A stretch of DNA of 64,000 bases. It comes from an uncultured Clostridia bacterium. Lineage in GTDB: Bacteria > Bacillota > Clostridia > TANB77 > CAG-465. Both the position numbers and the translations under genes were made by a program. The notes beneath the pieces are model-generated. The model searched no databases and was not told the origin of the DNA. It saw nothing but the letters and a program-made list of their open reading frames with translations. Of this stretch, positions 1 through 64,000 are shown one piece after another. Where the stretch lies: positions 13,938 through 77,937 of the forward strand of contig CALXJE010000040.1 in assembly GCA_944388545.1 (NCBI GenBank), given 5' to 3'. Within the stretch, counting starts at the first letter, position 1, and each line of letters opens with the position of its first letter.

Positions 1-783
1 AGCAGGACCTTTTCCATATGCACCTTTAGATTGAGCAATTTCATTTTCATGATGTATTGGAATTGCATCTATTCCACCTGTATGTATATCAAACTGATGA
101 CCTAAATATTTATTTGACATAGCACTACATTCAATATGCCATCCAGGATAACATAATCCCCATTTGCTATCCCATTTCATTATATGTTCTTTTGGAGCTT
201 TTATCCAAAGTGCAAAATCAAGTGGATTTCTTTTTTCATTATCTACTTCTACTCTAGCTCCTGCTTTATTTTCTTTTACATTAGCTTTAGAAAGTTCGCC
301 ATAACTTGGAAGTTTAGATGTATCAAAATATATTCCTTTTGATGTTTCATATCCATATCCGTTTTCAACTATTTTCTTTACAAACTCTTCCATATCTTTT
401 ATATGATCTGTTGCTTTACATATAATTTCTGGTCTTTCTATATTAAGCTTATCTAAATCTACTAAAAATGCTTTTGTATATTTTTCAGCTATTTCCCAAG
501 GTGATAATTTTTGCTCTCTAGCTGCCTTATTCATTTTATCTTCACCTTCGTCGCTATCTGAAGTCATATGACCTACATCTGTAATATTCATTACATGCTT
601 TAATGTAAAACCATTTAATTTTAGTACTTTCCTTAAGTTATCCATAAATATATAGGCTCTCATGTTACCTATGTGAGCATAATAATATACTGTAGGTCCG
701 CATGTATATATTCTAACTTCGTTTTCCTCAAGTGGCTTAAATTCTTCTTTTTCTCTAGTTAATGTATTATATATTTTTAGCAT
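1..783 (-). CDS. cysS: Cysteine--tRNA ligase (N-terminal part; 3' end lies beyond the window start)
   Basis: Minus-strand translation begins [38 protein letters not shown] (class I HIGH-type motif). Continues ..[19 protein letters not shown] at the window edge. ATG at 783-781. Confidence 0.85.
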
Positions 784-861
784 TTTATCACCTTTCTTCA
801 TATATATTTTATTTGCTGGTAACATTATATATTACCAGCAAAATTTTTACAAGCTGTGCTA

Positions 862-2601
862 TTAACTATTTGGATCATATGGATCTACAACACCTGGATC
901 TTCTTTACCATCATCCGGATCTGTATTTTCATTATTATCATTATTGTTGTTATTTTCATCTGAATTGTTTTCATCCACAGGCTCTTCCTTAACCGGCTCT
1001 TCAGGTTCTTCTTTAGGTTCTTCTTTTACAATAGGAGTAGCATTAGCCTCCGCTTGTGTAGGCTTATATATATTTCCTGTTACTTCTTCATATGAAGCTT
1101 CTAGTATTTCTCCAGCTATAACTGCATTTATTTTTTGTTTTGCATCATCAATTGAATCTTGACTTGGATACATTACATATAATAGCTGACTTCCTGTACT
1201 ATATGTAGATGCTCTACCATCTCCACCAGTTAAACTTATTGTTGATACATTCCATGTAGGCATTTTTGAAATTTGTAATCTTGCAAGCTCCATCATTTTC
1301 CCTGTATCCATATTCGTTTGGAACTTATTAGATAATGATTTTAATAGTGAATCAAATTTAGTAATTATAGATGGTTTTGATGCTTTTTTAATTATTCCAT
1401 TTATAACGGCCTGTTGATTCTTACCACGCATTCTATCTCCTGTTGCAAAAGCTTTTCTTTCCCTTGCAAATGCAAGTGCTTGTTTTCCATTCATTGAGTT
1501 ATATCCTTTTTTAAAGTTGTAATTATCTATATATGATGTAAAGCTATATTCAGAATATACTTCTATTCCACCTATTGCATCTACTATATCTACTAAAGAA
1601 GTAAAATTAACTTTAAAATAGTAGTTTATATCAATATCAAGTAAATCTTCTATTGTTTGAACAGATTTTTCAACACCATACATTCCTGCATGTGTTAATT
1701 TATCTCTTTTACCAGTAGTTCCATGAAGTTGAACATAATAATCTCTAGGAATATTTACAAGAAGCACTTGATAAGTTTTAGGATTTATTACAGCTACAAT
1801 GTTAACATCACTCCTAGATACAGAAGATATAGTTCCATAAGTGTCTATTCCACTTATATATACTATAAATGTTTCTGATGTGACTTCTGTATCTTTGGCT
1901 ATAGTTTCTACTTCTACATCTATAGAAAATGTATAAATTACTTTAGTTTTATCGTCAAATCCTTCTAATTCTTCACCAAGTAAAGTTTTTTGTGAATCTT
2001 CAAGTAAAATGGCATCTACTTCTGAATTTAATAATGTTTTTCCAACAAGTGCAATATCTTCATTACTTACAGCATTTACATCAACTGTTTCTTTAAGTTT
2101 TTCTAAAGCTAGTTCTGAATTATCTAAGTCATTACTATAATACTCTATAACTTTTCCTTCTAAGTCCTCAATCTCGTTATATTCACTATCTTTTAAAACT
2201 ATTACTGAATAATTTTGTTTTTTAGTATTTGCATTATCATTCATACTATCTATAAGTATATATGTTTTTAAAACATATATGCCAATAATAAGTTCTATTA
2301 CTGCTAATATAACTTGAAGAATATTTATAATATTCCTTATTTTTTTACTTTTTCTTTTCTTTAACAGTGTAAAGCAAAATGCACTATTTATTATTAAAAG
2401 ACCTAGTATAAGTGCTATCATATATTTAAAAGGTAAAACCCCAATTACAAGCATTGTGATTATTATACCAATGGAAATTAAAATAGTAATGCAAGATATA
2501 ATAAAACTAACTAGCTTTCTTTTATCTATATTAGTTTTTTTTGTGCTTTTAATTTCTGCACTCTCGTTTGTTTTTAAATTTTTTCTTCTCAACTTAACCA
2601 C
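862..2601 (-). CDS. LytR-CpsA-Psr (LCP) family cell-envelope phosphotransferase, membrane-anchored, with acidic/Asn-rich C-terminal tail
   Basis: N-terminal lysine-rich cytoplasmic segment followed by one TM. LCP core VNIPRDYYVQLHGTTGKRDKLTHAGMYG...FTSLVDIVDAIGGIEV. C-terminal low-complexity EEPKEEPEEPVKEEP...NNNNNDNNENTDPDD. Start codon is probably GTG or TTG near 2590-2601. Confidence 0.8.
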   Translation of the reverse strand: MVKLRRKNLKTNESAEIKSTKKTNIDKRKLVSFIISCITILISIGIIITMLVIGVLPFKYMIALILGLLIINSAFCFTLLKKRKSKKIRNIINILQVILAVIELIIGIYVLKTYILIDSMNDNANTKKQNYSVIVLKDSEYNEIEDLEGKVIEYYSNDLDNSELALEKLKETVDVNAVSNEDIALVGKTLLNSEVDAILLEDSQKTLLGEELEGFDDKTKVIYTFSIDVEVETIAKDTEVTSETFIVYISGIDTYGTISSVSRSDVNIVAVINPKTYQVLLVNIPRDYYVQLHGTTGKRDKLTHAGMYGVEKSVQTIEDLLDIDINYYFKVNFTSLVDIVDAIGGIEVYSEYSFTSYIDNYNFKKGYNSMNGKQALAFARERKAFATGDRMRGKNQQAVINGIIKKASKPSIITKFDSLLKSLSNKFQTNMDTGKMMELARLQISKMPTWNVSTISLTGGDGRASTYSTGSQLLYVMYPSQDSIDDAKQKINAVIAGEILEASYEEVTGNIYKPTQAEANATPIVKEEPKEEPEEPVKEEPVDENNSDENNNNNDNNENTDPDDGKEDPGVVDPYDPNS

Positions 2602-2631
2602 CTTTTCAATTTTAATATTATATAACTTTAC

Positions 2632-4431
2632 TTAGTTTATATTTGTAGCATCTGTTATCTCTTTACTAAACATACTAATTAAAGTATCTATATCCATAGT
2701 TCCTTTATCTTCACCTGTTCTTGATTTAACAGATAGTTCATTGTTCTGAACTTCCTTATCCCCTACAACTAACATATATGGAATCTTTTGAAGTCTTGCT
2801 TCTCTAATTTTATATCCTATTTTTTCACTTCTATCATCAACTTCTACTCTAAATCCCAAACTATTTAATTTATTCATAACTTCATACGCATAATCTGCAT
2901 GAGCATCAGAAATTGTAAGTATTTTAGCTTGAACTGGTGCAATCCATAAAGGAAATGCTCCTGCATATTTCTCAATTAATAATGCTAATGTTCTTTCATA
3001 ACAACCAATTGATGTTCTATGTATAATTACAGGTGTTTTCTTTTCTCCATCTGAATCTACATATGTCATATCAAATTTTTTGGCAAGTTCAAAGTCTACT
3101 TGAATAGTAATTAAAGTATCTTCTTTACCCCAAACATTTTTACATTGTATGTCAAGTTTAGGACCATAAAATGCTGCTTCTCCTTCTGCTTCAACATAAT
3201 TTATATTTAAATGATCCAATATACCTTTAAGAGCTGCTTGTGAAACTTCCCAATCTTTTTCATCACCTATATACTTTTCTTTATTGTTTGGATCCCATTT
3301 AGAAAATCTAAAAGATACATCTTCATATAACCCTAATACTTTAAGCATATATGTTGCTAAATCTATGCATCCTTTAACTTCTTCTTCTAGTTGGTCTGGT
3401 CTTACAACTAAATGACCTTCTGATATAGTAAACTGTCTTAATCTAATTAATCCATGCATTTCTCCAGATTCTTCATTTCTAAATAGAGTTGAAGTTTCAT
3501 TATATTTAAATGGAAGTTCTCTATAACTTCTTTGTTTAAATTTATATGACATAAATTGGAAAGGACATGTCATAGGTCTTAAAGCAAATACATCTTGATT
3601 TTCTTCATTTTCAGGGTCACCTAGTATAAACATGCTATCTCTATAATGATACCAATGTCCTGATATTTTATATAAATCAGATTTTGCCATAAAAGGTGTT
3701 TTTGTAAGAAGATATCCTCTTTTTTGTTCTTCGTCTTCTACAAATCTTTGAAGTAGTTGTACTATTCTTGCTCCTTTTGGCATAAGTATAGGAAGACCTT
3801 GACCTATGTAATCAACTGTTGTAAATAATTCTAATTCTCTTCCTAATTTATTATGATCTCTTTTTAGTGCTTCTTCCTGTGCATCAAGATATTCTTGTAA
3901 ATCTTTTTCTGTCTCAAAACAAGTTCCATATATTCTAGTTAACATTTTATTTTTTTCTGAACCTTTCCAATATGCTCCAGTAACAGATAAAAGCTTTACT
4001 ACTCCTATATCTTTTGCTCTTAACACATGCGGTCCTACACACATATCAAAGAAGTTATCATTTTCAAAAAAACTTATTTCGGTATCATCTCCTAAGTCAT
4101 TAATCATTTCTAATTTATATGGCTCATCTTTCATTTTCTCTATAGCTTCTTTTTTTGAAAGAACATAACTTCTTACTTCTTTATTTTGAGCTATTATGTT
4201 TTTCATTATATTCTCTATTTTTTTCAAATCTTCTTGTTTTATACTTATATTATCAAAATCATAATAAAAACCATTATCTATTGCAGGTCCTATAGCAAGT
4301 TTTGCTTCAGGATATAATTTTTTTATAGCTTCAGCTAAAATATGTGATGCGCTATGTCTTGCAACATTTATGTTTTCATTATAATCTACTTCTTCTACAT
4401 TACCATGCTTGTCTATAATTTTTATACTCAT
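2632..4431 (-). CDS. thrS: Threonine--tRNA ligase (short N-terminus)
   Basis: Motifs HSASHILAEA, RDHNKLGRELELF, class II core and C-terminal anticodon-binding region. 599 aa, with only about 25 residues preceding the HxxxH editing-domain motif. Confidence 0.85.
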   Translation of the reverse strand: MSIKIIDKHGNVEEVDYNENINVARHSASHILAEAIKKLYPEAKLAIGPAIDNGFYYDFDNISIKQEDLKKIENIMKNIIAQNKEVRSYVLSKKEAIEKMKDEPYKLEMINDLGDDTEISFFENDNFFDMCVGPHVLRAKDIGVVKLLSVTGAYWKGSEKNKMLTRIYGTCFETEKDLQEYLDAQEEALKRDHNKLGRELELFTTVDYIGQGLPILMPKGARIVQLLQRFVEDEEQKRGYLLTKTPFMAKSDLYKISGHWYHYRDSMFILGDPENEENQDVFALRPMTCPFQFMSYKFKQRSYRELPFKYNETSTLFRNEESGEMHGLIRLRQFTISEGHLVVRPDQLEEEVKGCIDLATYMLKVLGLYEDVSFRFSKWDPNNKEKYIGDEKDWEVSQAALKGILDHLNINYVEAEGEAAFYGPKLDIQCKNVWGKEDTLITIQVDFELAKKFDMTYVDSDGEKKTPVIIHRTSIGCYERTLALLIEKYAGAFPLWIAPVQAKILTISDAHADYAYEVMNKLNSLGFRVEVDDRSEKIGYKIREARLQKIPYMLVVGDKEVQNNELSVKSRTGEDKGTMDIDTLISMFSKEITDATNIN

Positions 4432-4445
4432 TTTATCCTCCTTTA

Positions 4446-5327
4446 TTATATTTTAAATTCTAAACCTATTACTTCATAATATTTATTCTTTTTAAATTCA
4501 AGTATAGAATATTTCATAGATAGTTCTCTTGCCTCTTGAATAACTAATTCATAATTATCATCTGCGTTTAAATCACATGCAAATTTAATAGAATAAACAG
4601 GCCAGTTTATAGAACTTTCGGTATTCTTTACGTAAGAATATTTAATTATTTTACTTTTATTTCCTTGAACATATACAACCACACTATATACTCCAAATTT
4701 ATTTTTTCCAGAAGATGTAGCAGATATTATTCTTGTTTTTTGGTCTGTTCCTAAATACCCCTCATAAACCTCATTTACTTTAACAGTATTATTTAATAAT
4801 CTATATTTGCCTAACGCTTTCTTAATATATTTTTCATCTTCTTTAGATGGTTCTAATTTAGCAAGTTCTCTAATCATTGCATTATTTTCCGATTTAGCAA
4901 TTGCTATATATTCACTATCAGAAACATCCTTTAAAGGTATAGCATAGGTTATTCCTCTTTCTTGATCTTGACTTACAGAATATATTTCAAAAGTTCCCAT
5001 TTTACCAGAGACATTATACATATCTATTTCGGTACCTTTAGTTATATTTGCCTTGCCATACATATTATCTTTGCTAAGCCATTTTCCTTTATCAGACACT
5101 CCTCCTACTACAACGTTATTTATTATTATAGGAGAAACAGAGGAAACTTCTTCACTTTTAACTTTAGATGATGATTTATCTATATATTCTACAGTTATAT
5201 AATTTTGTGTATACACATATATTAAAAATATCGCAGATACTAAAAGTATTACTATTAATAATATAATTAATGGTATCAGCTTTTTATTATTTTTCTTTTT
5301 ATTTACCTTTTTCATATACCTTGCCAC
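4446..5327 (-). CDS. Hypothetical membrane-anchored protein (single N-terminal TM, extracytoplasmic domain)
   Basis: ORF with K-rich N-terminus plus hydrophobic helix LIPLIILLIVILLVSAIFLIYVY. No recognisable catalytic motif. Packed between thrS and queH with short gaps. Confidence 0.5.
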   Translation of the reverse strand: MARYMKKVNKKKNNKKLIPLIILLIVILLVSAIFLIYVYTQNYITVEYIDKSSSKVKSEEVSSVSPIIINNVVVGGVSDKGKWLSKDNMYGKANITKGTEIDMYNVSGKMGTFEIYSVSQDQERGITYAIPLKDVSDSEYIAIAKSENNAMIRELAKLEPSKEDEKYIKKALGKYRLLNNTVKVNEVYEGYLGTDQKTRIISATSSGKNKFGVYSVVVYVQGNKSKIIKYSYVKNTESSINWPVYSIKFACDLNADDNYELVIQEARELSMKYSILEFKKNKYYEVIGLEFKI

Positions 5328-5878
5328 CTTCCTTCATCTATAGAATATATACAGCCACAATATTTTTGTCTATACAACCCTAGCTCTCTTGCTTTATTTT
5401 GTCCTTCTCTAAATAATGGTCTATAGTCTCTATACATGAATTCAACATTATATTTATTTGCTAGTTTGCTACATACTTTCTTTATTAAATCATGTTTTTG
5501 ATATGGACTTATTAAAAGTGTAGTAGTTACATGGGTATACCCATTTTCTTTTGCATATTCAAATACTTTTTCAAGTCTTGAAGTATAACAATATTCACAC
5601 CTTAATTTAAATTCTGTTTTATCTATATTAACTACATCATATATAAATTTATTCATATCATACTCATCTAACACAATAGGTTTTTTGCCCATTTTAGATA
5701 TATATGATATATATGTATCTTTTCTTTTTTCATATTCTACTTTAGGATGAATGTTAGTATTATACCATATAGTATCAAAACTATCTATATTTATTTCATC
5801 CATATTATTTATTGTATCATCATATACTGCCACCATACATGGCGCACAACATGCATGAATAAGTAATTTATTCTTCAT
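5312..5878 (-). CDS. queH: Epoxyqueuosine reductase QueH (DUF208)
   Basis: N-terminal [10 protein letters not shown] and C-terminal CEYCYTSR...YCGCIYS cysteine motifs typical of QueH. Confidence 0.75.
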
Positions 5879-6875
5879 ATTTTACCCCCATGTGATAATA
5901 AGCTAATTTTGTTGCAACCCTACCCCTAGGGGTTCGATTAATAAATCCAATTTGCATAAGATATGGCTCATAAACATCCTCTATTGTATCTTTATCTTCA
6001 CCAATTGCAGCCGCCATAGCTTCAAGTCCTACAGGTCTTCCTCCAAATTTATCAATCATTGTCATTAAAATTTTTCTATCTATATCATCTAACCCATATT
6101 CATCAATCTCTAATCTATTTAATGCATCGTGCGCTATTTCATAGTCTATACTATTACTTGATTTATTTGTTGCAAAGTCTCTTACTCTTTTAAGAAGCCT
6201 ATTTGCAATTCTAGGAGTGCCTCTACTTCTGCTTCCGATTTCTAACGCTGCTTCATGCGTTATATCTATATTTAATATTCCTGCACTTCTTTCTATAATA
6301 GTTGCAAGTTCTTTTTCATCATACATACTTAATCTATGTATAATACCAAATCTATCACGAAGTGGCCCTGATAATGAACCTGCTTTTGTTGTTGCTCCTA
6401 CAAGTGTAAATTTAGGAAGATCAATTCTAATTGATCTTGCAGAAGGGCCTTTTCCAATCATTATATCAAGGTTAAAATCCTCTAATGCTGGATATAACAC
6501 TTCTTCTACACTTTTTTTAAGTCTATGTATTTCGTCAATAAATAACAAATCATTTTCTTCTAAATTTGTAAGTATTGCAGCCAAATCTCCTGGTTTTTCT
6601 ATCGCAGGTCCTGATGTTATTTTTATATTAACTCCCATTTCTGATGCTATTATACTTGCAAGAGTCGTTTTACCAAGTCCTGGTGGTCCATAGAGCAGAA
6701 CATGATCTAGCGGTTCTTTTCTAGTAAGAGCTGCATCAATATATATTTTCATATTTTCTTTAACCTTAGTTTGTCCAATATATTCCGAAAAACTTCTAGG
6801 TCTAAGATTTATTTCTACTTCTGGTACATCTATCTCCTCATCATATTCAGGAGATATTACTCTATCTTCAATCAT
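5868..6875 (-). CDS. ruvB: Holliday junction branch migration ATPase RuvB
   Basis: [12 protein letters not shown]...[14 protein letters not shown] Walker A, sensor and arginine-finger regions, winged-helix C-terminus. Confidence 0.9.
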
Positions 6876-6960
6876 TAGTCTTCTCCTTACATTTTAACGT
6901 ATAAATTATACCACTAATATATATATTAATGCAACTTAAAAAGAGAATATATTACAAAAA

Positions 6961-6998
6961 ATATGAGACTACAAATTAATGTAGTCCCATATTTTTTC
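6961..6998 (-). terminator. Rho-independent terminator downstream of the ClpN-AAA-M41 gene
   Basis: Minus-strand reads ATGGGACTACA-TTAATTT-GTAGTCTCAT (one mismatch) followed by a U-run. Confidence 0.45.
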
Positions 6999-7047
6999 TG
7001 TGTTTAACTAACAAAGTTTATTTTATAGCACTTTTTATTTAGGTTCT

Positions 7048-9093
7048 TTACACTTGCAAAAAACATTCTAATTCTTCAGATGTGACTATTTTCTTTTTCA
7101 TAAGATATTTTGCCATACTTTCTATCTCACTCCAATGATCAGTCACAAATTGTTCAGTTTTGTCATATACCTTTCTAATAAGATCATTTGCTTTTTCATC
7201 AATTTTTATTGCAAGCTTTTCATTAAACAAATCATCGTCTAAAAGATAAATATTTTTGTATTCATCATCATCCATACCAAATTCTGCTATAACACTTTTA
7301 GCAAACTTTTTGGCTTTTTCTAAATCAGACGATGCTCCACTATCTATTCTTTTAGAAATTCTCTGTTGCGCTACTCTTCCTGCAAGTAGAGACATAATAT
7401 ATGCCTCTGCATACTCATGATCTATAGATATTATAGTATCTCTTTTTTCTAGCACATTAACTCCAAGATAATCGGCAGAAGGGATTATTGATATAGCTGT
7501 AACCTTATGAGCTTCATTTTCTTTTGTAAGTCTAGTAACAATATAATGTCCTATTTCATGGTAAGCAGTACAAAGCAAAGTATGTTTATCACACTTTATT
7601 TGTTTTTCAAAAAGTTCCTCATATACTTTGTTTACATCTTCTTTTGATGTTAACTTCTTACCTTTCATTTTAGCTATAGCCATACTTCTATCACAAAGAT
7701 CAAGCGTCTTGTCAGGATTACAGTTATCTGAATTAAAGCAACTTGAGCACAGAATAATATAATCGACTAGTTTGCTGGGTATTCTTACACCATGATACTT
7801 TTCCATGCTTTTTATTTTTGCTTTAATCATTCCTTTTACTTCACTTATTTTAGGTTCTTTTATTATTATAACCTCAAACCGTCTTTTAAAGGCGCCATCT
7901 CTTGATAGAATTTGGTTATATTCGTTTGTAGTTGTTGCGCCAACGAACACTACATCGTCTCTAGAAAGAATAGGCTTTAAAGATCCACTAAGATCAACAT
8001 TTCCTTCTGATGTTCCTCCTGCACCAAGCATTTGATGCATCTCATCAACAAATAGTATAATATTAGGTGTGTTCTCAAGAAATTGCTTTAAGATAGTCAC
8101 CTTAGTTTCAAATTCTCCTCTGTACTTAGTTCCTGCTACCATAGCATTTACATCCAGTGATAGCACAGTATAATTGTAGAATTCCTTTGGTGCTGTTTGA
8201 TTTACTATATGCTGTGTTATTGCCTCTATAATCGCTGTTTTACCTACTCCTGGCTCACCAACTAGTACTGCATTTCTCTTAGTTTTTTTAGAAAAGATGT
8301 TAAATGCCTTAAATATTTCTTTATCTCTACCTAGTATAGTACATTCTTCTCCTTTTTCATACTTGTTATTTAATACTTCAATACAAGATTCTAATGAAGG
8401 AGGAACAACTATCGGAAGAATTTCACTAGCTTCTGCATCAAGGATATTTGCGCCTAATTTAATACTTGATATGAATTCTTCTATATCTATTTGCATCTGT
8501 TTTAAAAGAAAGCTTAAAAACTTATATGCGCTACTTTCTTTATTTTTCAAAATACAATATAGAAGAACATTCAAATCAATGTAATCAAGACCCATAGCCC
8601 TGCATGTTTTTGATGCATCTTCGAGAGCCATCTCTAATTTATCAGAATAAAGCAATTCAATTATGCAATCATTAATTTCAAAGTTTTCTGCATCAGCAGT
8701 CACCTCTATTATTCCACTTAATACCTTAAGAACTTTACTTGCAATTTCATCATCTTCTGATAAATTAAAGTCAGAACATTTTAATAATGGTTCATTTTCT
8801 TCTTCCTCTGTTTCTTCATTAACAGTTTGGTCAAAGTAAGTATCAGCTGCTTCTTTTCCAAATATTTCTTCGTATATTTCTCTACTATTTAATATCTGAA
8901 AAACATCTGCTACAAGTGCAATTCCCATATCCAAAAAAAATTGTGTTATAATTGATTCTTGATTATTAAGAGCAGCAAATAATACATATGCGCTCCTTAC
9001 TTTTTCATCATCAAATTCGTTGGCAATAACTGTTGCAACCTCAAATGCTCTCCGAACCTCAGCGCTAACTTTAGCTTCATTCCAATTACTCAT
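7048..9093 (-). CDS. Soluble AAA+ protease: Clp-N domain + single ClpA/ClpC D1-type AAA+ module + FtsH-type M41 zinc peptidase domain
   Basis: N-terminal Clp_N-like repeats. Walker A LVGEPGVGKTAIIEAI, Walker B ILFVDEMHQM, sensor RDGAFKRRFEVI (all ClpA D1-like). C-terminus TAYHEIGHYIV...HKVTAISIIPS...LLAGRVAQ...GASSDLEKA aligns with FtsH TAYHEAGHA/HKVTIIPRG/LGGRxAEE/GASNDI. No TM segments. Confidence 0.7.
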   Translation of the reverse strand: MSNWNEAKVSAEVRRAFEVATVIANEFDDEKVRSAYVLFAALNNQESIITQFFLDMGIALVADVFQILNSREIYEEIFGKEAADTYFDQTVNEETEEEENEPLLKCSDFNLSEDDEIASKVLKVLSGIIEVTADAENFEINDCIIELLYSDKLEMALEDASKTCRAMGLDYIDLNVLLYCILKNKESSAYKFLSFLLKQMQIDIEEFISSIKLGANILDAEASEILPIVVPPSLESCIEVLNNKYEKGEECTILGRDKEIFKAFNIFSKKTKRNAVLVGEPGVGKTAIIEAITQHIVNQTAPKEFYNYTVLSLDVNAMVAGTKYRGEFETKVTILKQFLENTPNIILFVDEMHQMLGAGGTSEGNVDLSGSLKPILSRDDVVFVGATTTNEYNQILSRDGAFKRRFEVIIIKEPKISEVKGMIKAKIKSMEKYHGVRIPSKLVDYIILCSSCFNSDNCNPDKTLDLCDRSMAIAKMKGKKLTSKEDVNKVYEELFEKQIKCDKHTLLCTAYHEIGHYIVTRLTKENEAHKVTAISIIPSADYLGVNVLEKRDTIISIDHEYAEAYIMSLLAGRVAQQRISKRIDSGASSDLEKAKKFAKSVIAEFGMDDDEYKNIYLLDDDLFNEKLAIKIDEKANDLIRKVYDKTEQFVTDHWSEIESMAKYLMKKKIVTSEELECFLQV

Positions 9094-9497
9094 AATTTTT
9101 TATGCCTCCTTATACATTAATTAACGTTAAATTAAACCTCATTTTATGCTGAGATTATACCTCCGGCCTCTGCAAAAGTCAATCTTTTTTATAAATGAAG
9201 TAGCATCTAATTTTTTTTTACATATAATATAGTATCTAATATGTATTATCGTATTAGAAATTATAGTATATGGTGGGTTTAATGTATCTTAATTCAGTTC
9301 TTAGAAATTGTTTATGGTGCCTACCTTGGAAATTACCATATGGTAACGGACATTATGCTACTGGGTGTGATCTAGTCTTACTATCTAATATGATATGTAT
9401 AGAACAATGTCTTACTAACTTCTCCTGTAATTTACTTGGCTGTGCACCAAATAATGCCCCCTGTGTGCTAAATGGCCATAGAAAGGAGAAAAAAGAA

Positions 9498-9677
9498 ATG
9501 TCTCAAGGATTTAACAATTGGGGTCATGGCAAAAATAATTGCTGCTGTCAATGTTGTCAATGTTGCGAATGCTGCCAATGTTGTTGTGAATGTTGCGAAA
9601 AAGAAGAGCATAAACCAAAATGCGCTACTTTAAAAGTTTGCATTGAAAAAGAAGAAAAAAAAGACGATTGCTGCTAG
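9498..9677 (+). CDS. Cysteine-rich microprotein (59 aa, about 18 Cys in CC/CCC runs)
   Basis: Strong RBS GAAAGGAGA 8-9 nt upstream of ATG 9498. Product MSQGFNNWGHGKNNCCCQCCQCCECCQCCCECCEKEEHKPKCATLKVCIEKEEKKDDCC. An in-frame upstream extension to 9270 exists but lacks a comparable RBS. Confidence 0.55.
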   Translation: MSQGFNNWGHGKNNCCCQCCQCCECCQCCCECCEKEEHKPKCATLKVCIEKEEKKDDCC

Positions 9678-9710
9678 ACCTTAGTTAAAACGCCAAAACA
9701 ATTAAGCTAT

Positions 9711-9735
9711 GTGCAAATGTTTTTTACATTTGCAC
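9711..9735 (+). other. Perfect 10-bp stem / 5-nt loop hairpin after the Cys-rich ORF (no U-tract)
   Basis: GTGCAAATGT-TTTTT-ACATTTGCAC. Not a canonical intrinsic terminator because the 3' flank is not U-rich. Confidence 0.4.
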
Positions 9736-9882
9736 TACATACCCATCTAATTATATTATATATTTATTACATATTTATTTCGTATTTTCTATTTAAGTTT
9801 AATATATAGCTTTTTCCTTGTGTTTTCACAAGATATATGCTATACTTACCATGTTAGACTTAATTGTTTTAAGGGGGATTTT

Positions 9883-11166
9883 ATGGATAAAATAATTATT
9901 GATGGTCCATGTAGATTATCTGGTGAAGTAACTATTAGTGGTGCAAAAAATGCTGCTGTTGCAATACTTCCTGCCACTTTACTTGTAAATGGAAAATGCC
10001 ATCTTGAAAACGTACCCGATATTAGTGATATTAGGGCTACTATAAAAATATTAAAATCTTTAGGTTCTAAAGTTGAATATATAACAAGAAATGAACTAAT
10101 TATAGATAATTCAAATATAACTACTGTAGAAGCTCCATACGATTTAACATGTAAATTTAGAGCTTCCTATTATCTTTTAGGTGCTTTAATAAGTAGATTT
10201 GGTAAAGCACAAATAAGTCTTCCTGGCGGTTGTAATTTAGGAGCAAGACCAATTGATCAACATATTAAAGCTTTTGAAAAACTAGGGGCAACAGTTGAAG
10301 TAAAAAGAGGAAACGTTTATGCTAGCACTAAAAATAAACTTTCTGCTGGAAATATATTTTTTGATGTAGTAAGTGTGGGGGCAACTATTAATGCTATTTT
10401 AGCAGCCACATTAGTCCCTGGAACTACTACAATTGAAAATTGTGCAAAAGAACCGCATGTAGTTGATGTTGCAAATTTTTTAAACTCTATGGGTGCTAAT
10501 ATAAAGGGAGCTGGAACTGATGTTATTAAAGTTACTGGCGTTGAAGCTTTAAAACAATCTTCAAGCTATGCTGTTATTCCAGATCAAATAGAAGCAGGTA
10601 CTTTTATGGTTGCTGCCGCTATAACTAAAGGTAATATACTTATTAAAAATTGCATACCAAAACATATGGAACCTATTACTGCTAAACTTCAAGAAGCAGG
10701 TGCTGAAGTTACTGAATTTGAAGATACAATCAGAGTATCAATGAATGATACTCCTAGACCTATAAATATAAAGACAATGGCGTACCCTGGTTTTCCCACA
10801 GATATGCAACCTCAAATATGTACACTAATTGCTATCTCCAAAGGAACAGGTATGATTATAGAAAGTATTTGGGAATCTAGATTCCAATATACTGATGAAC
10901 TAATTAAAATGGGAGCTGATATAACTGCTCATGGAAGAACAGCTATGATTAAAGGTGTAGACACTTTATATGGATGTCCGGTTGCCTCTCATGATTTAAG
11001 GGCTGGTGCTGCTATGATTTTAGCAGGTTTAGTAGCTCATGGAAGAACTGAAGTATATAATGTTCACCACATTGAAAGAGGTTATGAAAATATAGTAGAT
11101 AAGTTTAAGAAATTAGGTGCTAAAATAGAATTTGTTAGAGATAATGGACGTGATGAAAATGTTTAA
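9883..11166 (+). CDS. murA: UDP-N-acetylglucosamine 1-carboxyvinyltransferase
   Basis: RBS AAGGGGGA followed by ATG 9883. MDKIIIDGPCRLSGEVTISGAKNAAV...; conserved catalytic-cysteine region LPGGCNLGARPID. Confidence 0.9.
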   Translation: MDKIIIDGPCRLSGEVTISGAKNAAVAILPATLLVNGKCHLENVPDISDIRATIKILKSLGSKVEYITRNELIIDNSNITTVEAPYDLTCKFRASYYLLGALISRFGKAQISLPGGCNLGARPIDQHIKAFEKLGATVEVKRGNVYASTKNKLSAGNIFFDVVSVGATINAILAATLVPGTTTIENCAKEPHVVDVANFLNSMGANIKGAGTDVIKVTGVEALKQSSSYAVIPDQIEAGTFMVAAAITKGNILIKNCIPKHMEPITAKLQEAGAEVTEFEDTIRVSMNDTPRPINIKTMAYPGFPTDMQPQICTLIAISKGTGMIIESIWESRFQYTDELIKMGADITAHGRTAMIKGVDTLYGCPVASHDLRAGAAMILAGLVAHGRTEVYNVHHIERGYENIVDKFKKLGAKIEFVRDNGRDENV

Positions 11167-11956
11167 CTTATATCCTTTATTTAGTAGTAGCTCTGGCAAT
11201 ATGTATCTAATAGAAACTGAAGATACAAATATTTTAGTTGATATTGGAGTTACATATAAAAAAGTAAAAGATGCTCTTAATACACTTAACAAAGATACTT
11301 CTGATATAGACGCTATATTTATAACACACGAACATAGCGATCACATAAAAGGACTTAATATGTTTATTAAAAATAACCCTACTATCCCTATATATGCATC
11401 AAAAGGTACTTCTGCATATCTAAAGAACTCTCTTATTAATTCTAAAATAGAGTTTAATAATATTATAGAATTATGTGAGCCTAAGTTTATAAATATTAAA
11501 GATCTAAATATAACATATTTTAATATTTCTCATGATGCAATAGATCCTGTGGGTTATAAAATATCACATGGCGATAAATCCATTACTATAGCAACTGATT
11601 TAGGAACGATTACAAATGACGTTTATTCGTATTTAGAAGAATCTTCTTTACCCGTTATAGAATCAAATTATGATAAAAATATGTTACTTGCTGGGAAATA
11701 TCCATTTGAAGTAAAAAGAAGAATTTCTGGCCCATACGGACATCTTTCAAATGAAGATAGCGGACAAGTCATTTTAAAACTAGCTCAAAATGGAATTAGA
11801 AACTTTTTACTTAGTCATGTAAGCGAAAATAATAATGTACCAGACCTTGCTAAAGAAACTATATGTTCAACACTATCTCTTGCTGGTTTTAATGTAAATG
11901 AATTTAATATAAACATTGCAAGTAAAGATTTTTCTACTGAGGTATATGAGTTATGA
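11153..11956 (+). CDS. MBL-fold metallo-hydrolase (WalJ/YycJ-like)
   Basis: HxHxDH motif ITHEHSDHIKG and beta-lactamase-fold layout. Overlaps the murA stop and the rlmH start (operon). Start codon is ambiguous (11132/11153/11159). Confidence 0.75.
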   Translation: MKMFNLYPLFSSSSGNMYLIETEDTNILVDIGVTYKKVKDALNTLNKDTSDIDAIFITHEHSDHIKGLNMFIKNNPTIPIYASKGTSAYLKNSLINSKIEFNNIIELCEPKFINIKDLNITYFNISHDAIDPVGYKISHGDKSITIATDLGTITNDVYSYLEESSLPVIESNYDKNMLLAGKYPFEVKRRISGPYGHLSNEDSGQVILKLAQNGIRNFLLSHVSENNNVPDLAKETICSTLSLAGFNVNEFNINIASKDFSTEVYEL

Positions 11957-12441
11957 TTAATATTAATATAATTTGTATTGGTAAGATTAAAGAAAAATAT
12001 TTAAACGATGCAATAGCAGAATATTCTAAAAGATTATCTAGATTCTGCAAATTAAAAATAATAGAACTCCCTGACGAAAAACTACCTACTACATACAATA
12101 AAACTCTCTATAATGAAGTTAAAGAAAAAGAAGCAAAACTTATATTAAATAGATTAGAAACCATAAAATCTTCATATGTAATTTGCTTAGATGAAACAGG
12201 AAACTCACTAACTTCTGAAGAATTAGCAAATAAAATCAGTGAAATATCTACCAATATATCTAGTTCTATTACTTTTATAATAGGAGGAAGTCTAGGGTTA
12301 TCTAATTATATAAAAAACAAAGCTCATTATATTATATCTTTTTCAAAACTTACATTTCCTCATCAACTTTTTAGAGTATTTCTTTTAGAACAACTGTTTA
12401 GATGCTTCAAAATACTAAATAACGAAACGTATCATCATTAA
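11953..12441 (+). CDS. rlmH: 23S rRNA (pseudouridine1915-N3)-methyltransferase RlmH (SPOUT)
   Basis: MININIICIGKIKEKYLNDAIAEYSKRL...; SPOUT knot region IIGGSLGL. About 160 aa. Confidence 0.85.
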   Translation: MININIICIGKIKEKYLNDAIAEYSKRLSRFCKLKIIELPDEKLPTTYNKTLYNEVKEKEAKLILNRLETIKSSYVICLDETGNSLTSEELANKISEISTNISSSITFIIGGSLGLSNYIKNKAHYIISFSKLTFPHQLFRVFLLEQLFRCFKILNNETYHH

Positions 12442-12553
12442 TTTCCATGTTTTTCCTGTTTTGTCGATGATTTCTTTATAAAATAATACAATCTTCGTTG
12501 AAATTTGTCATTTTTTGTGATATATTGTTTTTAATAAAGGAGGCGCATATGAT

Positions 12554-12802
12554 ATGGAAACTACGGGAATAGTTAGAAAATTAGATGAATTAGGTAGAAT
12601 CGTTCTTCCGATGGAACTTAGAAAAACTTTAGATTTAAAAGTAAAAGATTCGATTGAAATAACAACAGATAAAGGATCTATTATATTAAGAAAATATTCT
12701 CCTGCATGTATATTCTGTGGCAAAGAAACAAAAGTTGCCAACTTTAAAGGAAAGAATATTTGTTCTAAGTGTTTAAATGAGATTAAATTACAACTAGATT
12801 AG
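12554..12802 (+). CDS. AbrB/SpoVT-family transition-state regulator homologue with Cys-containing C-terminus
   Basis: Swapped-hairpin N-domain TGIVRKLDELGRIVLPMELRKTLDLKVKDSIEI. RBS AAAGGAGG upstream. C-terminus carries CIFCGK...CSKC. Confidence 0.75.
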   Translation: METTGIVRKLDELGRIVLPMELRKTLDLKVKDSIEITTDKGSIILRKYSPACIFCGKETKVANFKGKNICSKCLNEIKLQLD

Positions 12803-12825
12803 TTTTATCCCATATATTACATCCA

Positions 12826-12860
12826 AAAAGAAAGGTGCTTAAAGTAACCTTTCTTTTCTA
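12826..12860. terminator. Bidirectional intrinsic terminator between the convergent abrB-like gene and smpB
   Basis: AAAGAAAGGT-(loop)-ACCTTTCTTT with A-run on one side and T-run on the other. Confidence 0.5.
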
Positions 12861-12862
12861 TG

Positions 12863-13309
12863 TTATATATTATGTTTAGTAAGTTTTTCAAGCCTTCTTT
12901 TTACTTCCTTTTCCTTTATAGTCTCCCTTTTGTCATATAATTTTTTTCCTCTGCAAAGTGCAATCTCTATTTTTGCATATTGTCCTTTAAAATATATTTT
13001 TGTTGGTATTAATGTATATCCATTTTGCTTAATTTCATTTAATAGTTTTAATATTTCAGATTTATGAAGAAGTAATTTTCTATCTCGCCTTTCATTTACG
13101 TTATTTATACTACCATGGTTATACGGTGCTATATACATATTTTTTAATATAACTTCACCATTTTTTATAACAGAAAAACTATCTTTAAGACTTACCTTAG
13201 ATTCCCTTAACGACTTAACTTCTGTTCCTTTAAGAGATATACCACATTCTATCTTTTCTTTTATTTCATATTTATGTGTTACCTCTTTATTAGTTGAAAT
13301 AATTTTCAT
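12863..13309 (-). CDS. smpB: SsrA-binding protein SmpB
   Basis: KEVTHKYEI...GISLKGTEVKSLR...IKNGEVILKNMYIAPY...GYTLIPTKIYFKG..AKIEIALCRGKKLYDKR. Confidence 0.9.
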   Translation of the reverse strand: MKIISTNKEVTHKYEIKEKIECGISLKGTEVKSLRESKVSLKDSFSVIKNGEVILKNMYIAPYNHGSINNVNERRDRKLLLHKSEILKLLNEIKQNGYTLIPTKIYFKGQYAKIEIALCRGKKLYDKRETIKEKEVKRRLEKLTKHNI

Positions 13310-13339
13310 ATCGTTTCTCCTTATTAATTAAATTGTTAA

Positions 13340-14794
13340 TTACATATGATCAAATATTGCTTTATCCCATGCACTTTTATTATATTTTATGTCATCTCTA
13401 TCAAATCTAGCTCCAAGGTTATATGCAGATAAAATAACATTTGAAATATCTTCATTTCCGTTTTTAAGCAATATATTTGTAACATATTTATTAATATTTG
13501 CTAATTTCCATATTATAACTGGATCACATTTTTTCTCTTTAATATATCTTAACTTAGTTTCCAGTTTATTTATACTATTTACATTATATGATTCTTTATT
13601 TTTTGGTATATAATAATCAATATTAATTATTATACTTAATTTATCTTTTGCTTTGCTTTGAGAATATATATTTACTATTTCTTCTGCAATATCAAATATA
13701 TTATCTATATCTTCATAAGTTTCATTAGGCAAACCTATATTAAAAATAAGTTTTAAGCTACTTCTATTATTTTTAAAAATACATATAATTTTTTCTAATA
13801 AATCTTCTTTTAACATTCCTAGTTTTATTTTATTATTTAATTTATTACTACATGTAATTACATTAAAATTAAGTATTGATTTTTCCATACACTCAAGAAT
13901 AACTCTTAACGTTTCTATGTCAAATTTACTAAAATCTAAGTTTTTAGTAAGTATCCTTACATCTTCAATATTCATCTTTATTTTATATACAAGTTCACAA
14001 AATTTATAGTTTTCTATTTTGTCTTGATTTATAAAGGAAACTTTAGTAACTCCCATATTTTTTATGCTATCTTTTATATATTTAATTGTTTTATCGATAT
14101 CTTTTACTTCCTCTAAATCCACTACAATACTAAATTCATCTATCTTAATCGATGGAATAATATAATTTTTATCATATTTAATTTTAACATCTTCATATCC
14201 TTGAATATTTTTTTCTACATTTAATAATATATCCTTATTAAAATTAGACTCTTCATAGCTTTTCAAATACCTTAGTATTTTTTTCATATTAGATTTTTCA
14301 TTTTCCGATTCTAATATTATATCTGCAAATTTTTCTATAGGTTTAATATTTATATTCTTTAATGGAAAAATTAACACTTTAGGCGCAATTTCAGTTCTAT
14401 CTTCCTTATTAACAGCTATTTTTGATAATTCTAATATATTTAAAAAATTGGTATAATCTAATTCATTATCAATAACAAATATTAATAAATCACTATCTTT
14501 TATAGGTTTAAAATCTTCGAGTGAATATAGCAATTCATTTTTATCCCTTAGAAGTTTTTCAAAATCCATGTCAGGTGCAAAGCATCTTTTACAATAAATT
14601 CCTTCTATATCATTTATATTATTGTATAATAAATTTATTATATAATTTGACATGGCTTTTTCATAAACATTTGGATAACATAAAATAATATTACTTTTTA
14701 CTTTACTACCACTTTTTATTATTTGATTTACTTCTCCGCCTACATACCTTGCAGGTTTGTTTATGTTTTTTAACTCTCTGCTCTCTAAATTCAC
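13340..14794 (-). CDS. TIGR03960-like (radical-SAM-family N-terminal domain) protein lacking the CxxxCxxC cluster motif
   Basis: N-terminus KPARYVGGEVN...ILCYPNVYEKAMSNYIINLLYNNIN...YCKRCFAPDMDFE matches the distinctive N-terminal block of the TIGR03960 family. No CxxxCxxC anywhere. 484 aa versus about 600 typical. Confidence 0.45.
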   Translation of the reverse strand: MNLESRELKNINKPARYVGGEVNQIIKSGSKVKSNIILCYPNVYEKAMSNYIINLLYNNINDIEGIYCKRCFAPDMDFEKLLRDKNELLYSLEDFKPIKDSDLLIFVIDNELDYTNFLNILELSKIAVNKEDRTEIAPKVLIFPLKNINIKPIEKFADIILESENEKSNMKKILRYLKSYEESNFNKDILLNVEKNIQGYEDVKIKYDKNYIIPSIKIDEFSIVVDLEEVKDIDKTIKYIKDSIKNMGVTKVSFINQDKIENYKFCELVYKIKMNIEDVRILTKNLDFSKFDIETLRVILECMEKSILNFNVITCSNKLNNKIKLGMLKEDLLEKIICIFKNNRSSLKLIFNIGLPNETYEDIDNIFDIAEEIVNIYSQSKAKDKLSIIINIDYYIPKNKESYNVNSINKLETKLRYIKEKKCDPVIIWKLANINKYVTNILLKNGNEDISNVILSAYNLGARFDRDDIKYNKSAWDKAIFDHM

Positions 14795-14818
14795 GCTTAA
14801 TTTTCCTTTCTTTATGTT

Positions 14819-15751
14819 CTAAAAAAATCTTGTCCAATAAATTGATGTACCGTAATTTACACTATAAAAGCTATTTTTTATAGCATTTGCTATTAAATAC
14901 ATTTTATTTTTAATAGCTCCTAAATTATCTGTATAATACGATGGTTTTTCATCTGCCATCATAGTGTCTGCAAACACTTCAGCTCTATCTTCTTTATCTG
15001 ATACTTTTGAGTATATACTAACAAAATACGTTCTATCTTCCTTATCATATTTATATACGTACGATGTGTCTAAAAGCTCTAAATTTTCTTGATATTCAAA
15101 TCCCTTTGGATTATAACTGTTCCATTCCTCATATAGTTTATTTATATCAAATTCTAACTTCATATAGTATTCTAAAATGTGGTACATTTCATGATGTATT
15201 GATTTTTCTATACTTTCTATTCTATCTACATTACTTAAATATATTTTAAAATTATTGTTTGAATCTCTCGTTGCTAAAGCTATATTATCATTAGTGAAAT
15301 AATCCACTATACAAATTTCAACATCATAATCTTTTAGTTGAATTTCCTTAAAAATATTACTAGGATATTTAGATAAATTGTCAATTAACTCTAATAACAT
15401 TTTATTTATATCTTGCTCGTTATATAATGTTTTAGCATCTACAGATTCAGCTAAATACTTAGTATTCTCACCATAAATAACATTAATATTATATACTCTT
15501 TTTATTTCTTGTACTAGCTCTATATTCATAGTTGTCTTGTCTAATGTATTTTCTGATTTTTCCAAAACAAAAGGATTTATAGCTTCTACTTTTCCATAAC
15601 CAATCTCTTTAATTTTACTTTGGAAATCCGTATCAGTATTTAAATTTTTATTATATAATGTAAATGCTACAATTGATGCCATTGATATTATAAATATGGA
15701 AAATATAATTCCTAAAGAATAATGTTTTCTTTCTATACTATTTTTTTGCAT
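14819..15751 (-). CDS. Membrane-anchored hypothetical protein with HExxH motif (putative zinc metallopeptidase)
   Basis: N-terminal TM (GIIFSIFIISMASIVAFTLY). SIHHEMYHILEY contains HExxH. Confidence 0.4.
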   Translation of the reverse strand: MQKNSIERKHYSLGIIFSIFIISMASIVAFTLYNKNLNTDTDFQSKIKEIGYGKVEAINPFVLEKSENTLDKTTMNIELVQEIKRVYNINVIYGENTKYLAESVDAKTLYNEQDINKMLLELIDNLSKYPSNIFKEIQLKDYDVEICIVDYFTNDNIALATRDSNNNFKIYLSNVDRIESIEKSIHHEMYHILEYYMKLEFDINKLYEEWNSYNPKGFEYQENLELLDTSYVYKYDKEDRTYFVSIYSKVSDKEDRAEVFADTMMADEKPSYYTDNLGAIKNKMYLIANAIKNSFYSVNYGTSIYWTRFF

Positions 15752-15752
15752 A

Positions 15753-16808
15753 CTATATGTCCTCCTTGCTGTCTAACATTTCTTGTTTGGTACCATTTAT
15801 TATAAAATCTTTTGTTATGTTTTTCTCATTTAAATCTTTTTTGTTTATAGAAACATTTACATTATCTACTATAATATCAATTCTATCTAATATTTCAAAT
15901 TTACTCCATGTCTTTATAACATCTATAAATTTAACAACATCATCTATTTCTGAAGATTCTACGTTTACAATACTCATTTTTATAATATCTGGATTTGTTA
16001 ATATTTTAGAATAATCATACATGCATTCTACGTCTAGATTAGTCAAGCTATTCTTTTTTAGTATAATATTTATCTCTGCATTTACAATTCTATTTAGTTT
16101 ATCCTTTCTATTATTCATATTTACATCTGCTATTTCTCCATTTAAGCTATAGTTAAGTTCTACTTCTGTTCCGTCTATTACAGCATTAAATTCATATATC
16201 CCTCCTCCATAGGAAGGTATGTATTCTACATTTTTTATATAATATTCAGAATATCCATAATTTTCTATAACGTACTTATTTATATCTCTTCTTGCAAATA
16301 TATAACTTATCATATTATTATTTACAATATTATTTAAGATTAATGGTATCAATATAGAAGCTATAAGTCCTATTATATATGATATTTTATGATAATACTT
16401 TATAAACTTTCTAAGCTTTGCATTTTCATATAGTAAATTAGCAATATGTCCTGTTATAGCACCTAAAGCTGTCATAAATGCACCATATATAGAAAATAAA
16501 ATTATGTTAAAGTTTATTTCTGATTCTATTAAACAGCCAAATACAACTATGCTAATCATACTTAGTATTACTGTTATAACAGGTTTATTAAACATAATAC
16601 ATCCAAAAATACCTAGGAAATACAACATAGGAACCATACGTATAAAAACATTTCCACATATTGTAAAATACGAAGCTAATATAATTAGTAAGATGTATAT
16701 AACAGCTTCAAAAATAATTTTTATTTTCTCTTTTTTAGGAATAAACATATCTGTCACAGTATCCACCTCATATTTAATATTATATATTAAATATATAGGG
16801 TCTGTCAA
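15753..16808 (-). CDS. Polytopic integral membrane protein, unknown function
   Basis: About six hydrophobic helices in the N-terminal 170 aa, then a soluble C-terminal domain. 1-bp gap to the downstream HExxH gene. Confidence 0.45.
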   Translation of the reverse strand: MTDPIYLIYNIKYEVDTVTDMFIPKKEKIKIIFEAVIYILLIILASYFTICGNVFIRMVPMLYFLGIFGCIMFNKPVITVILSMISIVVFGCLIESEINFNIILFSIYGAFMTALGAITGHIANLLYENAKLRKFIKYYHKISYIIGLIASILIPLILNNIVNNNMISYIFARRDINKYVIENYGYSEYYIKNVEYIPSYGGGIYEFNAVIDGTEVELNYSLNGEIADVNMNNRKDKLNRIVNAEINIILKKNSLTNLDVECMYDYSKILTNPDIIKMSIVNVESSEIDDVVKFIDVIKTWSKFEILDRIDIIVDNVNVSINKKDLNEKNITKDFIINGTKQEMLDSKEDI

Positions 16809-16881
16809 TTAACAAATTATAGATAAATAATACGTAAAAAATAGTGTGATAGTAATTATTTTTTAACTACCACACTATTTT

Positions 16882-18045
16882 CTATATTAAGTTTACTTTT
16901 AGTTTAAACATATTTTTTATGCCATACACTACATAGTCTTTAACACTTTTTTTGTAAATGTTTTTTTCTAAGAAAATATCTTCTTCGTACAACTTTTCAT
17001 TATCTATGTACATTTCTATTACACCTAATTTATACCCCTTATTAAGTGGTGCCTTTATTACTGGAAGTATAGTTTGTTTTACATATATTTTTTCATATTC
17101 TTCATCAGTTAAAGCAACCTTCATCTCTCTTGTAATATACTTTTCATAATAGTCTACTGTTCCTTTGTATACTGGAATATTTATATACCAATTCATATTT
17201 TTTGATATATCTTTCATCTCATAATTTTCTAAAGCGTATTGAAGTAAGGCTTTAGAGTCATTAAAACGTATATCTGTTGTCTCCGAACCTAATACAACTG
17301 CAATTACTCTTAAATCATCTTTAGTAGCGGAAGATATAAGGCAACGATTAGCTCCATTAGTAAAACCAGTTTTTACACCATCTGCAAAACTATATGTTCT
17401 AAGAAGCCTATTGGTATTAGAAAATGTTTTTACCGTTTTACCAAATTGCACATTAATGCTATCTGTTCCTACAATATCATTTATTATTTTATTATTTAAA
17501 GCATATCTAGTTATTAATGCCATATCATAAGCCGTGCTATGATGTCCTTCTTCATCTAATCCATGTGGATTTTTAAAACTTGAATCTTTTGCTCCTATAT
17601 CTTTGGCCTTTTCTGTCATCATTTCTGCAAATTTTTCTATGCTTCCACCCACATACTCAGCAAGTGCATATGCGCAGTCATTCCCTGATTTCATAAGCAT
17701 TCCATGCATTAATGCTTCAACTGTAATTTTATCTCCTTTTTTCATTCCTACTGTAGAGCCACCTATACTTGATGAAGGTGTTTTTACAGTAACAACTTCG
17801 TCTAGCTTTACATTTTCTATCGTAACTATAGCTGTTATCATTTTAGTAAGACTTGCCACTTTACGTCTAGAATAACCATCTTTTTCATATAATACCCTGC
17901 CACTATCTGAATCAATAACTATAGCTGATGGAGAGTTTATTTTTACATCTTTTACATTAGAAGTATCTGCATACATATTGTTAAAAACAAACATATATAA
18001 TAATATTTCGATAATACACATATATATCTTATTATTTATTTTCAT
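16882..18045 (-). CDS. D-alanyl-D-alanine carboxypeptidase (serine-type, PBP5/DacF-like)
   Basis: Signal peptide. SxxK (ASLTKMIT), SxN (SGNDCAYA) and KTG (KTGFT) motifs. Confidence 0.85.
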   Translation of the reverse strand: MKINNKIYMCIIEILLYMFVFNNMYADTSNVKDVKINSPSAIVIDSDSGRVLYEKDGYSRRKVASLTKMITAIVTIENVKLDEVVTVKTPSSSIGGSTVGMKKGDKITVEALMHGMLMKSGNDCAYALAEYVGGSIEKFAEMMTEKAKDIGAKDSSFKNPHGLDEEGHHSTAYDMALITRYALNNKIINDIVGTDSINVQFGKTVKTFSNTNRLLRTYSFADGVKTGFTNGANRCLISSATKDDLRVIAVVLGSETTDIRFNDSKALLQYALENYEMKDISKNMNWYINIPVYKGTVDYYEKYITREMKVALTDEEYEKIYVKQTILPVIKAPLNKGYKLGVIEMYIDNEKLYEEDIFLEKNIYKKSVKDYVVYGIKNMFKLKVNLI

Positions 18046-18180
18046 AAGAGCACCTCATACTATAATTATGCATTAATATATTTTAGTATAACTATGTATT
18101 ATATATATATGTAAAAATACTACTATAAGAAAGTTAGTTATACTTAAATTTTTCGTATAACTAACTTACTTAGATATATT

Positions 18181-18924
18181 TTACAAATTAAATTCATAGT
18201 TAATAATAGATATTAAATTTAAACTAGCTGTTTCTGCTCTTAAAATATTTTTTCCTAGACTTACTTCATATATATTATTGATACTTTTTAATATGTCAAT
18301 ATCTGATTTATCAAATCCTCCTTCTGGACCTATAACTATACCTATAGAGATTTTGCTATTTGCTTTTGATGATACATTTTTTAATATTTCTTTTAAATTA
18401 TTATTACTATTTTCATAAGCTAATATAATATAGTCGTTAGTTAATAACTCTTTTTTAAACGCATCTTCCTTTATATTAAATATACTATTTATTTTTACTA
18501 CATCATCTCTTCCACATTGTTTTGAAGCTTCAAGTGATATCTTATTTAATCTTTCTATCTTTTTAGATTTATCATTATTATCTAATTTAACTACGCAATT
18601 TTTGGATAAAAAAGGAACTATTTTATTTATTCCAAGTTCGACGGCTTTTTGTACTACATATTCCATCTTATCTGCTTTTATATATGATTGATATAAAGAA
18701 AGAGCAACTGCATTTTCATGTTTACTTTCTTCTATATCATCAATTATCCCACTTAAATGATGTGCATCTAATTCTTCTATTTTAACAATATATTTGTTTA
18801 TTTTTATTAAATCACCTTTTTTATGACGTAAAACATTAATGTGGTGTATTTCATCACCCACCACACTAATGTTATTACCATCTATATTTATATCATTATT
18901 ATCTATAAAAAATCTTCTTGCCAT
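18181..18924 (-). CDS. rsmE: 16S rRNA (uracil1498-N3)-methyltransferase RsmE
   Basis: MARRFFIDNN... N-terminus, PUA-like domain plus SPOUT C-terminus (GPEGGF). Start taken at MARRFF. Confidence 0.8.
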   Translation of the reverse strand: MARRFFIDNNDINIDGNNISVVGDEIHHINVLRHKKGDLIKINKYIVKIEELDAHHLSGIIDDIEESKHENAVALSLYQSYIKADKMEYVVQKAVELGINKIVPFLSKNCVVKLDNNDKSKKIERLNKISLEASKQCGRDDVVKINSIFNIKEDAFKKELLTNDYIILAYENSNNNLKEILKNVSSKANSKISIGIVIGPEGGFDKSDIDILKSINNIYEVSLGKNILRAETASLNLISIINYEFNL

Positions 18925-20075
18925 TACTTTTTCTCCCAAAAACTTTTCTTTTTATTTACTTCTTCATTAGAAGCTTCCGCAAATCTTCTAAGTGATTCTT
19001 TTTGTTTGTCGTTAAGTTTCTTAGGAACTTCAATTTCTACTTTAAATTCTAAATTTCCTCTAACATGCGATCTCATGCTAGGAACACCTTTATTCTTTAT
19101 CGTAAATGTAGTTCCTGGTTGTGTACCCTCAGGTATATTAAACTCATAATCTCCTTCTAGCGTTGGAACATTAATCTTTCCTCCTAAAGTAGCTTTTACA
19201 AAAGGAATACTTACATCTAAACATATATCATTTCCACGTCTTCTAAATATTTTATGTGGCATTACTGTAACTACAACAAACAAATCTCCTGCAGGACCAC
19301 CTTTCCTTCCTGCATCTCCTTCTGAGGTTAAAGATATTGCTTGACCATTATCTATACCTTTTGGTATATTAATCTCTATTTTTCTAGTTTTTCTTACAGT
19401 ACCATTACCTGAACAAGTTTCACAAGGACTTGGATTATATTTACCTTCTCCGCCACATTTTTCACAAGTTTTTACTGTTGAAAATGAACCCATAATAGTA
19501 TTTTGAGTTACTTGAATTCTACCTGTTCCATTGCATTCATCACATTTAACTTCTGTTGTACCTTTTTTAGCACCTGAGCCATGACAATCTGGGCACGTTT
19601 CATTTCTTGTAATATTTATTTCTTTTGAACAACCAAAAACTGCTTCTTCAAAAGTAAGTTTCATATTATATCTTAAATCAGCTCCCTTTGTTGGACCCTT
19701 CTTTTTACGAGCAGATCCAAATCCTCCAAAAGAGCCCCCAAATACACTTCCTAAGATATCATCTAAATCTATATCAAATCCCATACCACCTGATGAAAAT
19801 CCAGAGAAATCAAATCCTCCCGCTCCTGCAGATCCAAATCCTCCATTTTCAAATCCGTGACCAAATCTATCATATTGTGCTTTTTTAGTTTCATCAGATA
19901 ATACACTATATGCTTCACTAGCTTCTTTAAATTTTTCTTCAGCCGCTTTTTTATCATCACCTGTATAGCTATCCGGATGAAATTCTTTTGCTTTTTTTCT
20001 ATAGGCTTTTTTTATTTCTTCTGGAGTAGCATTTTTAGAAACTCCTAATACTTCGTAGTAATCTCTTTTACTCAT
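18924..20075 (-). CDS. dnaJ: Molecular chaperone DnaJ
   Basis: J-domain with HPD (KEFHPDSY), G/F-rich region, four CxxCxGxG zinc-finger repeats. Confidence 0.95.
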   Translation of the reverse strand: MSKRDYYEVLGVSKNATPEEIKKAYRKKAKEFHPDSYTGDDKKAAEEKFKEASEAYSVLSDETKKAQYDRFGHGFENGGFGSAGAGGFDFSGFSSGGMGFDIDLDDILGSVFGGSFGGFGSARKKKGPTKGADLRYNMKLTFEEAVFGCSKEINITRNETCPDCHGSGAKKGTTEVKCDECNGTGRIQVTQNTIMGSFSTVKTCEKCGGEGKYNPSPCETCSGNGTVRKTRKIEINIPKGIDNGQAISLTSEGDAGRKGGPAGDLFVVVTVMPHKIFRRRGNDICLDVSIPFVKATLGGKINVPTLEGDYEFNIPEGTQPGTTFTIKNKGVPSMRSHVRGNLEFKVEIEVPKKLNDKQKESLRRFAEASNEEVNKKKSFWEKK

Positions 20076-20166
20076 ATATATTTCCTTTCTTAATAATCAG
20101 GCGGGAAAGATATATCCCTACCCGCCTAAAAACTAATTTGAATATCTATTATATATTATTAATAAA

Positions 20167-21996
20167 TTATTCTTTTGTGTCATCTTCTACTTTATAATCG
20201 GCATCATGTACTACATTTTCTGCACCTTCTGCAGTTTCCCCTGCCTGCTGACCTGCAGCTGCTTGAGCTTCTGCATATAGTTTTTGAGAAATTTCATAGA
20301 ATATCTGTGTTAATTTTTCACTAGCTGATTTTATTGCTTCAACATCTGTTCCTTCTAAAGCTTTCTTTACATTTTCTACTTCTACTTCTACTTTTGATTT
20401 TTCTTCTGCAGAAATTTTTCCGTCTAATTCTTTTAATGTTTTTTCTGTATTATATACTAATGAATCAGCATTGTTTCTAACTTCAACTTCTTCTTTTCTC
20501 TTCTTATCTTCTGCAGCATGAGCTTCTGCTTCTTTAACAGCTTTATCAATTTCTTCTTCAGTAAGATTTGTACTTGCTGTTATTGCTATTTTTTGCTCAT
20601 TATTTGTAGCCATATCTTTAGCTGAAACATGCACTATACCATTTGCATCTATATCAAAAGATACTTCAATTTGTGGTACTCCTCTTGGAGCTGGTGGAAT
20701 TCCTGTCAAACTAAATCTTCCTAAAGTTTTGTTATATGCGGCTATTTCTCTTTCTCCTTGAAGCACATGAACTTCTACCGATGTTTGGCCATCTGCTGCT
20801 GTTGAGAATATTAGTGATTTTTTAGCTGGTATTGTAGTATTTCTTTCAATAAGTTTTGTAAATACTCCACCATAAGTCTCTATTCCAAGTGATAGAGGTG
20901 TTACATCAAGAAGCACTAAATCTTTAACTTCTCCTGTAAGTACTCCTCCTTGTATTGCAGCACCTATTGCTACACACTCATCAGGATTTATTCCTTTATA
21001 TGGTTCTTTACCAGTTATTCTTTTTACTGTTTCTTGTACTAAAGGTATTCTTGTAGATCCACCTACTAGTAATATTTTATCTATTTTATCAAATGTTAGT
21101 CCTGAATCTTTTATTGCTTGATTTACAGGTCCCACTGTAGATTCTACTAAATCACCGATTAGTTCTTCGAATTTAGCTTTTGTTAATACAATATCTAAAT
21201 GTTTTGGTCCTGTACTATCTGCAGTTATAAATGGAAGGTTAATCTGAGCTTGTGCAACTGAAGATAATTCAATTTTAGCTTTTTCTGCTGCTTCTTTAAG
21301 TCTTTGCATAGCCATATTATCATTTGATAAATCTATTCCATTATCTTTTTTAAATTCTGCTACTAAATAGTCTATAATTCTATTATCAAAGTCATCTCCA
21401 CCTAGTTTATTATTACCAGCTGTAGATAATACTTCGAACACACCATCACCAATGTCTAGAATTGATACATCAAATGTTCCTCCACCTAAGTCATATACCA
21501 TTATTTTTTGGTCTCCATCTTTGTCTAGACCATAAGCAAGTGATGCTGCAGTTGGTTCATTTATAATTCTAAGAACTTCAAGACCTGCTATTCTACCAGC
21601 ATCTTTAGTTGCCTGTCTTTGAGAATCACTAAAGTAAGCTGGAACTGTGATAACTGCTTGCGTTACAGTTGTTCCTAAATAGCTTTCTGCATCTGCTTTT
21701 AATTTTTGAAGTAACATTGCTGATATTTCTTGTGGTGTATATTCTTTATCATCTATTTTTACTTTTCTATCAGATCCCATATCTCTCTTTATAGAGATAA
21801 CAGTTCTGTCATGATTAGTAACTGCCTGTCTTTTTGCAACTTGACCTACTAATCTTTCCCCATTTTTTGCGAATGCAACTACAGATGGAGTTGTTCTTGC
21901 TCCTTCTGAATTAGGGATTACTGTTGGTTCGCCGTTTTCAATAACTGAAACACATGAATTAGTTGTTCCTAAATCAATTCCTATAACTTTTGACAT
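20167..21996 (-). CDS. dnaK: Molecular chaperone DnaK (Hsp70)
   Basis: [19 protein letters not shown], full Hsp70 length, acidic C-terminus. Confidence 0.97.
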
Positions 21997-22085
21997 AATA
22001 AATTCCTCCTATTAATACTTCATTTTTTTATTATATGTAAGCTTTTATATAATTTAAATATATTATATAAAAGAGTTTACCTTAA

Positions 22086-22661
22086 TTAATTTGCAACTTT
22101 GACCATTGCATGTCTAATAACTTTATCTTTTATTTTGTATCCTTTTCTAAATATTTCGACTATTTCTTTTTCTCCATATTTATCATCTTCTAAATGCATA
22201 ACTGCTTCATGAAACATTGGGTCAAATTCTTTGCCAATACACTCTATTTCTTCTACGCCATACTTTTTAATTACATCTTTTATTTGAGAATATATCATTT
22301 CCATTCCGGTTTTAAATTTTTCATCTACACATTCATGAGTTAATGCATTTTCAAAATTATCTAATATTGGCAATAAATCTTCAACTATTCCTGCTACTAT
22401 AACTTTATGTAATGATTCTTTTTCCTTAGAAATCCTCTTTTTATAGTTATCGAAATCTGCCATATTACGTTTTAAAGAATCATAGTATTCATCTGCCAAC
22501 TTCCTTTGTTCCATTAAATCATTATTTAATTTTGCTATATATTCATCCGCCTTATCAGCAGTTAAATTTTTTTGAGGTCCAGTTTTTTCCTCTTTTTGTT
22601 CTTCTTCAATATTTTGAATATCTTCTTCTAAGATTTCTTTATCTTCTTTCTTGGCTGCCAC
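22086..22661 (-). CDS. grpE: Nucleotide exchange factor GrpE
   Basis: Coiled-coil N-terminus, GrpE core ...FDPMFHEAV... Confidence 0.9.
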   Translation of the reverse strand: MAAKKEDKEILEEDIQNIEEEQKEEKTGPQKNLTADKADEYIAKLNNDLMEQRKLADEYYDSLKRNMADFDNYKKRISKEKESLHKVIVAGIVEDLLPILDNFENALTHECVDEKFKTGMEMIYSQIKDVIKKYGVEEIECIGKEFDPMFHEAVMHLEDDKYGEKEIVEIFRKGYKIKDKVIRHAMVKVAN

Positions 22662-23697
22662 CTTCTACATCCTCCTCATTTTTACTAAATATATTTTTTA
22701 ATTTATTATTAACATATTTTAAAGTAGCTATAGCTTTTGCATAATCAGTTCTTTTAGGTCCTAAAACTGCTAATTTAGTGTTAACATTTAAATTATCCAT
22801 ATCAAGAGATATGATACTATAGTCTTTTAACAACACATCATGATGCTCACTACCTATAACTATTGAAACATCATCTTCTTTTATTTTTTCCATAACTTCG
22901 TTTATTATCTCTTTAGTACTAAGTATGTTAAGTAGTTCTTTCATTTTATCTGTATTAGAAAATTCAGGTATATCAAGTAATGATTTTATATCTGTTTTTA
23001 CATTATTTGGCGAATCTTCTTTTATTTCATAATTAAGAGAGACTGCCAGTGCACTTAATATATCAGAAAATTTATTAAGTTGATTATTTATTGCTGAGCT
23101 TAATACATTAGGTAAACTCTCAAGTGGAGTTCCTTTTAAATTCTGATTAAGTAATTTATTTAACTCATCTATTTTATCTTCCGGTACTGTATCTGTTATT
23201 TTTATTATTACATCTTTTACTGTTCCTGATTTAGACATTAGTATTATAAGAAGAATTTTATCAGAAACTTTAAGAATTTTTACATTTTCTATTACATCTT
23301 TATTCTCTATGTGAAGTACAGCAGGTAAATTTAATACCTTTGATATAACATTTGCTGCATTTTCTAATGTTGCTTCTATACTACCATAACTTACTATATT
23401 ATTATTTATATAATCTATATCTACCATTGTAAGTATATTTTCCTTCATAAGGTTATCAACATAGTATCTATACCCTTTAGTTGAAGGAACTCTACCTGCA
23501 GATATATGTGGTTGTTCTAAAAGTCCTATTTCTTCTAGCTGTTTCATTTCATTTCTTATAGTAGCAGAGCTAAATTCTCTTTCATATTTTTCAGCTATGG
23601 TTTTAGATGCTACAGGCTCTGCAGATTCAATATAGTTTTCAACAATTGTAGTAAGTATCTTTTTTTTCCTCTCATCTAAATTCATATGCATCACCAT
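22639..23697 (-). CDS. hrcA: Heat-inducible transcription repressor HrcA
   Basis: MNLDERKKKILTTIVENYIESAEPVAS... Gene order hrcA-grpE-dnaK-dnaJ. Start may be at the internal MNLDE (23685). Confidence 0.9.
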   Translation of the reverse strand: MVMHMNLDERKKKILTTIVENYIESAEPVASKTIAEKYEREFSSATIRNEMKQLEEIGLLEQPHISAGRVPSTKGYRYYVDNLMKENILTMVDIDYINNNIVSYGSIEATLENAANVISKVLNLPAVLHIENKDVIENVKILKVSDKILLIILMSKSGTVKDVIIKITDTVPEDKIDELNKLLNQNLKGTPLESLPNVLSSAINNQLNKFSDILSALAVSLNYEIKEDSPNNVKTDIKSLLDIPEFSNTDKMKELLNILSTKEIINEVMEKIKEDDVSIVIGSEHHDVLLKDYSIISLDMDNLNVNTKLAVLGPKRTDYAKAIATLKYVNNKLKNIFSKNEEDVEGGSQERR

Positions 23698-23703
23698 TTA
23701 ATT

Positions 23704-23730
23704 TTAGCACTCTTTTTGTTCGACTGCTAA
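23704..23730 (-). promoter_or_regulatory. CIRCE operator (HrcA binding site) upstream of hrcA
   Basis: TTAGCACTC-N9-GACTGCTAA versus consensus TTAGCACTC-N9-GAGTGCTAA (1 mismatch), 7 nt upstream of the hrcA start. Confidence 0.85.
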
Positions 23731-23825
23731 CACATGTATATATAATAATACCAATTGCATATAAAGTCAATACAATTGGTATATTTTTTTGTGAATTTTT
23801 TGTAACCTCTTAATAAGTACCCGTT

Positions 23826-25067
23826 TTACATTATATAAAGTGTTAATCGAAAACCGAAGTTAACGTCGCAGTTAGTCGGAATATTACCGTAACGAGAGCA
23901 AGCTCGATTTTCTGGTCCAACAAGATAGGAATAGAAATCTCCTCGGCTAATACGATAACTACTACCGTTAGCTTCCATAGTCCATTCATATACATTCCCT
24001 GCTAAGTCATATATATTCTTTGCTTTCCAATTTTCATGTGCTCCTGTTTTTGCCGGATTATTTGGACTTACTGATGTTCTATCTGGATTATTATAATAAT
24101 TTCCCCATGATGTACTATCATTTACATTATGCTCGTTATCTGCTATAAACCTTAATACTGCATCCCACTGCACACTATATATTAATGTTGATTTTACTGA
24201 AGTGCTTGACTTATATAAATTTCTTGATAGTTCTACTGCCCCTTTTCCTTGATTTTTACTACTATATGTTACATCTCCTTCTGCTGATGTCATACTTGGT
24301 CCCCAACCCACATAATTATATACATATGCATCTTGTTTTACTACCATGTTTGTCGTTCCATTAGCTACATTAGTTCTTTCTGTCTCACTTCCTGCTTCAT
24401 ATCTTCCTATATAAAAGCCTCCATACTTTTCTACACTTTCTTTCATTTTTTTATATTCTGCATATTCTCCTGTTAAATCATTTGTTTCTGTTATTGTTGT
24501 ATTATATGAATATGGCTCTGTATAATATGAAGATAATCCTGATGTTGGCGCATTATTTGACCATGCTGTCCTTGTAAACTCAGATGTATCTACTGGCACC
24601 CATACAAATTGATTTCTTGTTGTCTTTGCGTCCGTGTCTGTTGATACTTTTTCCTTTCCTTCATATATTACTAGTCCCCCAGCTATTGTATTTTCTCCTT
24701 CTATATCTGATACCACAAATCCTTCTGGCACTGTTACTATTGATATTTTACCTGCATCTGATATATATATTAGCCCTAAATCTTCATCACTAAAACCTTG
24801 ATCTTTTAATTTGTCTTTTATATATTCTTCTGCACTTCTTGTTTCATTATCCATTTCTGTTGCTAGTACCCATTCTCCGTATGCTATATTTGCTGCTTCT
24901 TTTAGTGTTGCCATGTCACTTGCCTTTTTTGCTTCTTTTGCTCTATCTATTACTCCGCTATTATTTAATGTTAATATTATTGCTCCTGCTAATATTATCA
25001 TGATTATTATTGTTATTATTAACACTATCAATGATATACCTATCCTTTGTTTTTTTCTTGTTTTCAT
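23826..25067 (-). CDS. Membrane-anchored FGE-sulfatase (SUMF1/formylglycine-generating-enzyme-like) domain protein, paralog 1
   Basis: N-terminus MKTRKKQRIGISLIVLIITIIIMIILAGAIILTLNNSG (signal anchor, pilin-like). C-terminus NIYDLAGNVYEWTME...ISRGDFYSY...RACSRYGN......NFGFRLTLYI matches the FGE-sulfatase signature. Confidence 0.65.
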   Translation of the reverse strand: MKTRKKQRIGISLIVLIITIIIMIILAGAIILTLNNSGVIDRAKEAKKASDMATLKEAANIAYGEWVLATEMDNETRSAEEYIKDKLKDQGFSDEDLGLIYISDAGKISIVTVPEGFVVSDIEGENTIAGGLVIYEGKEKVSTDTDAKTTRNQFVWVPVDTSEFTRTAWSNNAPTSGLSSYYTEPYSYNTTITETNDLTGEYAEYKKMKESVEKYGGFYIGRYEAGSETERTNVANGTTNMVVKQDAYVYNYVGWGPSMTSAEGDVTYSSKNQGKGAVELSRNLYKSSTSVKSTLIYSVQWDAVLRFIADNEHNVNDSTSWGNYYNNPDRTSVSPNNPAKTGAHENWKAKNIYDLAGNVYEWTMEANGSSYRISRGDFYSYLVGPENRACSRYGNIPTNCDVNFGFRLTLYIM

Positions 25068-25184
25068 TTTTTCCCTCTTTTCCTTTATTTTTTCTTTTTT
25101 ATATATTTATATTATTTCATATATAAAATAATTTTACAAGTGTTGTTTAATATATTTTTTAACTTAATATATCTCTTGTATTCT

Positions 25185-25559
25185 TTAATTAAATAGCCTT
25201 CCATATTTTTCGGTTGAATATTCAACTATATAATCAATTCTAGAGATTAAATATTCTATATCAGACATATTTACCTCATTCATATCTAGTGTATTATACT
25301 CAGAATTAACGCCAAGCATAGCCATAAAAAGTTCTTTATCTTTGTCAAGATATTCTTTGATTATGTTTGTTATACTTGTATCTTCTAATTTCACTTTAAA
25401 TTGTTTAATTAATATATTTATATTCACAAATTCAAGTAATGCTGCAGCTTTATAATAGGCTTCTTTATATAGTTTATTATCAATACATTTCTGAATCTTG
25501 CTTAACATTTGTTTTAATTTTTCATATTTTGATATATTACAAAACAACTTATCATTCAT
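25185..25559 (-). CDS. Hypothetical protein (124 aa), translationally coupled to the upstream 359-aa ORF
   Basis: 4-nt ATGA overlap with the upstream gene. No recognisable domain. Confidence 0.5.
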   Translation of the reverse strand: MNDKLFCNISKYEKLKQMLSKIQKCIDNKLYKEAYYKAAALLEFVNINILIKQFKVKLEDTSITNIIKEYLDKDKELFMAMLGVNSEYNTLDMNEVNMSDIEYLISRIDYIVEYSTEKYGRLFN

Positions 25560-26635
25560 CTTCCATCACCCCTTGTATCGTATGCTCCTTTTACCTTCAA
25601 ATAATGAGCATATCTCGGATTTGTTTTTTCAATGTCATTAATTTTCTCTAGCTGCTTTTCTTCTGTCATACCTCTAAGAGATTTTAAAAATTTTTCTGCA
25701 TCTTCTGATACATTGCTACTTAGCATGATGTTGTTTTTCTCAAAAAGAACTTGATCATATTCTTTATTACTTAGCAGATCAAATATTGCTCTACGATTAA
25801 TATTTATCTCTTCATCTAAATTCTTAGATAATACACTCTCATCTACATACTTATTTTTACTTAATCTATTTTGGGTATTAACTGATGCCTGCGCTTCTAA
25901 TTTTGGATCCATTAGGTGAACCGCAAACTGTCCGTAATATGGTAAATCCATTACAAAAGCTTTTTGTGATTTTCCATTTTTATTAATACTATCTTTTATA
26001 CCATAATTGATATCAGGTCTATCTTTAAGTTTTACTAACATCTTTTGAAGAGAGTATTCTTTTAAGTAAAAAGCTGTACTTTCTGCTTCTACAAGTTCTC
26101 CAAATCCATCTGTTTTAAATTGATTAACATCAATTCCTAGATATTCACATTCTCTACTTAGGGTATAATTAATATAACCTTGCTTGTCTTTTTTTGAATA
26201 ATGAAATTGTCTTCTAATGCCTTTTAAAATGTTAGCCTCTGAAGATTTATCTACACTATCACTTGCATATTCTCTTATTTTTTTTCTCATTATATCTGTT
26301 ATACTATGTGCTATTCTATTTGAAATCGTCACACATAGTGCAAGCTCTACTATATCCTCACCAGAAGCTTCAGATAATATATCTTCTATAGTAGTATCTT
26401 TATCTATAAAAGTTTGCATTTCTGTTGGTTTTTCTTCCTCTTTATCGTTATATTTATTTAACCAATTTGGTTCTAGCTCATTGTACGCAACTAATATATT
26501 TTTTAACATCTCATAATTATCTGCCAAACAGTCCTCTATCAATGAAAAATTTAAATTTTTAACTCTATTTTTTCTAGAATTTGCCCTTTCTAATTCTAGT
26601 TCTTTATCTATTTTATTGAAATTAACGCCTTTCAA
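25556..26635 (-). CDS. Hypothetical protein (359 aa), unknown function
   Basis: TTG start preceded by GAGGTG RBS. Soluble, charged. No Walker, HExxH or other catalytic signature recognised. Confidence 0.5.
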   Translation of the reverse strand: MKGVNFNKIDKELELERANSRKNRVKNLNFSLIEDCLADNYEMLKNILVAYNELEPNWLNKYNDKEEEKPTEMQTFIDKDTTIEDILSEASGEDIVELALCVTISNRIAHSITDIMRKKIREYASDSVDKSSEANILKGIRRQFHYSKKDKQGYINYTLSRECEYLGIDVNQFKTDGFGELVEAESTAFYLKEYSLQKMLVKLKDRPDINYGIKDSINKNGKSQKAFVMDLPYYGQFAVHLMDPKLEAQASVNTQNRLSKNKYVDESVLSKNLDEEININRRAIFDLLSNKEYDQVLFEKNNIMLSSNVSEDAEKFLKSLRGMTEEKQLEKINDIEKTNPRYAHYLKVKGAYDTRGDGR

Positions 26636-26702
26636 ATAATCACCTCAAATATATAAATTAAGCTATCATATAATTAAGTAATTGTCAATTAATTTTATAA
26701 AG

Positions 26703-26735
26703 AAAAAAATCACGTTAATACGTGACTTCTTTCTT
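26703..26735 (-). terminator. Weak intrinsic terminator after the 75-aa ORF
   Basis: TCACGT-TAAT-ACGTGA stem with a U-run on the minus strand. Confidence 0.35.
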
Positions 26736-26961
26736 AAATTTTTATTAATCTTCCAATTTTCTTATGTATTTCTTCTAGAGATTGATAATAATATTCATCT
26801 TTATCTTCTCTATCAAGGCTTGATAACTCAAAATCGATTTCAAGTAGTTTTGCACATTTTGCTAAATATTCTTTGTACTCTGGATTAAAACTATCAGTTA
26901 CATTAGGACTTTTTTGAGTAAAATCTTTAATTTTATTTCTTAATTCTTCAACCGTTACCAT
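26734..26961 (-). CDS. Small hypothetical protein (75 aa)
   Basis: ORF MVTVEELRNKIKDFTQKSPNV...; acidic. No known motif. Confidence 0.4.
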   Translation of the reverse strand: MVTVEELRNKIKDFTQKSPNVTDSFNPEYKEYLAKCAKLLEIDFELSSLDREDKDEYYYQSLEEIHKKIGRLIKI

Positions 26962-27072
26962 ATTAAGTAACCCTCCTAAAAAATTTTTTTAGAGTTGTTT
27001 TTATATAAATCCTGTAATATTATACCATATTTTAATTTTTATGTCAAATGAAGTTCGATTTCAAACTTAAAT

Positions 27073-27702
27073 TTAGCCATTAATAATTTTAGCGCAGAAA
27101 CTTGGTCTATGGATTTTAGTAAGTCCATATTTTTTTATAGCTTCTATATGTTGTTTTGTTCCATAGCCTTTATGTTTAGCAAATCCATACTCTGGATACT
27201 CTTTATCATATTCTCTTAACATTCTATCCCTTGTAACTTTAGCTATTATAGAAGCAGCAGCAATTGACTCACTTAATGCATCTCCAGATATAATTGTTTT
27301 TCTATCAGTATCTATAGATATATTTTGGTTTCCATCTATAAGTATGAAATCGGGTTTTATACTTAGATTATTTATTGCTTCTTTCATTGCCTCTTTAGTA
27401 GCATTCAATATATTTATTTCTTCTATTACTTCTACATCTGATATACCTATACCAACTGCTACCGCATTTTGCATTATATCATCAAATAGTTTTTCTCTTT
27501 TCTTTTCAGATAGTTTTTTTGAATCATTTACTCCCTCTAAATGTGCATCTTTATTTAATATAACGGCTGCTGCAACTACTGGTCCACAAAGGGGTCCCCT
27601 GCCAGCTTCATCAACTCCGCATATATATTTATATCCTTTTTCATATGCTTCATTTTCATATTTTAACATATTGTCTAATCTTTGTAATTCTTCTTTATTC
27701 AT
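27073..27702 (-). CDS. rnhB: Ribonuclease HII
   Basis: ICGVDEAGRGPLCGPVVAAAVIL catalytic DEDD region. Confidence 0.9.
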   Translation of the reverse strand: MNKEELQRLDNMLKYENEAYEKGYKYICGVDEAGRGPLCGPVVAAAVILNKDAHLEGVNDSKKLSEKKREKLFDDIMQNAVAVGIGISDVEVIEEINILNATKEAMKEAINNLSIKPDFILIDGNQNISIDTDRKTIISGDALSESIAAASIIAKVTRDRMLREYDKEYPEYGFAKHKGYGTKQHIEAIKKYGLTKIHRPSFCAKIING

Positions 27703-28585
27703 TTTCGTTTACACACTCCATATATACTTCGTTTTTAGTGAGTCCTCTTTCTTTTGCAACTTTCTTTATCGCATCATTTTTATTAAGTCCTGCATTAATA
27801 TATTCTTTTACTAATTCTATATTAGATTTGCTACTTTCTAGCAATGCAACATCTTCATTATTTTCAGTTTTTCCTTCTAAAATAAATACAATTTCACCTT
27901 TAATTCCATTTAGCTGAATTTCAGATATAGCGGAAGATATTGTTATATATTTTCTTTCTTCATGAATTTTAGTAAGTTCTCTAAGCAAACATATTTTTCT
28001 ATCTCCCACTTTTTTATACAAATCATTTAATGTAGTAAGAAGTTTATGAGGTGCTTCATAAAATATCATAGTCCTTTTTTCTTCTGCTACTAAATTTAAT
28101 CTTTCTTTTCTTCTTCTAGAATTTACAGGTAAAAAGCCTTCAAATACAAATGTATCTGTAGGAATATTTGAATATACTATTGCAGTCGTCAAAGCTGTAG
28201 GACCTGGTACTACTTCTACATTAATATTACTTTCTATAAGTTTCATAACTAAAGGTTGTCCAGGATCTGAAAGTATAGGCATACCAGCATCGGATACTAG
28301 CGCCATACTATTTCCTTCTCCTAGCATATTAACTATTTCATTTAACTTTTCTTTTTCATTAAATTTGTGATAGCTTATTAATTTATTTGATATTTCATAA
28401 TAGTTTAAAAGTTTAAGTGTTTGCCTTGTATCTTCTGCTAGTATTATATCTACATTTTTTAATACATCTAATGCTCTTAGTGTTATATCCTTAATGTTAC
28501 CAATTGGGGTGCCAACAACATATAACTTTCCTTTTTCTATCTTGTTTTTTTCCATATTTTTATTTTTTGTTTTATTTCTACTCAT
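27695..28585 (-). CDS. rsmI: 16S rRNA (cytidine1402-2'-O)-methyltransferase RsmI
   Basis: KLYVVGTPIGNIKDITLRALDVLKNVDIILAEDTR; tetrapyrrole-methylase fold. Confidence 0.85.
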   Translation of the reverse strand: MSRNKTKNKNMEKNKIEKGKLYVVGTPIGNIKDITLRALDVLKNVDIILAEDTRQTLKLLNYYEISNKLISYHKFNEKEKLNEIVNMLGEGNSMALVSDAGMPILSDPGQPLVMKLIESNINVEVVPGPTALTTAIVYSNIPTDTFVFEGFLPVNSRRRKERLNLVAEEKRTMIFYEAPHKLLTTLNDLYKKVGDRKICLLRELTKIHEERKYITISSAISEIQLNGIKGEIVFILEGKTENNEDVALLESSKSNIELVKEYINAGLNKNDAIKKVAKERGLTKNEVYMECVNENE

Positions 28586-29351
28586 TTTCTTCCATCCTAT
28601 ATATTTCTTTTATTTGTTTAGAATAATTTCCTGTCTCATCAAATTCTAGTATAACTTTTGACATATTTAAACCTTTTTTTGCATCTTTTACATACTCTAA
28701 TAGTACTAAACTTGGTTTTTTATTTAAAGATGGCTGAAGCATTGTTATATTTTTCACCTCTAAATTATATTCTCTAGCTATAGAGATTAAATCTGCAAGT
28801 CTTTCAGGTTTATGTACTAAATATAGCTTTCCTTTAGTTTTAAGGAGTTTACTACTAGCTAAAAATATATCTTCCAATTTACATTTTTCTTCATGTCGTG
28901 CTATGTATTTTACATTATTTTCGTTTATTATTCCAGTTCCAACTTCTTTATATGGTGGATTACAAACAATTACATCTACATTTCCTGATTTATCTACATT
29001 TTCTTTTATATACTTTAATATCTCTTTATATTCTTTTATATCGTTATTTAACAAGTCTATATCTTTTTTAAGATTATTTAAATTTATATTCCTTATAGCT
29101 AAATCATACATTTCTTTTTGAAGTTCTATACCTATTATTTTTTTATATTTTACTCTTGTTGTAAGTAATATTGGTATAACTGCTGAACCTGTGCAAAAAT
29201 CCACAATTATATTTGAACTTGAATTTGATTTAACAATGCTTGCTAAAAGCACACTATCTATTCCAAACATAAAATATTCTTTATTCTGTATTAATCTTAA
29301 TCCATTTATATTTAAATCATCTACTTTTTCATTTTTATTTAATTTTTCCAA
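28578..29351 (-). CDS. N6-adenine-type (NPPY) methyltransferase, tRNA m6A37 MTase (TrmN6/YabB)-like
   Basis: DFCTGSAVIPILL SAM pocket and CNPPY motif. Sits beside rsmI as yabB-yabC do in Bacillus. Confidence 0.7.
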   Translation of the reverse strand: MEKLNKNEKVDDLNINGLRLIQNKEYFMFGIDSVLLASIVKSNSSSNIIVDFCTGSAVIPILLTTRVKYKKIIGIELQKEMYDLAIRNINLNNLKKDIDLLNNDIKEYKEILKYIKENVDKSGNVDVIVCNPPYKEVGTGIINENNVKYIARHEEKCKLEDIFLASSKLLKTKGKLYLVHKPERLADLISIAREYNLEVKNITMLQPSLNKKPSLVLLEYVKDAKKGLNMSKVILEFDETGNYSKQIKEIYRMEENE

Positions 29352-29441
29352 TATATACTCCTTTATTTAGTTTTAATTATTTATATTTTATGCAAAAAAG
29401 TATATATTTTCAATAGTTTTTGTATTCAAACCCAAAAACTT

Positions 29442-30632
29442 TTACATTTTACCTGCAAGCGTAATACTACTACTTCCATATTTATTTTTTATTTCATCTA
29501 ATGTTTTGTCTATCTTTTCATATTTGTTATGTATTTTTGAATCAGGCGTTGTATCAAATATAGATGTTTGGTAATTTACACTTGTATCTATCAAATTGCC
29601 TACACCTATCCCAATTAATCTAAGCTCCCTTTCTTTATATGCTTCTTTAAGTAATTTTTTAGCTTCTTCATATATTTCTTTAGTAACAGATGTTGATCTG
29701 CTAAGCTTTTTTTGTTTTGTATAATTTTCAAAGTTTTTTGTTCTAATTTGAATAGTAACTGTTGTTGCATATAAATTACATCTTCTTAATCTATATGCTA
29801 CCTTTTCTGTTAATTCTAAAAGCACTTTATTTAATTCTTGTAAATTAGAAGTATCTTTCATAAGTGTCATAGAATGACTTATACTTTTAGGTAGTTCTTT
29901 AACATATATAACTTCTGAATTATCTATCCCGTTTGCATATTCCCACATAGTCTTTCCATGGGTTCCAAATTTTTTTACCATATATTCTAAGTTTTTTAGG
30001 GCTATATCTTTTATTGTATATATGCCTAAACTGTTTAATTTAGGTACCGTTTTTCTTCCAAGCATAAATAATTCTTTTACATCTAAAGGCCACATTTTCT
30101 TCTTTATTTCATTTTTATATAGTGTATGTATTTTATTAGGTTTTTCAAAGTCGGATGCCATTTTAGCAAGTACCTTGTTTTCTGAAACACCAATATTTAC
30201 TGTAAACTTAAGCTCTTTTTCCACTCTATCTTTTATTTCTTTTGCTATAGTTAATATATCTCTTCCCATTAAATACTCTGTCATATCTAAAAAACATTCA
30301 TCTACGGAAAATCTTTCTATTTTATCTGTATACTCTAGCAATAAATTATACAGTTTATCTGAATATTCATGATATCTTGAATGACTTCCTAAAAAAACTT
30401 TCAAATTAGGACATTTTTTTCTTGCCTTATATATTGTTTCTCCCGTAACTATTCCATATTTTTTGGCAATATTACTTTTAGCAAGAACTACTCCTCTTCT
30501 AGCTGCTTCATCTCCCCCTATTACTGCAGGAATATTTCGTATATCTATCTTACTTCCTTTTTCTAACATGTCTATAGCCGTCCATGATAAAAAAGCATTA
30601 TTTACATCTATATGTAATATCTTTCTATCCAC
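29442..30632 (-). CDS. dinB: DNA polymerase IV (Y-family)
   Basis: ILHIDVNNAFLSWTAI...IGGDEAARRGVVLAKSNIAKKYGI... UmuC/DinB fold. Confidence 0.85.
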   Translation of the reverse strand: MDRKILHIDVNNAFLSWTAIDMLEKGSKIDIRNIPAVIGGDEAARRGVVLAKSNIAKKYGIVTGETIYKARKKCPNLKVFLGSHSRYHEYSDKLYNLLLEYTDKIERFSVDECFLDMTEYLMGRDILTIAKEIKDRVEKELKFTVNIGVSENKVLAKMASDFEKPNKIHTLYKNEIKKKMWPLDVKELFMLGRKTVPKLNSLGIYTIKDIALKNLEYMVKKFGTHGKTMWEYANGIDNSEVIYVKELPKSISHSMTLMKDTSNLQELNKVLLELTEKVAYRLRRCNLYATTVTIQIRTKNFENYTKQKKLSRSTSVTKEIYEEAKKLLKEAYKERELRLIGIGVGNLIDTSVNYQTSIFDTTPDSKIHNKYEKIDKTLDEIKNKYGSSSITLAGKM

Positions 30633-30762
30633 TTTATTTCACCTATTTATATTATATAAACATATGTTCTTTTTGTCAATAAAGCTATTTGGTATTAATA
30701 ATAAAATATAACCAAGAAGATTATATAAAATAATTTTTCTTGGTTTATAAGTATATTATAAA

Positions 30763-32370
<1,608 letters not shown>

Positions 32371-32553
32371 TTATTCTCCTTCCTTTACTCCTATTTATAT
32401 ATGCCAAAAACCAAGGCTAATTTTCAAATTAACCTTGGTTTTTATTCTAAATATTTAATTTATTTTTAAGGGTGAAAAGGACCTTGTTTTTCATTGCATA
32501 ATCTATATCTCCTCGTATTATATCTTGTAGCATTTAAAAACAGTCCCTTCTAT

Positions 32554-33297
32554 TTAATTTTTAGTCTCACTATTTTCATTATCTTTTATATTATCATAAT
32601 TATTTTCTTTTTCAACCTTTTTAATTACATATCTTGTGTTTGAACTAGAATTATCATTATTATTTGTATCTTCAGTTGTTATTTTCTTTAGTGTAAAGAT
32701 ATATATATCCTCAATATCTTCTTTTTTATACGTTCCATCTGTTACTTTATTTTTATCTATACAATCAACATAAGCAATATATGTATCACCATCTTTTTCT
32801 AACTGCATAAGTTTAGTTATATTAAATACTTTTAAAGCCTCATAATCTTTATACACTGCTAAAGATTTGTATCCTAAATCCTCATATTTAATATTTGAAA
32901 CATCAAAATACTCTTTTAATAATGCATCCATAGATGTTTTTGAAATAACTCCTGATGATGAGTATTTTTCACTAAGTAATACCCTACAAAAATCTATCAT
33001 TTCATTCTCAGATATGCCATCTAAAAAGTCAACGCCTGCCGTTATTCCTAGAGCATACTCTTTAAAGAAATTTATAAAGAATTCTGTATCTTCTTCTGAT
33101 ATTTTTACTTCTAAAGGATATTCTACAACATTTGCATTATTAGATTCATTTGCTGTTTCTTTGCTTTCTGAATAAAGACTTACTGCTTTAGGAGCATATA
33201 TTACTAAAATTAATACTATTACAACTAAAGTTAGAATATCTAGAAAATTAATCTTTATTCTTTTTTTACTTTGTTCTTTCTGTTTGTTATCACTCAT
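32554..33297 (-). CDS. Hypothetical membrane-anchored protein
   Basis: K-rich N-terminus, one TM (ILTLVVIVLILVIYAP), Asn/Asp-rich C-terminus. Confidence 0.45.
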   Translation of the reverse strand: MSDNKQKEQSKKRIKINFLDILTLVVIVLILVIYAPKAVSLYSESKETANESNNANVVEYPLEVKISEEDTEFFINFFKEYALGITAGVDFLDGISENEMIDFCRVLLSEKYSSSGVISKTSMDALLKEYFDVSNIKYEDLGYKSLAVYKDYEALKVFNITKLMQLEKDGDTYIAYVDCIDKNKVTDGTYKKEDIEDIYIFTLKKITTEDTNNNDNSSSNTRYVIKKVEKENNYDNIKDNENSETKN

Positions 33298-33309
33298 ATT
33301 GTCTCCATT

Positions 33310-33813
33310 TTATATTTTATTACCGCAATTTGTACAGAATTTTTCATCATCTAATGCTATTTTACCACACTTAGAACAAACTCTATCTACTGGGGTAACT
33401 TCTTCTGGTTCTTTTTCCTCTTTTATTTTAATTGTTTTTTGTTTATCTCCGCATTTTGGACAATATTTATTATCAAGCTCTATAACTTCTCCGCAATTTA
33501 CGCATTTTCTAAGATTTCTTAAATAAAGCATATGTTTTTCCATTTCGTCTATTTCTTTATGTAATTTATCTAATTTTTTGCATGTTTTGGTAAATATCTC
33601 ACCTACATCTTCACCTTTTTTATACATATCATAAACAGTTTTTCCTATTTCATAATATATTTCTTCAACTTCACCCTCTTTATCATTTGCTTTTACTCTC
33701 ATTTGAGTTTCTTTTATTATTTTCCCAGATTTATCTGCAACTGCTTTATATGTTTTCTCTGCTCCTGCTCCTACTTTTTTTGATATTTCAGTTACTTTAT
33801 CCATAAAATCCAT
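33310..33813 (-). CDS. Double zinc-ribbon domain protein
   Basis: CVNCGEVIELDNKYCPKCG and CSKCGKIALDDEKFCTNCG. Confidence 0.5.
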   Translation of the reverse strand: MDFMDKVTEISKKVGAGAEKTYKAVADKSGKIIKETQMRVKANDKEGEVEEIYYEIGKTVYDMYKKGEDVGEIFTKTCKKLDKLHKEIDEMEKHMLYLRNLRKCVNCGEVIELDNKYCPKCGDKQKTIKIKEEKEPEEVTPVDRVCSKCGKIALDDEKFCTNCGNKI

Positions 33814-34169
33814 AACTATACCTCCTACACTTATACTTTATATTTACGTATTTTATCATATACAATATATAGTGTCAATTAATTATTTTATGAGATATCA
33901 CAAAATAATAATGTTCTCTATATTATATATTTAAACAATTGTATTACATTATTTTAAAGTATAATCATCTATAACGATTACATCAGAATAAGTTATAACA
34001 CTAGCATCACAATATATGATTTTTTCTGCATTATTAGTTCCAACATAAGTTATATCTCTAGACTCATCATATCCTGTTATTAATCCTAGTGTATTATATT
34101 CCGAATTAATCCATTGTTTCCATGCTATTCCTTTTTCTACAACATAACTTACTCAATCAATAGTAAAAG

Positions 34170-34979
34170 TTATTTTTTAGCTATATCTATACCTTTTACC
34201 CTTACATTAATTCCAAATATATTTATTCCTGTAGCATATACTAATTCTTGTGTAACAGTATTTTGAAGAATTTTAGAAACCTTAGGTATACTATATCCAT
34301 ATAGTACATTTATATCAATATACAAATTAATACCATCTATAAACTTCTCAATATTAATTCTAGACAGTTTAGTTATTCCATTAATATTTTTGGTAGAATA
34401 ATTAATAACATCTTTTATAACCTTATCTGATATATAGAAATTACCTAGATAACTAAATGTTGGTCTTATAATACTCTTTTCATGGAATTTTTTATCCTTT
34501 TTTTCAAATATTTTTAAAGGATCCATAAAATACCCTGAAAATTGTTCCTTTATTTCTAGAGTTGGAACTGGTACAACATGTTTACCTTCAACCTTTCTTA
34601 CTCTTTTAGCTTCTTCAATTTCTTCCTTTGTTGCTACATCCTCAATATATATTGTTTTTTTAATTTTAGGAAGATTTAAATTTTCAGCTATTTTTTCTAC
34701 CATTCCATCTGACGTGCCGAGAATTAATATCTTATCTGGTTTACTACTTTTTATGGCTCTTTTCATTAATTCGCATTTAGCAACATCATTAAATATAGCT
34801 GATTTAACAGATCCTATCTTTGTAGGTTCTGTTTTGGCTGATTTACCCGCTATTACTTTATTTTTATAAATTAATATAGCATCATCTATTATATAATTTA
34901 TTCCATTTTCGTTTGCTACCTCTTGAGCATGATGACTTTTACCTGTACCACTAGGGCCTACAAATGCATATACTTCCAT
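34170..34979 (-). CDS. P-loop NTPase fused to Asp23/Gls24-like C-terminal domain, hypothetical
   Basis: Walker A FVGPSGTGKSHHA at the N-terminus. C-terminus YGYSIPKVSKILQNTVTQELVYATGINIFGINVRVKGI resembles the Asp23 family. Confidence 0.5.
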   Translation of the reverse strand: MEVYAFVGPSGTGKSHHAQEVANENGINYIIDDAILIYKNKVIAGKSAKTEPTKIGSVKSAIFNDVAKCELMKRAIKSSKPDKILILGTSDGMVEKIAENLNLPKIKKTIYIEDVATKEEIEEAKRVRKVEGKHVVPVPTLEIKEQFSGYFMDPLKIFEKKDKKFHEKSIIRPTFSYLGNFYISDKVIKDVINYSTKNINGITKLSRINIEKFIDGINLYIDINVLYGYSIPKVSKILQNTVTQELVYATGINIFGINVRVKGIDIAKK

Positions 34980-34995
34980 ATATTTTTAACCACCT

Positions 34996-37101
34996 TTAAT
35001 TTAGGGCATCTTTTGCTGATAAACTAAATTTACCTTGCTCTTTATCGATATCTATTACTTTAACTAATATGTCTTGACCTACTTCTAAAACGTCTTCTAT
35101 TTTTTCAATTCTTTCTGAAGAAATTTTAGATATATGTAACATTCCCTCTTTTCCTGGTAATACTTCAATTAATGCTCCAAAAGGAAATAATTTTGTTACT
35201 TTACCCATATATACTTCGCCTTTTTCAACATCCTTTGTTAATCCTTGTATAGTTTCATATGCTTTGTCTAACATAGCTTTATCTGTTCCATAAATAAATA
35301 CAGTTCCATCTTCCTCTATGTCAATTTTTACTCCTGTATCTTCTATTATTTTATTGATGACTTTTCCTCCACTGCCGATTACATCTCTTATTTTCTCTGG
35401 GTCTATCTTCATATTAACTATCTTAGGAGCATATTTAGATACTTCCTTTCTTGGTGCATCTATACATTTTAACATTACTTCGTCTAAAATATATTGTCTT
35501 GCTACATTAGTTTTAGCAAAAGCTTCCTCTATTATTTCATATGTAAGACCATCAATTTTTATATCTACTTGTATAGCAGTTATTCCATTTTTTGTACCTG
35601 CAACTTTAAAATCCATATCTCCAAAGAAATCTTCTATACCTTGAATGTCTGTAACCATTACATAATCAGATGTATCACCATTTTCAGTGAATAGTCCTGT
35701 TGATATTCCTGCTACTGGAGTTTTAATAGGCACACCTGCATCCATAAGTGCAAGAGTTGAACCACAAACACTTCCTTGAGAAGTAGAACCATTAGAACTT
35801 AAAACTTCTGATACTACTCTTATAGCATAAGGAAATTCTTCAACACTTGGAAGTACTGGAACTAAAGCTCTTTCAGCTAGTGCTCCATGCCCTATTTCTC
35901 TTCTACCAGGTCCTCTAGTTGGTCTTGCTTCTCCTACACTATATGGTGGAAAGTTATAATGATGAATATATCTTTTTGATGTTTCTTCATCAAGTCCATC
36001 TAAGCTTTGTTCATCTGATTTAGGACCTAAAGTTACAACTGATAATACTTGTGTTTGTCCTCTATTAAATAGGGCACTACCATGTACTCTTGGAAGAAGA
36101 CCTACTTCACATGATAAAGGTCTAATCTCTGTCATTCCTCTTCCATCTACTCTTTTATGCTCTTCTTTAACCATTTTACGAACATTTTTCTTTTCAAGTC
36201 TATATATTATTTCTGCAATATCTTTTTTAACACTTTCATATTCTTCTTCAGAATGTTTTGATATATACCATTCTTTTATTTCTTCTATTACTTTATCAAT
36301 GTTTTCATCTCTTATAGTTTTATCTGTAGTTTGCATTCCTTCATATACTTTCTGATTAAATTCGTTATATATTTCATTATATAATTCTTCTGGTACTTCA
36401 AATGATTTATATGGTGCTTTTTCTTTTCCAACTTCTTTTTGAATTTGTTTCATAAAATCTGTAAGCTTTATAATCTCTTTATGTGCTTCTTTTATTGCTT
36501 CAAGCATCACATTATCTGGTACTTCATTTGCTCCTGCTTCAATCATACATACCTTTGTATCTGTACCTGCAACAGTTAAATCTAAATCTGATTTTTCTCT
36601 TTCTTCTAAACTTGGATTTAACACTATTTTACCATCTACTAATCCTACTTTTATAGCACCTACAACTGCTGTAAATGGTATATCAGATATTAATAATGAT
36701 ACAGCTGCTCCTATCATAGCTGGCACTTCAGGAAGCACATCAGGATCTACTGCCATAGCTATCGCATTTATAGCAGTATCATTTCTATAATCCTTTGGAA
36801 ATAAAGGTCTCATAGGTCTATCTATAACTCTAGATACTAGTATTGCTTTATCACTAGGCTTTCCTTCTCTTTTTAAGAAACCTCCTGGTATTTTCCCTGC
36901 AGCATACAATCTTTCTTCATAGTCAACTGAAAGTGGCAGAAAATCTATACCATCTCTTGGATCTTTTGACATCGTACTATTTACAAGTACTGCTGTGTCA
37001 CCATACTTTACCATACAAGAGCCATTCGCAAGCCCTGCCATTTTACCAGTTTCAATCACAAGTTTTTTTCCTGCATATTCTGTTTCAAAAACTTTAAACA
37101 T
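34996..37101 (-). CDS. pnp: Polyribonucleotide nucleotidyltransferase (PNPase)
   Basis: Two RNase PH domains, KH, and S1 (GKVTKLFPFGALIEV). Confidence 0.95.
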   Translation of the reverse strand: MFKVFETEYAGKKLVIETGKMAGLANGSCMVKYGDTAVLVNSTMSKDPRDGIDFLPLSVDYEERLYAAGKIPGGFLKREGKPSDKAILVSRVIDRPMRPLFPKDYRNDTAINAIAMAVDPDVLPEVPAMIGAAVSLLISDIPFTAVVGAIKVGLVDGKIVLNPSLEEREKSDLDLTVAGTDTKVCMIEAGANEVPDNVMLEAIKEAHKEIIKLTDFMKQIQKEVGKEKAPYKSFEVPEELYNEIYNEFNQKVYEGMQTTDKTIRDENIDKVIEEIKEWYISKHSEEEYESVKKDIAEIIYRLEKKNVRKMVKEEHKRVDGRGMTEIRPLSCEVGLLPRVHGSALFNRGQTQVLSVVTLGPKSDEQSLDGLDEETSKRYIHHYNFPPYSVGEARPTRGPGRREIGHGALAERALVPVLPSVEEFPYAIRVVSEVLSSNGSTSQGSVCGSTLALMDAGVPIKTPVAGISTGLFTENGDTSDYVMVTDIQGIEDFFGDMDFKVAGTKNGITAIQVDIKIDGLTYEIIEEAFAKTNVARQYILDEVMLKCIDAPRKEVSKYAPKIVNMKIDPEKIRDVIGSGGKVINKIIEDTGVKIDIEEDGTVFIYGTDKAMLDKAYETIQGLTKDVEKGEVYMGKVTKLFPFGALIEVLPGKEGMLHISKISSERIEKIEDVLEVGQDILVKVIDIDKEQGKFSLSAKDALN

Positions 37102-37312
37102 AAAAATTCCTCCTAAATACTAATTTAATAGTAGTTAAAAGGGTGTAATAATAACATCTAAGTCATAAATATATAAAAATATATAGTATAAACTGCTTAT
37201 GGCTTACAGGTTATTACTACAAATATCCTCTAAACTACTACGCTTAGTATTATACTATATATTTAAAAAGATTACAATGATTACTTTATTTTTATTTATA
37301 TACATTAAGTTA

Positions 37313-38626
37313 TTATATTAAATACAAAGCTATTCTAAAACCAGTACTCGAACTTGCTTCATTGCTAAATGAACCATATCTAGTTGATGCTCCTCCATCT
37401 GCTCCTCCTTTATTTAAATTATAAAAACCTCCTCTTGTTGCTATAATACTTGAACTCATTTCCATAGTTATTTCATATATATTTCCAGCTATATCATATA
37501 TGTTTTTAGCTTTCCAATATTCACTACTTCCTGTTTTTTGCAATGTACCTGCCCCATCTACTTGTTTTTCACTACTAACACTACTATTATAATCTTTATA
37601 ATTCCCCCAGTCACTTGAATCAGTAACATTCACATCTGTAGATAAAAATCTTAAAACGGCATCCCATTGTACTCCGTAACATAATGTTGATACTATAGCT
37701 TTATTACCACTATACATATTTCTTGATAATTCTATTGCGCCCTTCCCTTGATTTGTTGTTTCATCCCAGTAATCTATTACATCTCCTGTTGTTGATATTC
37801 TTGTTGGTCCCCAGCCTACATAGTTATATACATATGCTCCTTTTTTTACTACTACATCTGTTGTACCATTTGATTTATCTGTTCTTTCAACATTAGTACC
37901 TGTTTCATATCTACCTATATAAAAGCCTTTATATTTTTGTACACTAGTTTTCATTGCAGCATACTCAGCATATTCTCCTGTTAAATCATTATCTTCTGAT
38001 AATGTTACAGTAGCTCCATCCCTACAGCCACTACCAAACTCATAATCTGTACACACATTTGTTGCAGGCTCAATATAAGCAGAATTTAAGCCAGATACTG
38101 GTTTATTATCAGACCACTCAGTTCTTACAAAATCAGAAAAATTTTCAACAGGGACCCATACAAATTCATTACCATTTTTATCTTGAATTACTATACCTGT
38201 ATCTTTAGTGCCATCTATGTAAACAAAATCTTCTGGAATTATTATACTATATGTCATATTTTTTTCCTTATATATTGTATTTACAGTCCCCTCATCTGTT
38301 ACAATATATGCTCCGTTTTCGTTTCCAGTTTTTATTCCCGCCTCTTCTAACTTTTTATTTGCATAGTCAGAAAATTTTCCGGTATTATTAGTTTCTTGTT
38401 TTTGCTCTTCCTCAGACATTAAATTCCATTCTAGCTGAACAACTGCAACTAATTCTTTTACACTTGCTATATCACTTTTATTTTTTGCTTCTTCTGCTCT
38501 TCCTATTATTCCGCTATTATTTAATGTTAGTATTATTGCTCCTGCCAATATTATCATGACTATTATTGTAATTACTAATACTATTAGCGATATTCCTCTT
38601 TTTTGTTTCCTTAGTTTTTCTTCCAT
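37313..38626 (-). CDS. Membrane-anchored FGE-sulfatase-domain protein, paralog 2
   Basis: N-terminus KRGISLIVLVITIIVMIILAGAIILTLNNSGIIGRAEEAK is near-identical to paralog 1. C-terminus GNIYEITME...TRGGFYN...GFRIALYLI. Confidence 0.65.
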   Translation of the reverse strand: MEEKLRKQKRGISLIVLVITIIVMIILAGAIILTLNNSGIIGRAEEAKNKSDIASVKELVAVVQLEWNLMSEEEQKQETNNTGKFSDYANKKLEEAGIKTGNENGAYIVTDEGTVNTIYKEKNMTYSIIIPEDFVYIDGTKDTGIVIQDKNGNEFVWVPVENFSDFVRTEWSDNKPVSGLNSAYIEPATNVCTDYEFGSGCRDGATVTLSEDNDLTGEYAEYAAMKTSVQKYKGFYIGRYETGTNVERTDKSNGTTDVVVKKGAYVYNYVGWGPTRISTTGDVIDYWDETTNQGKGAIELSRNMYSGNKAIVSTLCYGVQWDAVLRFLSTDVNVTDSSDWGNYKDYNSSVSSEKQVDGAGTLQKTGSSEYWKAKNIYDIAGNIYEITMEMSSSIIATRGGFYNLNKGGADGGASTRYGSFSNEASSSTGFRIALYLI

Positions 38627-38879
38627 TTTTCATATACTCCTCTCTACTTTATATACTTATTTTTTCATTATATTTTATAAATCCTAATACAAAGAAATTC
38701 GCTATACTTTATTTACTTAATATAACTAAATTCTCTATTTTTTAGCACAAAAACTTCATCTTTATTATTACATATTAAGCTTTATATTGTCAAGCTCTCA
38801 TATTTATTTGTAATGTTCTTATAATAAAACAGCTATGTTTAGTTTATTAGCTGTTTTATTTATGTTACACAATCTTTTT

Positions 38880-39107
38880 CTATTTAACTATTTCTAATCC
38901 TTCTAATATCTTTTCTATATATGTCAAATCTATTTTATTATCAAGTTCAAATCTTTTTTCGCCTATTCTAATTGCATTTTCAGATATAACAGTAAAAGAA
39001 AATAACAATTGCTCTTTTTCATAAAAACTTAAATCAAATAATCCTGATGGGATAGAATCTTTATTTTTATCTTTAGAATTATAACTACCTTTTATATTAT
39101 ATGTCAT
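38880..39107 (-). CDS. Small hypothetical ORF (75 aa)
   Basis: ORF only. No RBS or motif support checked. Confidence 0.25.
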   Translation of the reverse strand: MTYNIKGSYNSKDKNKDSIPSGLFDLSFYEKEQLLFSFTVISENAIRIGEKRFELDNKIDLTYIEKILEGLEIVK

Positions 39108-39359
39108 ATTTATAAGTGTCTCTATGTTTTTTCATCTACAATATCATAAGCTAAAAATGAAGCTTTTTGCCATCTAATCCTATCTACGTTACTTAAATCA
39201 ATATTAATTTTCAATTCTCTATTATATTTTTAGTATATCATATCATTCCATTTTTCTTTTTTTGTAGACACTTTTTGATATTTATTTACATTTTTTCTTT
39301 ATTTTAAAACAAAAAAATAATTCTTAAACATTAAATTGTTATATTTAATATTTAAAGAA

Positions 39360-39920
39360 CTATTTTTTTACTTTCTTTCTATCTACTTCATTATTTGCTT
39401 TTATAGGAGCAAATATGTGAACTACGCTACCTACAAAGTACATTATTTCATTGCAATTATCTATTGCTTTCTTCTTTCCAATTGCTTTACCACCCACTGT
39501 CAACGATGCTACAACGCCTCCTACAACAAGTGTAATTATAAATGTATTAATACCAAGTGTATTACTTAAAGTAACAGATATAAGGGCAGAAAGTGAACCA
39601 CTAACTATACCACATACATCACCTACTACGTCATTACATATACTGGTAACTTTTTCTTTAGAACGTATAAGTTTAATAGTTTCTTTTGCGCCTTTGTGTT
39701 TTTTAGCTGCTTTTGCATGAAATGGAGCTTCTTCACAAGTTGCAACTGCCATTCCTATCATATCAAAAAATATTCCTATACCAATTATAACAATTAATAC
39801 TAGGAACGCTATAACTATATTAATTTTACTTAGTAGTGCGTTAGATACTCCATTAAATATTATTGAAAGCATAAATGTAATCACAAATGTTTTAATAATC
39901 CATTTATTACTATCTTTCAT
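39360..39920 (-). CDS. oapA: OLE-associated protein A-like 4-TM membrane protein
   Basis: 186 aa, about four TM helices, DxxxD motif (NDVVGDVCG, D97/D101). Lies immediately downstream of and co-oriented with the large ncRNA region. Confidence 0.6.
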   Translation of the reverse strand: MKDSNKWIIKTFVITFMLSIIFNGVSNALLSKINIVIAFLVLIVIIGIGIFFDMIGMAVATCEEAPFHAKAAKKHKGAKETIKLIRSKEKVTSICNDVVGDVCGIVSGSLSALISVTLSNTLGINTFIITLVVGGVVASLTVGGKAIGKKKAIDNCNEIMYFVGSVVHIFAPIKANNEVDRKKVKK

Positions 39921-39960
39921 TTTACCTCATCATTTCTATTTATACTATATATGTTATGGC

Positions 39961-40521
39961 AATATACTAAGTAAATTTTGCGGCTTAAGGTCAAGTTGGA
40001 TTTCCCCGATCGTTACTACTAGTTACCTTATAGCGGTTTCCCTTTAAAACAATCGACTAATAGTCACCTGATTAGTTACTCGATTACCACTGAGACCACA
40101 CTTCAATCCTTAATATATCAACATTATATGTTACAGTCTAGAGGTTTTCCCTAACAAAACTTAAACTATCTTTATCCGCTTTTGCAAATATAATTTCAAG
40201 AAACAGATATATAATCCACATGGCCTAAGAGGATTATATATGAACTTTCTATCCCGTATATTCACTCACGACAGGCTACAATATATATAGTACTCTCTAT
40301 ATATATGGTTACGTTTTAAATAGAGAAATAACTTAAAACGTGAGCTGAAAAAAAGGCAGTGCTTTTGTATGCCATTACAAATCCACCTTAATTTCTAAAA
40401 ACTCATACATACACCCCAGTCTGGGCGACCAAAGCATATATACAAGCCGCTAATATGTGCCTTTTAATGGATTTTTAGGCCCATCTTCAAATAGTGTTTT
40501 GACTAGAATACTGCGCCATAC
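39961..40521 (-). ncRNA. Large structured non-coding RNA, candidate OLE (ornate large extremophilic) RNA
   Basis: About 560 nt with no ORF in any frame. Locally higher GC than the flanks. Its own consensus sigma-A promoter on the minus strand. Immediately upstream of the oapA-like gene. Ends are approximate. Confidence 0.55.
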
Positions 40522-40528
40522 AACATAT

Positions 40529-40557
40529 ATTATACCATTTTAAAATAAAATAGTCAA
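40529..40557 (-). promoter_or_regulatory. Sigma-A promoter driving the ncRNA
   Basis: Minus strand TTGACT (40557-40552), 17-nt spacer, TATAAT (40534-40529). Confidence 0.7.
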
Positions 40558-40569
40558 ATTTATAATTTA

Positions 40570-41685
40570 TTATTCTATGTATATCCTATCTACTCTTTTT
40601 CCTATAGTTGATATGATTTCATAATTAATAGTTTTACAAATATTTGCTATTTGATTTAACTTATCATCTTCAAAATCAAACAAATCAACATAGTCTCCAA
40701 CCTTTATATTGTCTATATTGGTAACATCTATCATTGTCATATCCATACATATATTACCAAGTATTTTAGCTTCTTTTCCTTTTACAGTTAAAGCATATTT
40801 ATTAGATAGACTTCTATTTAGTCCATCTGCATAACCTATTTGAATAGTAGCTATTTTAGTCTCTTTATCTGTAATATATGTTTTAGAATATCCAATTGCT
40901 TCTCCCTTATCTATTTTTCTTATATCACAAATAGGAGCAGAAAGTTTAAATATACCCTTTAAATTAAGATTACATCTATCTAGTACAGTTTTATCAAGAT
41001 ATCCATACATTCCTATTCCTAGTCTTACCATATTATTGTAAGATCCTGAATATTCTGCAATACCTATACTATTACATATATGTATAAATTTATATTTTAT
41101 ACCTGCCCTATCTAATTCATAAATACACTCCTTAAATATTTCATTTTGTTTATATGTATATAATCTATCAGAATCTGCACTTGAAAAATGACTAAATATT
41201 CCCTCTATTTCTAAATTATCTAGCTTTTTTATTTCTTTTGCAAATTCTGTTATATTTTTAGGTAAAACACCTATTCTTCCCATACCTGTGTCTATTGCTA
41301 TATGTATATTTGCCTTTTTCCCATACTTTTTGCAAGCCTCATTTAACTTTATTGCAATATCAATATTTGTTATTGCATAAGACGCCTTTGTATTTACAGC
41401 CTCTTCTATATCTTCTGGAAGTAAACCAGAAAATACAACTATGTTACTTTTTATTTTATTTTCTCTTAAAAGCTTTGCTTCTTTTAAATATGCAACTCCA
41501 AGATAATTAATATTAAGTTTTTCTAATACACTTGCCACTTCAACTATTCCGGCTCCATATGCGTCTGCTTTAACCATTGCTAAAATTTCTATATGTTTAC
41601 CTTGGCTACTTTTATCTATATATTCTTTTATATTTATTATATTACTCTTTAAATTTTTAAGATTTATTTCTAACCTAGCTGGCAT
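40570..41685 (-). CDS. alr: Alanine racemase
   Basis: PLP-lysine region ILAMVKADAYGAG. Fold-III N-terminal barrel plus C-terminal beta domain. Confidence 0.85.
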   Translation of the reverse strand: MPARLEINLKNLKSNIINIKEYIDKSSQGKHIEILAMVKADAYGAGIVEVASVLEKLNINYLGVAYLKEAKLLRENKIKSNIVVFSGLLPEDIEEAVNTKASYAITNIDIAIKLNEACKKYGKKANIHIAIDTGMGRIGVLPKNITEFAKEIKKLDNLEIEGIFSHFSSADSDRLYTYKQNEIFKECIYELDRAGIKYKFIHICNSIGIAEYSGSYNNMVRLGIGMYGYLDKTVLDRCNLNLKGIFKLSAPICDIRKIDKGEAIGYSKTYITDKETKIATIQIGYADGLNRSLSNKYALTVKGKEAKILGNICMDMTMIDVTNIDNIKVGDYVDLFDFEDDKLNQIANICKTINYEIISTIGKRVDRIYIE

Positions 41686-42511
41686 CGTTTACACCTCTTA
41701 CATATTGTTCATACATTACTATACTAGTTGCTGTTGCTACATTAAGAGATTCCATTATATTTTCCATTGGTATTTTTATAAATTTATCACACTTATTTAA
41801 TATTTTATCTGTTACACCGTTTGCTTCATTTCCCATCACAAATATTGTTTTATTATCTATTTTTTCATCTTTTATATAGTTTTTAGAATCTAATGCTGTT
41901 CCGACTAATTTATATCCATTTTGTTTTAATAGGTTTATCATACTATCTATTTCAAATTCATTTATATTAAAAATATTTACTTTTGTTATTCCTCCCATTG
42001 TACTTCTTACAACTTTAGGAGAAAAACTATCTACCGTTCCTTCTATGCAAATTAAGTTTTTAATTCCAAAACTTATAGCGCTTCGTATGATAGTTCCAAG
42101 ATTTCCAGGATCCTGCACCTTATCTAAAATTATATATTTTTCATCCCTATTTAAATCTAATCTATTTTTTAAATCATCTACCTTATATTCATTTTTATTT
42201 ATAACTGCTAAAACACCTTGTGGTGTCTCTAGATCTGAAATATATTCAAATATTTCTTTTGTTACTTCTACTATGTTATACTTTACATTTAACTTCTTAA
42301 TTATATCTATAAATCTATTTCCTATAGTAGTACTCTTAAGAATATCTTCAGAATAAATAATAAACTCAGGGGCTATGCCTTCTGAGTTTATTATTTCTTC
42401 AACCATTTTTATTCCCTCAATAACATATTTATTATATTTGTTTCTATATTTTTTATTTTTCAAACTAAAAATATATTTTATAATGTTATTAGTTTTACTG
42501 GTTACTATCAT
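41675..42511 (-). CDS. TrmH/SpoU-family RNA 2'-O-methyltransferase
   Basis: N-terminal L30e-like substrate-binding domain. SPOUT motifs LVMGNEANGV and VATATSIV. Confidence 0.75.
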   Translation of the reverse strand: MIVTSKTNNIIKYIFSLKNKKYRNKYNKYVIEGIKMVEEIINSEGIAPEFIIYSEDILKSTTIGNRFIDIIKKLNVKYNIVEVTKEIFEYISDLETPQGVLAVINKNEYKVDDLKNRLDLNRDEKYIILDKVQDPGNLGTIIRSAISFGIKNLICIEGTVDSFSPKVVRSTMGGITKVNIFNINEFEIDSMINLLKQNGYKLVGTALDSKNYIKDEKIDNKTIFVMGNEANGVTDKILNKCDKFIKIPMENIMESLNVATATSIVMYEQYVRGVNDAS

Positions 42512-42525
42512 TTTTCACCTCTATA

Positions 42526-43587
42526 TTATGATGCTGTTGTAGTAGTTTGTAAAGATTCTGCTATTTTATCTATTTTTTTATCTTTAGCTTCTATTTTAGC
42601 ACCTTTTTGCCAACTAGCAAGAAGTTCATTTACATAGTTATCAGCTGCATCTTCACCATTTATCCTAGCATTCTCTTCTATTGAATTAACAGTAATTATA
42701 AAATAACCATATTCTTCAGATTCAACTAGAGTTTGAGTAGTCTCCCCTGCTTTTAATCCTCTTACCGCTTCTTCAAATGACTCAACTGATGTTCCATTTA
42801 AATATACAGAATATTCTGCACCATACTGTATATTTGTAGAATCAGCTGCTGAAACCTCTTCACCTACAGTAGCAAATCCTTCTCCTTTTTTAATTCTATC
42901 TAATGTAGCTTGTGCATTTTCTTTTACCTTCTCTAAATCGCCATCTTCACCTTGGTTTGAATATAGAATATAGCTTGTGTTATATTTATTATAGTTTGCT
43001 TTTTCGCCTTCATTTTCATCTATAAATGCTTTTATCGTTTCTTCTGTAGCTTCATTTGTAAGTTTTTCAATATATGTATTAATTAAAGCATCATCATAAT
43101 ATATTTGTTTCATTCTCTCTGGATCTATTCCTTGTTCTACATAAGTTGCTACTTCTTCCTCATCTTCAAATAAATCATCTATTTCTTTTTTATCTTCATC
43201 TGAGATTTTTACACCGTCTTTATTTGCTTTTTCTAAAACAACTTTATCAATAACAACTTTATTTAATACTTCTGTCTTTATTGATTCTTCATCATATCCA
43301 TAATATGTAAGCATTGGTTCAAATAATTTATAATAAATTTCATATTCTCCCCTTGTAACTTTTCCACCTTCATAAGTTGCAACTACTTGATTTTTTATAC
43401 CAAAGAAGTAATAGAATATTAATGCTGCGCATATTATTATCATTCCTGCAACAATACCTATAATTATTTTTACATCACTTCCTGCTTTGGCAACCTTTGG
43501 CTCTTTTACTTTTTTCTGTTTAGATGCTTTAACTTCTACTGCATCTTCTTCTGGTTTAATCATATCTTCCACGTTATTTTTCTTCAT
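42526..43587 (-). CDS. Membrane-anchored SurA-N/parvulin-type peptidyl-prolyl isomerase-like protein
   Basis: N-terminal TM. C-terminal block FATVGEEVSAADS...YGYFIITV resembles the PpiC/parvulin domain. Confidence 0.55.
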   Translation of the reverse strand: MKKNNVEDMIKPEEDAVEVKASKQKKVKEPKVAKAGSDVKIIIGIVAGMIIICAALIFYYFFGIKNQVVATYEGGKVTRGEYEIYYKLFEPMLTYYGYDEESIKTEVLNKVVIDKVVLEKANKDGVKISDEDKKEIDDLFEDEEEVATYVEQGIDPERMKQIYYDDALINTYIEKLTNEATEETIKAFIDENEGEKANYNKYNTSYILYSNQGEDGDLEKVKENAQATLDRIKKGEGFATVGEEVSAADSTNIQYGAEYSVYLNGTSVESFEEAVRGLKAGETTQTLVESEEYGYFIITVNSIEENARINGEDAADNYVNELLASWQKGAKIEAKDKKIDKIAESLQTTTTAS

Positions 43588-43588
43588 T

Positions 43589-46500
43589 TTAAATCTTCCC
43601 CTCTTCCATATTTAAGCTTCGACTTTTTAGCATATCTTTTAAAGTCGTTTTAATAGTTAGCAATATATCATGTTTTTCACCCTTTGTCAACCTGAATTTT
43701 AAGTTATATGGCAATATCACAAAATGTTCACATTTAGATTTCATTTCTGTTATTTTAAGCTCTCTACATATGTTTCTTATTTCAATAATAGAAATTAAAT
43801 TTTCTACTTCTTTTGGCATATTTCCAAATCTATCTATTAATTCTAAAGTTACATTTCTCAATTGTTCTTCATTATTGGCATTGGATAATTTTTGATACAT
43901 TTCAATTTTAATCGAAGAATTTGATATATATTTATCAGGAATATTAGCCGATACATCAATAGATATTTTTACATCATTAGTTAAATAATCCGATTCATTT
44001 AAATTACCAGCTTTATTACTATTAAGTGCTTCTTTTTCTTCGTTAATAGCTCTTTCTAGCATAGCAGAGTACATTTCATATCCTATATCAGCTATATGTC
44101 CATGTTGTTCTGCTCCAAGTAAATTCCCAGCTCCTCTTATTTCCAAATCTCTTAATGCGATTTTTAATCCACTTCCAAATTCTGTATAATCTTTAATTGC
44201 TACAAGTCTTTTTTCTGCATCCTCTGATATTGTCTTTTTCTTATTGTATGTAATATATGCATAAGCAAGTCTACTTGATCTTCCAACTCTTCCTCTTATT
44301 TGATAAAGCTGAGCAAGTCCTAATTTATCTGCGTTTTCTACAATTATAGTATTAGCATTAGGTATATCTATTCCTGATTCTAATATAGTAGTACAAACTA
44401 AAACATCTATATCCCTATCCATAAATCTTAACATTATATCTTCAACTTGCTTAGACGACATTTGACCATGTGCATATTCAACCTTTGCATAAGGAACTAA
44501 TCTACGTACTTTATCTGTTATCTCATCTATATTATCAACCCTATTATTAAGATAAAACACCTGACCGTCTCTATCTAATTCTTTTTCTATTGCTTGTTTT
44601 ACCACAGTTTCATCATAGCCCAAAACATAGGTATGAACAGGCATTCTTTCCAATGGAGGCTCTAATATTGCAGATACATCCCTAATTCCTATCATAGACA
44701 TATGAAGCGTTCTTGGTATAGGTGTTGCTGTCATAGAAAGTACATCTACACCCGTTCTGTATTTTTTAATTGCTTCTTTATGCTCTACACCAAATCTATG
44801 TTCCTCATCAATTATTAAAAAACCTAGATCTTTAAATTTAACATCTTTTGACAGTAATCTATGCGTGCCAACTACAACATCAATACTCCCTAATTCTAAA
44901 CCTAAAAGTATTTCTTTTTGTTCTTTTGCAGATTTGAATCTACTTAGCATCTCTACTCTTATTCCATAATCTTCCATACGATGTTTAAATACATTATATT
45001 GCTGAAGGCACAAAACTGTTGTTGGTACTAAGTATGCAACTTGTTTTCCACCCATAACAGCTTTAAACGCACCCCTAATTGCAACTTCTGTCTTACCATA
45101 TCCAACATCGCCACATAAAAGTCTATCCATGGGTTTAGAAGATTCCATATCTTTTTTCATTTCTTCAATACATCTTTTTTGATCGTCTGTTAATTCATAC
45201 TCAAAATCAGATTCAAATTCATTTTGCCATGGAGTATCTACAGGAAAAGCATAACCTACTGCTTGCTCTCTTTTTGCATATAATTTTATTAAATCTTTGG
45301 CAATATCTTTTATGTGTTTTCCTACTCTATATTTGGTTCTTTCCCATTCCTTAGTACCTAATTTATTTACTTTAGGAGTAAAACCATCATCACATACATA
45401 TTTTTTAATATATTCTAAAGATGTAACAGGAACATATAAAATACCTCCATCTTTATACTCAATCTTTATATAATCTTTTACTATTCCGTATGTTTCAACT
45501 GTCTCTACTCCTAAATATTTACCAATTCCATAAGTTTGATGCACGACAAAGTCTCCTACATTTAAATCATTGTAGGAGTTTAACATTTCACCTAAAAAGT
45601 CTTTAGATTTCTTTTTATTGTTTTTTAAGTTAGTTCCTGATATATCTTCTGCAAGCAATACAATATTCATATCTTCATATATAAATCCAGATGAAACTAT
45701 TCCATTTAACATATATGCATACATTCTATCGTTTGAATCTATTTCATCTAATGAATATACTTGTTTTACTCTTATACCATTATCTATTAATGCATTTTTT
45801 ATAGTTTCTACTTTTTTTAAAGTAGAAAAAACCAATACAACTAAATTTTCTCCATTTAAATATCTTTTAACCTCGTTAATTTGTACATCCATTGAGCTAC
45901 GAAAAAAGTTTACCTCCCTACAGCTAAAGCTGTACTCTTTTCTCTTCGCATGCAAATTTCTATCTTTGTTTATTCTATCTAAATAAACTGTAAGTAGATT
46001 GTTATATTTTAATTCTATATCTTCAAAGTTCATGTATCTAAAAGCATATTTTGGATGTACTTGTTCTTTCTCTATCATTATCTTTAGAGATTCATCGTTC
46101 TCTTGAATTATGGCTTTTGATCTTTCTAAACATCTTGTAATCTCATCAAAGTATATTACTCTATCTTCCAAATAGTCTAGCAGTGTAGCTCCTTCGTTTA
46201 CAATAAGTTCAAAATATTTATATATACATTTATCAAATCCGTTTTCTTCTATTTTTTCTATATCTTCTTTTATTTTGTCTTTTAAATTATTACTTAAACT
46301 ATCTTTATTAATTTCTTTTCTTAAACTATCTAAAACATACTGTTTTTTTTCTTCAGGAATTATATATTCATTAGAAAAAGTAATTTCAAATCCTTCAATA
46401 TTTTCATTACTTTTTTGAGTATCTACGTCAAAAATCCTTATACTATCTATTTCATCTCCAAAAAGTTCTATTCTATATGGCATATTACTATTGATAGGAT

Positions 46501-47047
46501 ATATATCTATTAAACCGCCTCTTACCGCAAACTGTCCTTTACCTTCAACTATATCATGTTTTGAATAGCCAAGATTAATTAAATTTAGTATTATATCATC
46601 TAAAGATACTTCGCTTTGAACTTTAAACCTGATAGTTTTATTTTTATATGTTTCTTTAGGAAGCATTTTTTGCATAACTGCTTCTATTACTGTAACTATT
46701 ATACACGGTTTATTCTCCAGTATTTTATTAATAGCATAAACCCTTGCATTTTCTATCTCTCTACTTTCTATATCAGAATCATAATATATTATTTCTCTTG
46801 CTGGAAAATATATTATTTCTGTGCTACTATAAAATTTAAGGTCTTGTATTAACTTTTTAGCTGTTGATACATTGGGACAAACTATTACTGGCAATTTGTT
46901 TGAATAATTATATAAGCTATATATCATGTGAGCTTTTTGACTATCTATAAGTCCAATTATACTTAATTTTTCTTCTTTACTTTCTATATCTTTTACTAAC
47001 TTGTTAAATTTACTAAATTTAATAGGTTCTTCTATAAGTACATTCAT
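43589..47047 (-). CDS. mfd: Transcription-repair coupling factor
   Basis: 1152 aa. UvrB-homology N-terminus. Superfamily-2 helicase motifs (LLCGDVGYGKTEVA, DEEHRFG). TRG motif and C-terminal domain. Confidence 0.95.
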   Translation of the reverse strand: MNVLIEEPIKFSKFNKLVKDIESKEEKLSIIGLIDSQKAHMIYSLYNYSNKLPVIVCPNVSTAKKLIQDLKFYSSTEIIYFPAREIIYYDSDIESREIENARVYAINKILENKPCIIVTVIEAVMQKMLPKETYKNKTIRFKVQSEVSLDDIILNLINLGYSKHDIVEGKGQFAVRGGLIDIYPINSNMPYRIELFGDEIDSIRIFDVDTQKSNENIEGFEITFSNEYIIPEEKKQYVLDSLRKEINKDSLSNNLKDKIKEDIEKIEENGFDKCIYKYFELIVNEGATLLDYLEDRVIYFDEITRCLERSKAIIQENDESLKIMIEKEQVHPKYAFRYMNFEDIELKYNNLLTVYLDRINKDRNLHAKRKEYSFSCREVNFFRSSMDVQINEVKRYLNGENLVVLVFSTLKKVETIKNALIDNGIRVKQVYSLDEIDSNDRMYAYMLNGIVSSGFIYEDMNIVLLAEDISGTNLKNNKKKSKDFLGEMLNSYNDLNVGDFVVHQTYGIGKYLGVETVETYGIVKDYIKIEYKDGGILYVPVTSLEYIKKYVCDDGFTPKVNKLGTKEWERTKYRVGKHIKDIAKDLIKLYAKREQAVGYAFPVDTPWQNEFESDFEYELTDDQKRCIEEMKKDMESSKPMDRLLCGDVGYGKTEVAIRGAFKAVMGGKQVAYLVPTTVLCLQQYNVFKHRMEDYGIRVEMLSRFKSAKEQKEILLGLELGSIDVVVGTHRLLSKDVKFKDLGFLIIDEEHRFGVEHKEAIKKYRTGVDVLSMTATPIPRTLHMSMIGIRDVSAILEPPLERMPVHTYVLGYDETVVKQAIEKELDRDGQVFYLNNRVDNIDEITDKVRRLVPYAKVEYAHGQMSSKQVEDIMLRFMDRDIDVLVCTTILESGIDIPNANTIIVENADKLGLAQLYQIRGRVGRSSRLAYAYITYNKKKTISEDAEKRLVAIKDYTEFGSGLKIALRDLEIRGAGNLLGAEQHGHIADIGYEMYSAMLERAINEEKEALNSNKAGNLNESDYLTNDVKISIDVSANIPDKYISNSSIKIEMYQKLSNANNEEQLRNVTLELIDRFGNMPKEVENLISIIEIRNICRELKITEMKSKCEHFVILPYNLKFRLTKGEKHDILLTIKTTLKDMLKSRSLNMEEGKI

Positions 47048-47057
47048 TTCTATCTCC

Positions 47058-47732
47058 TTATTTGTATAATATCTTTACTCTCTTTATATTATATTTTATA
47101 TCTCTATTTATATATTCTATATATCCTGACATTATATATTCTGGATTAAGATTTCTTTCTTTTTTAGTATACACTGTTATTCTAAGTCTATTATCTATAA
47201 GAAAGGTATATTCTAATATGTCCGGTTTAATATCTATTCTTTCTTGCCTATATGGTGTTTTTTTTAATACTAATATAGCAGATTCTTCTAAGTATTCTTC
47301 AAACATACTTCTATACCATTCTTTTATATCTTCTATTTGTTTTTTATTCATTTCATAAAACATATTATCATCATATACAAGCTCTATTTCGTAAGTAGAT
47401 GCATATACTCTTTTATTTATTTCCTCTTTCATATCAACATATTGAGCTCCTAGTATTATCATGCCAACAGGAAGTGTTTTATTTATTTCTCTTACTAAAT
47501 ATGCTACATCTATATGTTCTTTTATAACAACATCACATATTTCCCCATTACTTTCAATTCCAATAGGAAGAGTACTAGCATTTACTATTTCCGGTTTAAC
47601 ATTTCTACTTTTACTATATACTAATTTTGCCCCTATTCTTATAAGAGCTTTTGATATAACATCACATATATCTATTGAAGGTATATATATAGATGATTTT
47701 GACTTCATATATGTAAGTCTTAATTTATACAA
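47058..47732 (-). CDS. TIGR03936/DUF2344-family (radical-SAM-linked) protein
   Basis: KLRLTYMKSKSSIYIPSIDICDVISKALIRIGAKLVYSKSRNVKPEIVNASTLPIGIESNGEICDV matches the DUF2344 N-terminal pattern (RxRFxK.G.xRFISHLD...RAL.RAGLP.AYS.GF.P.P.I.F...LP.G.ES..E..D). Confidence 0.5.
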   Translation of the reverse strand: MYKLRLTYMKSKSSIYIPSIDICDVISKALIRIGAKLVYSKSRNVKPEIVNASTLPIGIESNGEICDVVIKEHIDVAYLVREINKTLPVGMIILGAQYVDMKEEINKRVYASTYEIELVYDDNMFYEMNKKQIEDIKEWYRSMFEEYLEESAILVLKKTPYRQERIDIKPDILEYTFLIDNRLRITVYTKKERNLNPEYIMSGYIEYINRDIKYNIKRVKILYK

Positions 47733-47860
47733 ACTAGCATTCCTCCTTCCTAATTAATCTAATATATTATACCATAAATATACACTATATTAAAAGAAAA
47801 TTAAGAAAAATTTATCTAAAATATATATGTAAACTTATTAATTATATAATATTTTATAGT

Positions 47861-47888
47861 AAAAAATAAAGACGGATTTCTCCGCCTT
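47861..47888 (-). terminator. Intrinsic terminator downstream of the surface-protein gene
   Basis: Minus strand GGCGGAGAAATCCGTC followed by TTTATTTTTT. Confidence 0.5.
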
Positions 47889-47904
47889 ATATACAGTTTA
47901 TTTT

Positions 47905-49512
47905 TTATTTATTAACAAATTTTGTTTTAAGTACATATCCAAATCCTAATAATGCAACTACCCCAAGAACTATTACCATATACATTGTAAAGTCAGATGT
48001 ATTTGGATTTTCTGTATTATTTACTGATGATATATTTTCTGCTGATAATATATATGTAGATGCATGATCTAATTCAATTGTTGCTACATTATTTTCATCA
48101 ACTACAATATCATCTGCAACTAATTCAATTTTATCATTATTTGGATTATAGTAATATAGATATAATTTATCTCCTACTTTAAATTCACTTCCTGTTTTAA
48201 ATGATATTTTTGTATCTTTAGGAAGTACTCCTTCATACTCTAAATCAACAAATAACAAATCTGATTTAACGCTATTTAATAAATTACTGTTAAATGGTTG
48301 CTCTTTTACAACATCAACATTTAAGCTTAAATCTTTACTAGCGCTGTCTGTTATATTTTTTGTATTAAAACTTATTGTTACGGTTTCTGTATTAATAACA
48401 ATTTCTCTTGCTGGTCCGTTTTTTAATTCGTTTAATACTTCTGCACTTATTACATCATTTTCTTTAACCTCAATATTAATTATAGTAGAACCATTTGATA
48501 TTTCTTCTTTTATTTGATTATCTGCAGTATCTAAAGTGTTTTTTGCATCTAAATAATATTGTGTTTGTAAATGATCTCCTTTATCAACTTCAATATTTTT
48601 CTTAAAGCCAGCATACTCTACTACAACATTATCCATCTTAGGATCTATCCATAATGTTGGTTTTAAGTATTCTTCTGTGCTATTTACTAAAGTCGCTCCA
48701 CTTAAGTTTATAACAGGATTGCTTCCTGAAAGTTCAATTCCTCCAAAGCCATTGTTTGAAACATCTATTTTACCTTTTAATGTAGCATTTCCTCCATTAA
48801 CTAATAGACCAGCATTAGCACCTGATAGAGTTATATCATTAATAGTTACATTTGATCTATATACCTGTAATACATAGTGTCCTCCCCATGTAGTTTTATC
48901 TGCTAAATTCATAGTTAATTTGTGAGCATTACCATTTATAGTAACATCTCTAGTAATATTTATTTTTGCAGATGTAGTAAAATCTTTTACTATATTTATT
49001 GTTTTAACGTTGTTATCATTTAACGCTGCATTAAATTCTGACTCAGTTGATACATCTCTTACACTTTTATCTATAACTTTAATATTTAGAGTGTTTTCAG
49101 CAATTGTTTTGCCATCACTTACTCCAACTACTTTATAAGTAGCAGAATATTCTCCTTCCTTTTTAAATGTTACTCTAAATTTAGCAGATGTATTTTGAAG
49201 TTTAAATCCTTCTGAACTACCAAAGTTTCCATCGGCCGGTAATTCATACCAATTTCCATCTTTTACTTCATAGTATTCAATTTTTTCTATAGCACTTGGA
49301 TCACTAAGTCCTCCTGTTCCACGTACCATTACATCACCATATCCTTCAGGAACTTCAGTAGATATAGTAAATTCTTGTGACTCACCAACATAAAAATCTC
49401 CACCTGTATTCATGCTTATAGTAGGTTTTTCTACTGCATTAATACTAACAAATGGCATTACTGCTATTGCCACAATTAAAAAACTTAGCATAAACTTTAA
49501 ACTTTTTTTCAT
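47905..49512 (-). CDS. Cell-wall-anchored surface protein with NPNTS sorting signal (candidate sortase B substrate)
   Basis: Signal peptide MKKSLKFMLSFLIVAIAVMPFVSINA. C-terminus NPNTS + 21 hydrophobic residues + KTKFVNK. Middle region Gly/Asn-rich, beta-helix-like. Confidence 0.65.
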   Translation of the reverse strand: MKKSLKFMLSFLIVAIAVMPFVSINAVEKPTISMNTGGDFYVGESQEFTISTEVPEGYGDVMVRGTGGLSDPSAIEKIEYYEVKDGNWYELPADGNFGSSEGFKLQNTSAKFRVTFKKEGEYSATYKVVGVSDGKTIAENTLNIKVIDKSVRDVSTESEFNAALNDNNVKTINIVKDFTTSAKINITRDVTINGNAHKLTMNLADKTTWGGHYVLQVYRSNVTINDITLSGANAGLLVNGGNATLKGKIDVSNNGFGGIELSGSNPVINLSGATLVNSTEEYLKPTLWIDPKMDNVVVEYAGFKKNIEVDKGDHLQTQYYLDAKNTLDTADNQIKEEISNGSTIINIEVKENDVISAEVLNELKNGPAREIVINTETVTISFNTKNITDSASKDLSLNVDVVKEQPFNSNLLNSVKSDLLFVDLEYEGVLPKDTKISFKTGSEFKVGDKLYLYYYNPNNDKIELVADDIVVDENNVATIELDHASTYILSAENISSVNNTENPNTSDFTMYMVIVLGVVALLGFGYVLKTKFVNK

Positions 49513-49754
49513 AATATTCCTCCTATTTTCTAAATGAACACTAAATTCATATGTATATTATATACCATTTAATATCTTTGTAAACAATTTAATAATTAAA
49601 TATAACTATATACATATTTTGTAATAATAATGTAATATTTTAGATTTATTTTTTAATATTATTTGCTTTTTTATCTAATAATATTTACAATTTAATTTGT
49701 TATTTACAAAAAAATAGTTTATAATTATATTGATTATTTCAGGAGGTATATAAA

Positions 49755-50633
49755 TTGATACAAGAAACAGATCAGATGCAACCTACTCGAAGAAGAAAAG
49801 GAAATGTTAAATTAAACAAATCTAAAAAAAAGAAAAAATTAGCAGTTTTTATACTCATAATATCTCTTATTGCTGCAATTTTCTCTATTCTACTTGCTAT
49901 AAAATGGATATATGATAACAATAAATCACAAGAAATTTCCGAAGAAATAAATGAAATCACTGATGTTACTGAGGTTACTGATGAATCTAATGTCGAACTA
50001 ATAAATCCACCTGATAATAAATCTAATGATTATTGGGATTTTATAAAAGTTCCTTTAATTAATGTAGACTTTTCAGAATTAATAAAAAGAAATAAAGATA
50101 CAGTCGGATGGATAAATGTAAATAATACAAATATAAACTACCCTGTTGTTCAAACAACGAATAATGAAGATTATCTAGATACAGCCTTTGATGGTTCTAA
50201 AAATCAAGCTGGATGGATATTTGCAGATTATAGAAACGATATGAAAAACTTAGACAAAAACACTGTTATATATGGGCATAGTAGATTAAACAAAACCATG
50301 TTTGGTGATTTATTTAATGTACTAAATAAAAGCTGGTATGAGAATAAATATAATAGAATTATTAGACTTTCTACTCCTACTGAAAATACCATGTGGCAAG
50401 TCTTCTCAATTTACACAATTAATCCTGAAACATATTATATTACCACTCATTTTAGTAACGATAATAGCTACACCAAGTTTTTAAATACTATTAAGGATAG
50501 AAGTAACTATAATTTTAATGTATCTTTAAGTAGTAAAGACAAAATAATAACTCTATCTACATGTAGTAATGCAGCAGGTACGGGCAGAATTGTATTGCAT
50601 GCAAAATTGATAAAAAGAGAGGCTAGATTTTAA
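49755..50633 (+). CDS. srtB: Class B sortase
   Basis: N-terminal TM. Catalytic His (IYGHSRLNKTMF), TLSTC cysteine motif, conserved Arg. RBS AGGAGG plus TTG/ATG start. Confidence 0.8.
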   Translation: MIQETDQMQPTRRRKGNVKLNKSKKKKKLAVFILIISLIAAIFSILLAIKWIYDNNKSQEISEEINEITDVTEVTDESNVELINPPDNKSNDYWDFIKVPLINVDFSELIKRNKDTVGWINVNNTNINYPVVQTTNNEDYLDTAFDGSKNQAGWIFADYRNDMKNLDKNTVIYGHSRLNKTMFGDLFNVLNKSWYENKYNRIIRLSTPTENTMWQVFSIYTINPETYYITTHFSNDNSYTKFLNTIKDRSNYNFNVSLSSKDKIITLSTCSNAAGTGRIVLHAKLIKREARF

Positions 50634-50685
50634 TCTAATCTCATAAATATTATTTTTAATCTAGTTAATTTTTTAATATGACTAC

Positions 50686-51357
50686 TTATAATAAAAAAGA
50701 GGGTGTCCTAAAATAGGAACCCGAAAGCCAGAAAATCCAGCTCGATAAGAGTTGGATTTTTTGGTTTGAAAATTTGATTATATTTTTTAGTAGCAAGATG
50801 GCTTTTACCATCGCTTCTTCTTTTAAATTTTCTATATCTTTCATTAACTCGTGTACTTGCTCTTGAAGTTTTACTCTATATTTTTCTACTGCCTTTTTCC
50901 ATACAAATGTGTACTTATTTGCATTTGCCTCAATTTTCGTTCCATCTACAAAGTATTCTTCTGTGCTTATATATCCCTTCTTTTCTAATACTACAAGCAA
51001 TTCTACAAATACATCTTCCATTATGATTTTCATTTTGTCTTTTCTAAATGAATTAATTACATTTCTTGTTGGCTTATTTCCTCCTGCTAACCATATGAAT
51101 TTTATGTCACATTGTACTGCTTCTGCTATTTGTCTTGATGAGTACTTTTTTCTAATATACCCATACATTAATATTTTTAGCATCATTTTTGGAGAGTATG
51201 AATTACTTCCCAAAGGTGAATATGTTTCTATCAGTTTATCAATATTCATATTATCAATTAAATCATTTATCACAAATACTATATCATCTTTATCTATCAA
51301 TGTTTTCCATTCCATTGGTATCATTAATTGGTTTTGTTCATAATATTTAAATCCCAT
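50686..51357 (-). pseudogene. Truncated transposase (N-terminal half only)
   Basis: MGFKYYEQNQLM...MLKILMYGYIRKKYSSRQIAEAVQCDIKFIWLAGGNKPTRNVINSFRK typical of IS1182/IS5 N-terminal domain. No DDE catalytic half. 224 aa versus over 450 expected. Confidence 0.7.
50694..50760. repeat. Left terminal inverted repeat (67 bp)
   Basis: AAAAAGAGGGTGTCCTAAAATAGGAACCCGAAAGCCAGAAAATCCAGCTCGATAAGAGTTGGATTTT. Confidence 0.9.
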
Positions 51358-51446
51358 TTTTATACCTCCAAAGTCGCTATTTTTCACACCTGAATTATAT
51401 CATTAAAGTATTGATTTGTCAGTATTTAGGACGATTTTTAGCAAAG

Positions 51447-51513
51447 AAAATCCAACTCTTATCGAGCTGGATTTTCTGGCTTTCGGGTTCCTATTTTAGG
51501 ACACCCTCTTTTT
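51447..51513. repeat. Right terminal inverted repeat (67 bp, perfect reverse complement of the left)
   Basis: Direct comparison of the two sequences. 67/67 matches. Confidence 0.9.
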
Positions 51514-51530
51514 ATGATTTTTACACTTAC

Positions 51531-52739
51531 TTAAATTATTAATTCTAGCGGTAACTGATGACTTAAGAACCACAGAGTAGATGCGCTGTAGCAATAAGCA
51601 CCAGACTGAGTCAAAACAACAATATCTCCAATACTTGCATGTTCGATTGGCTCATCCCATGATATTTTATCTTCCGTCATACATAACGGTCCTTCAATAT
51701 CTACAATTTCATTTGAAACTTCGATTTGTTCATTATAAAGTTTGGGAATTTCCATATTTATAACATACACAGGATGTTTTCTATCAGTAGCAATAGGTAG
51801 TCTCATATGATTTACGCCACCAGCGGTTACAATATGCTTCATTCCCTTGCATTCTTTAATATCTACAATTCTTGTAGCATAATAACCTGCACTACCAACA
51901 ATATACTTTCCAAGTTCGAGGATGAATTCTTTTTTTTCAAAAGAATATTTCTCAATAGCAAACTTTAATCCTTCAAAGTATGCTTTAACATCAAAATATC
52001 TGTTTGATTTAGTATAATCTATTCCAAACCCTCCTCCAAAATCAATGACATCAATATTGCCAACTACCTGTTCTGCCTCTTTAACAAACTTAAATACAAA
52101 GTCTATATATTTAAGTAAAATCTGATAATCAAGTACACCATCTGCTGCAAACACGTGAAAACCACACACATTAATATGATCAAGTTTAGAAATAATTTCA
52201 TAGTCTTCATAAAATCTAGACTGATCTATTCCCATTTTTGTTGACATTCCTGCCATATACTCGAAAGCACCATCTAAAAAGTAATTAATATTAACTCTTA
52301 AAAGTACATTTACCTTTTCAATATCTTCTTCTTCAGCAATCGCATTAATGCGAATAGCTTCAACCACAGACTCTACATTAATAAATCTGATTTTTTCTTT
52401 TACAGCTTCATTAAGTTCAACTGTTGTTTTTCCAGGGCCTGTAAAAAGTACTTTAGAAGCACTTTCAAGACCAGCTGCTCTTGCAATGTTCAGTTCTCCA
52501 ATAGATGCAATTTCAACTCCAGTAATTCCACTATTAGCTAAGACATGTCTTAAAATATCTTTATTGGGGTTAGCTTTCATTGCATAATATAAAGAAACAT
52601 TTGCAAGCTTAAAGTTATTGATTTCATTTATTCTGTCTGTGACTTCTTCCAAGTCATAAATATAACATGTAGGATTTGACATTACTTCATGATTTGAAGC
52701 AAATACAGATTTAATATAATCTTCCACTTTTCTTTTCAT
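51531..52739 (-). CDS. Fold-III PLP-dependent decarboxylase (Orn/DAP/Arg decarboxylase family)
   Basis: RBS GGAGG plus MKRKVEDYI. PLP-lysine motif YAMKANPN. GGG and cysteine regions (EGPLCMTED). Confidence 0.75.
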   Translation of the reverse strand: MKRKVEDYIKSVFASNHEVMSNPTCYIYDLEEVTDRINEINNFKLANVSLYYAMKANPNKDILRHVLANSGITGVEIASIGELNIARAAGLESASKVLFTGPGKTTVELNEAVKEKIRFINVESVVEAIRINAIAEEEDIEKVNVLLRVNINYFLDGAFEYMAGMSTKMGIDQSRFYEDYEIISKLDHINVCGFHVFAADGVLDYQILLKYIDFVFKFVKEAEQVVGNIDVIDFGGGFGIDYTKSNRYFDVKAYFEGLKFAIEKYSFEKKEFILELGKYIVGSAGYYATRIVDIKECKGMKHIVTAGGVNHMRLPIATDRKHPVYVINMEIPKLYNEQIEVSNEIVDIEGPLCMTEDKISWDEPIEHASIGDIVVLTQSGAYCYSASTLWFLSHQLPLELII

Positions 52740-52825
52740 AAAAAATGCCTCCATTCTGAAATCAAAAAAGCAGGGTAACATAGTTGTAGCAATTATGCTA
52801 CCCTACTTTTTAACAAGTTACTGAA

Positions 52826-54502
52826 TTACTCTCTTTTTGAACCTTTTCTGATAACTACCTGTTTTTCGTCTTCCAAATGTGAGATAGTAGCATGTTTATG
52901 GTAATAATCATAATTGCCTAAGTAATTGGTAAATTTACCATTTTCAAGTTCAACCACTCTGTTTGCTACCTTGTTAATGAAATATCTATCATGAGATACA
53001 AAAAGTACCGTACCATTAAATCTGTTCAAAGCTTCTTCTAAAATCTCACGATTTCTAACATCTAAATGGTTAGTAGGTTCATCTAAAACTAAAAAGTTAA
53101 CATCATTTTGAACAAGTTCTGCAAATTTAAGTCTTACTTTTTCTCCACCAGAAAGGGAAGAAATACGTTTATGAACTTCTTCTCCATAAAAATGAAAAGA
53201 GGCGAGAGTAGAATATGCTTGAGTAAGATTACCTATATAATGTTTCTGAAATTCTTGAAGAATAGTTATATCTTCATTTTCAAAACAAACATTCTGAGGT
53301 AAATAACCAATTTTGACATTACATCCAATAACTGCTTTTCCATCAAATCCATCAAGCTGTCCTAATACAATCTTAAGAACAGTGGATTTACCACACCCAT
53401 TTTTTCCAATAAGGCACACTTTATCCTGATATGCAATTTCCATGCTTGCTCCATCAAGGATAATATTGTCACCATCATAAGAAAAATACAAATCTTCAAG
53501 TATTAATACATCATTTCCAGACCTAGTATCCTGATTAAACTTTAGAGCAATATCCTTCTCAGTTTTAGGCTTTTCAACTTTGTCCATTTCGTCAATACGT
53601 CTTTCAAGCTGTTTTGCAACTCTATATGCTTTTTCGGAACTTTGAGCACCCCAAGATCTATTCTTACGAATAGTTTCTTCCATATCAGCTATTTTTTTCT
53701 GCTGAGTAACATAAGCCTGTTCCAGTGCTTCACGTTCAATAGTTAAAGTTTCAACATACTGAGTATAATTTCCAAAATAAGTCTTAATTTTGTTATTTGC
53801 AATAGCAAATACTTTGTTTATCGTTCTATCCAAGAAATATCTGTCATGTGATACCAATAGCACAGAGCCTGAATATCCTTTGATAAAGTCTTCAAGCCAA
53901 CCAAGAGTTGGAATATCCAAATGATTAGTAGGCTCGTCCAACAGCAAAATATCTGGCTTTTGCAAAAGCATATGCGCAAGACATGCAATAGTCTTCTGTC
54001 CACCACTGAGTGAATTATATTCTTGATCTAATAATTTTATAATCTTAAGGTTTCCTGCCATTTTTTCAATATTTGCTTCAACCTCATATCCGCCCTTATT
54101 AAGAAATAGATCCTGAGTTTTTCCATAAGAATCCATTGCTTTTTCCAGATCCGCCTGTGAAGTAGCAGAATTACCCATAATTTTTTCCAGTTCACGCATT
54201 CTTTTCTGAAGTCTAGCAATATCACCATATGCTGTTCTTAAAAAATCTCGAACACTCATATCTTCTTTCATCGTAGGAGCAATCTGAGTTAAAAAGCCAA
54301 CTGTTGCATCTTTCCTCTTAGATACCGTTCCAGTAGTAGGTTTTTCCTTTCCAGCAATGAGCTTAAAAATTGAACTTTTTCCAGTTCCATTATCTCCAAC
54401 AATAGCAACCTTGTCCCCTCTATTAATCTGAAAAGTTGCACCTTCTAAGATGTTCTTAAATCCATAATTTAATGTAACATTATTTAGTTCTAGGTCTAAC
54501 AT
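52826..54502 (-). CDS. ABC-F family ATPase (two tandem NBDs, no TMD)
   Basis: Two Walker A (GDNGTGKSS, GKNGCGKST), two signature motifs (LSGGQK, LSGGEK). Linker between NBDs. 558 aa. Confidence 0.85.
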   Translation of the reverse strand: MLDLELNNVTLNYGFKNILEGATFQINRGDKVAIVGDNGTGKSSIFKLIAGKEKPTTGTVSKRKDATVGFLTQIAPTMKEDMSVRDFLRTAYGDIARLQKRMRELEKIMGNSATSQADLEKAMDSYGKTQDLFLNKGGYEVEANIEKMAGNLKIIKLLDQEYNSLSGGQKTIACLAHMLLQKPDILLLDEPTNHLDIPTLGWLEDFIKGYSGSVLLVSHDRYFLDRTINKVFAIANNKIKTYFGNYTQYVETLTIEREALEQAYVTQQKKIADMEETIRKNRSWGAQSSEKAYRVAKQLERRIDEMDKVEKPKTEKDIALKFNQDTRSGNDVLILEDLYFSYDGDNIILDGASMEIAYQDKVCLIGKNGCGKSTVLKIVLGQLDGFDGKAVIGCNVKIGYLPQNVCFENEDITILQEFQKHYIGNLTQAYSTLASFHFYGEEVHKRISSLSGGEKVRLKFAELVQNDVNFLVLDEPTNHLDVRNREILEEALNRFNGTVLFVSHDRYFINKVANRVVELENGKFTNYLGNYDYYHKHATISHLEDEKQVVIRKGSKRE

Positions 54503-54524
54503 AGTTAATCCTCCATTCTATAAG

Positions 54525-55412
54525 TTAAACAGTTGTATTTATTTTTGTTGTCATATAACTTAAAGATTCCATAATTAAATTGACGATTGTTGTTCCTGTA
54601 ATTATTGGACCCTCGCAATCCGGATTATACTCTACAAAGTCCATACCAATGATTTTCTTTGAAAATTTAATAATTTTCTTTAAATACTTAATGGTTTCTT
54701 CATATGATGGTCCTCCAGGTTCAGGGCAATTGGTAGCAGGTGCGTAAATAGGATTAAGGAAATCCATATCAAACGTAATATATACATTTTTATCTTTAAG
54801 AAACTCCAAAAGACTATTAATCTCTTCTTCAATCTTATCATATGGTATAACAATGTTTCCCATTTTCCTACTTTCGCATATAGCTGGTTCACAATTCAAG
54901 TTTCCTCTGATTCCAAAATGAATAATTTTTGAAATTTGATTTATTTTACATATTTCATTCATAACAGAACCATGTGGATAGCCTTCAAAGTCATCAATAA
55001 AGTCACTATGAGCATCAAACTGTACTACAAGAATATCATCATAGTCCTTTGCCATTCTTTTTACTGTTTCATACGTAATACTATGGTCTCCTCCAACGAA
55101 AATTGGAGTGCATCCAGCCTGAAAATTCAACCTAAAAATCTTGTTTTCAAGTTCTTCTAAACTAGATGCACATACATTTCCTAAATCATAAGCTCGTGTG
55201 TCTTTTAAAATATATCCCTCTTCTGGACTATAGACTTTAAGAGGAATACTGCTTCCATCAGCATTGGCATATCGAAAAGATAATTCTCTTACCTTATCTG
55301 CCGCCTTTTGTACACCTAAAAGATAATCTGCACTACAATATTTAATACCTATAAAGCAAAAATCATAGGAATTCAAAGGATTTGTTTCCAGTTCAAGAAA
55401 TGTTTTTCTCAT
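54525..55412 (-). CDS. Arginase/agmatinase-family ureohydrolase (amidino/guanidino-hydrolase)
   Basis: Binuclear Mn motifs GGDHSIT, FDAHSD, DMDFLNP, DFVEYNP. Confidence 0.85.
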   Translation of the reverse strand: MRKTFLELETNPLNSYDFCFIGIKYCSADYLLGVQKAADKVRELSFRYANADGSSIPLKVYSPEEGYILKDTRAYDLGNVCASSLEELENKIFRLNFQAGCTPIFVGGDHSITYETVKRMAKDYDDILVVQFDAHSDFIDDFEGYPHGSVMNEICKINQISKIIHFGIRGNLNCEPAICESRKMGNIVIPYDKIEEEINSLLEFLKDKNVYITFDMDFLNPIYAPATNCPEPGGPSYEETIKYLKKIIKFSKKIIGMDFVEYNPDCEGPIITGTTIVNLIMESLSYMTTKINTTV

Positions 55413-56672
55413 TTATCTCTCCTCCTTAAACAATTTAACAATTCTTTTGATTCCATCCATGAACTGATCATAACCTCTTGAAATTGTAACTCTAAAACTT
55501 AAATCTTCCAATGGAAGACCAAATACATTTCCTGGCGTAACTAAAATATTTTCCCTTTCAAGAATGTATACAAAAAGTTCATGAGATGTATATACTCCTT
55601 TTTTATGACATGCGTCTTCTCTAAAAGTGATATATATAATATTTCCTGCATCAGGATATACTACATTCTCTACAACATCACTTTCATAGATAAGATACTT
55701 ATAGGTATCCTCAAAAAGAGTAATTATTTGATTGTGATACTGCTCCTTTTCTGCAATATACTGAAGTGTGTCAGGTGAATTTTCTCCTTTGTCTACATTA
55801 ACTCTTTGAGTCATTTCGACAATTCCAAGTGCTTCAAGGAAAGTTGAATTAGAATAGTTTACTGCTTCTCCAAGTTCCAATAACCATCCAATAAACTTAG
55901 GATCTTTGCAAATAGTCCATCCACAACGCAAATCACCAAGTTGAGGAATATCTTTACTGAATCCTTTTATTTTAACTAATTTCTTATAGTCATGTGCAAG
56001 TTTAAAAATTTGAACTCGCTTATCATTAAACATAGGAGCCTCCTCGAAAATCGCATCATATATAATATAGATGTCTTTTTCAATACAAAACTCCACAATT
56101 TTATTAAGCTCATCATAATCAATAAACTTACATGCAGGATTTGCTGGATTTGTAATTAAGAGAGCAACTGTCTTATCTGTATAAGCACTTACAACATTTT
56201 CAAATGTCAGCTTATAATCATTTAACTTATCCATAAAAACAACTTTTGGAATAATTCCATAGAAAGTTAAACTCTTCATAAGTCCAGCGTATGCAGGTAC
56301 AGGATAAATAATTTCAATATCGTTTGCAAAATTATATTCTCTTGCAATTACCTGTGCAATAAAATTAAGTGCGCCCGTTGTTCCATTTCCTCCAACAATT
56401 ACCTCATCATAGCTTATTTTTTGACCTTCAATGTAAGTTTCATGAATAGCAATCAGTTCTCTTAACCGTTTTTTCCCTCCTGGATAAGAGTATCCCCAAT
56501 CCATATCTTCGTTTGAATCTTCCAAGGTTCTATAAATTTCTTTCCTTATACAGGAAAAAAGTGGAAATGTAAACCAATCAAGATTAGATGCATCCATCAA
56601 GAGTGCATGTCGTTCAAGACCAATGTCAAAATATTGTGACATTGTAAGTTTCTCTTTGTGACTATTACTCAT
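55413..56672 (-). CDS. Class I/II (fold-type I) PLP aminotransferase
   Basis: NPANPAC and KGFSKDIPQLGDLRCGW (PLP-Lys). RBS GGAGG plus ATG 56672. 8-nt overlap with the upstream gene. Confidence 0.8.
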   Translation of the reverse strand: MSNSHKEKLTMSQYFDIGLERHALLMDASNLDWFTFPLFSCIRKEIYRTLEDSNEDMDWGYSYPGGKKRLRELIAIHETYIEGQKISYDEVIVGGNGTTGALNFIAQVIAREYNFANDIEIIYPVPAYAGLMKSLTFYGIIPKVVFMDKLNDYKLTFENVVSAYTDKTVALLITNPANPACKFIDYDELNKIVEFCIEKDIYIIYDAIFEEAPMFNDKRVQIFKLAHDYKKLVKIKGFSKDIPQLGDLRCGWTICKDPKFIGWLLELGEAVNYSNSTFLEALGIVEMTQRVNVDKGENSPDTLQYIAEKEQYHNQIITLFEDTYKYLIYESDVVENVVYPDAGNIIYITFREDACHKKGVYTSHELFVYILERENILVTPGNVFGLPLEDLSFRVTISRGYDQFMDGIKRIVKLFKEER

Positions 56673-57759
56673 GTAAGATACCTCCATTTCTATTTTTACA
56701 TGTAAGTACAGTAACAATAGTAGCATTTCTATTACATTTAATATATTCTTCCGTTGCAGCCATTGCTGAAATTGATGTATAGTCATATTTCGCCATAATT
56801 TCTGGATTCATTAAGATGAAACTATCAATCTGTGAATCATTAACAGAAATAAAAAAGGCTTCATTTCTACTAGCCATATCATAGATCTTCCTGTAATTGA
56901 AGCAAGTATCATTTGAAAGAATTGTTTTTGAACTAGTAGGATTTTCAATAACATATAAATAGCTATCTATCCCCTTTTCAAATCCCTGTTTAATAGGATT
57001 TCCTCCAATAATTTCTACCACTCCAATTTTAGGGATTTTTGATATGATTCCTGCATTGTACATTTCTCTAAATGCCAGATTTTGAGCAATAATATCCATA
57101 CCACTACCACAAGGAATAATAACAGTATCTGGTACTTCTTTCATATCTCTAATAATTTCATAAGCCATAGACCTAAGTCCTAACATATATGAAACATTAG
57201 TATTTAAAAAGCCCCAGAATACCTCCTTGTGTTCAAGTGAATACTCCATAAAGTCTTCATAGCTTTTTACAAAAGTGTCACTATAAAAAACTTCATCTGC
57301 ATTTTTAATTTGTTGTAAACTAAAATCATCAACTCCCCTATGAACAAATACAATAGATTTTATTCCATATTCCTTTGCATAATGAACAATTGAAATTGCA
57401 CCACTACCACAAGACACTACTGCTACTTCTCGCTTTTTGTGCATAATGATTTCGTTCATAAAGTTTTCCATACCACGATCTTTAAAACTTCCTGTTGGAT
57501 TAACAGATTCATCTTTTAAAAAGACATTTTCTGAATACCTAATAATAGGAGTATTCCTAGCCTTATTTTTTGTTTCTTTCTGAACTTTTGGAAGAATTAT
57601 TTTCCTATTTAAAAATTTAATTTCAAATTCAGGAAAATAATCCTTTATAGTCCAAAAGTTAGGAGGAACTAAGTCAAGCTCAATGTCACTATGTCTGTGA
57701 TTAATCTGCTCCATTGGATAAGAAAATTGTTTTTTACAAATTTCACAAACAAGTATCAT
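56665..57759 (-). CDS. Threonine-synthase-like fold-type II PLP enzyme
   Basis: N-terminal CxxC zinc ribbon. FLKDESVNPTGSFKDRG PLP-lysine motif. Confidence 0.8.
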   Translation of the reverse strand: MILVCEICKKQFSYPMEQINHRHSDIELDLVPPNFWTIKDYFPEFEIKFLNRKIILPKVQKETKNKARNTPIIRYSENVFLKDESVNPTGSFKDRGMENFMNEIIMHKKREVAVVSCGSGAISIVHYAKEYGIKSIVFVHRGVDDFSLQQIKNADEVFYSDTFVKSYEDFMEYSLEHKEVFWGFLNTNVSYMLGLRSMAYEIIRDMKEVPDTVIIPCGSGMDIIAQNLAFREMYNAGIISKIPKIGVVEIIGGNPIKQGFEKGIDSYLYVIENPTSSKTILSNDTCFNYRKIYDMASRNEAFFISVNDSQIDSFILMNPEIMAKYDYTSISAMAATEEYIKCNRNATIVTVLTCKNRNGGILHE

Positions 57760-57767
57760 GATAATGC

Positions 57768-58991
57768 TTACTCCTTTCTAAGAATGTCTTGAATACGTCT
57801 GATAATATCTCGAGAATCTCTTATTCTCTTAGTATCCTGCCATAAATTATAACAATGCTGACAATCTTTAACGTTATCTAATTCTTTAACATCATATGTC
57901 ATGTTAAATTGTTTAATAGCATATACAAATTCATTAGTACAATGACTGCAATTACTTGAAGTCATATGTGGGAAAATTTCATTTCTATCAGCAAACCCTG
58001 TTCCCTGACTACCACTTAAAACTTCTTCATCAAAATATCCTCCAAGCCTTATATCTAACTTTTCAAAATTTATCTCATTATAAATTCCATGAATAATATC
58101 TCTTAAACTCCAAAGCCATGGTACTCTATAAAATCCCAGATTATACAGATAATTAGCTAAAGAATTGTCCTGCAAAGATGTTGGTTCAATAGAAACAGCA
58201 TCAAAACCAAATTCCTTAAAACAATCTATCGAAGTTTTTATTGCATCTTCAATTGCTTCAGATTCAGTAAGAAAAATCGGTTTAAAATTGACATATGCTA
58301 GAGCTTTCATTCCAAATTTATGCAAATTTTTAACAGAATCTTCGATTATCCTAGTATCATCAATAGCTTTATGATGACATAGTTCTCTAATTAAAAAATT
58401 AGTAGATTCTACTCCTATTCCAACTTCAACTAACCCATCATAGGCGCTAGAAATAACGCTAAGAATATCATCTGTGACATATTCTGCACGTGATTCAATA
58501 ATAACCTTTTTTACACCTTTGTACTTGTTTAAAGTCTCAAATATATATTTAACGGTTTCTACTGAAATCTCTTCTGGATTTAATAAGCTTCCTAAGTTAT
58601 ATACACAAACAACAGGATAATTATTAAGGTCAAAAGTTGAACCTACATTTTCTACAAAACTTCCATCTAATACAGAATTCCACTGTTCTACATAGTTTTG
58701 ATGTGTAATTTTTTCTGTAAGTGGAGCACCATTCAAATGTGCACACATTGAGCATCCACCATTTGTTTTATAGTGTTGACATCCATTAGATCTTAAAACG
58801 ATCATAACTCTTTCTACTGTTTTTCCTTCATAAAAAAATTTGTTAATCTCTACCTCTGCAATCTTAGTCTTTTCAAATGGTAAGTTTGGAGTATTAGCAC
58901 GCAACTCCTTGATTTTGTTTTCTACTAAACTAGAAGCCTTAGTATAAAAATCACATTCAGTACTTACTTTTTTTTCGCCAAATTTTTTCAT
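57768..58991 (-). CDS. Non-canonical radical-SAM-like enzyme (Cx8CxxC; Elp3/TIGR01212-like core)
   Basis: GCQHYKTNGGCSMC. Core blocks KKVIIESRAEYVTDD and VGIGVESTN...HHK...NLHKFGMKALAYV reminiscent of the radical SAM half-barrel. Extra C-terminal CxxC...CxxC. Confidence 0.5.
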   Translation of the reverse strand: MKKFGEKKVSTECDFYTKASSLVENKIKELRANTPNLPFEKTKIAEVEINKFFYEGKTVERVMIVLRSNGCQHYKTNGGCSMCAHLNGAPLTEKITHQNYVEQWNSVLDGSFVENVGSTFDLNNYPVVCVYNLGSLLNPEEISVETVKYIFETLNKYKGVKKVIIESRAEYVTDDILSVISSAYDGLVEVGIGVESTNFLIRELCHHKAIDDTRIIEDSVKNLHKFGMKALAYVNFKPIFLTESEAIEDAIKTSIDCFKEFGFDAVSIEPTSLQDNSLANYLYNLGFYRVPWLWSLRDIIHGIYNEINFEKLDIRLGGYFDEEVLSGSQGTGFADRNEIFPHMTSSNCSHCTNEFVYAIKQFNMTYDVKELDNVKDCQHCYNLWQDTKRIRDSRDIIRRIQDILRKE

Positions 58992-59145
58992 ACTGTTTAC
59001 CTCCTAACAAAGTATTTGACAATTTCAAACGTGTTTAATTTTAGGTTTGGTTTAGCATACTTTTTTATATAATTATTAACTTTTCAATGTGCTTTTGTCA
59101 AAAGATTTTATATTGAATATTAAGACTTTTCATAGTCCATTTACA

Positions 59146-60501
59146 TTATCCTAATCTAATGACAGATCTGTACTTTGTACCTTGATCATAAGGTAGTTTA
59201 TTCACTTTGTGAACAACAACCTCTGTGGTACGTGGTACTAAGGTATAAATGCTCTCTTTAATAGTAGGAATATCTAATGTATACTTTCCTTCAATTATAT
59301 AAAGATCAAGTTTTCCAATTTTAGTTTGTACAAATTGATATTTAAGTCCATGAACAGGGATATTATAAACTAAAAACCAGTTGTATGCGATATCCATAAA
59401 ACACGATGCCGGTATACTTTCACCAGTGTCAGTTATAATTGAATCCATATTACGACCTTTAACTCCTTCAATTATTCTGCCGTTATCTCCACAAGTACAT
59501 TTCTCATGTGTTGTAATTTTTACTAGATCACCTTGTATATAACGAATTATTGGAGTTGCAGTATTTAGTAAATTTGTACCTACTACAATTCCAATCTCAC
59601 CATTTGGAAGTTTTTTGCCATTTTTATCTACAATTTCAATAAAACATGCATCTTCTTCTAAATGATAATGATGTTTAGGACACTCTAATGCAATTCTTGT
59701 TAATTCTTCACTACTATATTCATCAAGAACATTTACGTCAAGTAATTCTGCAAGCATATTCCTCTGCTTTGCATTTGATTGCTCTGAATGAACAATCACG
59801 AGTTCTACTCCATAATTTGAGAGTTTGACTCCAGTTGATGCTATTTTTTCAAGATAAGTTGGATATGTAGAAATATATCTTGGCTTTGTTTCCATAATAT
59901 ATTTCACAGTTTCTTCGACTTTAGTTGTTGTTGGCAAATAATCTTGCTTATATTTACCACCTACATTGTTCACCCACCAAGGACAAGTGTAAATGTATAA
60001 TATGGTATCTTCAGCACAATACCTACCTCCCGACTGCATGTTAAACTGTCTAATTGTTTGCAACGTGTCCTTATATATTGCCTCTTCTGATACAGCAATC
60101 GTTACAAATTCACCACTTGAACCTGAGCTACGAGTTGAAAGTACAAAGTCATTGACATCTTTAACAATTTCATTCGGAAAACCTTCAATTAATTCCTCTT
60201 TATAAAGATATGGTAACTTAAAAAAATCATCCCATGTTTTTATACTACCTTTAACATATCCCACTTCAGAATATTTTTTTCTATACAATGGAATGTTATC
60301 AAAAGCATAATCAACAAGATAGCTTAATCTTTTGAGTTGCCATTTTCGAATATCTTCCAAAGGTTGATTAAGAAAAGTCATAAGATTGCTTCCAGACTCT
60401 TCTAACTGTTTTTGGAGTTTTTCATCATGAACAGGTAAAGTCATATAGCTTTTGCCTTTTTTTATTAAGTCAATGTACTCATTCTTAGAAATCTTTGCCA
60501 T
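59146..60501 (-). CDS. Phenylacetate-CoA ligase (PaaK)-like adenylate-forming enzyme
   Basis: RBS GGAGGGAGG plus MAKISKNEY. STRSSGSSGEF (P-loop-like AMP motif), YxxxDxxx C-terminal domain. 450 aa. Confidence 0.7.
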   Translation of the reverse strand: MAKISKNEYIDLIKKGKSYMTLPVHDEKLQKQLEESGSNLMTFLNQPLEDIRKWQLKRLSYLVDYAFDNIPLYRKKYSEVGYVKGSIKTWDDFFKLPYLYKEELIEGFPNEIVKDVNDFVLSTRSSGSSGEFVTIAVSEEAIYKDTLQTIRQFNMQSGGRYCAEDTILYIYTCPWWVNNVGGKYKQDYLPTTTKVEETVKYIMETKPRYISTYPTYLEKIASTGVKLSNYGVELVIVHSEQSNAKQRNMLAELLDVNVLDEYSSEELTRIALECPKHHYHLEEDACFIEIVDKNGKKLPNGEIGIVVGTNLLNTATPIIRYIQGDLVKITTHEKCTCGDNGRIIEGVKGRNMDSIITDTGESIPASCFMDIAYNWFLVYNIPVHGLKYQFVQTKIGKLDLYIIEGKYTLDIPTIKESIYTLVPRTTEVVVHKVNKLPYDQGTKYRSVIRLG

Positions 60502-60766
60502 AATTCCTCCCTCCTTAAAAAAATTCATCTACTAATATTGTTTTGACTATCTTTATTTGTAGTATAATTACACTACAAAACATTTACCAAAATAATTAAA
60601 GGCAAATATATTGATAACCGGTAATATTTTATCATTTTATGTTAACAGAGTCAATAGTTTTAATTGTTGTATTAAGTTGTTTTTTCAGTATTTTTAAGTA
60701 TTTAGAGAATATTTTATAAAAAAATAAAGCTTAATTAAAATTAAACCTTATTTTTTATAATCATTA

Positions 60767-61186
60767 TTATACTTTTTTATCTTCTAAATCTTGACTAAAT
60801 CTTAATAAATATCCATTTGGATCCTGTACTAGAAACTCCCTACATCCCATTAAAACATTATCTTTTCTATACCAATGATCTTCCATATCTACAAATATTT
60901 TATAATTTTCTCTCTTGAGTCTATTATATATTTCATCTATATTACTTACATCTATTTGAAAATTAATTCCTACTCCTAGTGGATATTCTAATTTTCCAGT
61001 TCCCCATTTATTACTTTTTTGATCTATTTCTTGTATCATAAGTTGCACATTTTCAAGCTGTAAAAATGCAAATCGATCTTCTTTTCTATCATATACTATA
61101 TTAAATCCAATCAGCTTTACATAAAATTCCAAACTATCATTTAAATCAAAAACGTCAAATTCTGGTAACATTTGATTCCATTTCAT
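60767..61186 (-). CDS. VOC (glyoxalase/bleomycin-resistance/dioxygenase) superfamily protein
   Basis: 139 aa, beta-alpha-beta-beta-beta module pattern. N-terminal FDVFDLNDSLEFYVKLIGF. Confidence 0.7.
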   Translation of the reverse strand: MKWNQMLPEFDVFDLNDSLEFYVKLIGFNIVYDRKEDRFAFLQLENVQLMIQEIDQKSNKWGTGKLEYPLGVGINFQIDVSNIDEIYNRLKRENYKIFVDMEDHWYRKDNVLMGCREFLVQDPNGYLLRFSQDLEDKKV

Positions 61187-61818
61187 TTATATTCCCTCTT
61201 TACACTATTTATAGAAGTATACCATATTAATAATAAAAAGAAAAGATATTAACTATTATTTTTATTTATACACTCTTAAGATATTATTCTTATTCTGATA
61301 ATTTAATCTTTTTATCTAAATTGCTAATATATACATCGTTTGAATAATTAAAAACTAAAAAAGTAATATTTTTAATAATCTCTCTATGTGGCTCTATACA
61401 TGTAAGATCAATTTTTTCAAATTTTCTAATACTACCATTTATAAAAATAGGATTAACTTTAGAAAATGCACATATAAATTCAAGTCGTTGTTTTAGAGAT
61501 TTCTCAAATTGTAATTCTTACTTAATTATTTTAATTTACTTACGCCATCTTTTCGTTTGGATAATTTTAATATTGTTTTTAAGCAACAAAAAATCAACCA
61601 GATTTTATTTTCTGATTGATTTTGTATCTATTCTATAGGTCATTAGTGGGCAGGGAAATCGTATAATCTTTTAACTATTGGTATTAAAGCATTTTTTATT
61701 TTCGCTCGTGCATTTTGCGTGCAAATAAAATACCAACATATAATGTTATATATTGTTAGAAAATTACAAATAATTATAAGTATATTAACTATAAAATTGT
61801 AATTTATAGCTATTCTTA

Positions 61819-62129
61819 TTATAATAAATTTATCCAATTTCTTCTTCCGTACATAATTCTAACAATTTGAATATCCTTATCTTTTATTCTATAAATTATA
61901 ATATAGTTATCTACTATTAATTTTCTTATTTCTAGTTTTCTTATTATGTCGTCATCTATAATTATATATATTTCAGGGTTGTCTTTCAAATCATTTATTT
62001 CTTTTCTTATTTTAGAAATTAATTTTTTTGGCTATTTCTGGTTCCTGTAAATTATATTTAATATATTGCTTTATTCCTATTAAATCTTGTTTAGATTCCT
62101 TTGAATATTCTATATTATACTTTTTCACA
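61819..62129 (-). pseudogene. RelE/ParE-family toxin, frameshifted
   Basis: Frame 1 VKKYNIEYSKESKQDLIGIKQYIKYNLQEPEIAKKINF then stop. Continues in a second frame KIRKEINDLKDNPEIY...RKLIVDNYIIIYRIKDKDIQIVRIMYGRRNW. The shift lies in an A/T homopolymer near 62030. Confidence 0.55.
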
Positions 62130-62143
62130 AATAAACCTTCTTT

Positions 62144-62398
62144 CTATATTTTATCTAGTTCTTCATAAAGTTCTTCTTCAGAAATTTTTTCTCCTTTATC
62201 TAAAGAGTTTATCCCTTTTTCTAATTCTTTGTATAGTATATGCTTATCTGTTAAAAGTTCATATAATTCAATACTCATCACAGCTAAATCCCCTGCACCA
62301 TTTTTTGTAATATATACTGGACTATTAGTTTGATGACAAATCGTAGAAATTTCGTTATAATTGTTTCTTAAATCAGAGTTTGGTCTAATAATTGGCAT
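62144..62398 (-). CDS. Phd/YefM-family type II antitoxin
   Basis: MPIIRPNSDLRNNYNEISTICHQTNSPVYITKNGAGDLAVMSIELYELL. RBS GGAG upstream. Abuts the toxin pseudogene. Confidence 0.7.
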   Translation of the reverse strand: MPIIRPNSDLRNNYNEISTICHQTNSPVYITKNGAGDLAVMSIELYELLTDKHILYKELEKGINSLDKGEKISEEELYEELDKI

Positions 62399-62654
62399 AA
62401 TAAACATCTCCATTAATATTATATACATATATTATCGAAATATTGATATGTAGTCAATATTTTTTATAAATTATTTGAATAAAAAATTACTATTTATTGT
62501 TACTAATATAGTATCATAAAGAAGAATAATTATTAATTCTATGTAAAAACGAAAAAACAATAAAAATGGCAAGTAATTTTGAATATAGTTTAAATAATGA
62601 AAATTGGTGGAGTTAAGTAATATCAATACTTTTAAATAATTTTAGACAAAAATA

Positions 62655-62690
62655 AAAAATGCTAAATTTAGTTAAAAATTCAGCATTTTG
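62655..62690 (-). terminator. Intrinsic terminator after tRNA-Tyr
   Basis: Near-perfect inverted repeat AAAATGCTGAATTTTTAACTAAATTTAGCATTTT followed by a U-run on the minus strand. Confidence 0.5.
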
Positions 62691-62774
62691 GTGGGCAGGG
62701 ATGGATTCGAACCATCGTAGGCGAATGCCAACAGATTTACAGTCTGCCTCCTTTAGCCACTCGGACACCTACCC
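62689..62774 (-). tRNA. tRNA-Tyr (GTA), class II with long variable arm, CCA encoded
   Basis: GGGTAGGTGTCCGAGTGGCTAAAGGAGGCAGACTGTAAATCTGTTGGCATTCGCCTACGATGGTTCGAATCCATCCCTGCCCACCA. Anticodon loop CUGUAAAUC. Confidence 0.9.
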
Positions 62775-62785
62775 AAATAAAAAAA

Positions 62786-62862
62786 TGGTGGGCCTTCAGG
62801 GATTCGAACCCCGGACCAACCGGTTATGAGCCGGTTGCTCTGACCAACTGAGCTAAAGGCCC
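62786..62862 (-). tRNA. tRNA-Met (CAT), elongator-type; tRNA-Ile2/lysidine cannot be excluded
   Basis: GGGCCTTTAGCTCAGTTGGTCAGAGCAACCGGCTCATAACCGGTTGGTCCGGGGTTCGAATCCCTGAAGGCCCACCA. Anticodon stem lacks the three G-C pairs of initiators. Confidence 0.85.
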
Positions 62863-63027
62863 ACATTTAGCTACAGCATGTTAATATTATAATTGTTATT
62901 TATTAATATGTCAATAGATTTTTATAAAAAACTTAAATTTCTTTTGAAGACCTTAATTAAAAATTTAGATTATCTTTTGAAATTAAATAAAAGTATATAG
63001 CTTCATACTATATACTTTATATCTATT

Positions 63028-64000
63028 CTATTTATCTGTACTCATAAAGTCCTTTAATCTCTTACTTCTACTTGGATGTCTAAGCTTTCTTAATGCTTTT
63101 GCTTCTATCTGTCTTATTCTTTCACGAGTAACCATAAACTCTTTTCCTACTTCTTCTAATGTTCTAGTTCTCCCATCTTCAAGTCCAAATCTTAATCTAA
63201 GAACTTTTGCTTCTCTTGGAGTAAGTGTTTCCATTACATCTTCTATTTGCTCTCTTAAAAGCACGTCTGCTGCTTGATCAGATGGCGATGGTGCATCATC
63301 ATCTGGGATAAAATTACCAATATTACTATCCTCTTCTTCACCTACAGGTGTTTCTAAAGATATTGGCTCTTGAGCTATTTTTAATATTTCTCTCACCTTT
63401 TCTACTGGCATTTCCATTTCTTCTGCTATCTCTTCTGGAGTTGGCTCTCTTCCCATAACTTGAAGTAAGTGTCTAGATGTTCTTATTAATCTATTTATTG
63501 TTTCTACCATATGTACAGGTATTCTTATAGTTCTTGCTTGATCAGCTATAGATCTAGTTATGGCCTGTCTAATCCACCATGTAGCATAAGTACTAAATTT
63601 ATATCCTTTTGACGGATCAAATTTATCAACTGCCTTTATAAGGCCAAGATTTCCTTCTTGAATTAAATCTAAGAAATGCATTCCTCTACCTATATATCTT
63701 TTAGCAATACTTACTACTAATCTTAGATTAGACTCCACTAGTATTTTTTTAGCTTCTTTATCACCATTTACCATTTTAAATGCAAGATCTGTTTCTTCTT
63801 CTAGAGAAAGAAGTGGTATTTTACCTATTTCTTTTAAAAACATTCTTACAGGATCATCTACATTTAATGTCTCAGTAAATGACATATCATTTATATCTTC
63901 TAATAATATATCTTTTTCTATCTCGCTTATATCTTCCAAATTAGGTTCTATTTCAAGTTCTGCAATTGATGTTGTTGCATCTCCATTAGTAAGCTTTTCG
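63028..64000 (-). CDS. sigA: RNA polymerase sigma factor SigA/RpoD (C-terminal about 320 aa; N-terminus beyond window end)
   Basis: Regions 2-4: [55 protein letters not shown]..., helix-turn-helix [31 protein letters not shown] open to the window edge. Confidence 0.9.

What the first reader, a model, noticed from the sequence alone, without database searches (positions are those of the whole stretch)
7048..9093. Cytosolic chimeric AAA+ protease: Clp-N domain + one ClpA-D1-type ATPase module + FtsH-type M41 metallopeptidase
The N-terminal 150 aa look like the double-repeat Clp-N substrate/adaptor-binding domain. The AAA+ module has ClpA/ClpC D1-type Walker A/B and sensor motifs. The C-terminal 200 aa align motif-for-motif with the FtsH zinc peptidase (HEIGH, HKVT.I.P, LAGR.AQ, GASSDL). 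There are no transmembrane helices and no second (D2) AAA+ ring. This architecture would make a self-compartmentalised, soluble FtsH-like protease with Clp-type substrate recognition, independent of ClpP. It is not a textbook protease family.
Basis: seen in the sequence. Interest (0 to 1): 0.65.

Follow-up and report, generated by a model that had tools for sequence, protein, structure and literature searches.

The report
Soluble Clp-FtsH hybrid protease gene
This gene encodes a soluble, single-chain, ATP-driven zinc protease that joins the front half of a Clp unfoldase to the cutting domain of the membrane protease FtsH; the design is widespread in low-GC, mostly gut-associated bacteria known only from metagenomes, and I found no published description of it.

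Summary
ORF 7048..9093(-) encodes a 681-aa protein with four parts:
- a very divergent double-repeat Clp-N domain, split by a disordered acidic insert of about 55 residues;
- one ClpA/B/C D1-type AAA+ module with the Clp-specific lid (AAA_lid_9);
- a complete FtsH-type M41 peptidase;
- no transmembrane helix, no D2 ring and no M-domain.

Catalytic residues are intact. Across 84 representatives, the Walker A glycines/lysine, H512/E513/H516 and D590 (which aligns with the third zinc ligand of T. maritima FtsH) are invariant. Walker B, sensor-1 and the Arg fingers are at least 90% conserved.

The protein is not an assembly artefact. About 100 clusters at the 50%-identity level share the D1+M41 core, and their D1 modules form one clade in a rough tree. 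All family loci have 25-34% GC, and many come from human or rabbit gut samples.

The gene is a stand-alone unit with a near-consensus σA promoter and its own terminator. Its neighbours are not conserved.

No curated family model reaches its cut-off, no source names any member, and I found no paper on it. A lead to the σG-controlled C. difficile gene CD0684 was tested and rejected.

Most likely it forms a hexameric, ClpP-independent cytosolic metalloprotease. Its substrates and physiological role are unknown.

The parts
7048..9093 (-). Complete ORF, 681 aa: the Clp-N / D1 AAA+ / M41 fusion protease.
   Evidence: ORF list. An identical protein, P0001, is found on independent contigs.
9154..9182 (-). 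σA-type promoter: TTGACT, 17 nt, TATAAT (11 of 12 consensus matches), about 60 nt upstream of the ATG.
   Evidence: Best promoter-like site in 5000..10000. An equivalent promoter lies 80-122 nt upstream in about a dozen non-redundant family loci.
9105..9111 (-). Ribosome-binding site AAGGAGG, 11 nt before the ATG.
   Evidence: Read directly from the sequence.
8830..9081 (-). Clp-N repeat 1 (about residues 5-88).
   Evidence: Pfam Clp_N hit at 23-59, sub-threshold at 19.2 bits. Profile hits to ClpC/ClpB N-domains. Foldseek match to ClpC N-terminal domains.
8659..8829 (-). Acidic, poorly conserved, disordered insert between the two Clp-N repeats (about residues 89-145).
   Evidence: pLDDT below 50 for 90-145 in both models. 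Variable length and acidic composition in alignment A1.
8446..8658 (-). Clp-N repeat 2 (about residues 146-216).
   Evidence: Aligns to ClpC residues 73-145 and to Hsp104 N-domain residues 67-147. pLDDT 81-94.
7849..8373 (-). D1-type AAA+ large subdomain (about residues 241-415). Walker A 279-286 is at nt 8236-8259, pore loop KYRG 323-326 at nt 8116-8127, and Walker B 346-351 at nt 8041-8058. Sensor-1 is T387/T388 and the Arg fingers are R404/R405.
   Evidence: Pfam AAA. ClpB/ClpA NCBIfam matches. 30-37% identity and rmsd about 3.5 Å to ClpC/ClpA/ClpB D1. Conservation.
7603..7848 (-). Clp-specific AAA lid (AAA_lid_9, about residues 416-497). No M-domain is inserted, and the lid runs straight into the peptidase.
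   Evidence: Pfam AAA_lid_9 at 420-494, present in 71 of 73 representatives. Four helices in the model.
7051..7602 (-). FtsH-type M41 zinc peptidase (about residues 498-681). HEIGH 512-516 is at nt 7546-7560 and GASSDL 586-591 at nt 7321-7338, with D590 as the third zinc ligand.
   Evidence: Pfam M41, 94.3 bits. The family profile matches T. maritima FtsH at 3.5e-34 over the whole protease domain; H512, H516 and D590 align with His423, His427 and Asp500.
6951..6993 (-). Intrinsic terminator: a GGGACTACA...TGTAGTCTC hairpin followed by a T-run, between the protease gene and ruvB.
   Evidence: ruvB has its own TTGCAT, 17 nt, TATAAT further downstream (read).

Best explanation
The gene encodes a soluble, autonomous, ATP-dependent zinc metalloprotease of a distinct and uncharacterised family.

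**Shown**
- The chain consists of a divergent Clp-N head, a single Clp/Hsp100 D1-type AAA+ module with its own lid, and an FtsH-type M41 peptidase with a complete HExxH + Asp zinc site.
- It has no membrane anchor, no D2 ring and no M-domain.
- It is a conserved, monocistronic gene with a σA-type promoter.

**Inferred**
- By analogy with FtsH and with Clp D1 rings, six chains form a two-tier hexamer. The D1 ATPase ring sits on a ring of M41 domains that encloses the proteolytic sites.
- The N-domains on top select substrates or adaptors.
- The KYRG pore-1 loops pull the unfolded chain through the D1 pore, using ATP hydrolysis, into the M41 chamber, where it is cut.
- ClpP is not needed, because the peptidase is covalently attached and the ClpP-docking D2 ring is missing.
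- The likely role is cytosolic protein quality control or regulated turnover during growth. The substrates are unknown.
For: **Domain architecture.**

**No TM helix.**

**Catalytic residues.** G279/G282/G284/K285, H512/E513/H516 and D590 are invariant in 84 representatives. D350/E351, T387/T388 and R404/R405 are at least 90% conserved. Selection bias is small: only 1 excluded full-length representative lacks HExxH.

**Third zinc ligand.** D590 aligns with Asp500 of T. maritima FtsH.

**FtsH-like arrangement.** D1+M41 superposes on AFG3L2 over 494 columns (TM 0.44 normalised to the query, 0.60 to the target). It also superposes on an E. coli FtsH model (0.47 and 0.49).

**A real family.**
- More than 120 clusters of 90% identity match at 38-67% identity; most are full length.
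- About 100 clusters of 50% identity have the D1+M41 core.
- M41 and AAA are present in 73 of 73 representatives, and AAA_lid_9 in 71 of 73.
- The D1 modules form a single clade in an NJ tree.

**Expression unit.** A near-consensus σA promoter and an intrinsic terminator flank the gene in the window and in about a dozen non-redundant loci.

**Chromosomal and single-copy.** There is no copy on 72,556 plasmid records or 50,697 phage records, and no paralogue in the window.
Against: - Nothing here shows activity, oligomeric state or substrates. No multimer model could be run.
- In two-ring Clp proteins the D2 ring is usually the main motor (my own knowledge), so a D1-only motor may be a weak unfoldase.
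- The N-domain is so divergent (8-14% identity) that Clp-like adaptor or substrate binding cannot be assumed.
- 23 of 83 representatives could not be linked to this N-domain by iterated profiles.
- Gene context is not conserved, so it gives no functional clue.
- The full-length model is only of moderate confidence (mean pLDDT 75.8, pTM 0.56, 17-sequence alignment).
Confidence: 0.72

Rival explanations
1. It is an ordinary FtsH paralogue whose membrane anchor was missed or lost, so it is functionally just FtsH.
For: The M41 domain matches FtsH end to end. NCBIfam FtsH_fam gives a partial hit.
Against: - There is no hydrophobic segment.
- The ATPase is Clp D1-type, not FtsH-type: ClpB/ClpA models score 242 and 231 bits, against 94.7 for FtsH_fam, whose cut-off is 600.
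- The lid is AAA_lid_9.
- The pre-Walker-A motif is Clp-like ILGRDKEI, not DVAG.DE.
- The N-terminus has the Clp-N fold.
Confidence: 0.02
2. It is an assembly, frameshift or gene-calling chimera that joins a truncated clpC-like gene to an ftsH fragment.
For: None beyond the unusual architecture.
Against: - The same full-length architecture, with a conserved junction, occurs in hundreds of independent assemblies from NCBI, ENA, JGI and Logan.
- The identical protein occurs on three contigs.
- The junction region is conserved (NPDKTLDLCDRSMA ... TAYHE.GH).
Confidence: 0.01
3. It is mainly an unfoldase, disaggregase or remodelling machine. The M41 domain would serve chiefly as a hexamerisation platform or have only a limited trimming role, much as FtsHi pseudo-proteases keep the fold without the chemistry.
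For: - The D1 module and N-domain are those of the ClpB/ClpC/Hsp104 family.
- The human-gut subgroup sits immediately upstream of groES-groEL.
- One representative, P0142, lacks HExxH.
Against: - HExxH and the Asp ligand are invariant in 84 representatives, which argues for selection on catalysis.
- There is no M-domain of the kind ClpB/Hsp104 use to couple to Hsp70.
- The groESL adjacency is not an operon. The protease gene has its own terminator, and groES has its own promoter and CIRCE element.
Confidence: 0.1
4. It uses the same protease mechanism but is a dedicated regulatory protease for one or a few specific substrates (for example a sigma/anti-sigma factor or a sporulation protein), not a general quality-control enzyme.
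For: - The N-domain is highly diverged and family-specific.
- A distant subgroup (the P0270 group) is followed by an ECF-type sigma factor gene in both contexts shown, although the upstream genes differ.
- Several host genomes carry sporulation genes nearby: SpoIVB in L085, CtpB-like and CotF in L088.
Against: - In the window and its close relatives there is no conserved partner gene.
- The promoter is σA-type, with no forespore or mother-cell signature found.
- The only literature lead to sporulation control, C. difficile CD0684, turned out not to belong to this family.
Confidence: 0.25

Closest known systems
FtsH / AFG3L2 / YME1 (M41 AAA+ metalloproteases)
   Same: - The AAA+ module is fused directly to a C-terminal M41 peptidase.
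- The motifs AYHE.GH, SI.P, LAGR and SGA..D are shared, and the zinc ligands align.
- Both ATPases belong to the classic AAA clade (my own knowledge).
- The ATPase-over-peptidase arrangement superposes as one body.
   Different: - It has no transmembrane helices or extracytoplasmic domain.
- The ATPase is Clp D1-type with AAA_lid_9, not the FtsH AAA with AAA_lid_3.
- The pore loop is KYRG instead of the FtsH aromatic-hydrophobic-Gly loop.
- It has a Clp-N head.
- NCBIfam FtsH_fam scores 94.7 against a cut-off of 600.
ClpC / ClpA / ClpB / Hsp104 (class I Clp/Hsp100 unfoldases)
   Same: - It has a double-repeat N-domain fold.
- It has a D1 module with Walker A/B, the KYRG pore loop, GATT sensor-1, RR arginine fingers and AAA_lid_9. 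Identity is 30-37% and rmsd about 3.5 Å.
   Different: - It has no D2 ring, so no ClpP-docking loop.
- It has no M-domain.
- The peptidase is covalently attached.
- The N-domain is split by an acidic insert of about 55 residues and shares only about 10% identity.
- The ClpB/ClpA equivalog models score 242 and 231 bits against cut-offs of 1232 and 993.
Lon (a single-chain soluble AAA+ protease)
   Same: The general logic is the same: a substrate-binding N-domain, one AAA+ ring and a protease, all in one soluble polypeptide. This is a comparison from general knowledge and was not tested.
   Different: The ATPase clade (HCLR) and the protease (Ser-Lys dyad, S16) are unrelated. No Lon model scored meaningfully: LonB has E = 0.0033 over the P-loop only.

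Membership tests
FtsH (TIGR01241 FtsH_fam; membrane-anchored M41 AAA+ protease) | N-terminal transmembrane helices flanking an extracytoplasmic domain | tested here: not met
   The highest 19-residue Kyte-Doolittle score is 1.63, in a segment containing two Asp. The N-terminus has the Clp-N fold.
FtsH (TIGR01241 FtsH_fam; membrane-anchored M41 AAA+ protease) | FtsH-type AAA module, with the whole protein reaching the family cut-off | tested here: not met
   FtsH_fam scores 94.7 bits against a cut-off of 600, and PRK10733 scores 48.6 against 1008. The lid is AAA_lid_9.
FtsH (TIGR01241 FtsH_fam; membrane-anchored M41 AAA+ protease) | M41 peptidase domain with HExxH and an Asp as third zinc ligand | tested here: met
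   PF01434 scores 94.3 bits against a cut-off of 29.9. H512, H516 and D590 align with His423, His427 and Asp500 of T. maritima FtsH.
Class I Clp/Hsp100 (ClpA, ClpB, ClpC) | Double-repeat Clp-N domain | tested here: met
   Met by fold: all top 50 Foldseek hits are Clp-family N-domains, with target-normalised TM-score up to 0.76. By sequence it is only marginal: Pfam 19.2 bits against 20.7, best profile hit 2e-4, hhalign E = 0.0033.
Class I Clp/Hsp100 (ClpA, ClpB, ClpC) | D1 AAA+ module with AAA_lid_9 | tested here: met
Class I Clp/Hsp100 (ClpA, ClpB, ClpC) | Second (D2) AAA+ module, carrying the ClpP-docking loop in ClpA/ClpC | tested here: not met
   There is a single Walker A. The chain passes from the D1 lid directly into M41. 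The equivalog models are far below their cut-offs.
Class I Clp/Hsp100 (ClpA, ClpB, ClpC) | Phospho-arginine / adaptor-binding residues of the ClpC N-domain (the Glu of the GTEH motifs; from memory) | tested here: inconclusive
   In the HMMER alignments GTEH corresponds to RSAY in repeat 1 and to DLNV in repeat 2 (DLD. in most relatives). The alignments are of low confidence, and the role of these residues is recalled from memory, not checked.
Self-compartmentalised hexameric AAA+ protease (functional class) | Hexameric ring assembly with an enclosed proteolytic chamber, and ATP-dependent degradation | not testable with these tools
   No multimer prediction or experiment was available. It is inferred from conserved catalytic residues and from homology to FtsH and Clp rings.

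The most novel reading that the evidence does not exclude
This may be a further, so far uncharacterised class of bacterial AAA+ protease alongside ClpXP, ClpAP/CP, HslUV, Lon and FtsH. It would be a soluble, single-ring, D1-driven M41 metalloprotease that arose once by joining a Clp N+D1 half to an FtsH peptidase. It has since diversified in uncultured low-GC gut and anaerobe lineages, including tandem-D1 variants and a subgroup adjacent to a sigma factor gene. If it is active on its own, it would show that a Clp D1 ring alone can power processive degradation, and that the M41 chamber does not need a membrane.
Probability: 0.55. Interest if true: 0.7.

Novelty: new variant of a known kind. Interest (0 to 1): 0.58.

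Why it matters
**Place among known proteases.** Bacterial energy-dependent proteolysis is usually described with a handful of machines. Here two of them are recombined: the substrate-facing half of a Clp unfoldase with the peptidase of FtsH, released from the membrane.

**Questions it opens for AAA+ mechanism.**
- It is a natural experiment on whether a D1 ring alone can drive unfolding and translocation.
- It tests how an M41 chamber works without a membrane anchor.
- Its highly diverged Clp-N head raises the question of what that domain recognises.

**Microbiome biology.** One subgroup is common in human gut metagenomes. One cluster has 720 member sequences, and most of the 21 loci retrieved come from human gut assemblies. 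Yet no member inspected carries a source name or a UniRef source, so a probably abundant proteostasis enzyme of uncultured gut Firmicutes is effectively unannotated.

**Practical use.** A compact, soluble, single-gene ATP-dependent metalloprotease could also be a convenient model system or tool.

Tried and rejected
1. **C. difficile CD0684.** This "ATP-dependent peptidase, M41 family" gene is σG-dependent and its protein is found in spores (PMC3789822; bioRxiv 10.1101/598045), so it looked like a characterised orthologue.
   - I rejected the link. The published qRT-PCR primer for CD0684 encodes DVAGLD. As I recall it, that is the canonical FtsH motif ahead of Walker A.
   - It occurs in none of 207 family-like proteins, which have the Clp-type ILGRD.E there instead. 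The sporulation data therefore cannot be transferred.
2. **Genome-collection scan with the full-length alignment.** The tool chose D1 motifs shared by all Clp proteins. 79 of the 80 loci were ClpB/ClpC-type genes and only L001 was a member.
4. **Heat-shock operators.** No CIRCE or CtsR box lies upstream of the gene. The CIRCE element found belongs to the downstream groES.
5. **Forespore-type promoter search.** Nothing convincing was found.
6. **Leader RNA.**
   - The window leader is not significantly structured (z = 0.29).
   - It has no Rfam match.
   - The gut-subgroup leader gave only chance-level hits.
7. **Anti-phage defence.** PADLOC gives only weak generic P-loop hits: IetA at 1.6e-5 and mad8 at 3.5e-4.
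8. **Mobile elements.** No member was found on plasmid or phage records.
9. **Literature.** Six searches found no description of the fusion.
10. **Source names.** Two cluster look-ups (20 proteins) and the 120-row hit table returned no usable protein name.
Full report

Yes. The ORF lies at exactly 7048..9093 on the minus strand and encodes 681 aa.

- **Pfam:** Peptidase_M41 at residues 507-676 (94.3 bits, cut-off 29.9), AAA at 276-408, and the Clp/Hsp100-specific AAA_lid_9 at 420-494.
- **NCBIfam:** residues 145-495 match ClpB (1.4e-71) and ClpA (2.3e-68). FtsH_fam reaches only 94.7 bits against a cut-off of 600, and no curated full-length model comes near its cut-off.
- **PDB sequences:** the best match is S. 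aureus ClpC residues 73-427 (6.4e-56). FtsH chains match at about 1e-14.
GEPGVGKT 279, ILFVDE 346, KYRG 323, HEIGH 512, HKVTAISIIP, LLAGRVAQQ and GASSDL 586 are all present.
- **No TM helix:** the most hydrophobic 19-residue window scores 1.63 and contains two Asp.
- **No paralogue:** the window holds no second M41 or D1-type gene.

**2. The N-terminal domain**

This was the weakest point of the finding.

- Pfam Clp_N is sub-threshold in this protein (19.2 against 20.7 bits).
- It is detected in only 6 of 73 family representatives.
- A profile of the N-region (alignment A4) finds about 37 Clp/Hsp104 N-domains among 41 weak PDB hits. Both halves (about 5-62 and about 122-209) hit Clp-N repeats, but the best E-value is only 2e-4.
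- hhalign against a Bacillus ClpC N-domain gives E = 0.0033.

The fold settles the question. In an AlphaFold model of residues 1-232, the two repeats have pLDDT 75-94 and residues 91-144 are disordered. All 50 top Foldseek PDB hits for that model are Clp-family N-domains: ClpC, ClpC1, ClpA, ClpD, ClpT, Hsp104 and ClpV. The alignments span both repeats (about 207-211 columns for the top hits), with target-normalised TM-score mostly 0.5-0.76 against isolated N-domain structures and 8-14% identity.

The head is therefore a real but extremely diverged double-repeat Clp-N. It is split by an acidic, variable, disordered insert of about 55 residues.

The Glu of the two GTEH motifs of ClpC corresponds to Ala in repeat 1, and to Asn in repeat 2 (Asp in most relatives). 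From memory, those residues are needed for phospho-arginine binding. I would not assume ClpC-like recognition.

**3. The motor and the peptidase**

- **Full-length model.** Mean pLDDT is 75.8. It matches ClpC/ClpA/ClpB/Hsp104 over N+D1 (E down to 6.5e-25; 30-37% identity and rmsd about 3.5 Å over about 265 columns). Its D1+M41 part superposes as one body on human AFG3L2 (TM 0.44 normalised to the query, 0.60 to the target) and on an E. coli FtsH model (0.47 and 0.49).
- **Junction.** The lid has four helices with no M-domain inserted, and it leads directly into the HExxH helix.
- **Peptidase.** A profile of the C-terminal region matches T. maritima FtsH over the entire protease domain (3.5e-34). 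H512, H516 and D590 align with chain positions that correspond to His423, His427 and Asp500. I recall those as the zinc ligands of that structure.

**4. It is a family, not an artefact**

- **Word-indexed search.** More than 120 clusters of 90% identity match at 38-67% identity. Most are full length, and nearly all carry the same precomputed Pfam architecture.
- **Exhaustive search of 1.84 billion representatives.** About 100 clusters at the 50% level match through both D1 and M41. 83 of them are full length with a P-loop and HExxH.
- **Conservation in 84 and 73 representatives.** The Walker A residues G279/G282/G284/K285, H512/E513/H516 and D590 are invariant. D350/E351, T387/T388 and R404/R405 are at least 90% conserved.
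- **Selection bias.** I had selected on HExxH and Walker A, so I checked the excluded representatives. Only one full-length representative (P0142) lacks HExxH, and four distant ones have an atypical P-loop.
- **Domain content.** M41 and AAA are found in 73 of 73, and AAA_lid_9 in 71 of 73.
- **N-domain spread.** Iterated profiles link the N-domain of 60 of 83 representatives to this one, and the search had not converged.
- **Origin.** In a rough neighbour-joining tree of D1 modules (254 columns, midpoint-rooted, no bootstrap), the 93 modules directly followed by HExxH fall in one clade of 100. The other 7 leaves are five short proteins (230-438 aa, probably truncated), the HExxH-less member, and the first module of a tandem-D1 variant. 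All 54 other D1-type modules, from proteins with no adjacent M41, fall outside. This is consistent with a single origin of the fusion.

**5. Transcription unit and context**

In the window:
- A TTGACT, 17 nt, TATAAT promoter at 9182..9154(-) is the best σA-like site in the region.
- It is followed by a leader of about 54 nt and an AAGGAGG ribosome-binding site.
- A hairpin with a T-run at about 6993..6951(-) separates the gene from ruvB, which has its own promoter.

In other loci:
- The same layout recurs in about a dozen non-redundant family loci: a near-consensus σA promoter 80-122 nt upstream and an intrinsic terminator within about 70 nt downstream.
- Two exceptions: in L110 the promoter-like site is only 30 nt upstream of an uncertain start codon, and in three near-identical gut loci my one-mismatch pattern found no promoter.
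- No CIRCE, CtsR box or convincing forespore promoter precedes the gene.

Neighbours are not conserved:

| Member | Neighbouring genes |
|---|---|
| Window / L081 | ruvB-queH downstream |
| P0026 | uppS upstream, recG downstream |
| P0080 | trmB upstream |
| P0109 | scpA upstream, groES-groEL downstream |
| P0114 | veg upstream, groES-groEL downstream |
| P0270 group | ECF-type sigma factor gene downstream |
| P0135 | a long tRNA-synthetase gene (869 aa, tRNA-synt_1) downstream |

The groESL adjacency in the human-gut subgroup is not an operon, because groES has its own promoter and CIRCE element.

**6. Where it occurs**

- All family loci have 25-34% GC.
- The one locus with a taxon label is an uncultured Clostridia bacterium from rabbit gut (L001).
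- Most of the 21 metagenome loci retrieved with a family-specific C-terminal alignment come from human gut assemblies.
- Some hosts carry sporulation genes nearby: SpoIVB, CtpB-like and CotF.
- The window itself carries an OLE RNA.
- No plasmid or phage record holds a member.
- None of the roughly 130 clusters inspected has a source-given name or a UniRef source. This points to mostly uncultured lineages.

**7. What is known**

Six literature searches found no description of a Clp-N/D1/M41 fusion.

The one promising lead was C. difficile CD0684, which is σG-dependent and spore-associated (PMC3789822; bioRxiv 10.1101/598045). I rejected it. Its qRT-PCR primer encodes DVAGLD, which I recall as the canonical FtsH motif. 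That motif is absent from all 207 family-like proteins. CD0684 is most likely a conventional FtsH-type paralogue.

I cannot exclude a description in literature outside the searchable library.

**8. Interpretation**

*Shown:* the architecture, intact catalytic sites under strong conservation, solubility, the absence of D2 and M-domain, a stand-alone σA-type gene, and a monophyletic and diverse family.

*Inferred:* hexameric two-tier assembly, D1-driven translocation into an M41 chamber, independence from ClpP, and a cytosolic quality-control or regulatory role.

*Main uncertainties:*
- Whether a D1-only ring is a competent unfoldase.
- What the diverged N-domain binds.
- Whether the enzyme is a general or a dedicated protease.

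**9. Verdict**

This is a new variant of a known kind, an AAA+ self-compartmentalising protease built from known modules in an uncharacterised combination. It is present in sequence databases but unnamed, and as far as I can tell unstudied.

Interest is moderate to high for specialists in proteolysis. It is lower in general, because the parts and the probable mechanism are familiar.

Noticed in passing
window 39940..40535 (-): A full-length OLE (Ornate Large Extremophilic) RNA: RF01071, 339.7 bits, E = 3.9e-96. A 186-aa ORF lies immediately downstream at 39360..39920(-) and was not examined. As far as I recall, OLE RNA fits an anaerobic Firmicute host.
   Followed up: no
window 9270..9677 (+), likely true start at 9498: An extremely Cys-rich small ORF lies divergent from the protease gene. 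From an internal ATG with a good RBS it would be 59 aa with 18 Cys (CCCQCCQCCECCQCCCECC...). It has no Pfam match, and no comparable ORF lies beside other family members. It could be a metal-binding peptide; its function is unexplained.
   Followed up: partly
window 18924..23697 (-): dnaK is at 20167..21996 (HSP70, 827 bits). The flanking ORFs have sizes and order that fit hrcA-grpE-dnaK-dnaJ. Only dnaK was checked. The cluster lies about 11 kb from the protease gene.
   Followed up: partly
P0103 / P0128 (L113 5001..7772): A 923-924-aa family variant has a weak Clp_N match, two tandem D1-type AAA modules and one M41 domain. In the NJ tree its first module nests inside the family clade. P0238 (1335 aa) has four P-loops and an HExxH.
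   Followed up: partly
L111 / L112 5001..8907: In a distant subgroup (the P0270 group, 700 aa, seen on many contigs) the protease gene is followed by an ECF-type sigma factor gene (Sigma70_r4_2) and a 388-aa ORF in both contexts shown. The upstream context differs between them (AbiE toxin-antitoxin and TnpV genes in one, a group II intron reverse transcriptase in the other). This suggests a possible link to sigma/anti-sigma control in that subgroup only.
   Followed up: no
L082 8001..10483; L088 6001..10128; L090-L102: In the human-gut subgroup (P0109 has 720 member sequences) the gene lies directly upstream of groES-groEL, whatever the upstream neighbour (scpA or veg). The two are separate transcription units. 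The leader carries a 5' stem-loop (z = -2.3, and -1.9 in L103 with a different sequence) and a 22-nt perfect AT palindrome before the RBS. There is no Rfam match.
   Followed up: partly
window 9113..9131 (-): A near-palindrome, TTAATTTAACGTTAATTAA, lies in the leader just upstream of the RBS of the protease gene. The leader as RNA is not significantly structured (z = 0.29). It could be an operator, or chance in AT-rich DNA.
   Followed up: partly
window 5868..6875 (-): ruvB follows the protease gene without a ruvA immediately upstream, and is followed by a QueH-type gene (5312..5878). ruvB has its own σA-like promoter.
   Followed up: no

Follow-up and report, generated by a model that had tools for sequence, protein, structure and literature searches.

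A stretch of 64,000 nucleotides from an uncultured Clostridia bacterium (the window hereafter means this whole stretch) holds an open reading frame (ORF) of 59 codons, 18 of which encode Cys. Is such a peptide a gene in its own right, and which function could it serve? The original prediction described a microprotein with CC/CCC runs, a strong Shine-Dalgarno (SD) site and a downstream hairpin, and considered a metallothionein-like peptide, a spore coat component or a RiPP precursor. In this study, we identify the 59-aa peptide as the C-terminal module of a conserved 131-residue gene, equipped with a strong ribosome-binding site of its own. The two-module architecture as a whole is very likely; a role in metal or redox buffering is proposed tentatively. 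Related loci (L) came from genome contigs, leading to three MAGs, and from metagenome contigs, which gave one extra locus, while tblastn against plasmids returned no match to the locus. The features are collected in Table 1.

Table 1. Features of the locus, in positions of the window
Feature	Position	Strand	Remarks
Promoter-like region	9200..9229	+	GTAGCA 9200-9205, 15 nt, CATATAATA 9221-9229 including TATAAT 9223-9228
5' stem-loop	9235..9258	+	TCTAATATG / loop TATTAT / CGTATTAGA
SD1 and start of the long ORF	GGTGGG 9272-9277, ATG 9282-9284	+	GGTGGGTTTT-ATG kept in all loci
N-module, residues 1-57	9282..9452	+	conserved core, motif LWCLPxKLPYGxGHYxTGxxLxxLSNxxxIEQxLTNxSCNLLG
Linker, residues 58-72	9453..9497	+	holds SD2
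SD2 AGAAAGGAGA	9480-9489	+	9 nt ahead of ATG 9498
C-module (tail)	9498..9677	+	ATG 9498, 59 codons and TAG (9675-9677), 18 Cys
3' hairpin	GTGCAAATGT 9711-9720, TTTTT loop, ACATTTGCAC 9726-9735	+	10 perfect pairs, then conserved TACATACC
Promoter of murA	9818..9846	+	TTGTGT, 17 nt, TG-c-TATACT (extended -10)
murA (UDP-N-acetylglucosamine 1-carboxyvinyltransferase)	9883..11166	+	NCBIfam equivalog, 572 bits (cutoff 552); Pfam
MBL-fold gene	11132-11956		3' of murA
rlmH	11953-12441		3' of the MBL-fold gene

The long frame and its two modules

The Cys-rich ORF has the coordinates and sequence originally described, and its recurrence together with SD and hairpin in 13 related loci shows that it is not a chance frame. 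With 31% Cys it stands far apart from the large ORFs of the window (mean 1.2%). Its CC/CCC runs, split by Q or E, arise from a 9-nt tandem repeat (TGTCAATGT, 4.3 copies at 9546-9584) coding for CC[Q/E] units. The reading frame remains open for 77 further codons in the 5' direction, and this 5' part is better conserved: the 53-72 codons upstream show more conservation than the Cys-rich tail. Read from ATG 9282 the frame comprises 131 aa, and homologue P0001 has been called from the equivalent Met; the SD1/anti-SD duplex reaches only -6.3 kcal/mol. ATG 9270, which gives 135 aa, was rejected as start: L006, L008 and L010 either lack it or have it out of frame. The original prediction had named this 135-aa frame as the possible true gene in place of the microprotein; half of that holds, as the long frame is coding, but with 131 aa from ATG 9282.

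The N-module is coding according to two patterns. Among its 53 codon columns, 24, 13 and 45 vary at the first, second and third position, respectively, and 23 columns vary only synonymously in frame versus one in each shifted frame. This bears on the reading of the upstream block as a non-coding RNA leader or riboswitch with the 59-aa ORF as the sole gene. Very high conservation 5' of the internal SD and start, along with conserved 5' stems, would suit such an element. The excess of third- over second-position changes (45/53 against 13/53) and the synonymous-only columns refute it, as does the lack of an Rfam match: a permissive cmscan over 9000-9900 returned nothing above chance level (E>1, all far below gathering scores). 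Moreover, homologues with 30% identity retain the protein motif and the tail of L008 can be expressed only via the long frame, which leaves the RNA-leader reading next to no credence.

Homologues called at 131-153 aa are best conserved in their N-terminal part, and a profile search with the N-module retrieves stand-alone relatives of 59-97 aa. The protein motif persists even in the distant ones (30% amino-acid identity), and H24, Y25, E41 and L44 are invariant throughout. Three distant N-module proteins (P0020, P0050 and P0031) also end in short Cys-rich tails. As far as sequence comparison tells, of the two parts of the gene the N-module is the older in evolution and the one linked to murA. 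Neither Pfam nor NCBIfam nor PDB offers a match to the family. The 135-aa frame hits no Pfam family at E<=0.01, and the profile search of PDB sequences and the Pfam scans of individual members (E<=1) gave only chance-level hits (uL10, COX17, BRCA2 OB3). The literature that we found names neither this family nor any small protein upstream of murA, nor a Firmicute metallothionein of this type. A conserved, unannotated small-protein family would be added to the gene repertoire of uncultured, very AT-rich human-gut Clostridia. Gene callers annotate the locus inconsistently, as proteins of 96, 104 or 131-153 aa or as pieces of 58-66 aa.

AlphaFold2 (AF2) modeling of the full-length protein gave a pLDDT of 42.6, and modeling of the N-module alone (24-sequence alignment) a helix-loop-long helix fold with a pLDDT of 58.8; both values are too low to support an annotation by structure. 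The N-module is probably a soluble helical-hairpin domain, a description that is tentative given the low model confidence (pLDDT 59). There is no predicted transmembrane segment (maximum KD19 1.28) and no signal peptide, so the protein should be cytoplasmic.

The C-module evolves in a different manner. Tails at the 13 loci measure 57-78 aa, contain 14-31% Cys and are rich in Lys and Glu. The window peptide is almost devoid of aromatic residues (F5 and W8 only) and His; the tails of its relatives have 14-26% Cys and up to six Tyr. Neither the position nor the amount of Cys is kept, and Cys/Tyr interchange is frequent. In L003 the tail displays CxC motifs (CNC/CSC repeats) that look metallothionein-like, and the tail of L008 is Tyr-rich with only three Cys. 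Two anchors, SQGYNNWG and KCATIKVCIEE, are kept across the loci with synonymous variation only. Five codons of CATIKVCIE (CATLKVCIE in the window, 9621-9647) vary only synonymously in frame, against none in the shifted frames, and by this sequence criterion the anchor motifs are under purifying selection. The hypervariable Cys/Lys/Glu(/Tyr)-rich tail is restricted to the clade of the window; a tail-profile search gave matches from this clade only. AF2 pLDDT remains below 40 throughout the tail. The C-module is a clade-specific, fast-evolving, probably disordered Cys/Lys/Glu(/Tyr)-rich tail. Opposite the tail, the minus strand has two further ORFs (9468-9611 and 9511-9618), which were rejected: only the plus frame shows synonymous-type variation, and the two ORFs are a product of composition, since TGY and GAA/AAA codons have a complement free of stops.

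Internal initiation and fused or split states

The strong SD site of the original prediction, AGAAAGGAGA, stood up to comparison. Its duplex with the canonical anti-SD (-13.3 kcal/mol) is stronger than that of murA (-10.2 kcal/mol) and lies beyond the 1st percentile of background 20-mers. All 13 loci with a Cys-rich tail (13/13) have it without a single nucleotide change, in a genome where AAG accounts for 17% of Lys codons and GAG for 14% of Glu codons, and an ATG or GTG start follows at a distance of 9-12 nt. From its sequence, SD2 is conserved beyond coding need, and the locus combines the internal SD and start that mark a dual-product gene.

Judged by their sequences, the relatives present three states of the same gene. 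Most loci are fused with an internal start. In two lineages (L001; L006/L007) an in-frame TAA between SD2 and the start codon splits the modules, with GTG starting the short ORF in L006/L007. ORF2 is intact in both split lineages, where the Cys-rich peptide would thus be made alone. Between L001 and L006 the N-block nucleotides diverge by 18%, a distance as large as that to fused relatives, so the stop either persisted through substantial divergence or arose twice. The third state, in one lineage (L008), is a fusion that lacks both SD2 and an internal start; consequently, its tail can be expressed only as part of the fusion.

For the window, two products are expected, a 131-aa fusion and a free 59-aa peptide, the latter in larger amounts since SD2 is much stronger than SD1. 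The microprotein originally predicted is accordingly a genuine ORF with its own SD and start, predicted to be made separately in the stop-split lineages, but it is not a free-standing gene. The switching between fused and split states suggests that the modules act together, either as parts of one complex or by addressing a common target.

Internal in-frame initiation yielding two products is known from B. subtilis SafA (full-length and C30) and from the long and short forms of ClpB, IF2 and CheA. Similar to these systems, the nucleotide-conserved internal SD and start predict two products from one mRNA, one long and one short and C-terminal. In contrast to them, relatives of this gene also occur fully split or fully fused, the short form is a low-complexity peptide instead of a folded domain, and the products are predicted from sequence. 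The locus is a natural example of one gene found in fused, fused plus internal start, and split states among close relatives, which makes it suitable for work on how genes fuse and split, on internal initiation, and on how repeat slippage gives rise to low-complexity peptides.

Transcription unit and genomic neighborhood

The gene appears to be preceded by its own promoter. In an alignment of 12 loci, GTA[A/G]CA and CATATA[A/C]TATA[G/C]TATCTAAT are conserved and the rest of the intergenic region varies, with GTAACA replacing the GTAGCA of the window in most relatives. The sigma-K-type consensus is AC-N16-CATAnnnTA, and GTA[A/G]CA-N15-CATATA[A/C]TA fits it. For the sigE/sigK motif that the original prediction proposed to look for, this region is a candidate; a weak sigma-A promoter fits about equally well (-35 with 3-4/6 matches, 17-nt spacer, -10 with 5-6/6 matches), and a sigma-70 scan did not list the region 9200-9229. 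The -10 boxes of C. difficile mother-cell promoters read CATATATA/CATATTAT (PMC3789822).

Two stem-loops bracket the message. The 5' stem, of 7-9 bp, is formed in 13/13 loci. Its inner pairs change in a compensatory manner (AT/AT, AC/GT, ATG/CAT, CAC/GTG) and include G.U variants; its energy alone is weak (-6.8 kcal/mol, z = -0.8), so the evidence for it is the covariation. The 3' hairpin agrees with the original prediction in its 10 perfect pairs, four of them G-C, and in lacking a U-tract: the stem is followed by TACATACCC, and a terminator scan found no intrinsic terminator. Its fold z-score is -3.6 in the window and ranges from -3.2 to -4.5 among the loci. All 13 tail-bearing loci (13/13) form this stem with 10-17 bp and loops of 3 to 13 nt, and its inner pairs covary (ATGT/ACAT, ACAC/GTGT, ATGC/GCAT, GTGC/GCAT with G.U); it is missing from L008 and from the tail-less relatives L017 and L021. 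One small transcription unit, predicted to span about 9230-9740, has a covarying stem-loop at either end. These would stabilize the mRNA at both ends, and the earlier idea of a stabilizing instead of a terminating hairpin fits such a conserved RNA structure paired with a 5' partner. Firmicutes have comparable mRNA end stabilizers: 5' stem-loops and STAB-SD elements, the 3' 'retroregulator' hairpins of cry genes, and the aprE and ermC leaders. The likeness lies in a 5' stem-loop shortly after the presumed transcription start and a strong 3' hairpin without U-tract, both kept by covariation. Unlike these stabilizers, the 5' stem here is short and AT-rich (-6.8 kcal/mol), and transcript ends and stability are predictions.

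Downstream follows murA with a putative promoter of its own, read by eye and below the listing thresholds of the sigma-70 scan. It is kept in all loci of the window clade, and TGcTATACT is also found in the distant L017 and L021. The order N-module gene, then murA-MBL-rlmH, occurs in L001, L005, L006, L010, L017-L020 and L021. Three unrelated left flanks (window clade; L017-L020; L021) thereby meet the same right flank, the upstream neighbors being AAA+/M41, L31/PrmA, or LRR/polysaccharide genes. In L017 there is no terminator between the N-module gene and murA. The linkage in three independent contexts could be inherited synteny. The divergent neighbor in the window clade encodes a Clp-N/AAA+/M41 protease. 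An AbrB-type regulator lies 3 kb downstream in the window, and a radical-SAM gene (13340-14794), matching TIGR03960, 3.7 kb downstream on the opposite strand.

Possible functions of the Cys-rich tail

The best explanation available is a two-module gene with a thiol-rich, metal- or redox-buffering tail, which we put forward tentatively; taken by itself, the metal/redox-buffer function of the tail is similarly doubtful. The tail would act as a polyampholyte densely packed with thiolates. Inside the reducing cytoplasm of an anaerobe, it would either bind metal ions of soft or borderline character (Zn, Cu(I), Fe, Ni) or serve as a buffer against oxidants and electrophiles. The part of the N-module would be to anchor or steer this activity, perhaps in relation to the MurA/cell-wall operon next to which it occurs. 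Such a role is consistent with the high Cys content (14-31%) and the near absence of aromatics and His in the window peptide, the CxC motifs of L003, the Cys-rich ends of the three distant proteins, the lack of signal peptide and transmembrane segment, and the predicted disorder of the tail. On the other side, the amount and position of Cys vary, Cys and Tyr exchange, and L008 has only three Cys. Such variation would be incompatible with a dedicated metal site and fits better with cross-linking or a loosely constrained low-complexity role; cross-linking, again in concert with the N-module, would be the alternative within the same explanation. No metal regulator or transporter was seen within +/-10 kb, and neither a metal-homeostasis gene nor an operator-like DNA site lies near the locus, where the conserved palindromes behave as RNA stems.

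Compared with metallothioneins (SmtA/BmtA, mycobacterial MymT and eukaryotic MTs), the peptide shares small size, high Cys content (15-31%), CC/CxC motifs, Lys beside Cys, few aromatics or His in the window version, and no signal peptide. It differs in its unfixed Cys positions, in Cys often being swapped for Tyr, and in long Glu/Lys stretches and a hydrophobic anchor; polyampholyte Glu/Lys spacers and the beta-like CATIKVCIE are atypical of metallothioneins. It is also coupled, physically or genetically, to a 57-aa module that is not Cys-rich, and has no metal-responsive regulator nearby. The 135-aa frame gave no Pfam match at E<=0.01 to the bacterial metallothioneins (SmtA/BmtA, Metallothio_Pro), a family marked by a zinc-finger-like fold with a conserved pattern of Cys and His. 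A metallothionein-like peptide, as first suggested, may still apply, but outside the known bacterial family and with no metal-related genes or regulators in the vicinity. Should the tail bind metals, Firmicutes would have a bacterial metallothionein of a new type.

A late mother-cell coat or exosporium protein, transcribed from a sigma-K/E-type promoter and cross-linked via disulfides or dityrosine in its tail, is unlikely but has several arguments in its favor. Coat and exosporium proteins such as CotC/CotU/CotG and CdeC/CdeM have a similar composition and evolve rapidly. By analogy with these, and with CotY/Z-ExsY and CsxA, the protein is small, of low complexity, rich in Cys/Tyr/Lys/Glu/Asp and without signal peptide, with rapid lineage-specific evolution and a CATA-type -10 box. 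Interchange of Cys and Tyr and the Tyr-rich L008 suit cross-linking, the conserved -10 opens with CATA and has AC 16 nt 5' in most loci, and the stem-loop-bracketed mRNA hints at a durable transcript with high expression. Internal initiation, as in SafA/C30, would yield the long and short isoforms, and both the AbrB-type regulator and the divergent AAA+/M41 peptidase can be added, an M41-family peptidase being under sigma-G control in C. difficile (PMC3789822). This reading is weakened by the fact that no sporulation gene was found in the 64 kb of the window plus about 40 kb of related loci. Pfam/NCBIfam scans of the ~55 ORFs of the window revealed no sporulation-specific family, only the AbrB-type regulator, nor did the 16-kb contexts of L017-L021 contain one, and a six-frame motif scan detected no hallmark small-spore-protein motif in the window or any locus. 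Spore-formers often carry spoVT, spoIIP or spoVS beside mfd, hrcA and rny/ymdB, but here these sites are occupied by other genes. In addition, a weak sigma-A promoter is an equally good fit, the ancestral N-module gene is linked to the housekeeping operon murA-MBL-rlmH, and neither the protein nor its relatives show homology to a known coat family (no Pfam/NCBIfam match to CdeC, CdeM, CotY/Z, ExsY or CsxA). Composition and the CATA-type -10 do agree with the coat proposal made at the outset. A connection with the neighboring operon could also be regulatory: the N-module, as the functional core, would bind MurA or another operon product, with the tail as an accessory thiol/metal sensor or degradation control, coupling the synthesis of wall precursors to the redox state of a strict anaerobe. 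Firmicutes control MurA levels by small proteins (ReoM/ReoY with ClpCP), and the Clp-N/AAA+/M41 protease encoded divergently in the window clade can be set beside this. The N-module gene adjoins murA, co-oriented, in three rearranged contexts (in L017 without intervening terminator), fused/split switching implies cooperation of the modules, and the strongest constraint falls on the N-module. We nevertheless consider such a regulator rather improbable, since the argument is guilt by association from three contexts, murA retains a conserved promoter of its own, neither ReoM/IreB nor any other known regulator shows similarity, and the AAA+/M41 neighbor is not kept outside the window clade. More speculative, and improbable, is an extended version in which the N-module family is an unrecognized MurA partner in AT-rich gut Clostridia and the de novo Cys-rich peptide of one clade a thiol/metal switch adjusting the first committed step of peptidoglycan synthesis to metal or redox status. 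Equally speculative within that version is its account of origin, a Cys-rich gene that arose mostly through slippage of repeats in what had been the intergenic region ahead of murA, and that flips between fused and split states. If functional, the murA linkage would indicate that an antibiotic-target enzyme has a new regulator.

The RiPP precursor, with the N-module as a long leader and the Cys-rich C-terminus as a modified, possibly exported core, has become very improbable. Precursors of the NHLP/Nif11 type and Clostridia SCIFF indeed share a conserved N-terminus of ~55-70 aa and a hypervariable Cys-rich C-terminus, a pattern seen here family-wide including the distant members, and a radical-SAM gene is located downstream in the window. 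Yet no context contains an adjacent maturase, leader peptidase or transporter, no leader-cleavage motif was recognized, and the constant neighbor is a bona fide murA. The presumed core possesses its own invariant SD and start, and its predicted translation without the leader in two lineages is incompatible with leader-guided maturation. The radical-SAM protein itself is assigned to TIGR03960 and has no counterpart in the downstream flank of L017-L021, and the radical-SAM gene upstream in L017-L020 is of the HemN type (PF04055 plus HemN_C).

A bipartite gene with an internal start

The short ORF that follows the strong Shine-Dalgarno site SD2 (see table) encodes 18 cysteines in 59 residues (31%; the window's large ORFs average 1.2%), and a 9-nt tandem repeat generates its cysteine run. 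The predicted pairing of SD2 with the canonical Firmicute anti-SD (-13.3 kcal/mol; -10.2 for murA) ranks past the 1st percentile for 20-mers drawn at random from the window, whose G+C content is 28.4%. The 3' hairpin region folds at -14.8 kcal/mol (z = -3.6). Since TACATACCC directly follows the hairpin, it lacks a U-tract, and the terminator scan called none there. The original description of a cysteine-rich ORF with a strong SD and a 10-bp hairpin without U-tract was thus accurate. A sigma-70 scan also returned a near-consensus antisense promoter within the repeat, probably an artefact because the repeat unit TGTCAA (Cys-Gln) reads TTGACA on the opposite strand.

The frame of the short ORF stays open for 77 codons further upstream. 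A protein search with this 135-aa frame retrieved 13 unnamed metagenomic proteins, mostly of 131-153 aa and none with a Pfam domain, in which the N-terminal ~72 residues are far better conserved than the Cys-rich part. The conserved RKEK just ahead of the invariant MSQG is SD2 itself, and a non-coding RNA leader was therefore suspected at first. This idea is refuted: the upstream block has no Rfam match, and its variation is of the protein type. Across 16 related loci, from three Clostridia MAGs and ENA and Logan contigs, variable columns are distributed 24/13/45 over the three codon positions (53 ungapped codons of the N-terminal module, or N-module), with 23 synonymous-only codon columns in the real frame versus a single one in each shifted frame. 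Hence the block is translated, and purifying selection acts on it. Translation starts at ATG 9282, preceded by a conserved GGTGGG (SD1); the alternative ATG 9270 is absent or out of frame in several relatives. The free 59-aa gene originally proposed is genuine as an ORF with its own SD and start, but the same frame is also the tail of a longer conserved coding unit; that longer frame, named beforehand as the competing gene model, is coding, though from ATG 9282 and not from 9270.

SD2 is nucleotide-invariant in all 13 loci with a Cys-rich tail, versus 85% variable third positions in the adjoining N-module, although AAG and GAG make up only 17 and 14% of the Lys and Glu codons in this genome. 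The start codon of the short ORF lies 9 or 12 nt downstream (ATG; GTG in L006/L007). Two lineages, L001 and L006/L007, have an in-frame TAA between the two parts (...HRKEK* I M/V-SQGY...), with both ORFs intact. These lineages differ by 18% of N-module nucleotides, as much as from their fused relatives; the TAA thus persisted through substantial divergence or arose twice. In locus L008, SD2 and the internal start are missing and the homologous tail ITPYNNSCYYNYYDNRQSDELCSGLKVCINDN is Tyr-rich with 3 Cys only; judged from its sequence, it can only be produced as a fusion. Three states thus occur in the family: 11 lineages, the window among them, are fused and have an internal start, two are split, and one is fused but lacks the internal start. 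Locus comparison firmly establishes a bipartite, conserved and unannotated gene, its internal start and the fused/split switching in the family. Because SD1 is weak (-6.3 kcal/mol versus -13.3 for SD2), we infer that the window organism makes more of the free peptide than of the fusion.

Features in the window and the alternative tail
Feature	Position	Strand	Details
AAA+/M41 protein	7048-9093	-	681 aa; ClpA/ClpB-like AAA+ module with lid, C-terminal FtsH-type M41 peptidase
5' stem (TCTAAT.../...ATTAGA)	9235-9258	+	7-9 bp, immediately after -10
SD2 AGAAAGGAGA	9480-9489	+	9 nt upstream of ATG 9498
Short ORF	9498-9677	+	59 codons and TAG; product MSQGFNNWGHGKNNCCCQCCQCCECCQCCCECCEKEEHKPKCATLKVCIEKEEKKDDCC
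Antisense promoter hit	9532-9560	-	TTGACA-17-TATTTT
Tandem repeat	9546-9584		TGTCAATGT x4.3
3' hairpin	9711-9735	+	GTGCAAATGT-TTTTT-ACATTTGCAC; 10 perfect pairs
Conserved non-coding block	9760-9815	+	ATATTATA...TTATTACATATTTATTTC[G/T]TATT
AbrB-type transition-state regulator	12554-12802	+	METTGIVRKLDELGRIVLPMELRKTL...; C-terminal CxxC...CxxC extension
B12-binding radical-SAM protein	13340-14794	-	TIGR03960-type
186-aa ORF	39360-39920	-	
OLE RNA	39940-40535	-	RF01071; 339.7 bits, E = 3.9e-96
DUF2344 protein	47058-47732	-	
Sortase gene	49755-50633	+	
DUF772 transposase-domain ORF	50686-51387	-	233 aa
ORFs without Pfam/NCBIfam match	4446-5327, 15753-16808, 23826-26961, 37313-38626, 47905-49512	-	
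Alternative tail	L003 5220-5393		MCMSCNCSSNQNCSQNSCNCNNSCSCNMPQTCNCSCNQPYNQCCNIKICTDSNQCGY; identical in L004

An N-module linked to murA and a variable tail

An N-module profile search against 1.8 billion representatives gave 22 matches; one of them, P0022, is a spurious repeat protein, and the rest stand alone and are small (59-97 aa). Another 11 members came from a second search. None of these relatives carries a Pfam domain, and the names looked up yielded nothing beyond one 'hypothetical protein'. The stand-alone proteins of the first search share the motif P-x-x-x-x-HY-x-TG-x-[DN]-[IL]-x-x-FSN-x-x-C-[IV]-E-[NQK]-x-L-[TS]-N-x-[ST]-C, in which H24, Y25, E41 and L44 are invariant. Profile and sequence searches of PDB and Pfam gave chance-level matches only. 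The AF2 model of the N-module (24-sequence alignment; pLDDT 58.8), with a short helix 3-13, a loop containing PYGxGHYxTG and a long helix 28-54 (pLDDT about 77), leaves too much uncertainty, and is too simple, to support a fold search. No transmembrane segment or signal peptide is predicted (max KD19 1.28).

Genomic context was obtained for two distant members (about 30-35% identity; L017-L020 and L021). In both, murA, an MBL-fold gene and rlmH come immediately after the small gene, co-oriented with it and in the same order as in the window, whereas the left flanks are unrelated (L31/PrmA/WhiA and LRR/polysaccharide genes, versus AAA+/M41 in the window clade). Linkage between the N-module and murA is thereby firmly established, in three contexts. 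At 572 bits, above the cutoff of 552, MurA qualifies as a true equivalog, and its own promoter TG-n-TATACT is kept in all loci; in L017 the stretch between the small gene and murA holds no terminator. Because the tail ORF and the 3' hairpin are missing from distant loci (L017, L021), comparison identifies the tail as an innovation of the window clade, inserted after the N-module gene and ahead of the murA promoter, and the N-module as the older part. A conserved non-coding block between hairpin and murA promoter, present in all window-clade loci, could be a second promoter or operator for murA.

The tails of the 13 loci (57-78 aa, 14-31% Cys) are rich in Lys and Glu with some Tyr, and matches in a tail profile search were confined to the same clade. 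Conservation marks two anchors, an initial SQGYNNWG and, close to the C-terminus, KCATIKVCIEE; the latter has 5 synonymous-only codon columns versus 0 in shifted frames, and the tail is therefore translated in this frame. The region between them changes through indels and repeats, and Cys/Tyr (TGY/TAY) exchange is common. The tail of L003/L004 is of a markedly different Cys/Asn/Ser type built of CxC motifs (26% Cys, 23% Asn, no Glu, one Lys). The distant N-module proteins P0020, P0050 and P0031 have short Cys-rich C-termini of their own, and because those of P0020 and P0050 resemble the L003/L004 tail in composition, their sequences suggest that Cys/Asn tails may be the older state. The AF2 confidence (pLDDT < 40) is consistent with a disordered tail.

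Expression signals and possible functions

Within an otherwise variable upstream spacer, GTA[A/G]CA-N15-CATATA[A/C]TATA[G/C]TATCTAAT is conserved. Compared with the sigma-K promoter consensus, its -10 with leading C and the AC 16 nt upstream are sigma-K-like. Similar -10 boxes occur in C. difficile mother-cell promoters (PMC3789822). The sporulation sigma motif that was to be looked for thus has a candidate here, but a sigma-A promoter (-35 3-4/6, 17-nt spacer, TATAAT/TATACT) can be read from these bases too, and the two classes fit about equally well. The 5' stem is found in 13/13 loci with compensatory inner pairs. The 3' hairpin occurs in 13/13 tail-bearing loci, where its stem has 10-17 pairs, the inner ones covarying, and its loop spans 3-13 nt. 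Covarying stems at both predicted mRNA ends are firmly established. As these stem-loops lack a U-tract, they would suit a monocistronic message that is stabilised and from which transcription sometimes continues into murA, in keeping with the transcript-stabilising role first suggested for the hairpin.

Our first choice, a tentative one, is that the tail serves as a thiol-dense metal or redox buffer acting with the N-module; it would bind soft metals in the reducing cytoplasm. This choice follows the composition, the CxC-type variant, the Cys-rich ends of distant members and the apparent cytoplasmic location. A cross-linking role in the spore coat would suit a tail in which Cys and Tyr interchange, its Tyr-rich form in L008, the polyampholyte spacers and a promoter of CATA type, but it seems unlikely to us, as no sporulation gene was found in the window or related loci. 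Somewhat less likely still is a regulator of MurA or the cell wall with a thiol-sensing tail, for which synteny with murA is the sole basis. The RiPP precursor originally considered is very improbable, given that the 'core' has its own start and appears to be translated independently, and that maturases are absent from the contexts examined.

Whether the host lineage sporulates bears on the spore-coat explanation. About 55 window ORFs searched against Pfam and/or NCBIfam, and a six-frame scan of window and loci for small-spore-protein hallmark motifs, revealed no sporulation-specific gene or motif. Spore-formers often carry spoVT, spoIIP/gpr or spoVS beside mfd, hrcA and rny/ymdB; here the sites beside mfd and hrcA (window) and rny/ymdB (L017) are occupied by other genes. 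The only hints are two neighbours. An AbrB-type regulator follows rlmH in the window clade (L001 ~8334, L003 ~8259, L005 ~6222) and in distant L021 (~10996), abrB being counted among sporulation-related genes (PMC3533761). An AAA+/M41 gene, apparently without membrane anchors and with a sub-threshold Clp_N match (19 bits; cutoff 20.7), is divergent from the small gene in 4/4 annotated window-clade left flanks (L001, L005, L006, L010) and absent beside it in distant relatives; an M41-family peptidase is under sigma-G control in C. difficile (PMC3789822). We regard a sporulating host as possible rather than probable.

The locus is unusual and cleanly documented. It belongs to no described family, the membership tests that were run having placed it in none; its components are nevertheless of kinds already known, namely a small low-complexity protein rich in Cys, translation from an internal start, and stabilisers at the mRNA ends.

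Other features of the window

The window also contains a full-length OLE (ornate large extremophilic) RNA; the adjoining 186-aa ORF, without Pfam or NCBIfam match, might encode an OLE-associated protein. The radical-SAM and DUF2344 proteins are encoded 32 kb apart, and the NCBIfam model name rSAM_fuse_unch suggests that they are often fused. Unusually many sizeable ORFs (293-535 aa) match neither Pfam nor NCBIfam, including three consecutive ones upstream of hrcA-grpE-dnaK-dnaJ; the lineage is thinly represented in current family databases. The DUF772 ORF adjoins the sortase gene and may be an IS remnant.

Follow-up and report, generated by a model that had tools for sequence, protein, structure and literature searches.

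Two genes of an uncultured gut Clostridia bacterium belong to a DGR-linked FGE-type C-lectin family and carry a pilin-like leader without Glu5

Introduction

The closest described counterpart of the two genes analyzed here is TvpA of Treponema denticola, a member of the FGE-type 'CLec1' class (category b of Wu et al., 2018), which has the FGE-subclass C-lectin fold in common with our family and is also its best Foldseek match. In both the TvpA class and the family, the variable region (VR) occupies the last ~45 residues, from RGG to GFR, one DGR feeds an adjacent target and several remote ones, and the domain is non-catalytic. TvpA is, however, a spirochaete lipoprotein, whereas the proteins of our family have a pilin-like leader followed by a helix. 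The family's cassette differs from that of the TvpA class in including a MutS-like (MSL) gene (Architecture D), and the two genes in the window (the whole 64-kb stretch of DNA that we analyzed) differ further in having no cassette or template repeat (TR) within reach and, in the case of copy 2, no VR imprint. More generally, FGE-type CLec VRs are the most numerous class of DGR target. Most cellular DGR targets have N-terminal transmembrane (TM) segments or signal peptides (Roux et al., PMC8144416).

Mtd of the Bordetella phage BPP-1 and TaqVP likewise place a VR at the C-terminus of a ligand-binding scaffold of the C-type-lectin kind. Mtd forms the tip of a phage tail fibre, whereas a tblastn search of phage genomes returned no homolog of the window family. 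Because remote targets are used, we regard the family's DGRs as cellular.

For the N-terminal part of the proteins, the nearest parallels are found among pilins. PilB and PilC of Streptococcus sanguinis, like the window proteins, combine a short pilin-type module with a bulky module for binding (vWA, lectin or M26), and they have the canonical IPR012902 motif, are processed by PilD and are encoded in the pilus locus (Raynaud et al., 2021, PMC8179133). The window family, in contrast, has Val or Ala at position +5, stays below the N_methyl threshold, shows no pilin head and has no machinery nearby. GspK, a minor pseudopilin for which a position at the filament tip has been proposed, is like the window family in lacking Glu5 and carrying a large extra domain. 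It is encoded by a single-copy gene in the T2SS operon, whereas the window leader heads about 20,000 protein clusters. Finally, FGE, pFGE, EgtB and PvdO have the fold and framework motifs in common with the window family, which lacks their catalytic Cys pair and His triad.

Both window genes belong to a kind of DGR target, the FGE-lectins, that is already known; their Glu5-less pilin-like leader is undescribed, and our search of the literature on the leader motif, or on DGRs together with pilins, found nothing relevant.

Results

The initial annotation of this DNA had proposed two paralogous genes about 12 kb apart. Both ORFs are present as described:

23826..25067, minus strand: copy 1, a gene of 413 aa with a pilin-like leader, a short linker module and an FGE-type C-lectin domain (based on ORF, paralogy, homologs and AlphaFold model)
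37313..38626, minus strand: copy 2, a gene of 437 aa with the same architecture as copy 1; a static singleton

The two are indeed paralogs (46% identity over their full length, E 3e-119), and 12.2 kb separates them. The idea that each sits in a small accessory island holds only insofar as a few small ORFs of unknown function lie upstream of each; the genes themselves are lone insertions amid housekeeping genes (hrcA-grpE-dnaK; pnp), and no compositional anomaly was found at the scale of the loci. Running PADLOC on the upstream ORFs gave no credible match. A sister strain (L080) preserves the gene order of the copy-1 locus, and the copy 1 family comprises more than 6,865 homologs. JGI sources contribute no protein to the copy-1 clade. 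For copy 2, a singleton, no close homologs were found, and a sequence 100% identical to it exists on an 87-kb contig.

The C-terminal part of each protein contains a domain of the FGE type:

23829..24620, minus strand: FGE-type C-type-lectin domain of copy 1 (about residues 150–413), assigned as non-catalytic from profile, structure and the lack of conserved Cys or His
37316..38179, minus strand: FGE-type C-lectin domain of copy 2, aligned along its whole length with copy 1 and the family

The C-terminal motifs first noticed in the sequence (GNV/IYEW/I, RGD/RGG and GFR) are found in both proteins. When checked against the Pfam model PF03781, the window proteins alone fall short (12.1 bits for copy 1 versus a cut-off of 23.3, and no match for copy 2), whereas 26 of 37 relatives match. 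The FGE-sulfatase-type fold itself is borne out by two approaches that agree: the family profile retrieved pFGE (3e-7) and TvpA (3e-5) from the PDB, as well as PorK and FGE, and the AlphaFold model of copy 1 (pLDDT 87.9, pTM 0.82) retrieved TvpA as the best Foldseek match (1.7e-5), together with FGE, PvdO, Mtd and TaqVP. The divergence between the copies had been placed in their middle regions; it is actually greatest in the last ~45 residues, the site of the DGR variable region.

In related MAGs, a canonical DGR cassette comprising MutS-like, bAvd and RT genes and a template repeat adjoins members of the family. At the loci L033, L025 and L039, the last 120 nt of the gene are recopied downstream with 24–27 mismatches, 21–24 of which fall at adenines of the copy. 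The ORFs of the L033 cassette match MutS_I (6e-8), bAvd (1.3e-14) and RVT_1 (1.5e-19), in a layout that corresponds to Architecture D of Wu et al., 2018 (PMC5758913). The same L033 template was compared with family genes on other contigs of its MAG: 75 of 77 non-A positions are identical to L012, with 21 of 23 mismatches at A, and 72 of 77 are identical to L038, with 23 of 28 mismatches at A. The L025 template matches the family gene L047, so that our TR-to-VR match identifies L033, L025, L039, L012, L038 and L047 as targets. The family includes remote targets, in that one template also fits paralogs on other contigs. The cis and remote targets of one DGR have a near-identical 3′ flank of >70 nt, unlike the TR, and BRZ_DN paralogs have a block of ~55 nt in common at their 3′ boundary. 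In composition, proven targets are marked by a GC excess of the VR (dGC) of 0.15–0.19 and a third-position C frequency of 0.29–0.42.

The corresponding segments of the window genes are these:

23853..23990, minus strand: VR-equivalent segment of copy 1 (residues 360–405), recognized from composition and homolog variability
23800..23846, minus strand: 3′ boundary and flank of copy 1 (TTAACACTTTATATAATGTAAAACGGGTACTTATT...), related, in degraded form, to the invariant block by which proven or likely DGR targets are recognized in relatives
37340..37477, minus strand: VR-equivalent segment of copy 2, without a DGR imprint

In copy 1 the imprint of diversification is recognizable yet weakened. Its VR segment differs from the rest of the gene in GC content (0.42 versus 0.32), third-position C (0.24 versus 0.03) and third-position A (0.17 versus 0.60), a pattern resembling that of proven targets, with a GC excess (0.08) that is half of theirs. 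Homologs at 75–85% identity differ from copy 1 at ~30 of the last 53 residues, as opposed to 1–4 residues per 20 elsewhere. Compared with the likely-active paralogs nearest to it, copy 1 differs by an indel of one codon, has Arg instead of Pro at a scaffold position and shows a degraded 3′ boundary. Copy 2, by comparison, is a fixed-sequence paralog, in which the VR segment has a GC content of 0.34 versus 0.32 (dGC 0.01) and a third-position C frequency of 0.02, Lys and Glu codons are present, and the homing-boundary block is absent.

Within the 64-kb window we found no RT, Avd, MSL or template repeat, and searching both of its strands for a TR of copy 1 or copy 2, with and without adenine-tolerant scoring, gave nothing above background (~50% identity). 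Neither RT nor TR was found at the sister loci of the copy-1 clade (L080 to L083), and none of the best 120 RT homologs lies on a contig known for a copy-1-clade gene. From the weakened imprint and the absence of a cassette from the window, copy 1 therefore appears to be a past target, or possibly a current remote one.

Whether copy 1 is being rewritten in the population now, by a cassette that lies elsewhere in the genome and has it as a remote target, is a question that the same data address from both sides. Remote targets are demonstrated in the family, the third-position C/A discontinuity of copy 1 is clear and like that of proven targets, and DGR lineages that use remote targets accommodate in-frame indels as well as changes at bases other than A (PMC5758913). 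In addition, the homolog P0002 has a wholly different VR and apparently shares the 87-kb contig with the sequence identical to copy 2. However, no TR is present in the window or at the sister loci, the 3′ boundary is a degraded version of the block that is invariant among likely-active paralogs, and the VR is identical in the 99%-identical sister strain, which indicates that no diversification occurred over the interval separating these strains. P0002, moreover, differs by ~10% outside the VR too and thus is not a simple DGR variant. We consider ongoing rewriting of copy 1 a serious possibility, albeit an unlikely one.

At the opposite end of the proteins, three features describe the leader and its continuation:

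24960..25067, minus strand: class III-like signal of copy 1, with the basic leader peptide MKTRKKQRI, Gly10 as position −1, a 22-residue hydrophobic tract (ISLIVLIITIIIMIILAGAIIL) and Val at +5
24852..24953, minus strand: amphipathic continuation of the alpha-1 helix of copy 1 (residues 39–72), aligned to pilin alpha-1C
38513..38626, minus strand: class III-like signal and hydrophobic tract of copy 2 (…KQKRG followed by ISLIVLVITIIVMIILAGAIIL)

The N-termini had been called near-identical, and counted from the conserved Gly, 33 of 40 leader residues are the same, including 26 of 28 in the hydrophobic core. With synonymous differences at 7 of the 40 leader codons and 86% identity in nucleotides, this conservation reflects selection, as had been supposed for the anchor, rather than recent gene conversion, which the synonymous differences rule out as the source of the identity.

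No other part of the protein is as well conserved as the leader, and its initially suggested likeness to pilins is upheld by a 68-position leader profile, the top 11 PDB matches of which are exclusively type IV pilins or pseudopilins (Geobacter PilA-N, 1e-7). The profile and the pilins stay in register for 63 residues, from Gly(−1) along the whole alpha-1 helix, and the correspondence takes in the basic leader, the Gly at −1, S/T at +2, L at +3 and I at +4, and also the amphipathic stretch of alpha-1C. Judging by this alignment, homology to type IV pilins extends over the first ~65 residues, which correspond to their class III signal and alpha-1 helix, with Val or Ala in place of Glu5. Across 259 sequences, position −1 is Gly in 93% and Ala in 7%, the median basic leader peptide is 8 aa long with a charge of +3, and +5 is Val or Ala in 247 and Glu in none; the consensus reads KKG followed by I-S/T-L-I-V/A-L-V-I-T-I-I-V. 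The class III architecture is also evident, in the form of a short hydrophilic leader that ends in Gly or Ala and ~21 hydrophobic residues that open the alpha-1 helix. The signal of copy 1 was delineated from the in-register match to PDB pilins (1e-7), the position statistics and the first of two modelled helices (residues 13–36 and 39–72).

Existing models largely pass over this N-terminus. None of the Pfam and NCBIfam models tried matches the leader at threshold: PF07963 (N_methyl) has no match in the window proteins and sub-threshold matches in 12 of 28 leaders, and the GspG model TIGR01710 scores 11–14 bits against a cut-off of 88.85. Unrelated TM families in Pfam also match the N-terminus weakly. 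A model of the N-terminal module (residues 1–148, pLDDT 81) contains a small alpha/beta region, and Foldseek found no neighbours for it, pilin folds included (all E > 4).

In the window, no ORF other than copies 1 and 2 has the leader. Elsewhere it is a general signal, not particular to FGE-lectin proteins. About 20,000 protein clusters with varied adhesin-type domains, many per genome, begin with it, its sequence is conserved position by position across them, and in the related MAGs it stands at the head of GLUG/M26, Big_2 (Ig-like), LRR and RCC1 proteins.

Searches for the machinery of a pilus came back empty. An assembly ATPase (GspE/PilB), PilC and an A24 peptidase are all missing from the 64-kb window. 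Across 1.3 Mb of DNA around family members, scans for the GspE Walker A and A24 GxGDxK motifs yielded false positives only, and a major pilin of the canonical GFTLIE type did not turn up. According to Pfam, the neighbours of the leader-gene clusters L064 and L053 are housekeeping genes only, with no pilus machinery among them.

These results bear on the possibility that the proteins truly serve as subunits of a type IV filament, that is, as modular minor pilins or tip adhesins that would be processed by prepilin peptidase and carried on a pilus or pseudopilus, the loss of Glu5 marking a tip or initiator subunit as in GspK. The match of leader and alpha-1 helix to pilins in register, the weak N_methyl hits, the class III architecture and the presence of the same leader on GLUG/M26, Big_2, LRR and RCC1 proteins are all consistent with such subunits, and modular pilins with grafted lectin, vWA and M26 modules are established (PMC8179133). 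Set against this are the lack of Glu5 in 259 of 259 sequences, N_methyl scores that stay below threshold, a pilin head fold that was not detected, and neighbourhoods (the window and the 1.3 Mb) devoid of GspE/PilB, PilC, A24 peptidase and GFTLIE pilin. We find it doubtful that the proteins are filament subunits.

The absence of nearby pilus machinery and the weak matches to unrelated TM families would also suit an N-terminus that is simply an uncleaved Sec/YidC signal-anchor of a type II membrane protein, resembling pilins by virtue of its hydrophobic composition, and generic TM segments or signal peptides are the rule among cellular DGR targets (PMC8144416). This explanation is improbable in our estimation: the pilin alignment extends in register over 63 residues with nothing but pilins and pseudopilins among the top 11 PDB matches, and conservation across about 20,000 clusters far exceeds what a generic anchor needs.

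A broader and quite speculative proposal is that the Glu5-less prepilin-type signal constitutes a dedicated display route for an adhesin repertoire in uncultured gut Clostridia, the lectin members of which would be hypermutated by DGRs in cis and in trans, with copy 1 as a remote target. A type IV-like filament might carry the displayed proteins at its tip, or they might be peptidase-processed, helix-anchored surface proteins, in which case the archaeal 'bindosome' would have a counterpart in bacteria. If the proposal were true, the cell would possess a programmable, hypervariable set of pilus-type adhesins.

Discussion

We favour the explanation, with a probability of roughly 0.75, that both genes encode surface-displayed, non-enzymatic proteins predicted to bind ligands, members of a DGR-linked lectin family of uncultured gut Clostridia. 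Such a protein consists of a short basic leader ending in Gly, a hydrophobic tract of ~22 residues and an amphipathic helix; a small linker module between this helix and the lectin domain; and an FGE-subclass C-type-lectin domain, in which the last ~45 residues would form the ligand-binding face and, in many family members, are also the DGR variable region. Together, the MSL, bAvd and RT genes and the template repeat rewrite this region by adenine-specific mutagenic retrohoming, acting on the adjacent gene as well as on paralogs scattered through the genome. From their sequences, copies 1 and 2 are probably displayed on the cell surface, where they may serve as adhesins or receptors for a putative ligand.

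That the proteins might instead be enzymes of the FGE/SUMF1, EgtB or PvdO type with a substrate at the cell surface, as the common fold and the GN(V)xEW...RGG...GFR motifs could suggest, is excluded for practical purposes because conserved Cys and His residues are lacking (neither reaches 50% of sequences in any column of alignment A1), and we dropped this reading along with the initially suggested copper site and ligand-modifying chemistry; the positions of the FGE Cys pair fall in the hypervariable segment (entropy >3 bits), copy 2 has no Cys in that region, and TvpA, the closest structure, is itself non-catalytic (PMC5758913).

With the two genes read as non-enzymatic, DGR-linked lectins, what had been described as an unexplained surface-displayed pair finds its explanation in a family of DGR variable proteins of the FGE C-lectin type, the logic of which is known: a lectin scaffold presents a binding face that a retroelement can rewrite. 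The members of the family range from actively diversified to fixed. Their pilin-like leader is widespread and escapes searches that rely on Glu5 or the N_methyl motif. If the leader marks a real display pathway, it would tie the hypervariation produced by DGRs to the biology of type IV filaments in bacteria of the human and animal gut and offer a handle on what these abundant uncultured organisms bind. The DGR lineage of gut Clostridia that serves this multi-copy family, dispersed among housekeeping genes, is itself very abundant, with more than 3,000 RT homologs.

The two window genes are full-length paralogs

The two genes lie exactly where the initial annotation placed them, both on the minus strand, and share a conserved leader:

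23826–25067, minus strand: copy 1, ORF of 413 aa
37313–38626, minus strand: copy 2, ORF of 437 aa
24960–25067 (copy 1) and 38513–38626 (copy 2), minus strand: pilin-like, Glu5-less leader, KKG followed by ISLIVLVITIIV...

Copy 1 and copy 2 are paralogous over their full length (46% identity, E 3e-119), and 33 of 40 leader residues, counting from the conserved Gly, are identical. Because the nucleotide sequences are only 86% identical over this stretch, with synonymous differences in 7 of the 40 codons, the leader has been maintained by selection and not by recent gene conversion, in keeping with the purifying selection on the N terminus that was first suggested.

The window is part of an AT-rich Firmicute chromosome (GC ~28%), with hrcA-grpE-dnaK downstream of copy 1 and pnp downstream of copy 2. 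The earlier placement of each gene in an accessory island was correct in that a few small unknown ORFs lie upstream of both. The term is nonetheless too strong, because the neighbours are housekeeping genes, neither locus has a compositional anomaly and synteny at the copy-1 locus is preserved in a sister strain (L080). Just upstream of copy 1 are two overlapping ORFs (25185–25559, 124 aa; 25556–26635, 359 aa) and a further ORF (26734–26961). The overlapping pair, of unknown function, is conserved in L080 and had no credible match in Pfam or PADLOC. Because the ORFs upstream of copy 1 are not kept beside family genes at other loci, this pair probably has no connection with copy 1. We also observed a perfect-type CIRCE operator in the interval separating copy 1 from hrcA (23704–23730, TTAGCACTC-N9-GACTGCTAA), matching the HrcA site expected for the hrcA-grpE-dnaK-dnaJ operon.

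A pilin-type leader shared by many proteins

Within the family, which comprises the two window proteins and their homologs, conservation is highest in the leader. Among 259 sequences, the leader peptide spanned 8 residues (median) with a net charge of +3, followed by Gly (93%) or Ala at −1, Ile/Val at +1, Ser/Thr at +2, Leu at +3, Ile at +4 and Thr (97%) at +9. The substitution of Val for Glu at +5, first noticed in the two window proteins, held across the 259 sequences (Val 86%, Ala 10%, never Glu). The top 11 PDB matches of a 68-position leader profile were solely type IV pilins and pseudopilins (among them Geobacter PilA-N, 1.1e-7 and 3e-6; PilE1; MshA; Thermus PilA4/PilA5; and GspG), with the alignment in register, starting at the basic leader and Gly(−1) and continuing along 63 residues of the alpha-1 helix, which substantiated the proposed pilin-like N terminus.

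Pfam N_methyl gave sub-threshold matches in 12 of 28 leaders and reached threshold in none, and a Foldseek search with a model of residues 1–148 returned no pilin-fold neighbour. Nor did the window, 1.3 Mb of family neighbourhoods (by motif scans only) or the surroundings of leader-gene clusters reveal a prepilin peptidase, an assembly ATPase or a canonical major pilin. As Glu5 is absent and the other pilin hallmarks were not detected within this scope, we claim only that the signal and helix of both copies are of pilin type. They may be plain signal-anchored proteins, peptidase-processed anchored proteins or filament subunits.

Use of the leader extends beyond this family: GLUG/M26-like, Big_2, RCC1, BspA-LRR and other FGE proteins of the same MAGs begin with it. 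Among 1.84 billion cluster representatives, the leader profile matched 36,992 at E ≤ 1e-3, and 19,857 with the stricter limit of E ≤ 1e-10. None of the Pfam or NCBIfam models tried reached threshold on the Glu5-less leader. The 'modular pilins' (Raynaud et al., 2021; PMC8179133) have a parallel architecture, with domains grafted onto a pilin-type N terminus.

The C-terminal domain has an FGE-type fold

Alone, copy 1 scored 12 bits against PF03781 (FGE-sulfatase; Pfam cut-off 23.3) and copy 2 had no match. The assignment of this fold was nonetheless right, because 26 of 37 aligned members of this very large family (>6,865 matches) hit PF03781, the family profile detected pFGE (3e-7), TvpA (3e-5), PorK/GldK and FGE among PDB sequences, and an AlphaFold model built on the family alignment (pLDDT 87.9, pTM 0.82) had as Foldseek neighbours TvpA (1.7e-5), FGEs, PvdO, CarF, CalU17, Mtd, TaqVP, EgtB and PorK. 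Three of these neighbours, TvpA, Mtd and TaqVP, belong to the variable proteins that diversity-generating retroelements (DGRs) act on.

The suggested copper-site ligands were not borne out: no Cys or His is conserved at any position of the family alignment, and the region equivalent to the Cys pair of FGE is hypervariable. This lack of conserved Cys/His excludes an FGE- or EgtB-type enzyme. The framework residues R372/R375/G376, R392 and G405-F406-R407 are invariant, and variability along the alignment peaks between RGG and GFR.

The family includes cis and trans DGR targets

We examined 79 related loci in MAGs of gut Clostridia for repeats of the variable region (VR). At three of them (L033, L025 and L039), the last 120 nt of the gene were repeated ~2.2 kb downstream with 24–27 mismatches, 21–24 of which fell at adenines of the downstream copy. 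The ORFs between gene and repeat at L033 matched MutS_I (6e-8), bAvd (1.3e-14) and RVT_1 (1.5e-19), and together with the repeat they form a canonical DGR cassette of the MutS-like (MSL)-containing Architecture D defined by Wu et al. (2018; PMC5758913). The L033 template repeat (TR) also matched family genes on other contigs of the same MAG, L012 (75/77 non-A positions identical, 21/23 mismatches at A) and L038 (72/77 and 23/28, respectively), and the L025 template matched the family gene L047. The L033 cis target and both remote genes share a near-identical 3′ flank of >70 nt that diverges from the TR right after the VR and that, after the stop codon (L033 11263–11340 and equivalents), is far better conserved than the coding body. 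Because the TR matches adjacent and other-contig genes with a common 3′ flank, the family contains genuine DGR targets both in cis and in trans. The flank has the appearance expected of a homing boundary and could be an extended target-recognition element of this DGR lineage.

The associated reverse transcriptase (RT) lineage is abundant and well conserved (3,106 matches; hundreds of clusters at 76–82% identity), and tblastn found no target-protein homolog encoded in phage genomes. According to the literature, FGE-type C-lectin VRs are the largest DGR target class, remote targets are already known, and an N-terminal TM segment or signal peptide is usual on cellular targets (PMC8144416). The kind is thus known; provisionally, an incomplete literature search yielded no description of this class fused to a Glu5-less pilin-like leader, or of the size of the leader superfamily.

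Several other loci merit mention. An orphan MutS_I (MSL-like) ORF of 154 aa (L082 11419–11883) lies directly downstream of family gene P0004, unaccompanied by Avd, RT or TR, and in the same bin mutS and mutL are separated by another family gene, P0003 (locus at L081 7092–13410); these targets might be connected with mismatch-repair genes. P0006, on an NCBI contig of 30,734 nt, ends in a frameshifted VR that continues across the conserved 3′ flank (…STLCSVELGLIFTRLDKIY, corresponding to the +1 frame of …ACTTTATGTAGTGTAGAACTGG.TCTGATATTCACAAGACTAGATAAG…), as might be expected of a target that an out-of-frame event has inactivated. The tandem family genes of L048 (3473–4588 and 5243–6358) have identical VR 3′ ends (120/120), reflecting either a recent duplication or an assembly repeat.

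Copy 1 retains a faded DGR imprint and copy 2 is fixed

No RT, Avd, MSL or template repeat was found within the 64-kb window or in the copy-1-clade sister loci examined, leaving no cassette in view near either copy. The copy-1 clade comprises ~17 proteins at 70–85% identity, of which at least three are paralogs dispersed among different housekeeping genes of one metagenome bin (BRZ_DN). Homologs in the clade differ from copy 1 at ~30 of the 53 final residues, compared with 1–4 per 20 residues elsewhere. The BRZ_DN paralogs have in common an invariant block of ~55 nt that spans the VR end and continues into the downstream flank. The equivalent segment of copy 1 is compositionally distinct:

23853–23990, minus strand: copy 1 VR-equivalent segment, GC 0.42 versus 0.32 in the rest of the gene

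Its third-position C is 0.24 versus 0.03, and its third-position A 0.17 versus 0.60, relative to the rest of the gene. Six proven targets had a VR GC excess over the gene body of 0.15–0.19 and third-position C of 0.29–0.42, a signature found in ~30 of 75 family ORFs, with the others grading down to none; the imprint in copy 1 is intermediate. We conclude that copy 1 was probably once shaped by DGR diversification.

Copy 1 may still be an active target or may have decayed. It carries an indel of one codon and a substitution of Arg for Pro at one scaffold position, its 3′ block is degraded, and its VR is the same in a sister strain that is 99% identical. In-frame indels and non-A changes are typical of DGR lineages using remote targets (PMC5758913), so those in copy 1 are no proof of decay.

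Copy 2 has no DGR imprint (GC excess 0.01, third-position C 0.02, with Lys and Glu codons in the VR-equivalent segment). Its only close relative is one identical sequence, the next nearest being at 51% identity; it is a fixed paralog. For the window genes the result mainly explains what they are: two ordinary family members, one with a faded imprint and one fixed.

A model for display and diversification

The basic leader and hydrophobic helix would direct membrane insertion with the C terminus outside, where an amphipathic helix and small linker module would hold out the lectin domain. By analogy with TvpA and Mtd, the distal loops between the invariant framework residues would form the ligand-binding face, with host or microbial surface glycans or proteins as candidate ligands. 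In genomes with an MSL-Avd-RT-TR cassette, TR RNA would be reverse-transcribed with adenine-specific errors, and the mutated cDNA would replace the VR in every gene bearing a matching 3′ boundary. Paralogs losing the boundary or cassette would freeze and drift toward the AT-rich codon usage of the genome, as copy 2 would already have done and copy 1 may be doing.

The window also contains a second, conventional surface-display route (47905–51387), in which a Pectate_lyase_5 'adhesive domain' protein (47905–49512), bearing both a signal peptide and a C-terminal TM segment, adjoins a sortase (49755–50633) and a DUF772 transposase fragment (50686–51387).

Follow-up and report, generated by a model that had tools for sequence, protein, structure and literature searches.

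A well-preserved OLE RNA next to an oapA gene in an uncultured, A+T-rich member of the Clostridia

Introduction

What is encoded in a 649-nt spacer (nucleotides 39921–40569, between alr and the gene for a small membrane protein) in which the longest stop-free stretch, over all frames, amounts to 43 codons at most? This question is raised by a locus within a 64-kb stretch of DNA from an uncultured Clostridia bacterium (hereafter the window, i.e., the whole stretch that was analysed). The original prediction held that the spacer harbors an OLE RNA, and that the adjacent gene encodes the OLE-associated protein OapA.

Among the bacterial non-coding RNAs that still await a biochemical function, OLE is one of the largest and best conserved. 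The RNA dimerises and may span the lipid bilayer, OapA localises it to the membrane, and the resulting ribonucleoprotein particle (RNP) plays a role in several stress responses (PMC12265935, PMC10898510, PMC12286853). The Bacillota of GTDB have already been surveyed for OLE (PMC11332333). Here, we describe the evidence for reading the locus as the ole-oapA operon of a gut bacterium, uncultured and low in G+C, that belongs to the Clostridia, a reading to which we assign a probability of roughly 0.96.

Results

A full-length match to the OLE family

When the whole window was scanned against Rfam 15, OLE (RF01071) emerged as the sole non-tRNA match, with a score of 339.7 bits (E 3.9e-96; gathering score of 50 bits) and with an alignment that covers model positions 1–616 without truncation. 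Rfam also placed two adjacent tRNA genes at 62692–62862 (minus strand). The structured core of the RNA ends at 39961, is directly followed by a conserved GCCA, and lies 40 nt upstream of the oapA start (Table 1). The segment between promoter and membrane-protein gene had been predicted to be free of ORFs over some 560 nt, to end about 40 nt before that gene and to be enriched in G+C, and each of these properties was recovered, although the last one is modest (but real): nucleotides 39961–40521 have a G+C content of 34.4% vs. a window mean of 28.4% (sd 3.7), which ranks in the top 4% of 561-nt windows. The proposed assignment to OLE likewise stood once the RF01071 model had been run, and no result of the analysis spoke against it. 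The segment is an ordinary, well-preserved copy of this known bacterial RNA, i.e., a new example of a class already known.

Table 1. Features of the ole-oapA locus and its surroundings (positions in the window).
Feature	Position	Strand	Remarks
SpoU/TrmH-family (RlmB-like) methyltransferase	41675–42511		
alr	40570–41685		TIGR00492, 334 bits
Putative promoter TTGACT-17-TATAAT	40557–40529	–	sigma-70-type, read from the sequence
–35 element TTGACT	40557–40552	–	read in the sequence
Extended –10 TG	40537–40536	–	gives TGnTATAAT
–10 element TATAAT	40534–40529	–	17-nt spacer to –35
OLE RNA gene	40535–39940	–	Rfam RF01071 match, 596 nt
OLE conserved structured core	about 40521–39957	–	about 565 nt
Long conserved hairpin with CGCCCAG loop	40402–40446	–	Rfam model positions 93–139
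Long P9-type hairpin	40175–40272	–	Rfam model positions 286–384
Palindrome GGCC in P9 terminal loop	40225–40222	–	putative dimerisation loop
P13-type hairpin	40056–40076	–	GUGA tetraloop (40067–40064), 2 closing bp, then one bulged nucleotide
Conserved GCCA	39960–39957	–	directly after structured core
Ribosome-binding site GAGG	39928–39925	–	4 nt before oapA ATG
oapA	39920–39360	–	186 aa, predicted CNNM-like fold; ATG at 39920
DxxxD codons	39618–39632	–	DVVGD, residues 97–101
Probable intrinsic terminator	39306–39362	–	A/U-rich hairpin, then UUAUUUUUUUGUUUU; from oapA stop codon
75-aa ORF	38880–39107	–	no known family; between oapA and pnp
437-aa protein	37313–38626	–	prepilin-like hydrophobic N-terminus KRGISLIVLVITIIVMIILAG; between oapA and pnp
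P-loop/Asp23 protein	34170–34979	–	269 aa; P-loop N-terminus, partial C-terminal Asp23 (PF03780, E 9e-11); adjoins pnp

A predicted OapA homologue downstream of the RNA

Pfam and NCBIfam proved nearly blind to the product of the downstream gene, so that naming it OapA needed a published sequence, a fold search and genomic linkage. BLASTP against a published OapA (Supplementary Table 4 of PMC12286853) yielded 38% identity over 171 aa (E 2e-30) and aligned CNDVVGDVCGIVSG to CNDVIGDISGIVSG of the published protein with the DxxxD motif in register, the DxxxD region of the window protein being paired with CNDVIGD. Residues N96, D97, G100 and D101, and with them both aspartates of the motif, show no variation across 32 homologues. 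The names in the homologue records were uninformative, i.e., “hypothetical protein” and, once, “CBS domain containing-hemolysin-like protein”. Two plus-strand ORFs (39336–39569 and 39451–39720) run antisense to the conserved oapA frame and were regarded as spurious.

The further claim that this 186-aa protein has four transmembrane segments and a DxxxD motif at D97/D101 agrees with four long hydrophobic helices seen both in its hydropathy profile (peaks at residues 7–31, 24–63, 98–116 and 120–147) and in an AlphaFold2 model on 32 homologues (pLDDT 80, pTM 0.72), in which the long helices are predicted at residues 2–31, 35–61, 88–122 and 126–154, together with short amphipathic ones. A basic stretch, HAKAAKKHKGAKETIKLIRSKEK (residues 68–90), lies between helices 2 and 3. 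The Pfam CNNM model (PF01595) reached 20.3 bits (E 4.6e-4) and hence stayed below its cut-off of 28.4, while no other Pfam domain (CBS/CorC included) and no NCBIfam model matched the protein. Among PDB entries, sequence matches at E < 0.01 came exclusively from the archaeal CNNM protein CorB (7M1U, 2e-3; 7M1T, 3e-3), of which 7M1U was the best match in both sequence and fold. A sub-threshold CNNM Pfam match combined with CorB 7M1U as best match is the published signature of OapA (PMC11332333), and the window protein reproduces it. Judged from the alignment, the protein is, as had been proposed, a genuine homologue of OapA, and the model predicts a CNNM/CorB-like transmembrane fold for it.

These results also bear on the alternative given with the original prediction, in which the segment would be a large structured RNA of a new kind, with no relation to OLE, beside an unrelated membrane protein. 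Given the full-length covariance-model match (E 3.9e-96) on the one hand and the homology of the protein to published OapA on the other, this reading was ruled out and has, in our estimation, a practically negligible probability.

Co-occurrence of OLE and oapA in relatives

Homologues of the window OapA number more than 4,300 in a large protein collection, and 80 homologue loci (41–86% identity; labelled with an L and a number below) were taken from species-representative genomes. Apart from L080, their titles all name assemblies of Clostridia, Oscillospiraceae, Bacilli or other Bacillota. In 14 loci sampled across the identity range, Rfam located OLE directly upstream of oapA and on the same strand in every case, and with an nhmmer profile built from these 14 Rfam matches, 78 of 81 loci were then seen to have an OLE (either complete or cut by the end of a contig) directly upstream of oapA. 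Of the three loci without a match, two have less than 110 nt of upstream DNA, so only L080 truly lacks OLE.

In this L080 locus (CAZRIC010000025.1, binned as Muribaculaceae, 28.6% G+C), the region L080:2200–3473 has an OapA homologue of 45% identity that follows some 90 nt after the end of a glycosyltransferase-like ORF, and a search with nhmmer at E ≤ 10 detected no OLE anywhere in the 8.5 kb. It contains either an orphan oapA or one whose OLE is located elsewhere, and its bin assignment looks doubtful.

Other RNA genes were noted near OLE in some of the relatives. Three Oscillospiraceae loci have a tmRNA gene some 0.7–3.3 kb upstream of OLE (L039:3284–3632, L060:722–1069 and L032:638–987), while smpB, encoding the partner of tmRNA, lies far from OLE in the window (12863–13309). 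In L015, a Bacilli MAG, a glmS ribozyme (L015:2060–2212, minus strand) is found about 2 kb from the OLE RNA, which is of the variant-2-like kind discussed below.

The same OapA was encountered on metagenome-derived contigs (NCBI, ENA and Logan, including the Logan assembly of ERR4096339), and the close relatives are all titled Clostridia MAGs, several of them from gut samples. The host is accordingly taken to be a member of the Bacillota, and presumably an anaerobic one.

Architecture of the RNA

To describe the RNA, published accounts of its helices (PMC11332333, PMC12265935, PMC7936274, PMC12286853) were mapped by us onto the Rfam model, and the P-numbers used here follow that mapping. Base pairs were scored from the cmscan alignments, rather than from a covariance model of our own. 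Out of 153 testable model pairs, 143 are canonical in the window copy and 10 are non-canonical, with six more being deleted, whereas shuffling of the 3′ partners left a mean of only 66 canonical pairs (sd 5.8, maximum 83 in 2000 shuffles). Compared with the OLE RNA of L039 (Oscillospiraceae, 54% G+C), 132 pairs are canonical in both RNAs, and 58 of these have changed on both sides. Between the two RNAs, unpaired model columns are 63% identical and paired columns 44%, as one would expect where a structure has been conserved. The score of about 340 bits is some 100 bits lower than the 420–440 bits of G+C-rich Oscillospiraceae OLE RNAs because the window copy has a G+C content of only 34% and its P7-type stem is about 5 bp shorter.

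The long single-stranded motifs conserved in the OLE family are all kept in the window copy, and the motifs matching the consensus comprise GCAGUAUUCUAGUCA, CCUAAAAAUCC, CGCCCAG, AAUGGCAU, UGUAGCCU and GGAAAAC, as well as CUAGACUGU, AGUGGUAAUC, UUUAAAGGGAAACCGC, GGGGAAAUCC and AAGCCGCAAAAUUUAC. The P8-type hairpin is retained, as is the P7-type hairpin minus about five outer pairs. The long P9-type hairpin ends in a GGCC palindrome, and in the cryo-EM structure it is through this GGCC loop that the two RNAs make bridge B3 of the dimer, a symmetric kissing-loop contact (PMC12286853). Such conserved loops suggest that OLE may dimerise in this host too. In Halalkalibacterium halodurans, the experimental model system for OLE, the OapB-binding site consists of the bulged U498, U499-G500 and the loop G501–A504 (PMC7936274), and the P13-type hairpin of the window copy has, as predicted from its sequence, the geometry of that site. 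Overall, P7, P8, the long P9 and the P13 site are all predicted to be present, in keeping with a full-length architecture.

One hairpin of the RNA, i.e., the long one with the CGCCCAG loop, is followed by UUUUU and was the lone site returned by a consensus scan for terminators. It was rejected as a terminator, being a conserved OLE hairpin whose U-run is absent from L001–L004, and the U-run has probably arisen by chance in a copy so rich in A+T.

A different possibility is that the RNA is a reduced or decaying OLE, comparable to the published “variant 1” (TANB77) or “variant 2” (RF39), with fewer partners or partly lost function. The host is an uncultured gut bacterium of 28% G+C, its OapA most resembles the OapA proteins of MAG lineages with a truncated OLE (e.g., L007 with 539 nt and L015 with 585 nt), and the P7-type stem has lost its outer pairs. 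OapB (a KOW/SBB protein) and OapC (YbxF, L7Ae-like) are essential in H. halodurans. No OapB-, OapC- or bS21-like gene was found within the 64-kb window, as searched with Pfam and the PDB and, for OapC, by tblastn with the published protein (the search for OapB had no positive-control sequence). Nevertheless, the truncated RNAs themselves look different: in L007, hardly anything is left of P7 and the inner part of P9 has shrunk from 44 to 9 nt (resembling variant 1), and in L015 the P7/P8 region has been replaced (resembling variant 2). The window copy, at 596 nt and with 143 of 153 pairs intact, keeps its P7-, P8- and long P9-type hairpins, the GGCC loop and the P13 site with GNRA loop and bulge. 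The label “variant 1” was rejected on this comparison, and a reduced OLE seems very unlikely.

Promoter and extent of the transcription unit

Upstream of the RNA, the original prediction had pointed to a textbook TTGACT-17-TATAAT promoter, which is indeed present on the minus strand. It matches 11 of the 12 consensus positions and additionally contains the TG of an extended –10 element. However, promoter-like sites in this A+T-rich region were not in excess over chance (16 sites vs. 18.6 expected from shuffles), so that the consensus match alone proves little and the support comes from positional conservation. In about 58 related loci, namely those containing the OLE 5′ motif GCAGUAUUCUAGUC (which was called invariant), the hexamer pair occupies a fixed position, with the –10 element ending 13–14 nt before this motif. 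The promoter takes the form TTGAC(T/A)-17-TGnTATAAT in the clade of the window and its neighbors, and CTTGTAT-17-TGnTA(A/T)(A/T)AT in the Oscillospiraceae. From this conserved position, the primary 5′ end of the ole transcript is predicted to lie probably at about 40524–40521, in line with the original prediction. The locus clearly illustrates how the 5′ end of an RNA can be predicted from a dedicated promoter whose position is conserved.

At the other end of the unit, the consensus scan returned no terminator between OLE and oapA. Folding revealed an A/U-rich hairpin that starts at the oapA stop codon (MFE of –21.8 kcal/mol, z = –6.2 vs. 200 shuffles) and that the consensus scan had missed because its stem has too few G-C pairs. 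A comparable hairpin plus U-run follows oapA in L001 and L004, and the hairpin is the probable terminator of the ole-oapA unit. Since a position-conserved promoter precedes OLE and this putative terminator follows oapA, the two genes are predicted to constitute a compact two-gene unit with its own promoter and terminator.

The same arrangement could be expected if the segment were mainly a cis-acting 5′ leader controlling oapA, instead of a stable trans-acting RNA: it is situated between promoter and oapA without an intervening terminator, and the end of the RNA is no more than about 30 nt away from the ribosome-binding site. However, nothing in the conserved 3′ end of OLE sequesters the GAGG site, known leaders fall far short of the segment in size and of its architecture of 159 pairs, and members of the OLE family have been documented as abundant, stable RNAs in a membrane-bound RNP (PMC12265935). 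We therefore consider the leader reading very improbable.

Gene order around the operon

The flanking genes had been noted to differ from the isoprenoid/recN neighborhood, and the presence of alr and the methyltransferase gene confirmed this for the present lineage. Upstream of ole lie mfd and the genes for a PrsA-like PPIase, the SpoU/TrmH-family methyltransferase and alr; oapA is followed by a 75-aa ORF, the gene for a 437-aa protein, pnp and the gene for a P-loop protein with a C-terminal Asp23 domain. The upstream order is kept in the five closest loci (L001–L005, with OapA at least 70% identical), while in the other 75 loci none of mfd, prsA, the methyltransferase gene, alr or pnp was found near oapA. 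As pnp directly follows oapA in L003 and L004, the 437-aa and 75-aa genes look like a lineage-specific insertion, judging from gene order; the 437-aa protein had no Pfam, NCBIfam or PDB match. The P-loop/Asp23 gene is kept beside pnp in both of these loci.

A broader linkage between pnp and OLE was considered and rejected, with tblastn placing pnp within 5 kb of oapA in L003 and L004 only, and the arrangement mfd-prsA-SpoU methyltransferase-alr / ole-oapA / pnp is a lineage-specific synteny as far as the compared sequences indicate. PnpA has been proposed as a candidate OLE partner on the basis of a pull-down, and yqhY, of the Asp23 family, is a frequent neighbor of ole (PMC12265935). This parallel with the local gene order offers a weak lead. 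The synteny of the cell-wall gene alr, pnp and the P-loop/Asp23 gene could also reflect a genuine functional link of the OLE RNP with PNPase and with the cell envelope, in a lineage that would be a natural intermediate between those with full-length and those with truncated OLE, but this extension is improbable.

Some observations concern the remainder of the window. A 233-aa ORF with a DUF772 transposase domain (50686–51387, minus strand) sits in an otherwise housekeeping region, between a sortase gene (49755–50633, plus strand) and an Orn/DAP/Arg decarboxylase gene. The ORFs of an aminotransferase (55413–56786) and a PALP enzyme (56665–57759), both on the minus strand, overlap by 122 nt as listed, and the true start codon of the aminotransferase is probably further in than the first candidate. 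Furthermore, a MazE/AbrB-type protein of 82 aa with a zinc-ribbon tail (12554–12802, plus strand) and a Phd/YefM-type antitoxin of 94 aa (62144–62428, minus strand) are encoded.

Discussion

Taken as an ole-oapA operon, the locus would work as follows. A strong housekeeping-type promoter would drive a full-architecture OLE of about 565 nt, and OLE and oapA would be produced from one transcript, as suggested by the work on H. halodurans and Clostridium OLE. By analogy with those same systems, OapA dimers may bind OLE and keep a dimer of the RNA at the membrane or possibly across it. The resulting RNP might then help the cell to withstand stresses such as cold, short-chain alcohols, poor carbon sources and excess Mg2+.

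The window copy changes nothing in what is known of OLE, and the standard Rfam model detects the RNA with a very large margin. Its practical value is modest: being full in architecture and A+T-rich (34% G+C), it adds many compensatory changes for covariation analysis, and its close relatives with truncated OLE variants could help to define which parts of the RNA are dispensable.

With regard to the protein, the known systems close to it in fold include the CNNM/CorB/MpfA Mg2+ transporters (PF01595; PDB 7M1U, 7CFG). These differ from the window OapA in having CBS/CorC domains, which are absent from the latter, and their CNNM domains have three transmembrane helices and no DxxxD motif, compared with four helices and a DxxxD motif in OapA (PMC11332333). 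With its Pfam score below the gathering threshold and without CBS/CorC domains, the window OapA is best described as related in fold, and was not filed as a CNNM member.

The OLE/OapA system of H. halodurans is alike in its RNA, which is about 600 nt long and has its conserved motifs and helices in common with the window copy, in the oapA gene immediately downstream, in an OapA with four transmembrane helices, DxxxD motif and CNNM-like fold, and in the P13 GNRA tetraloop with a single bulge. Whereas ole of H. halodurans is embedded in a long polycistronic housekeeping cluster (PMC12265935), that of the window appears to have its own promoter, with a terminator after oapA; its neighbors are alr, the SpoU methyltransferase gene and pnp, and its RNA has a G+C content of 34%.

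The OLE RNAs of Clostridium acetobutylicum (577 nt) and C. botulinum likewise come from Clostridia, and share with the window copy the GGCC L9.3 loop (bridge B3) and the CGCCCAG and AAUGGCAU loops. Their dimers have been seen by cryo-EM, and for the window OLE a dimer is suggested by the conserved loops.

Finally, the truncated OLE variants resemble the present case in their uncultured, low-G+C gut hosts, and the neighboring OapA proteins (L006–L026) are 52–58% identical to that of the window. The RNA nonetheless fits neither variant definition, in that it keeps P7, P8, the long P9 and P13.
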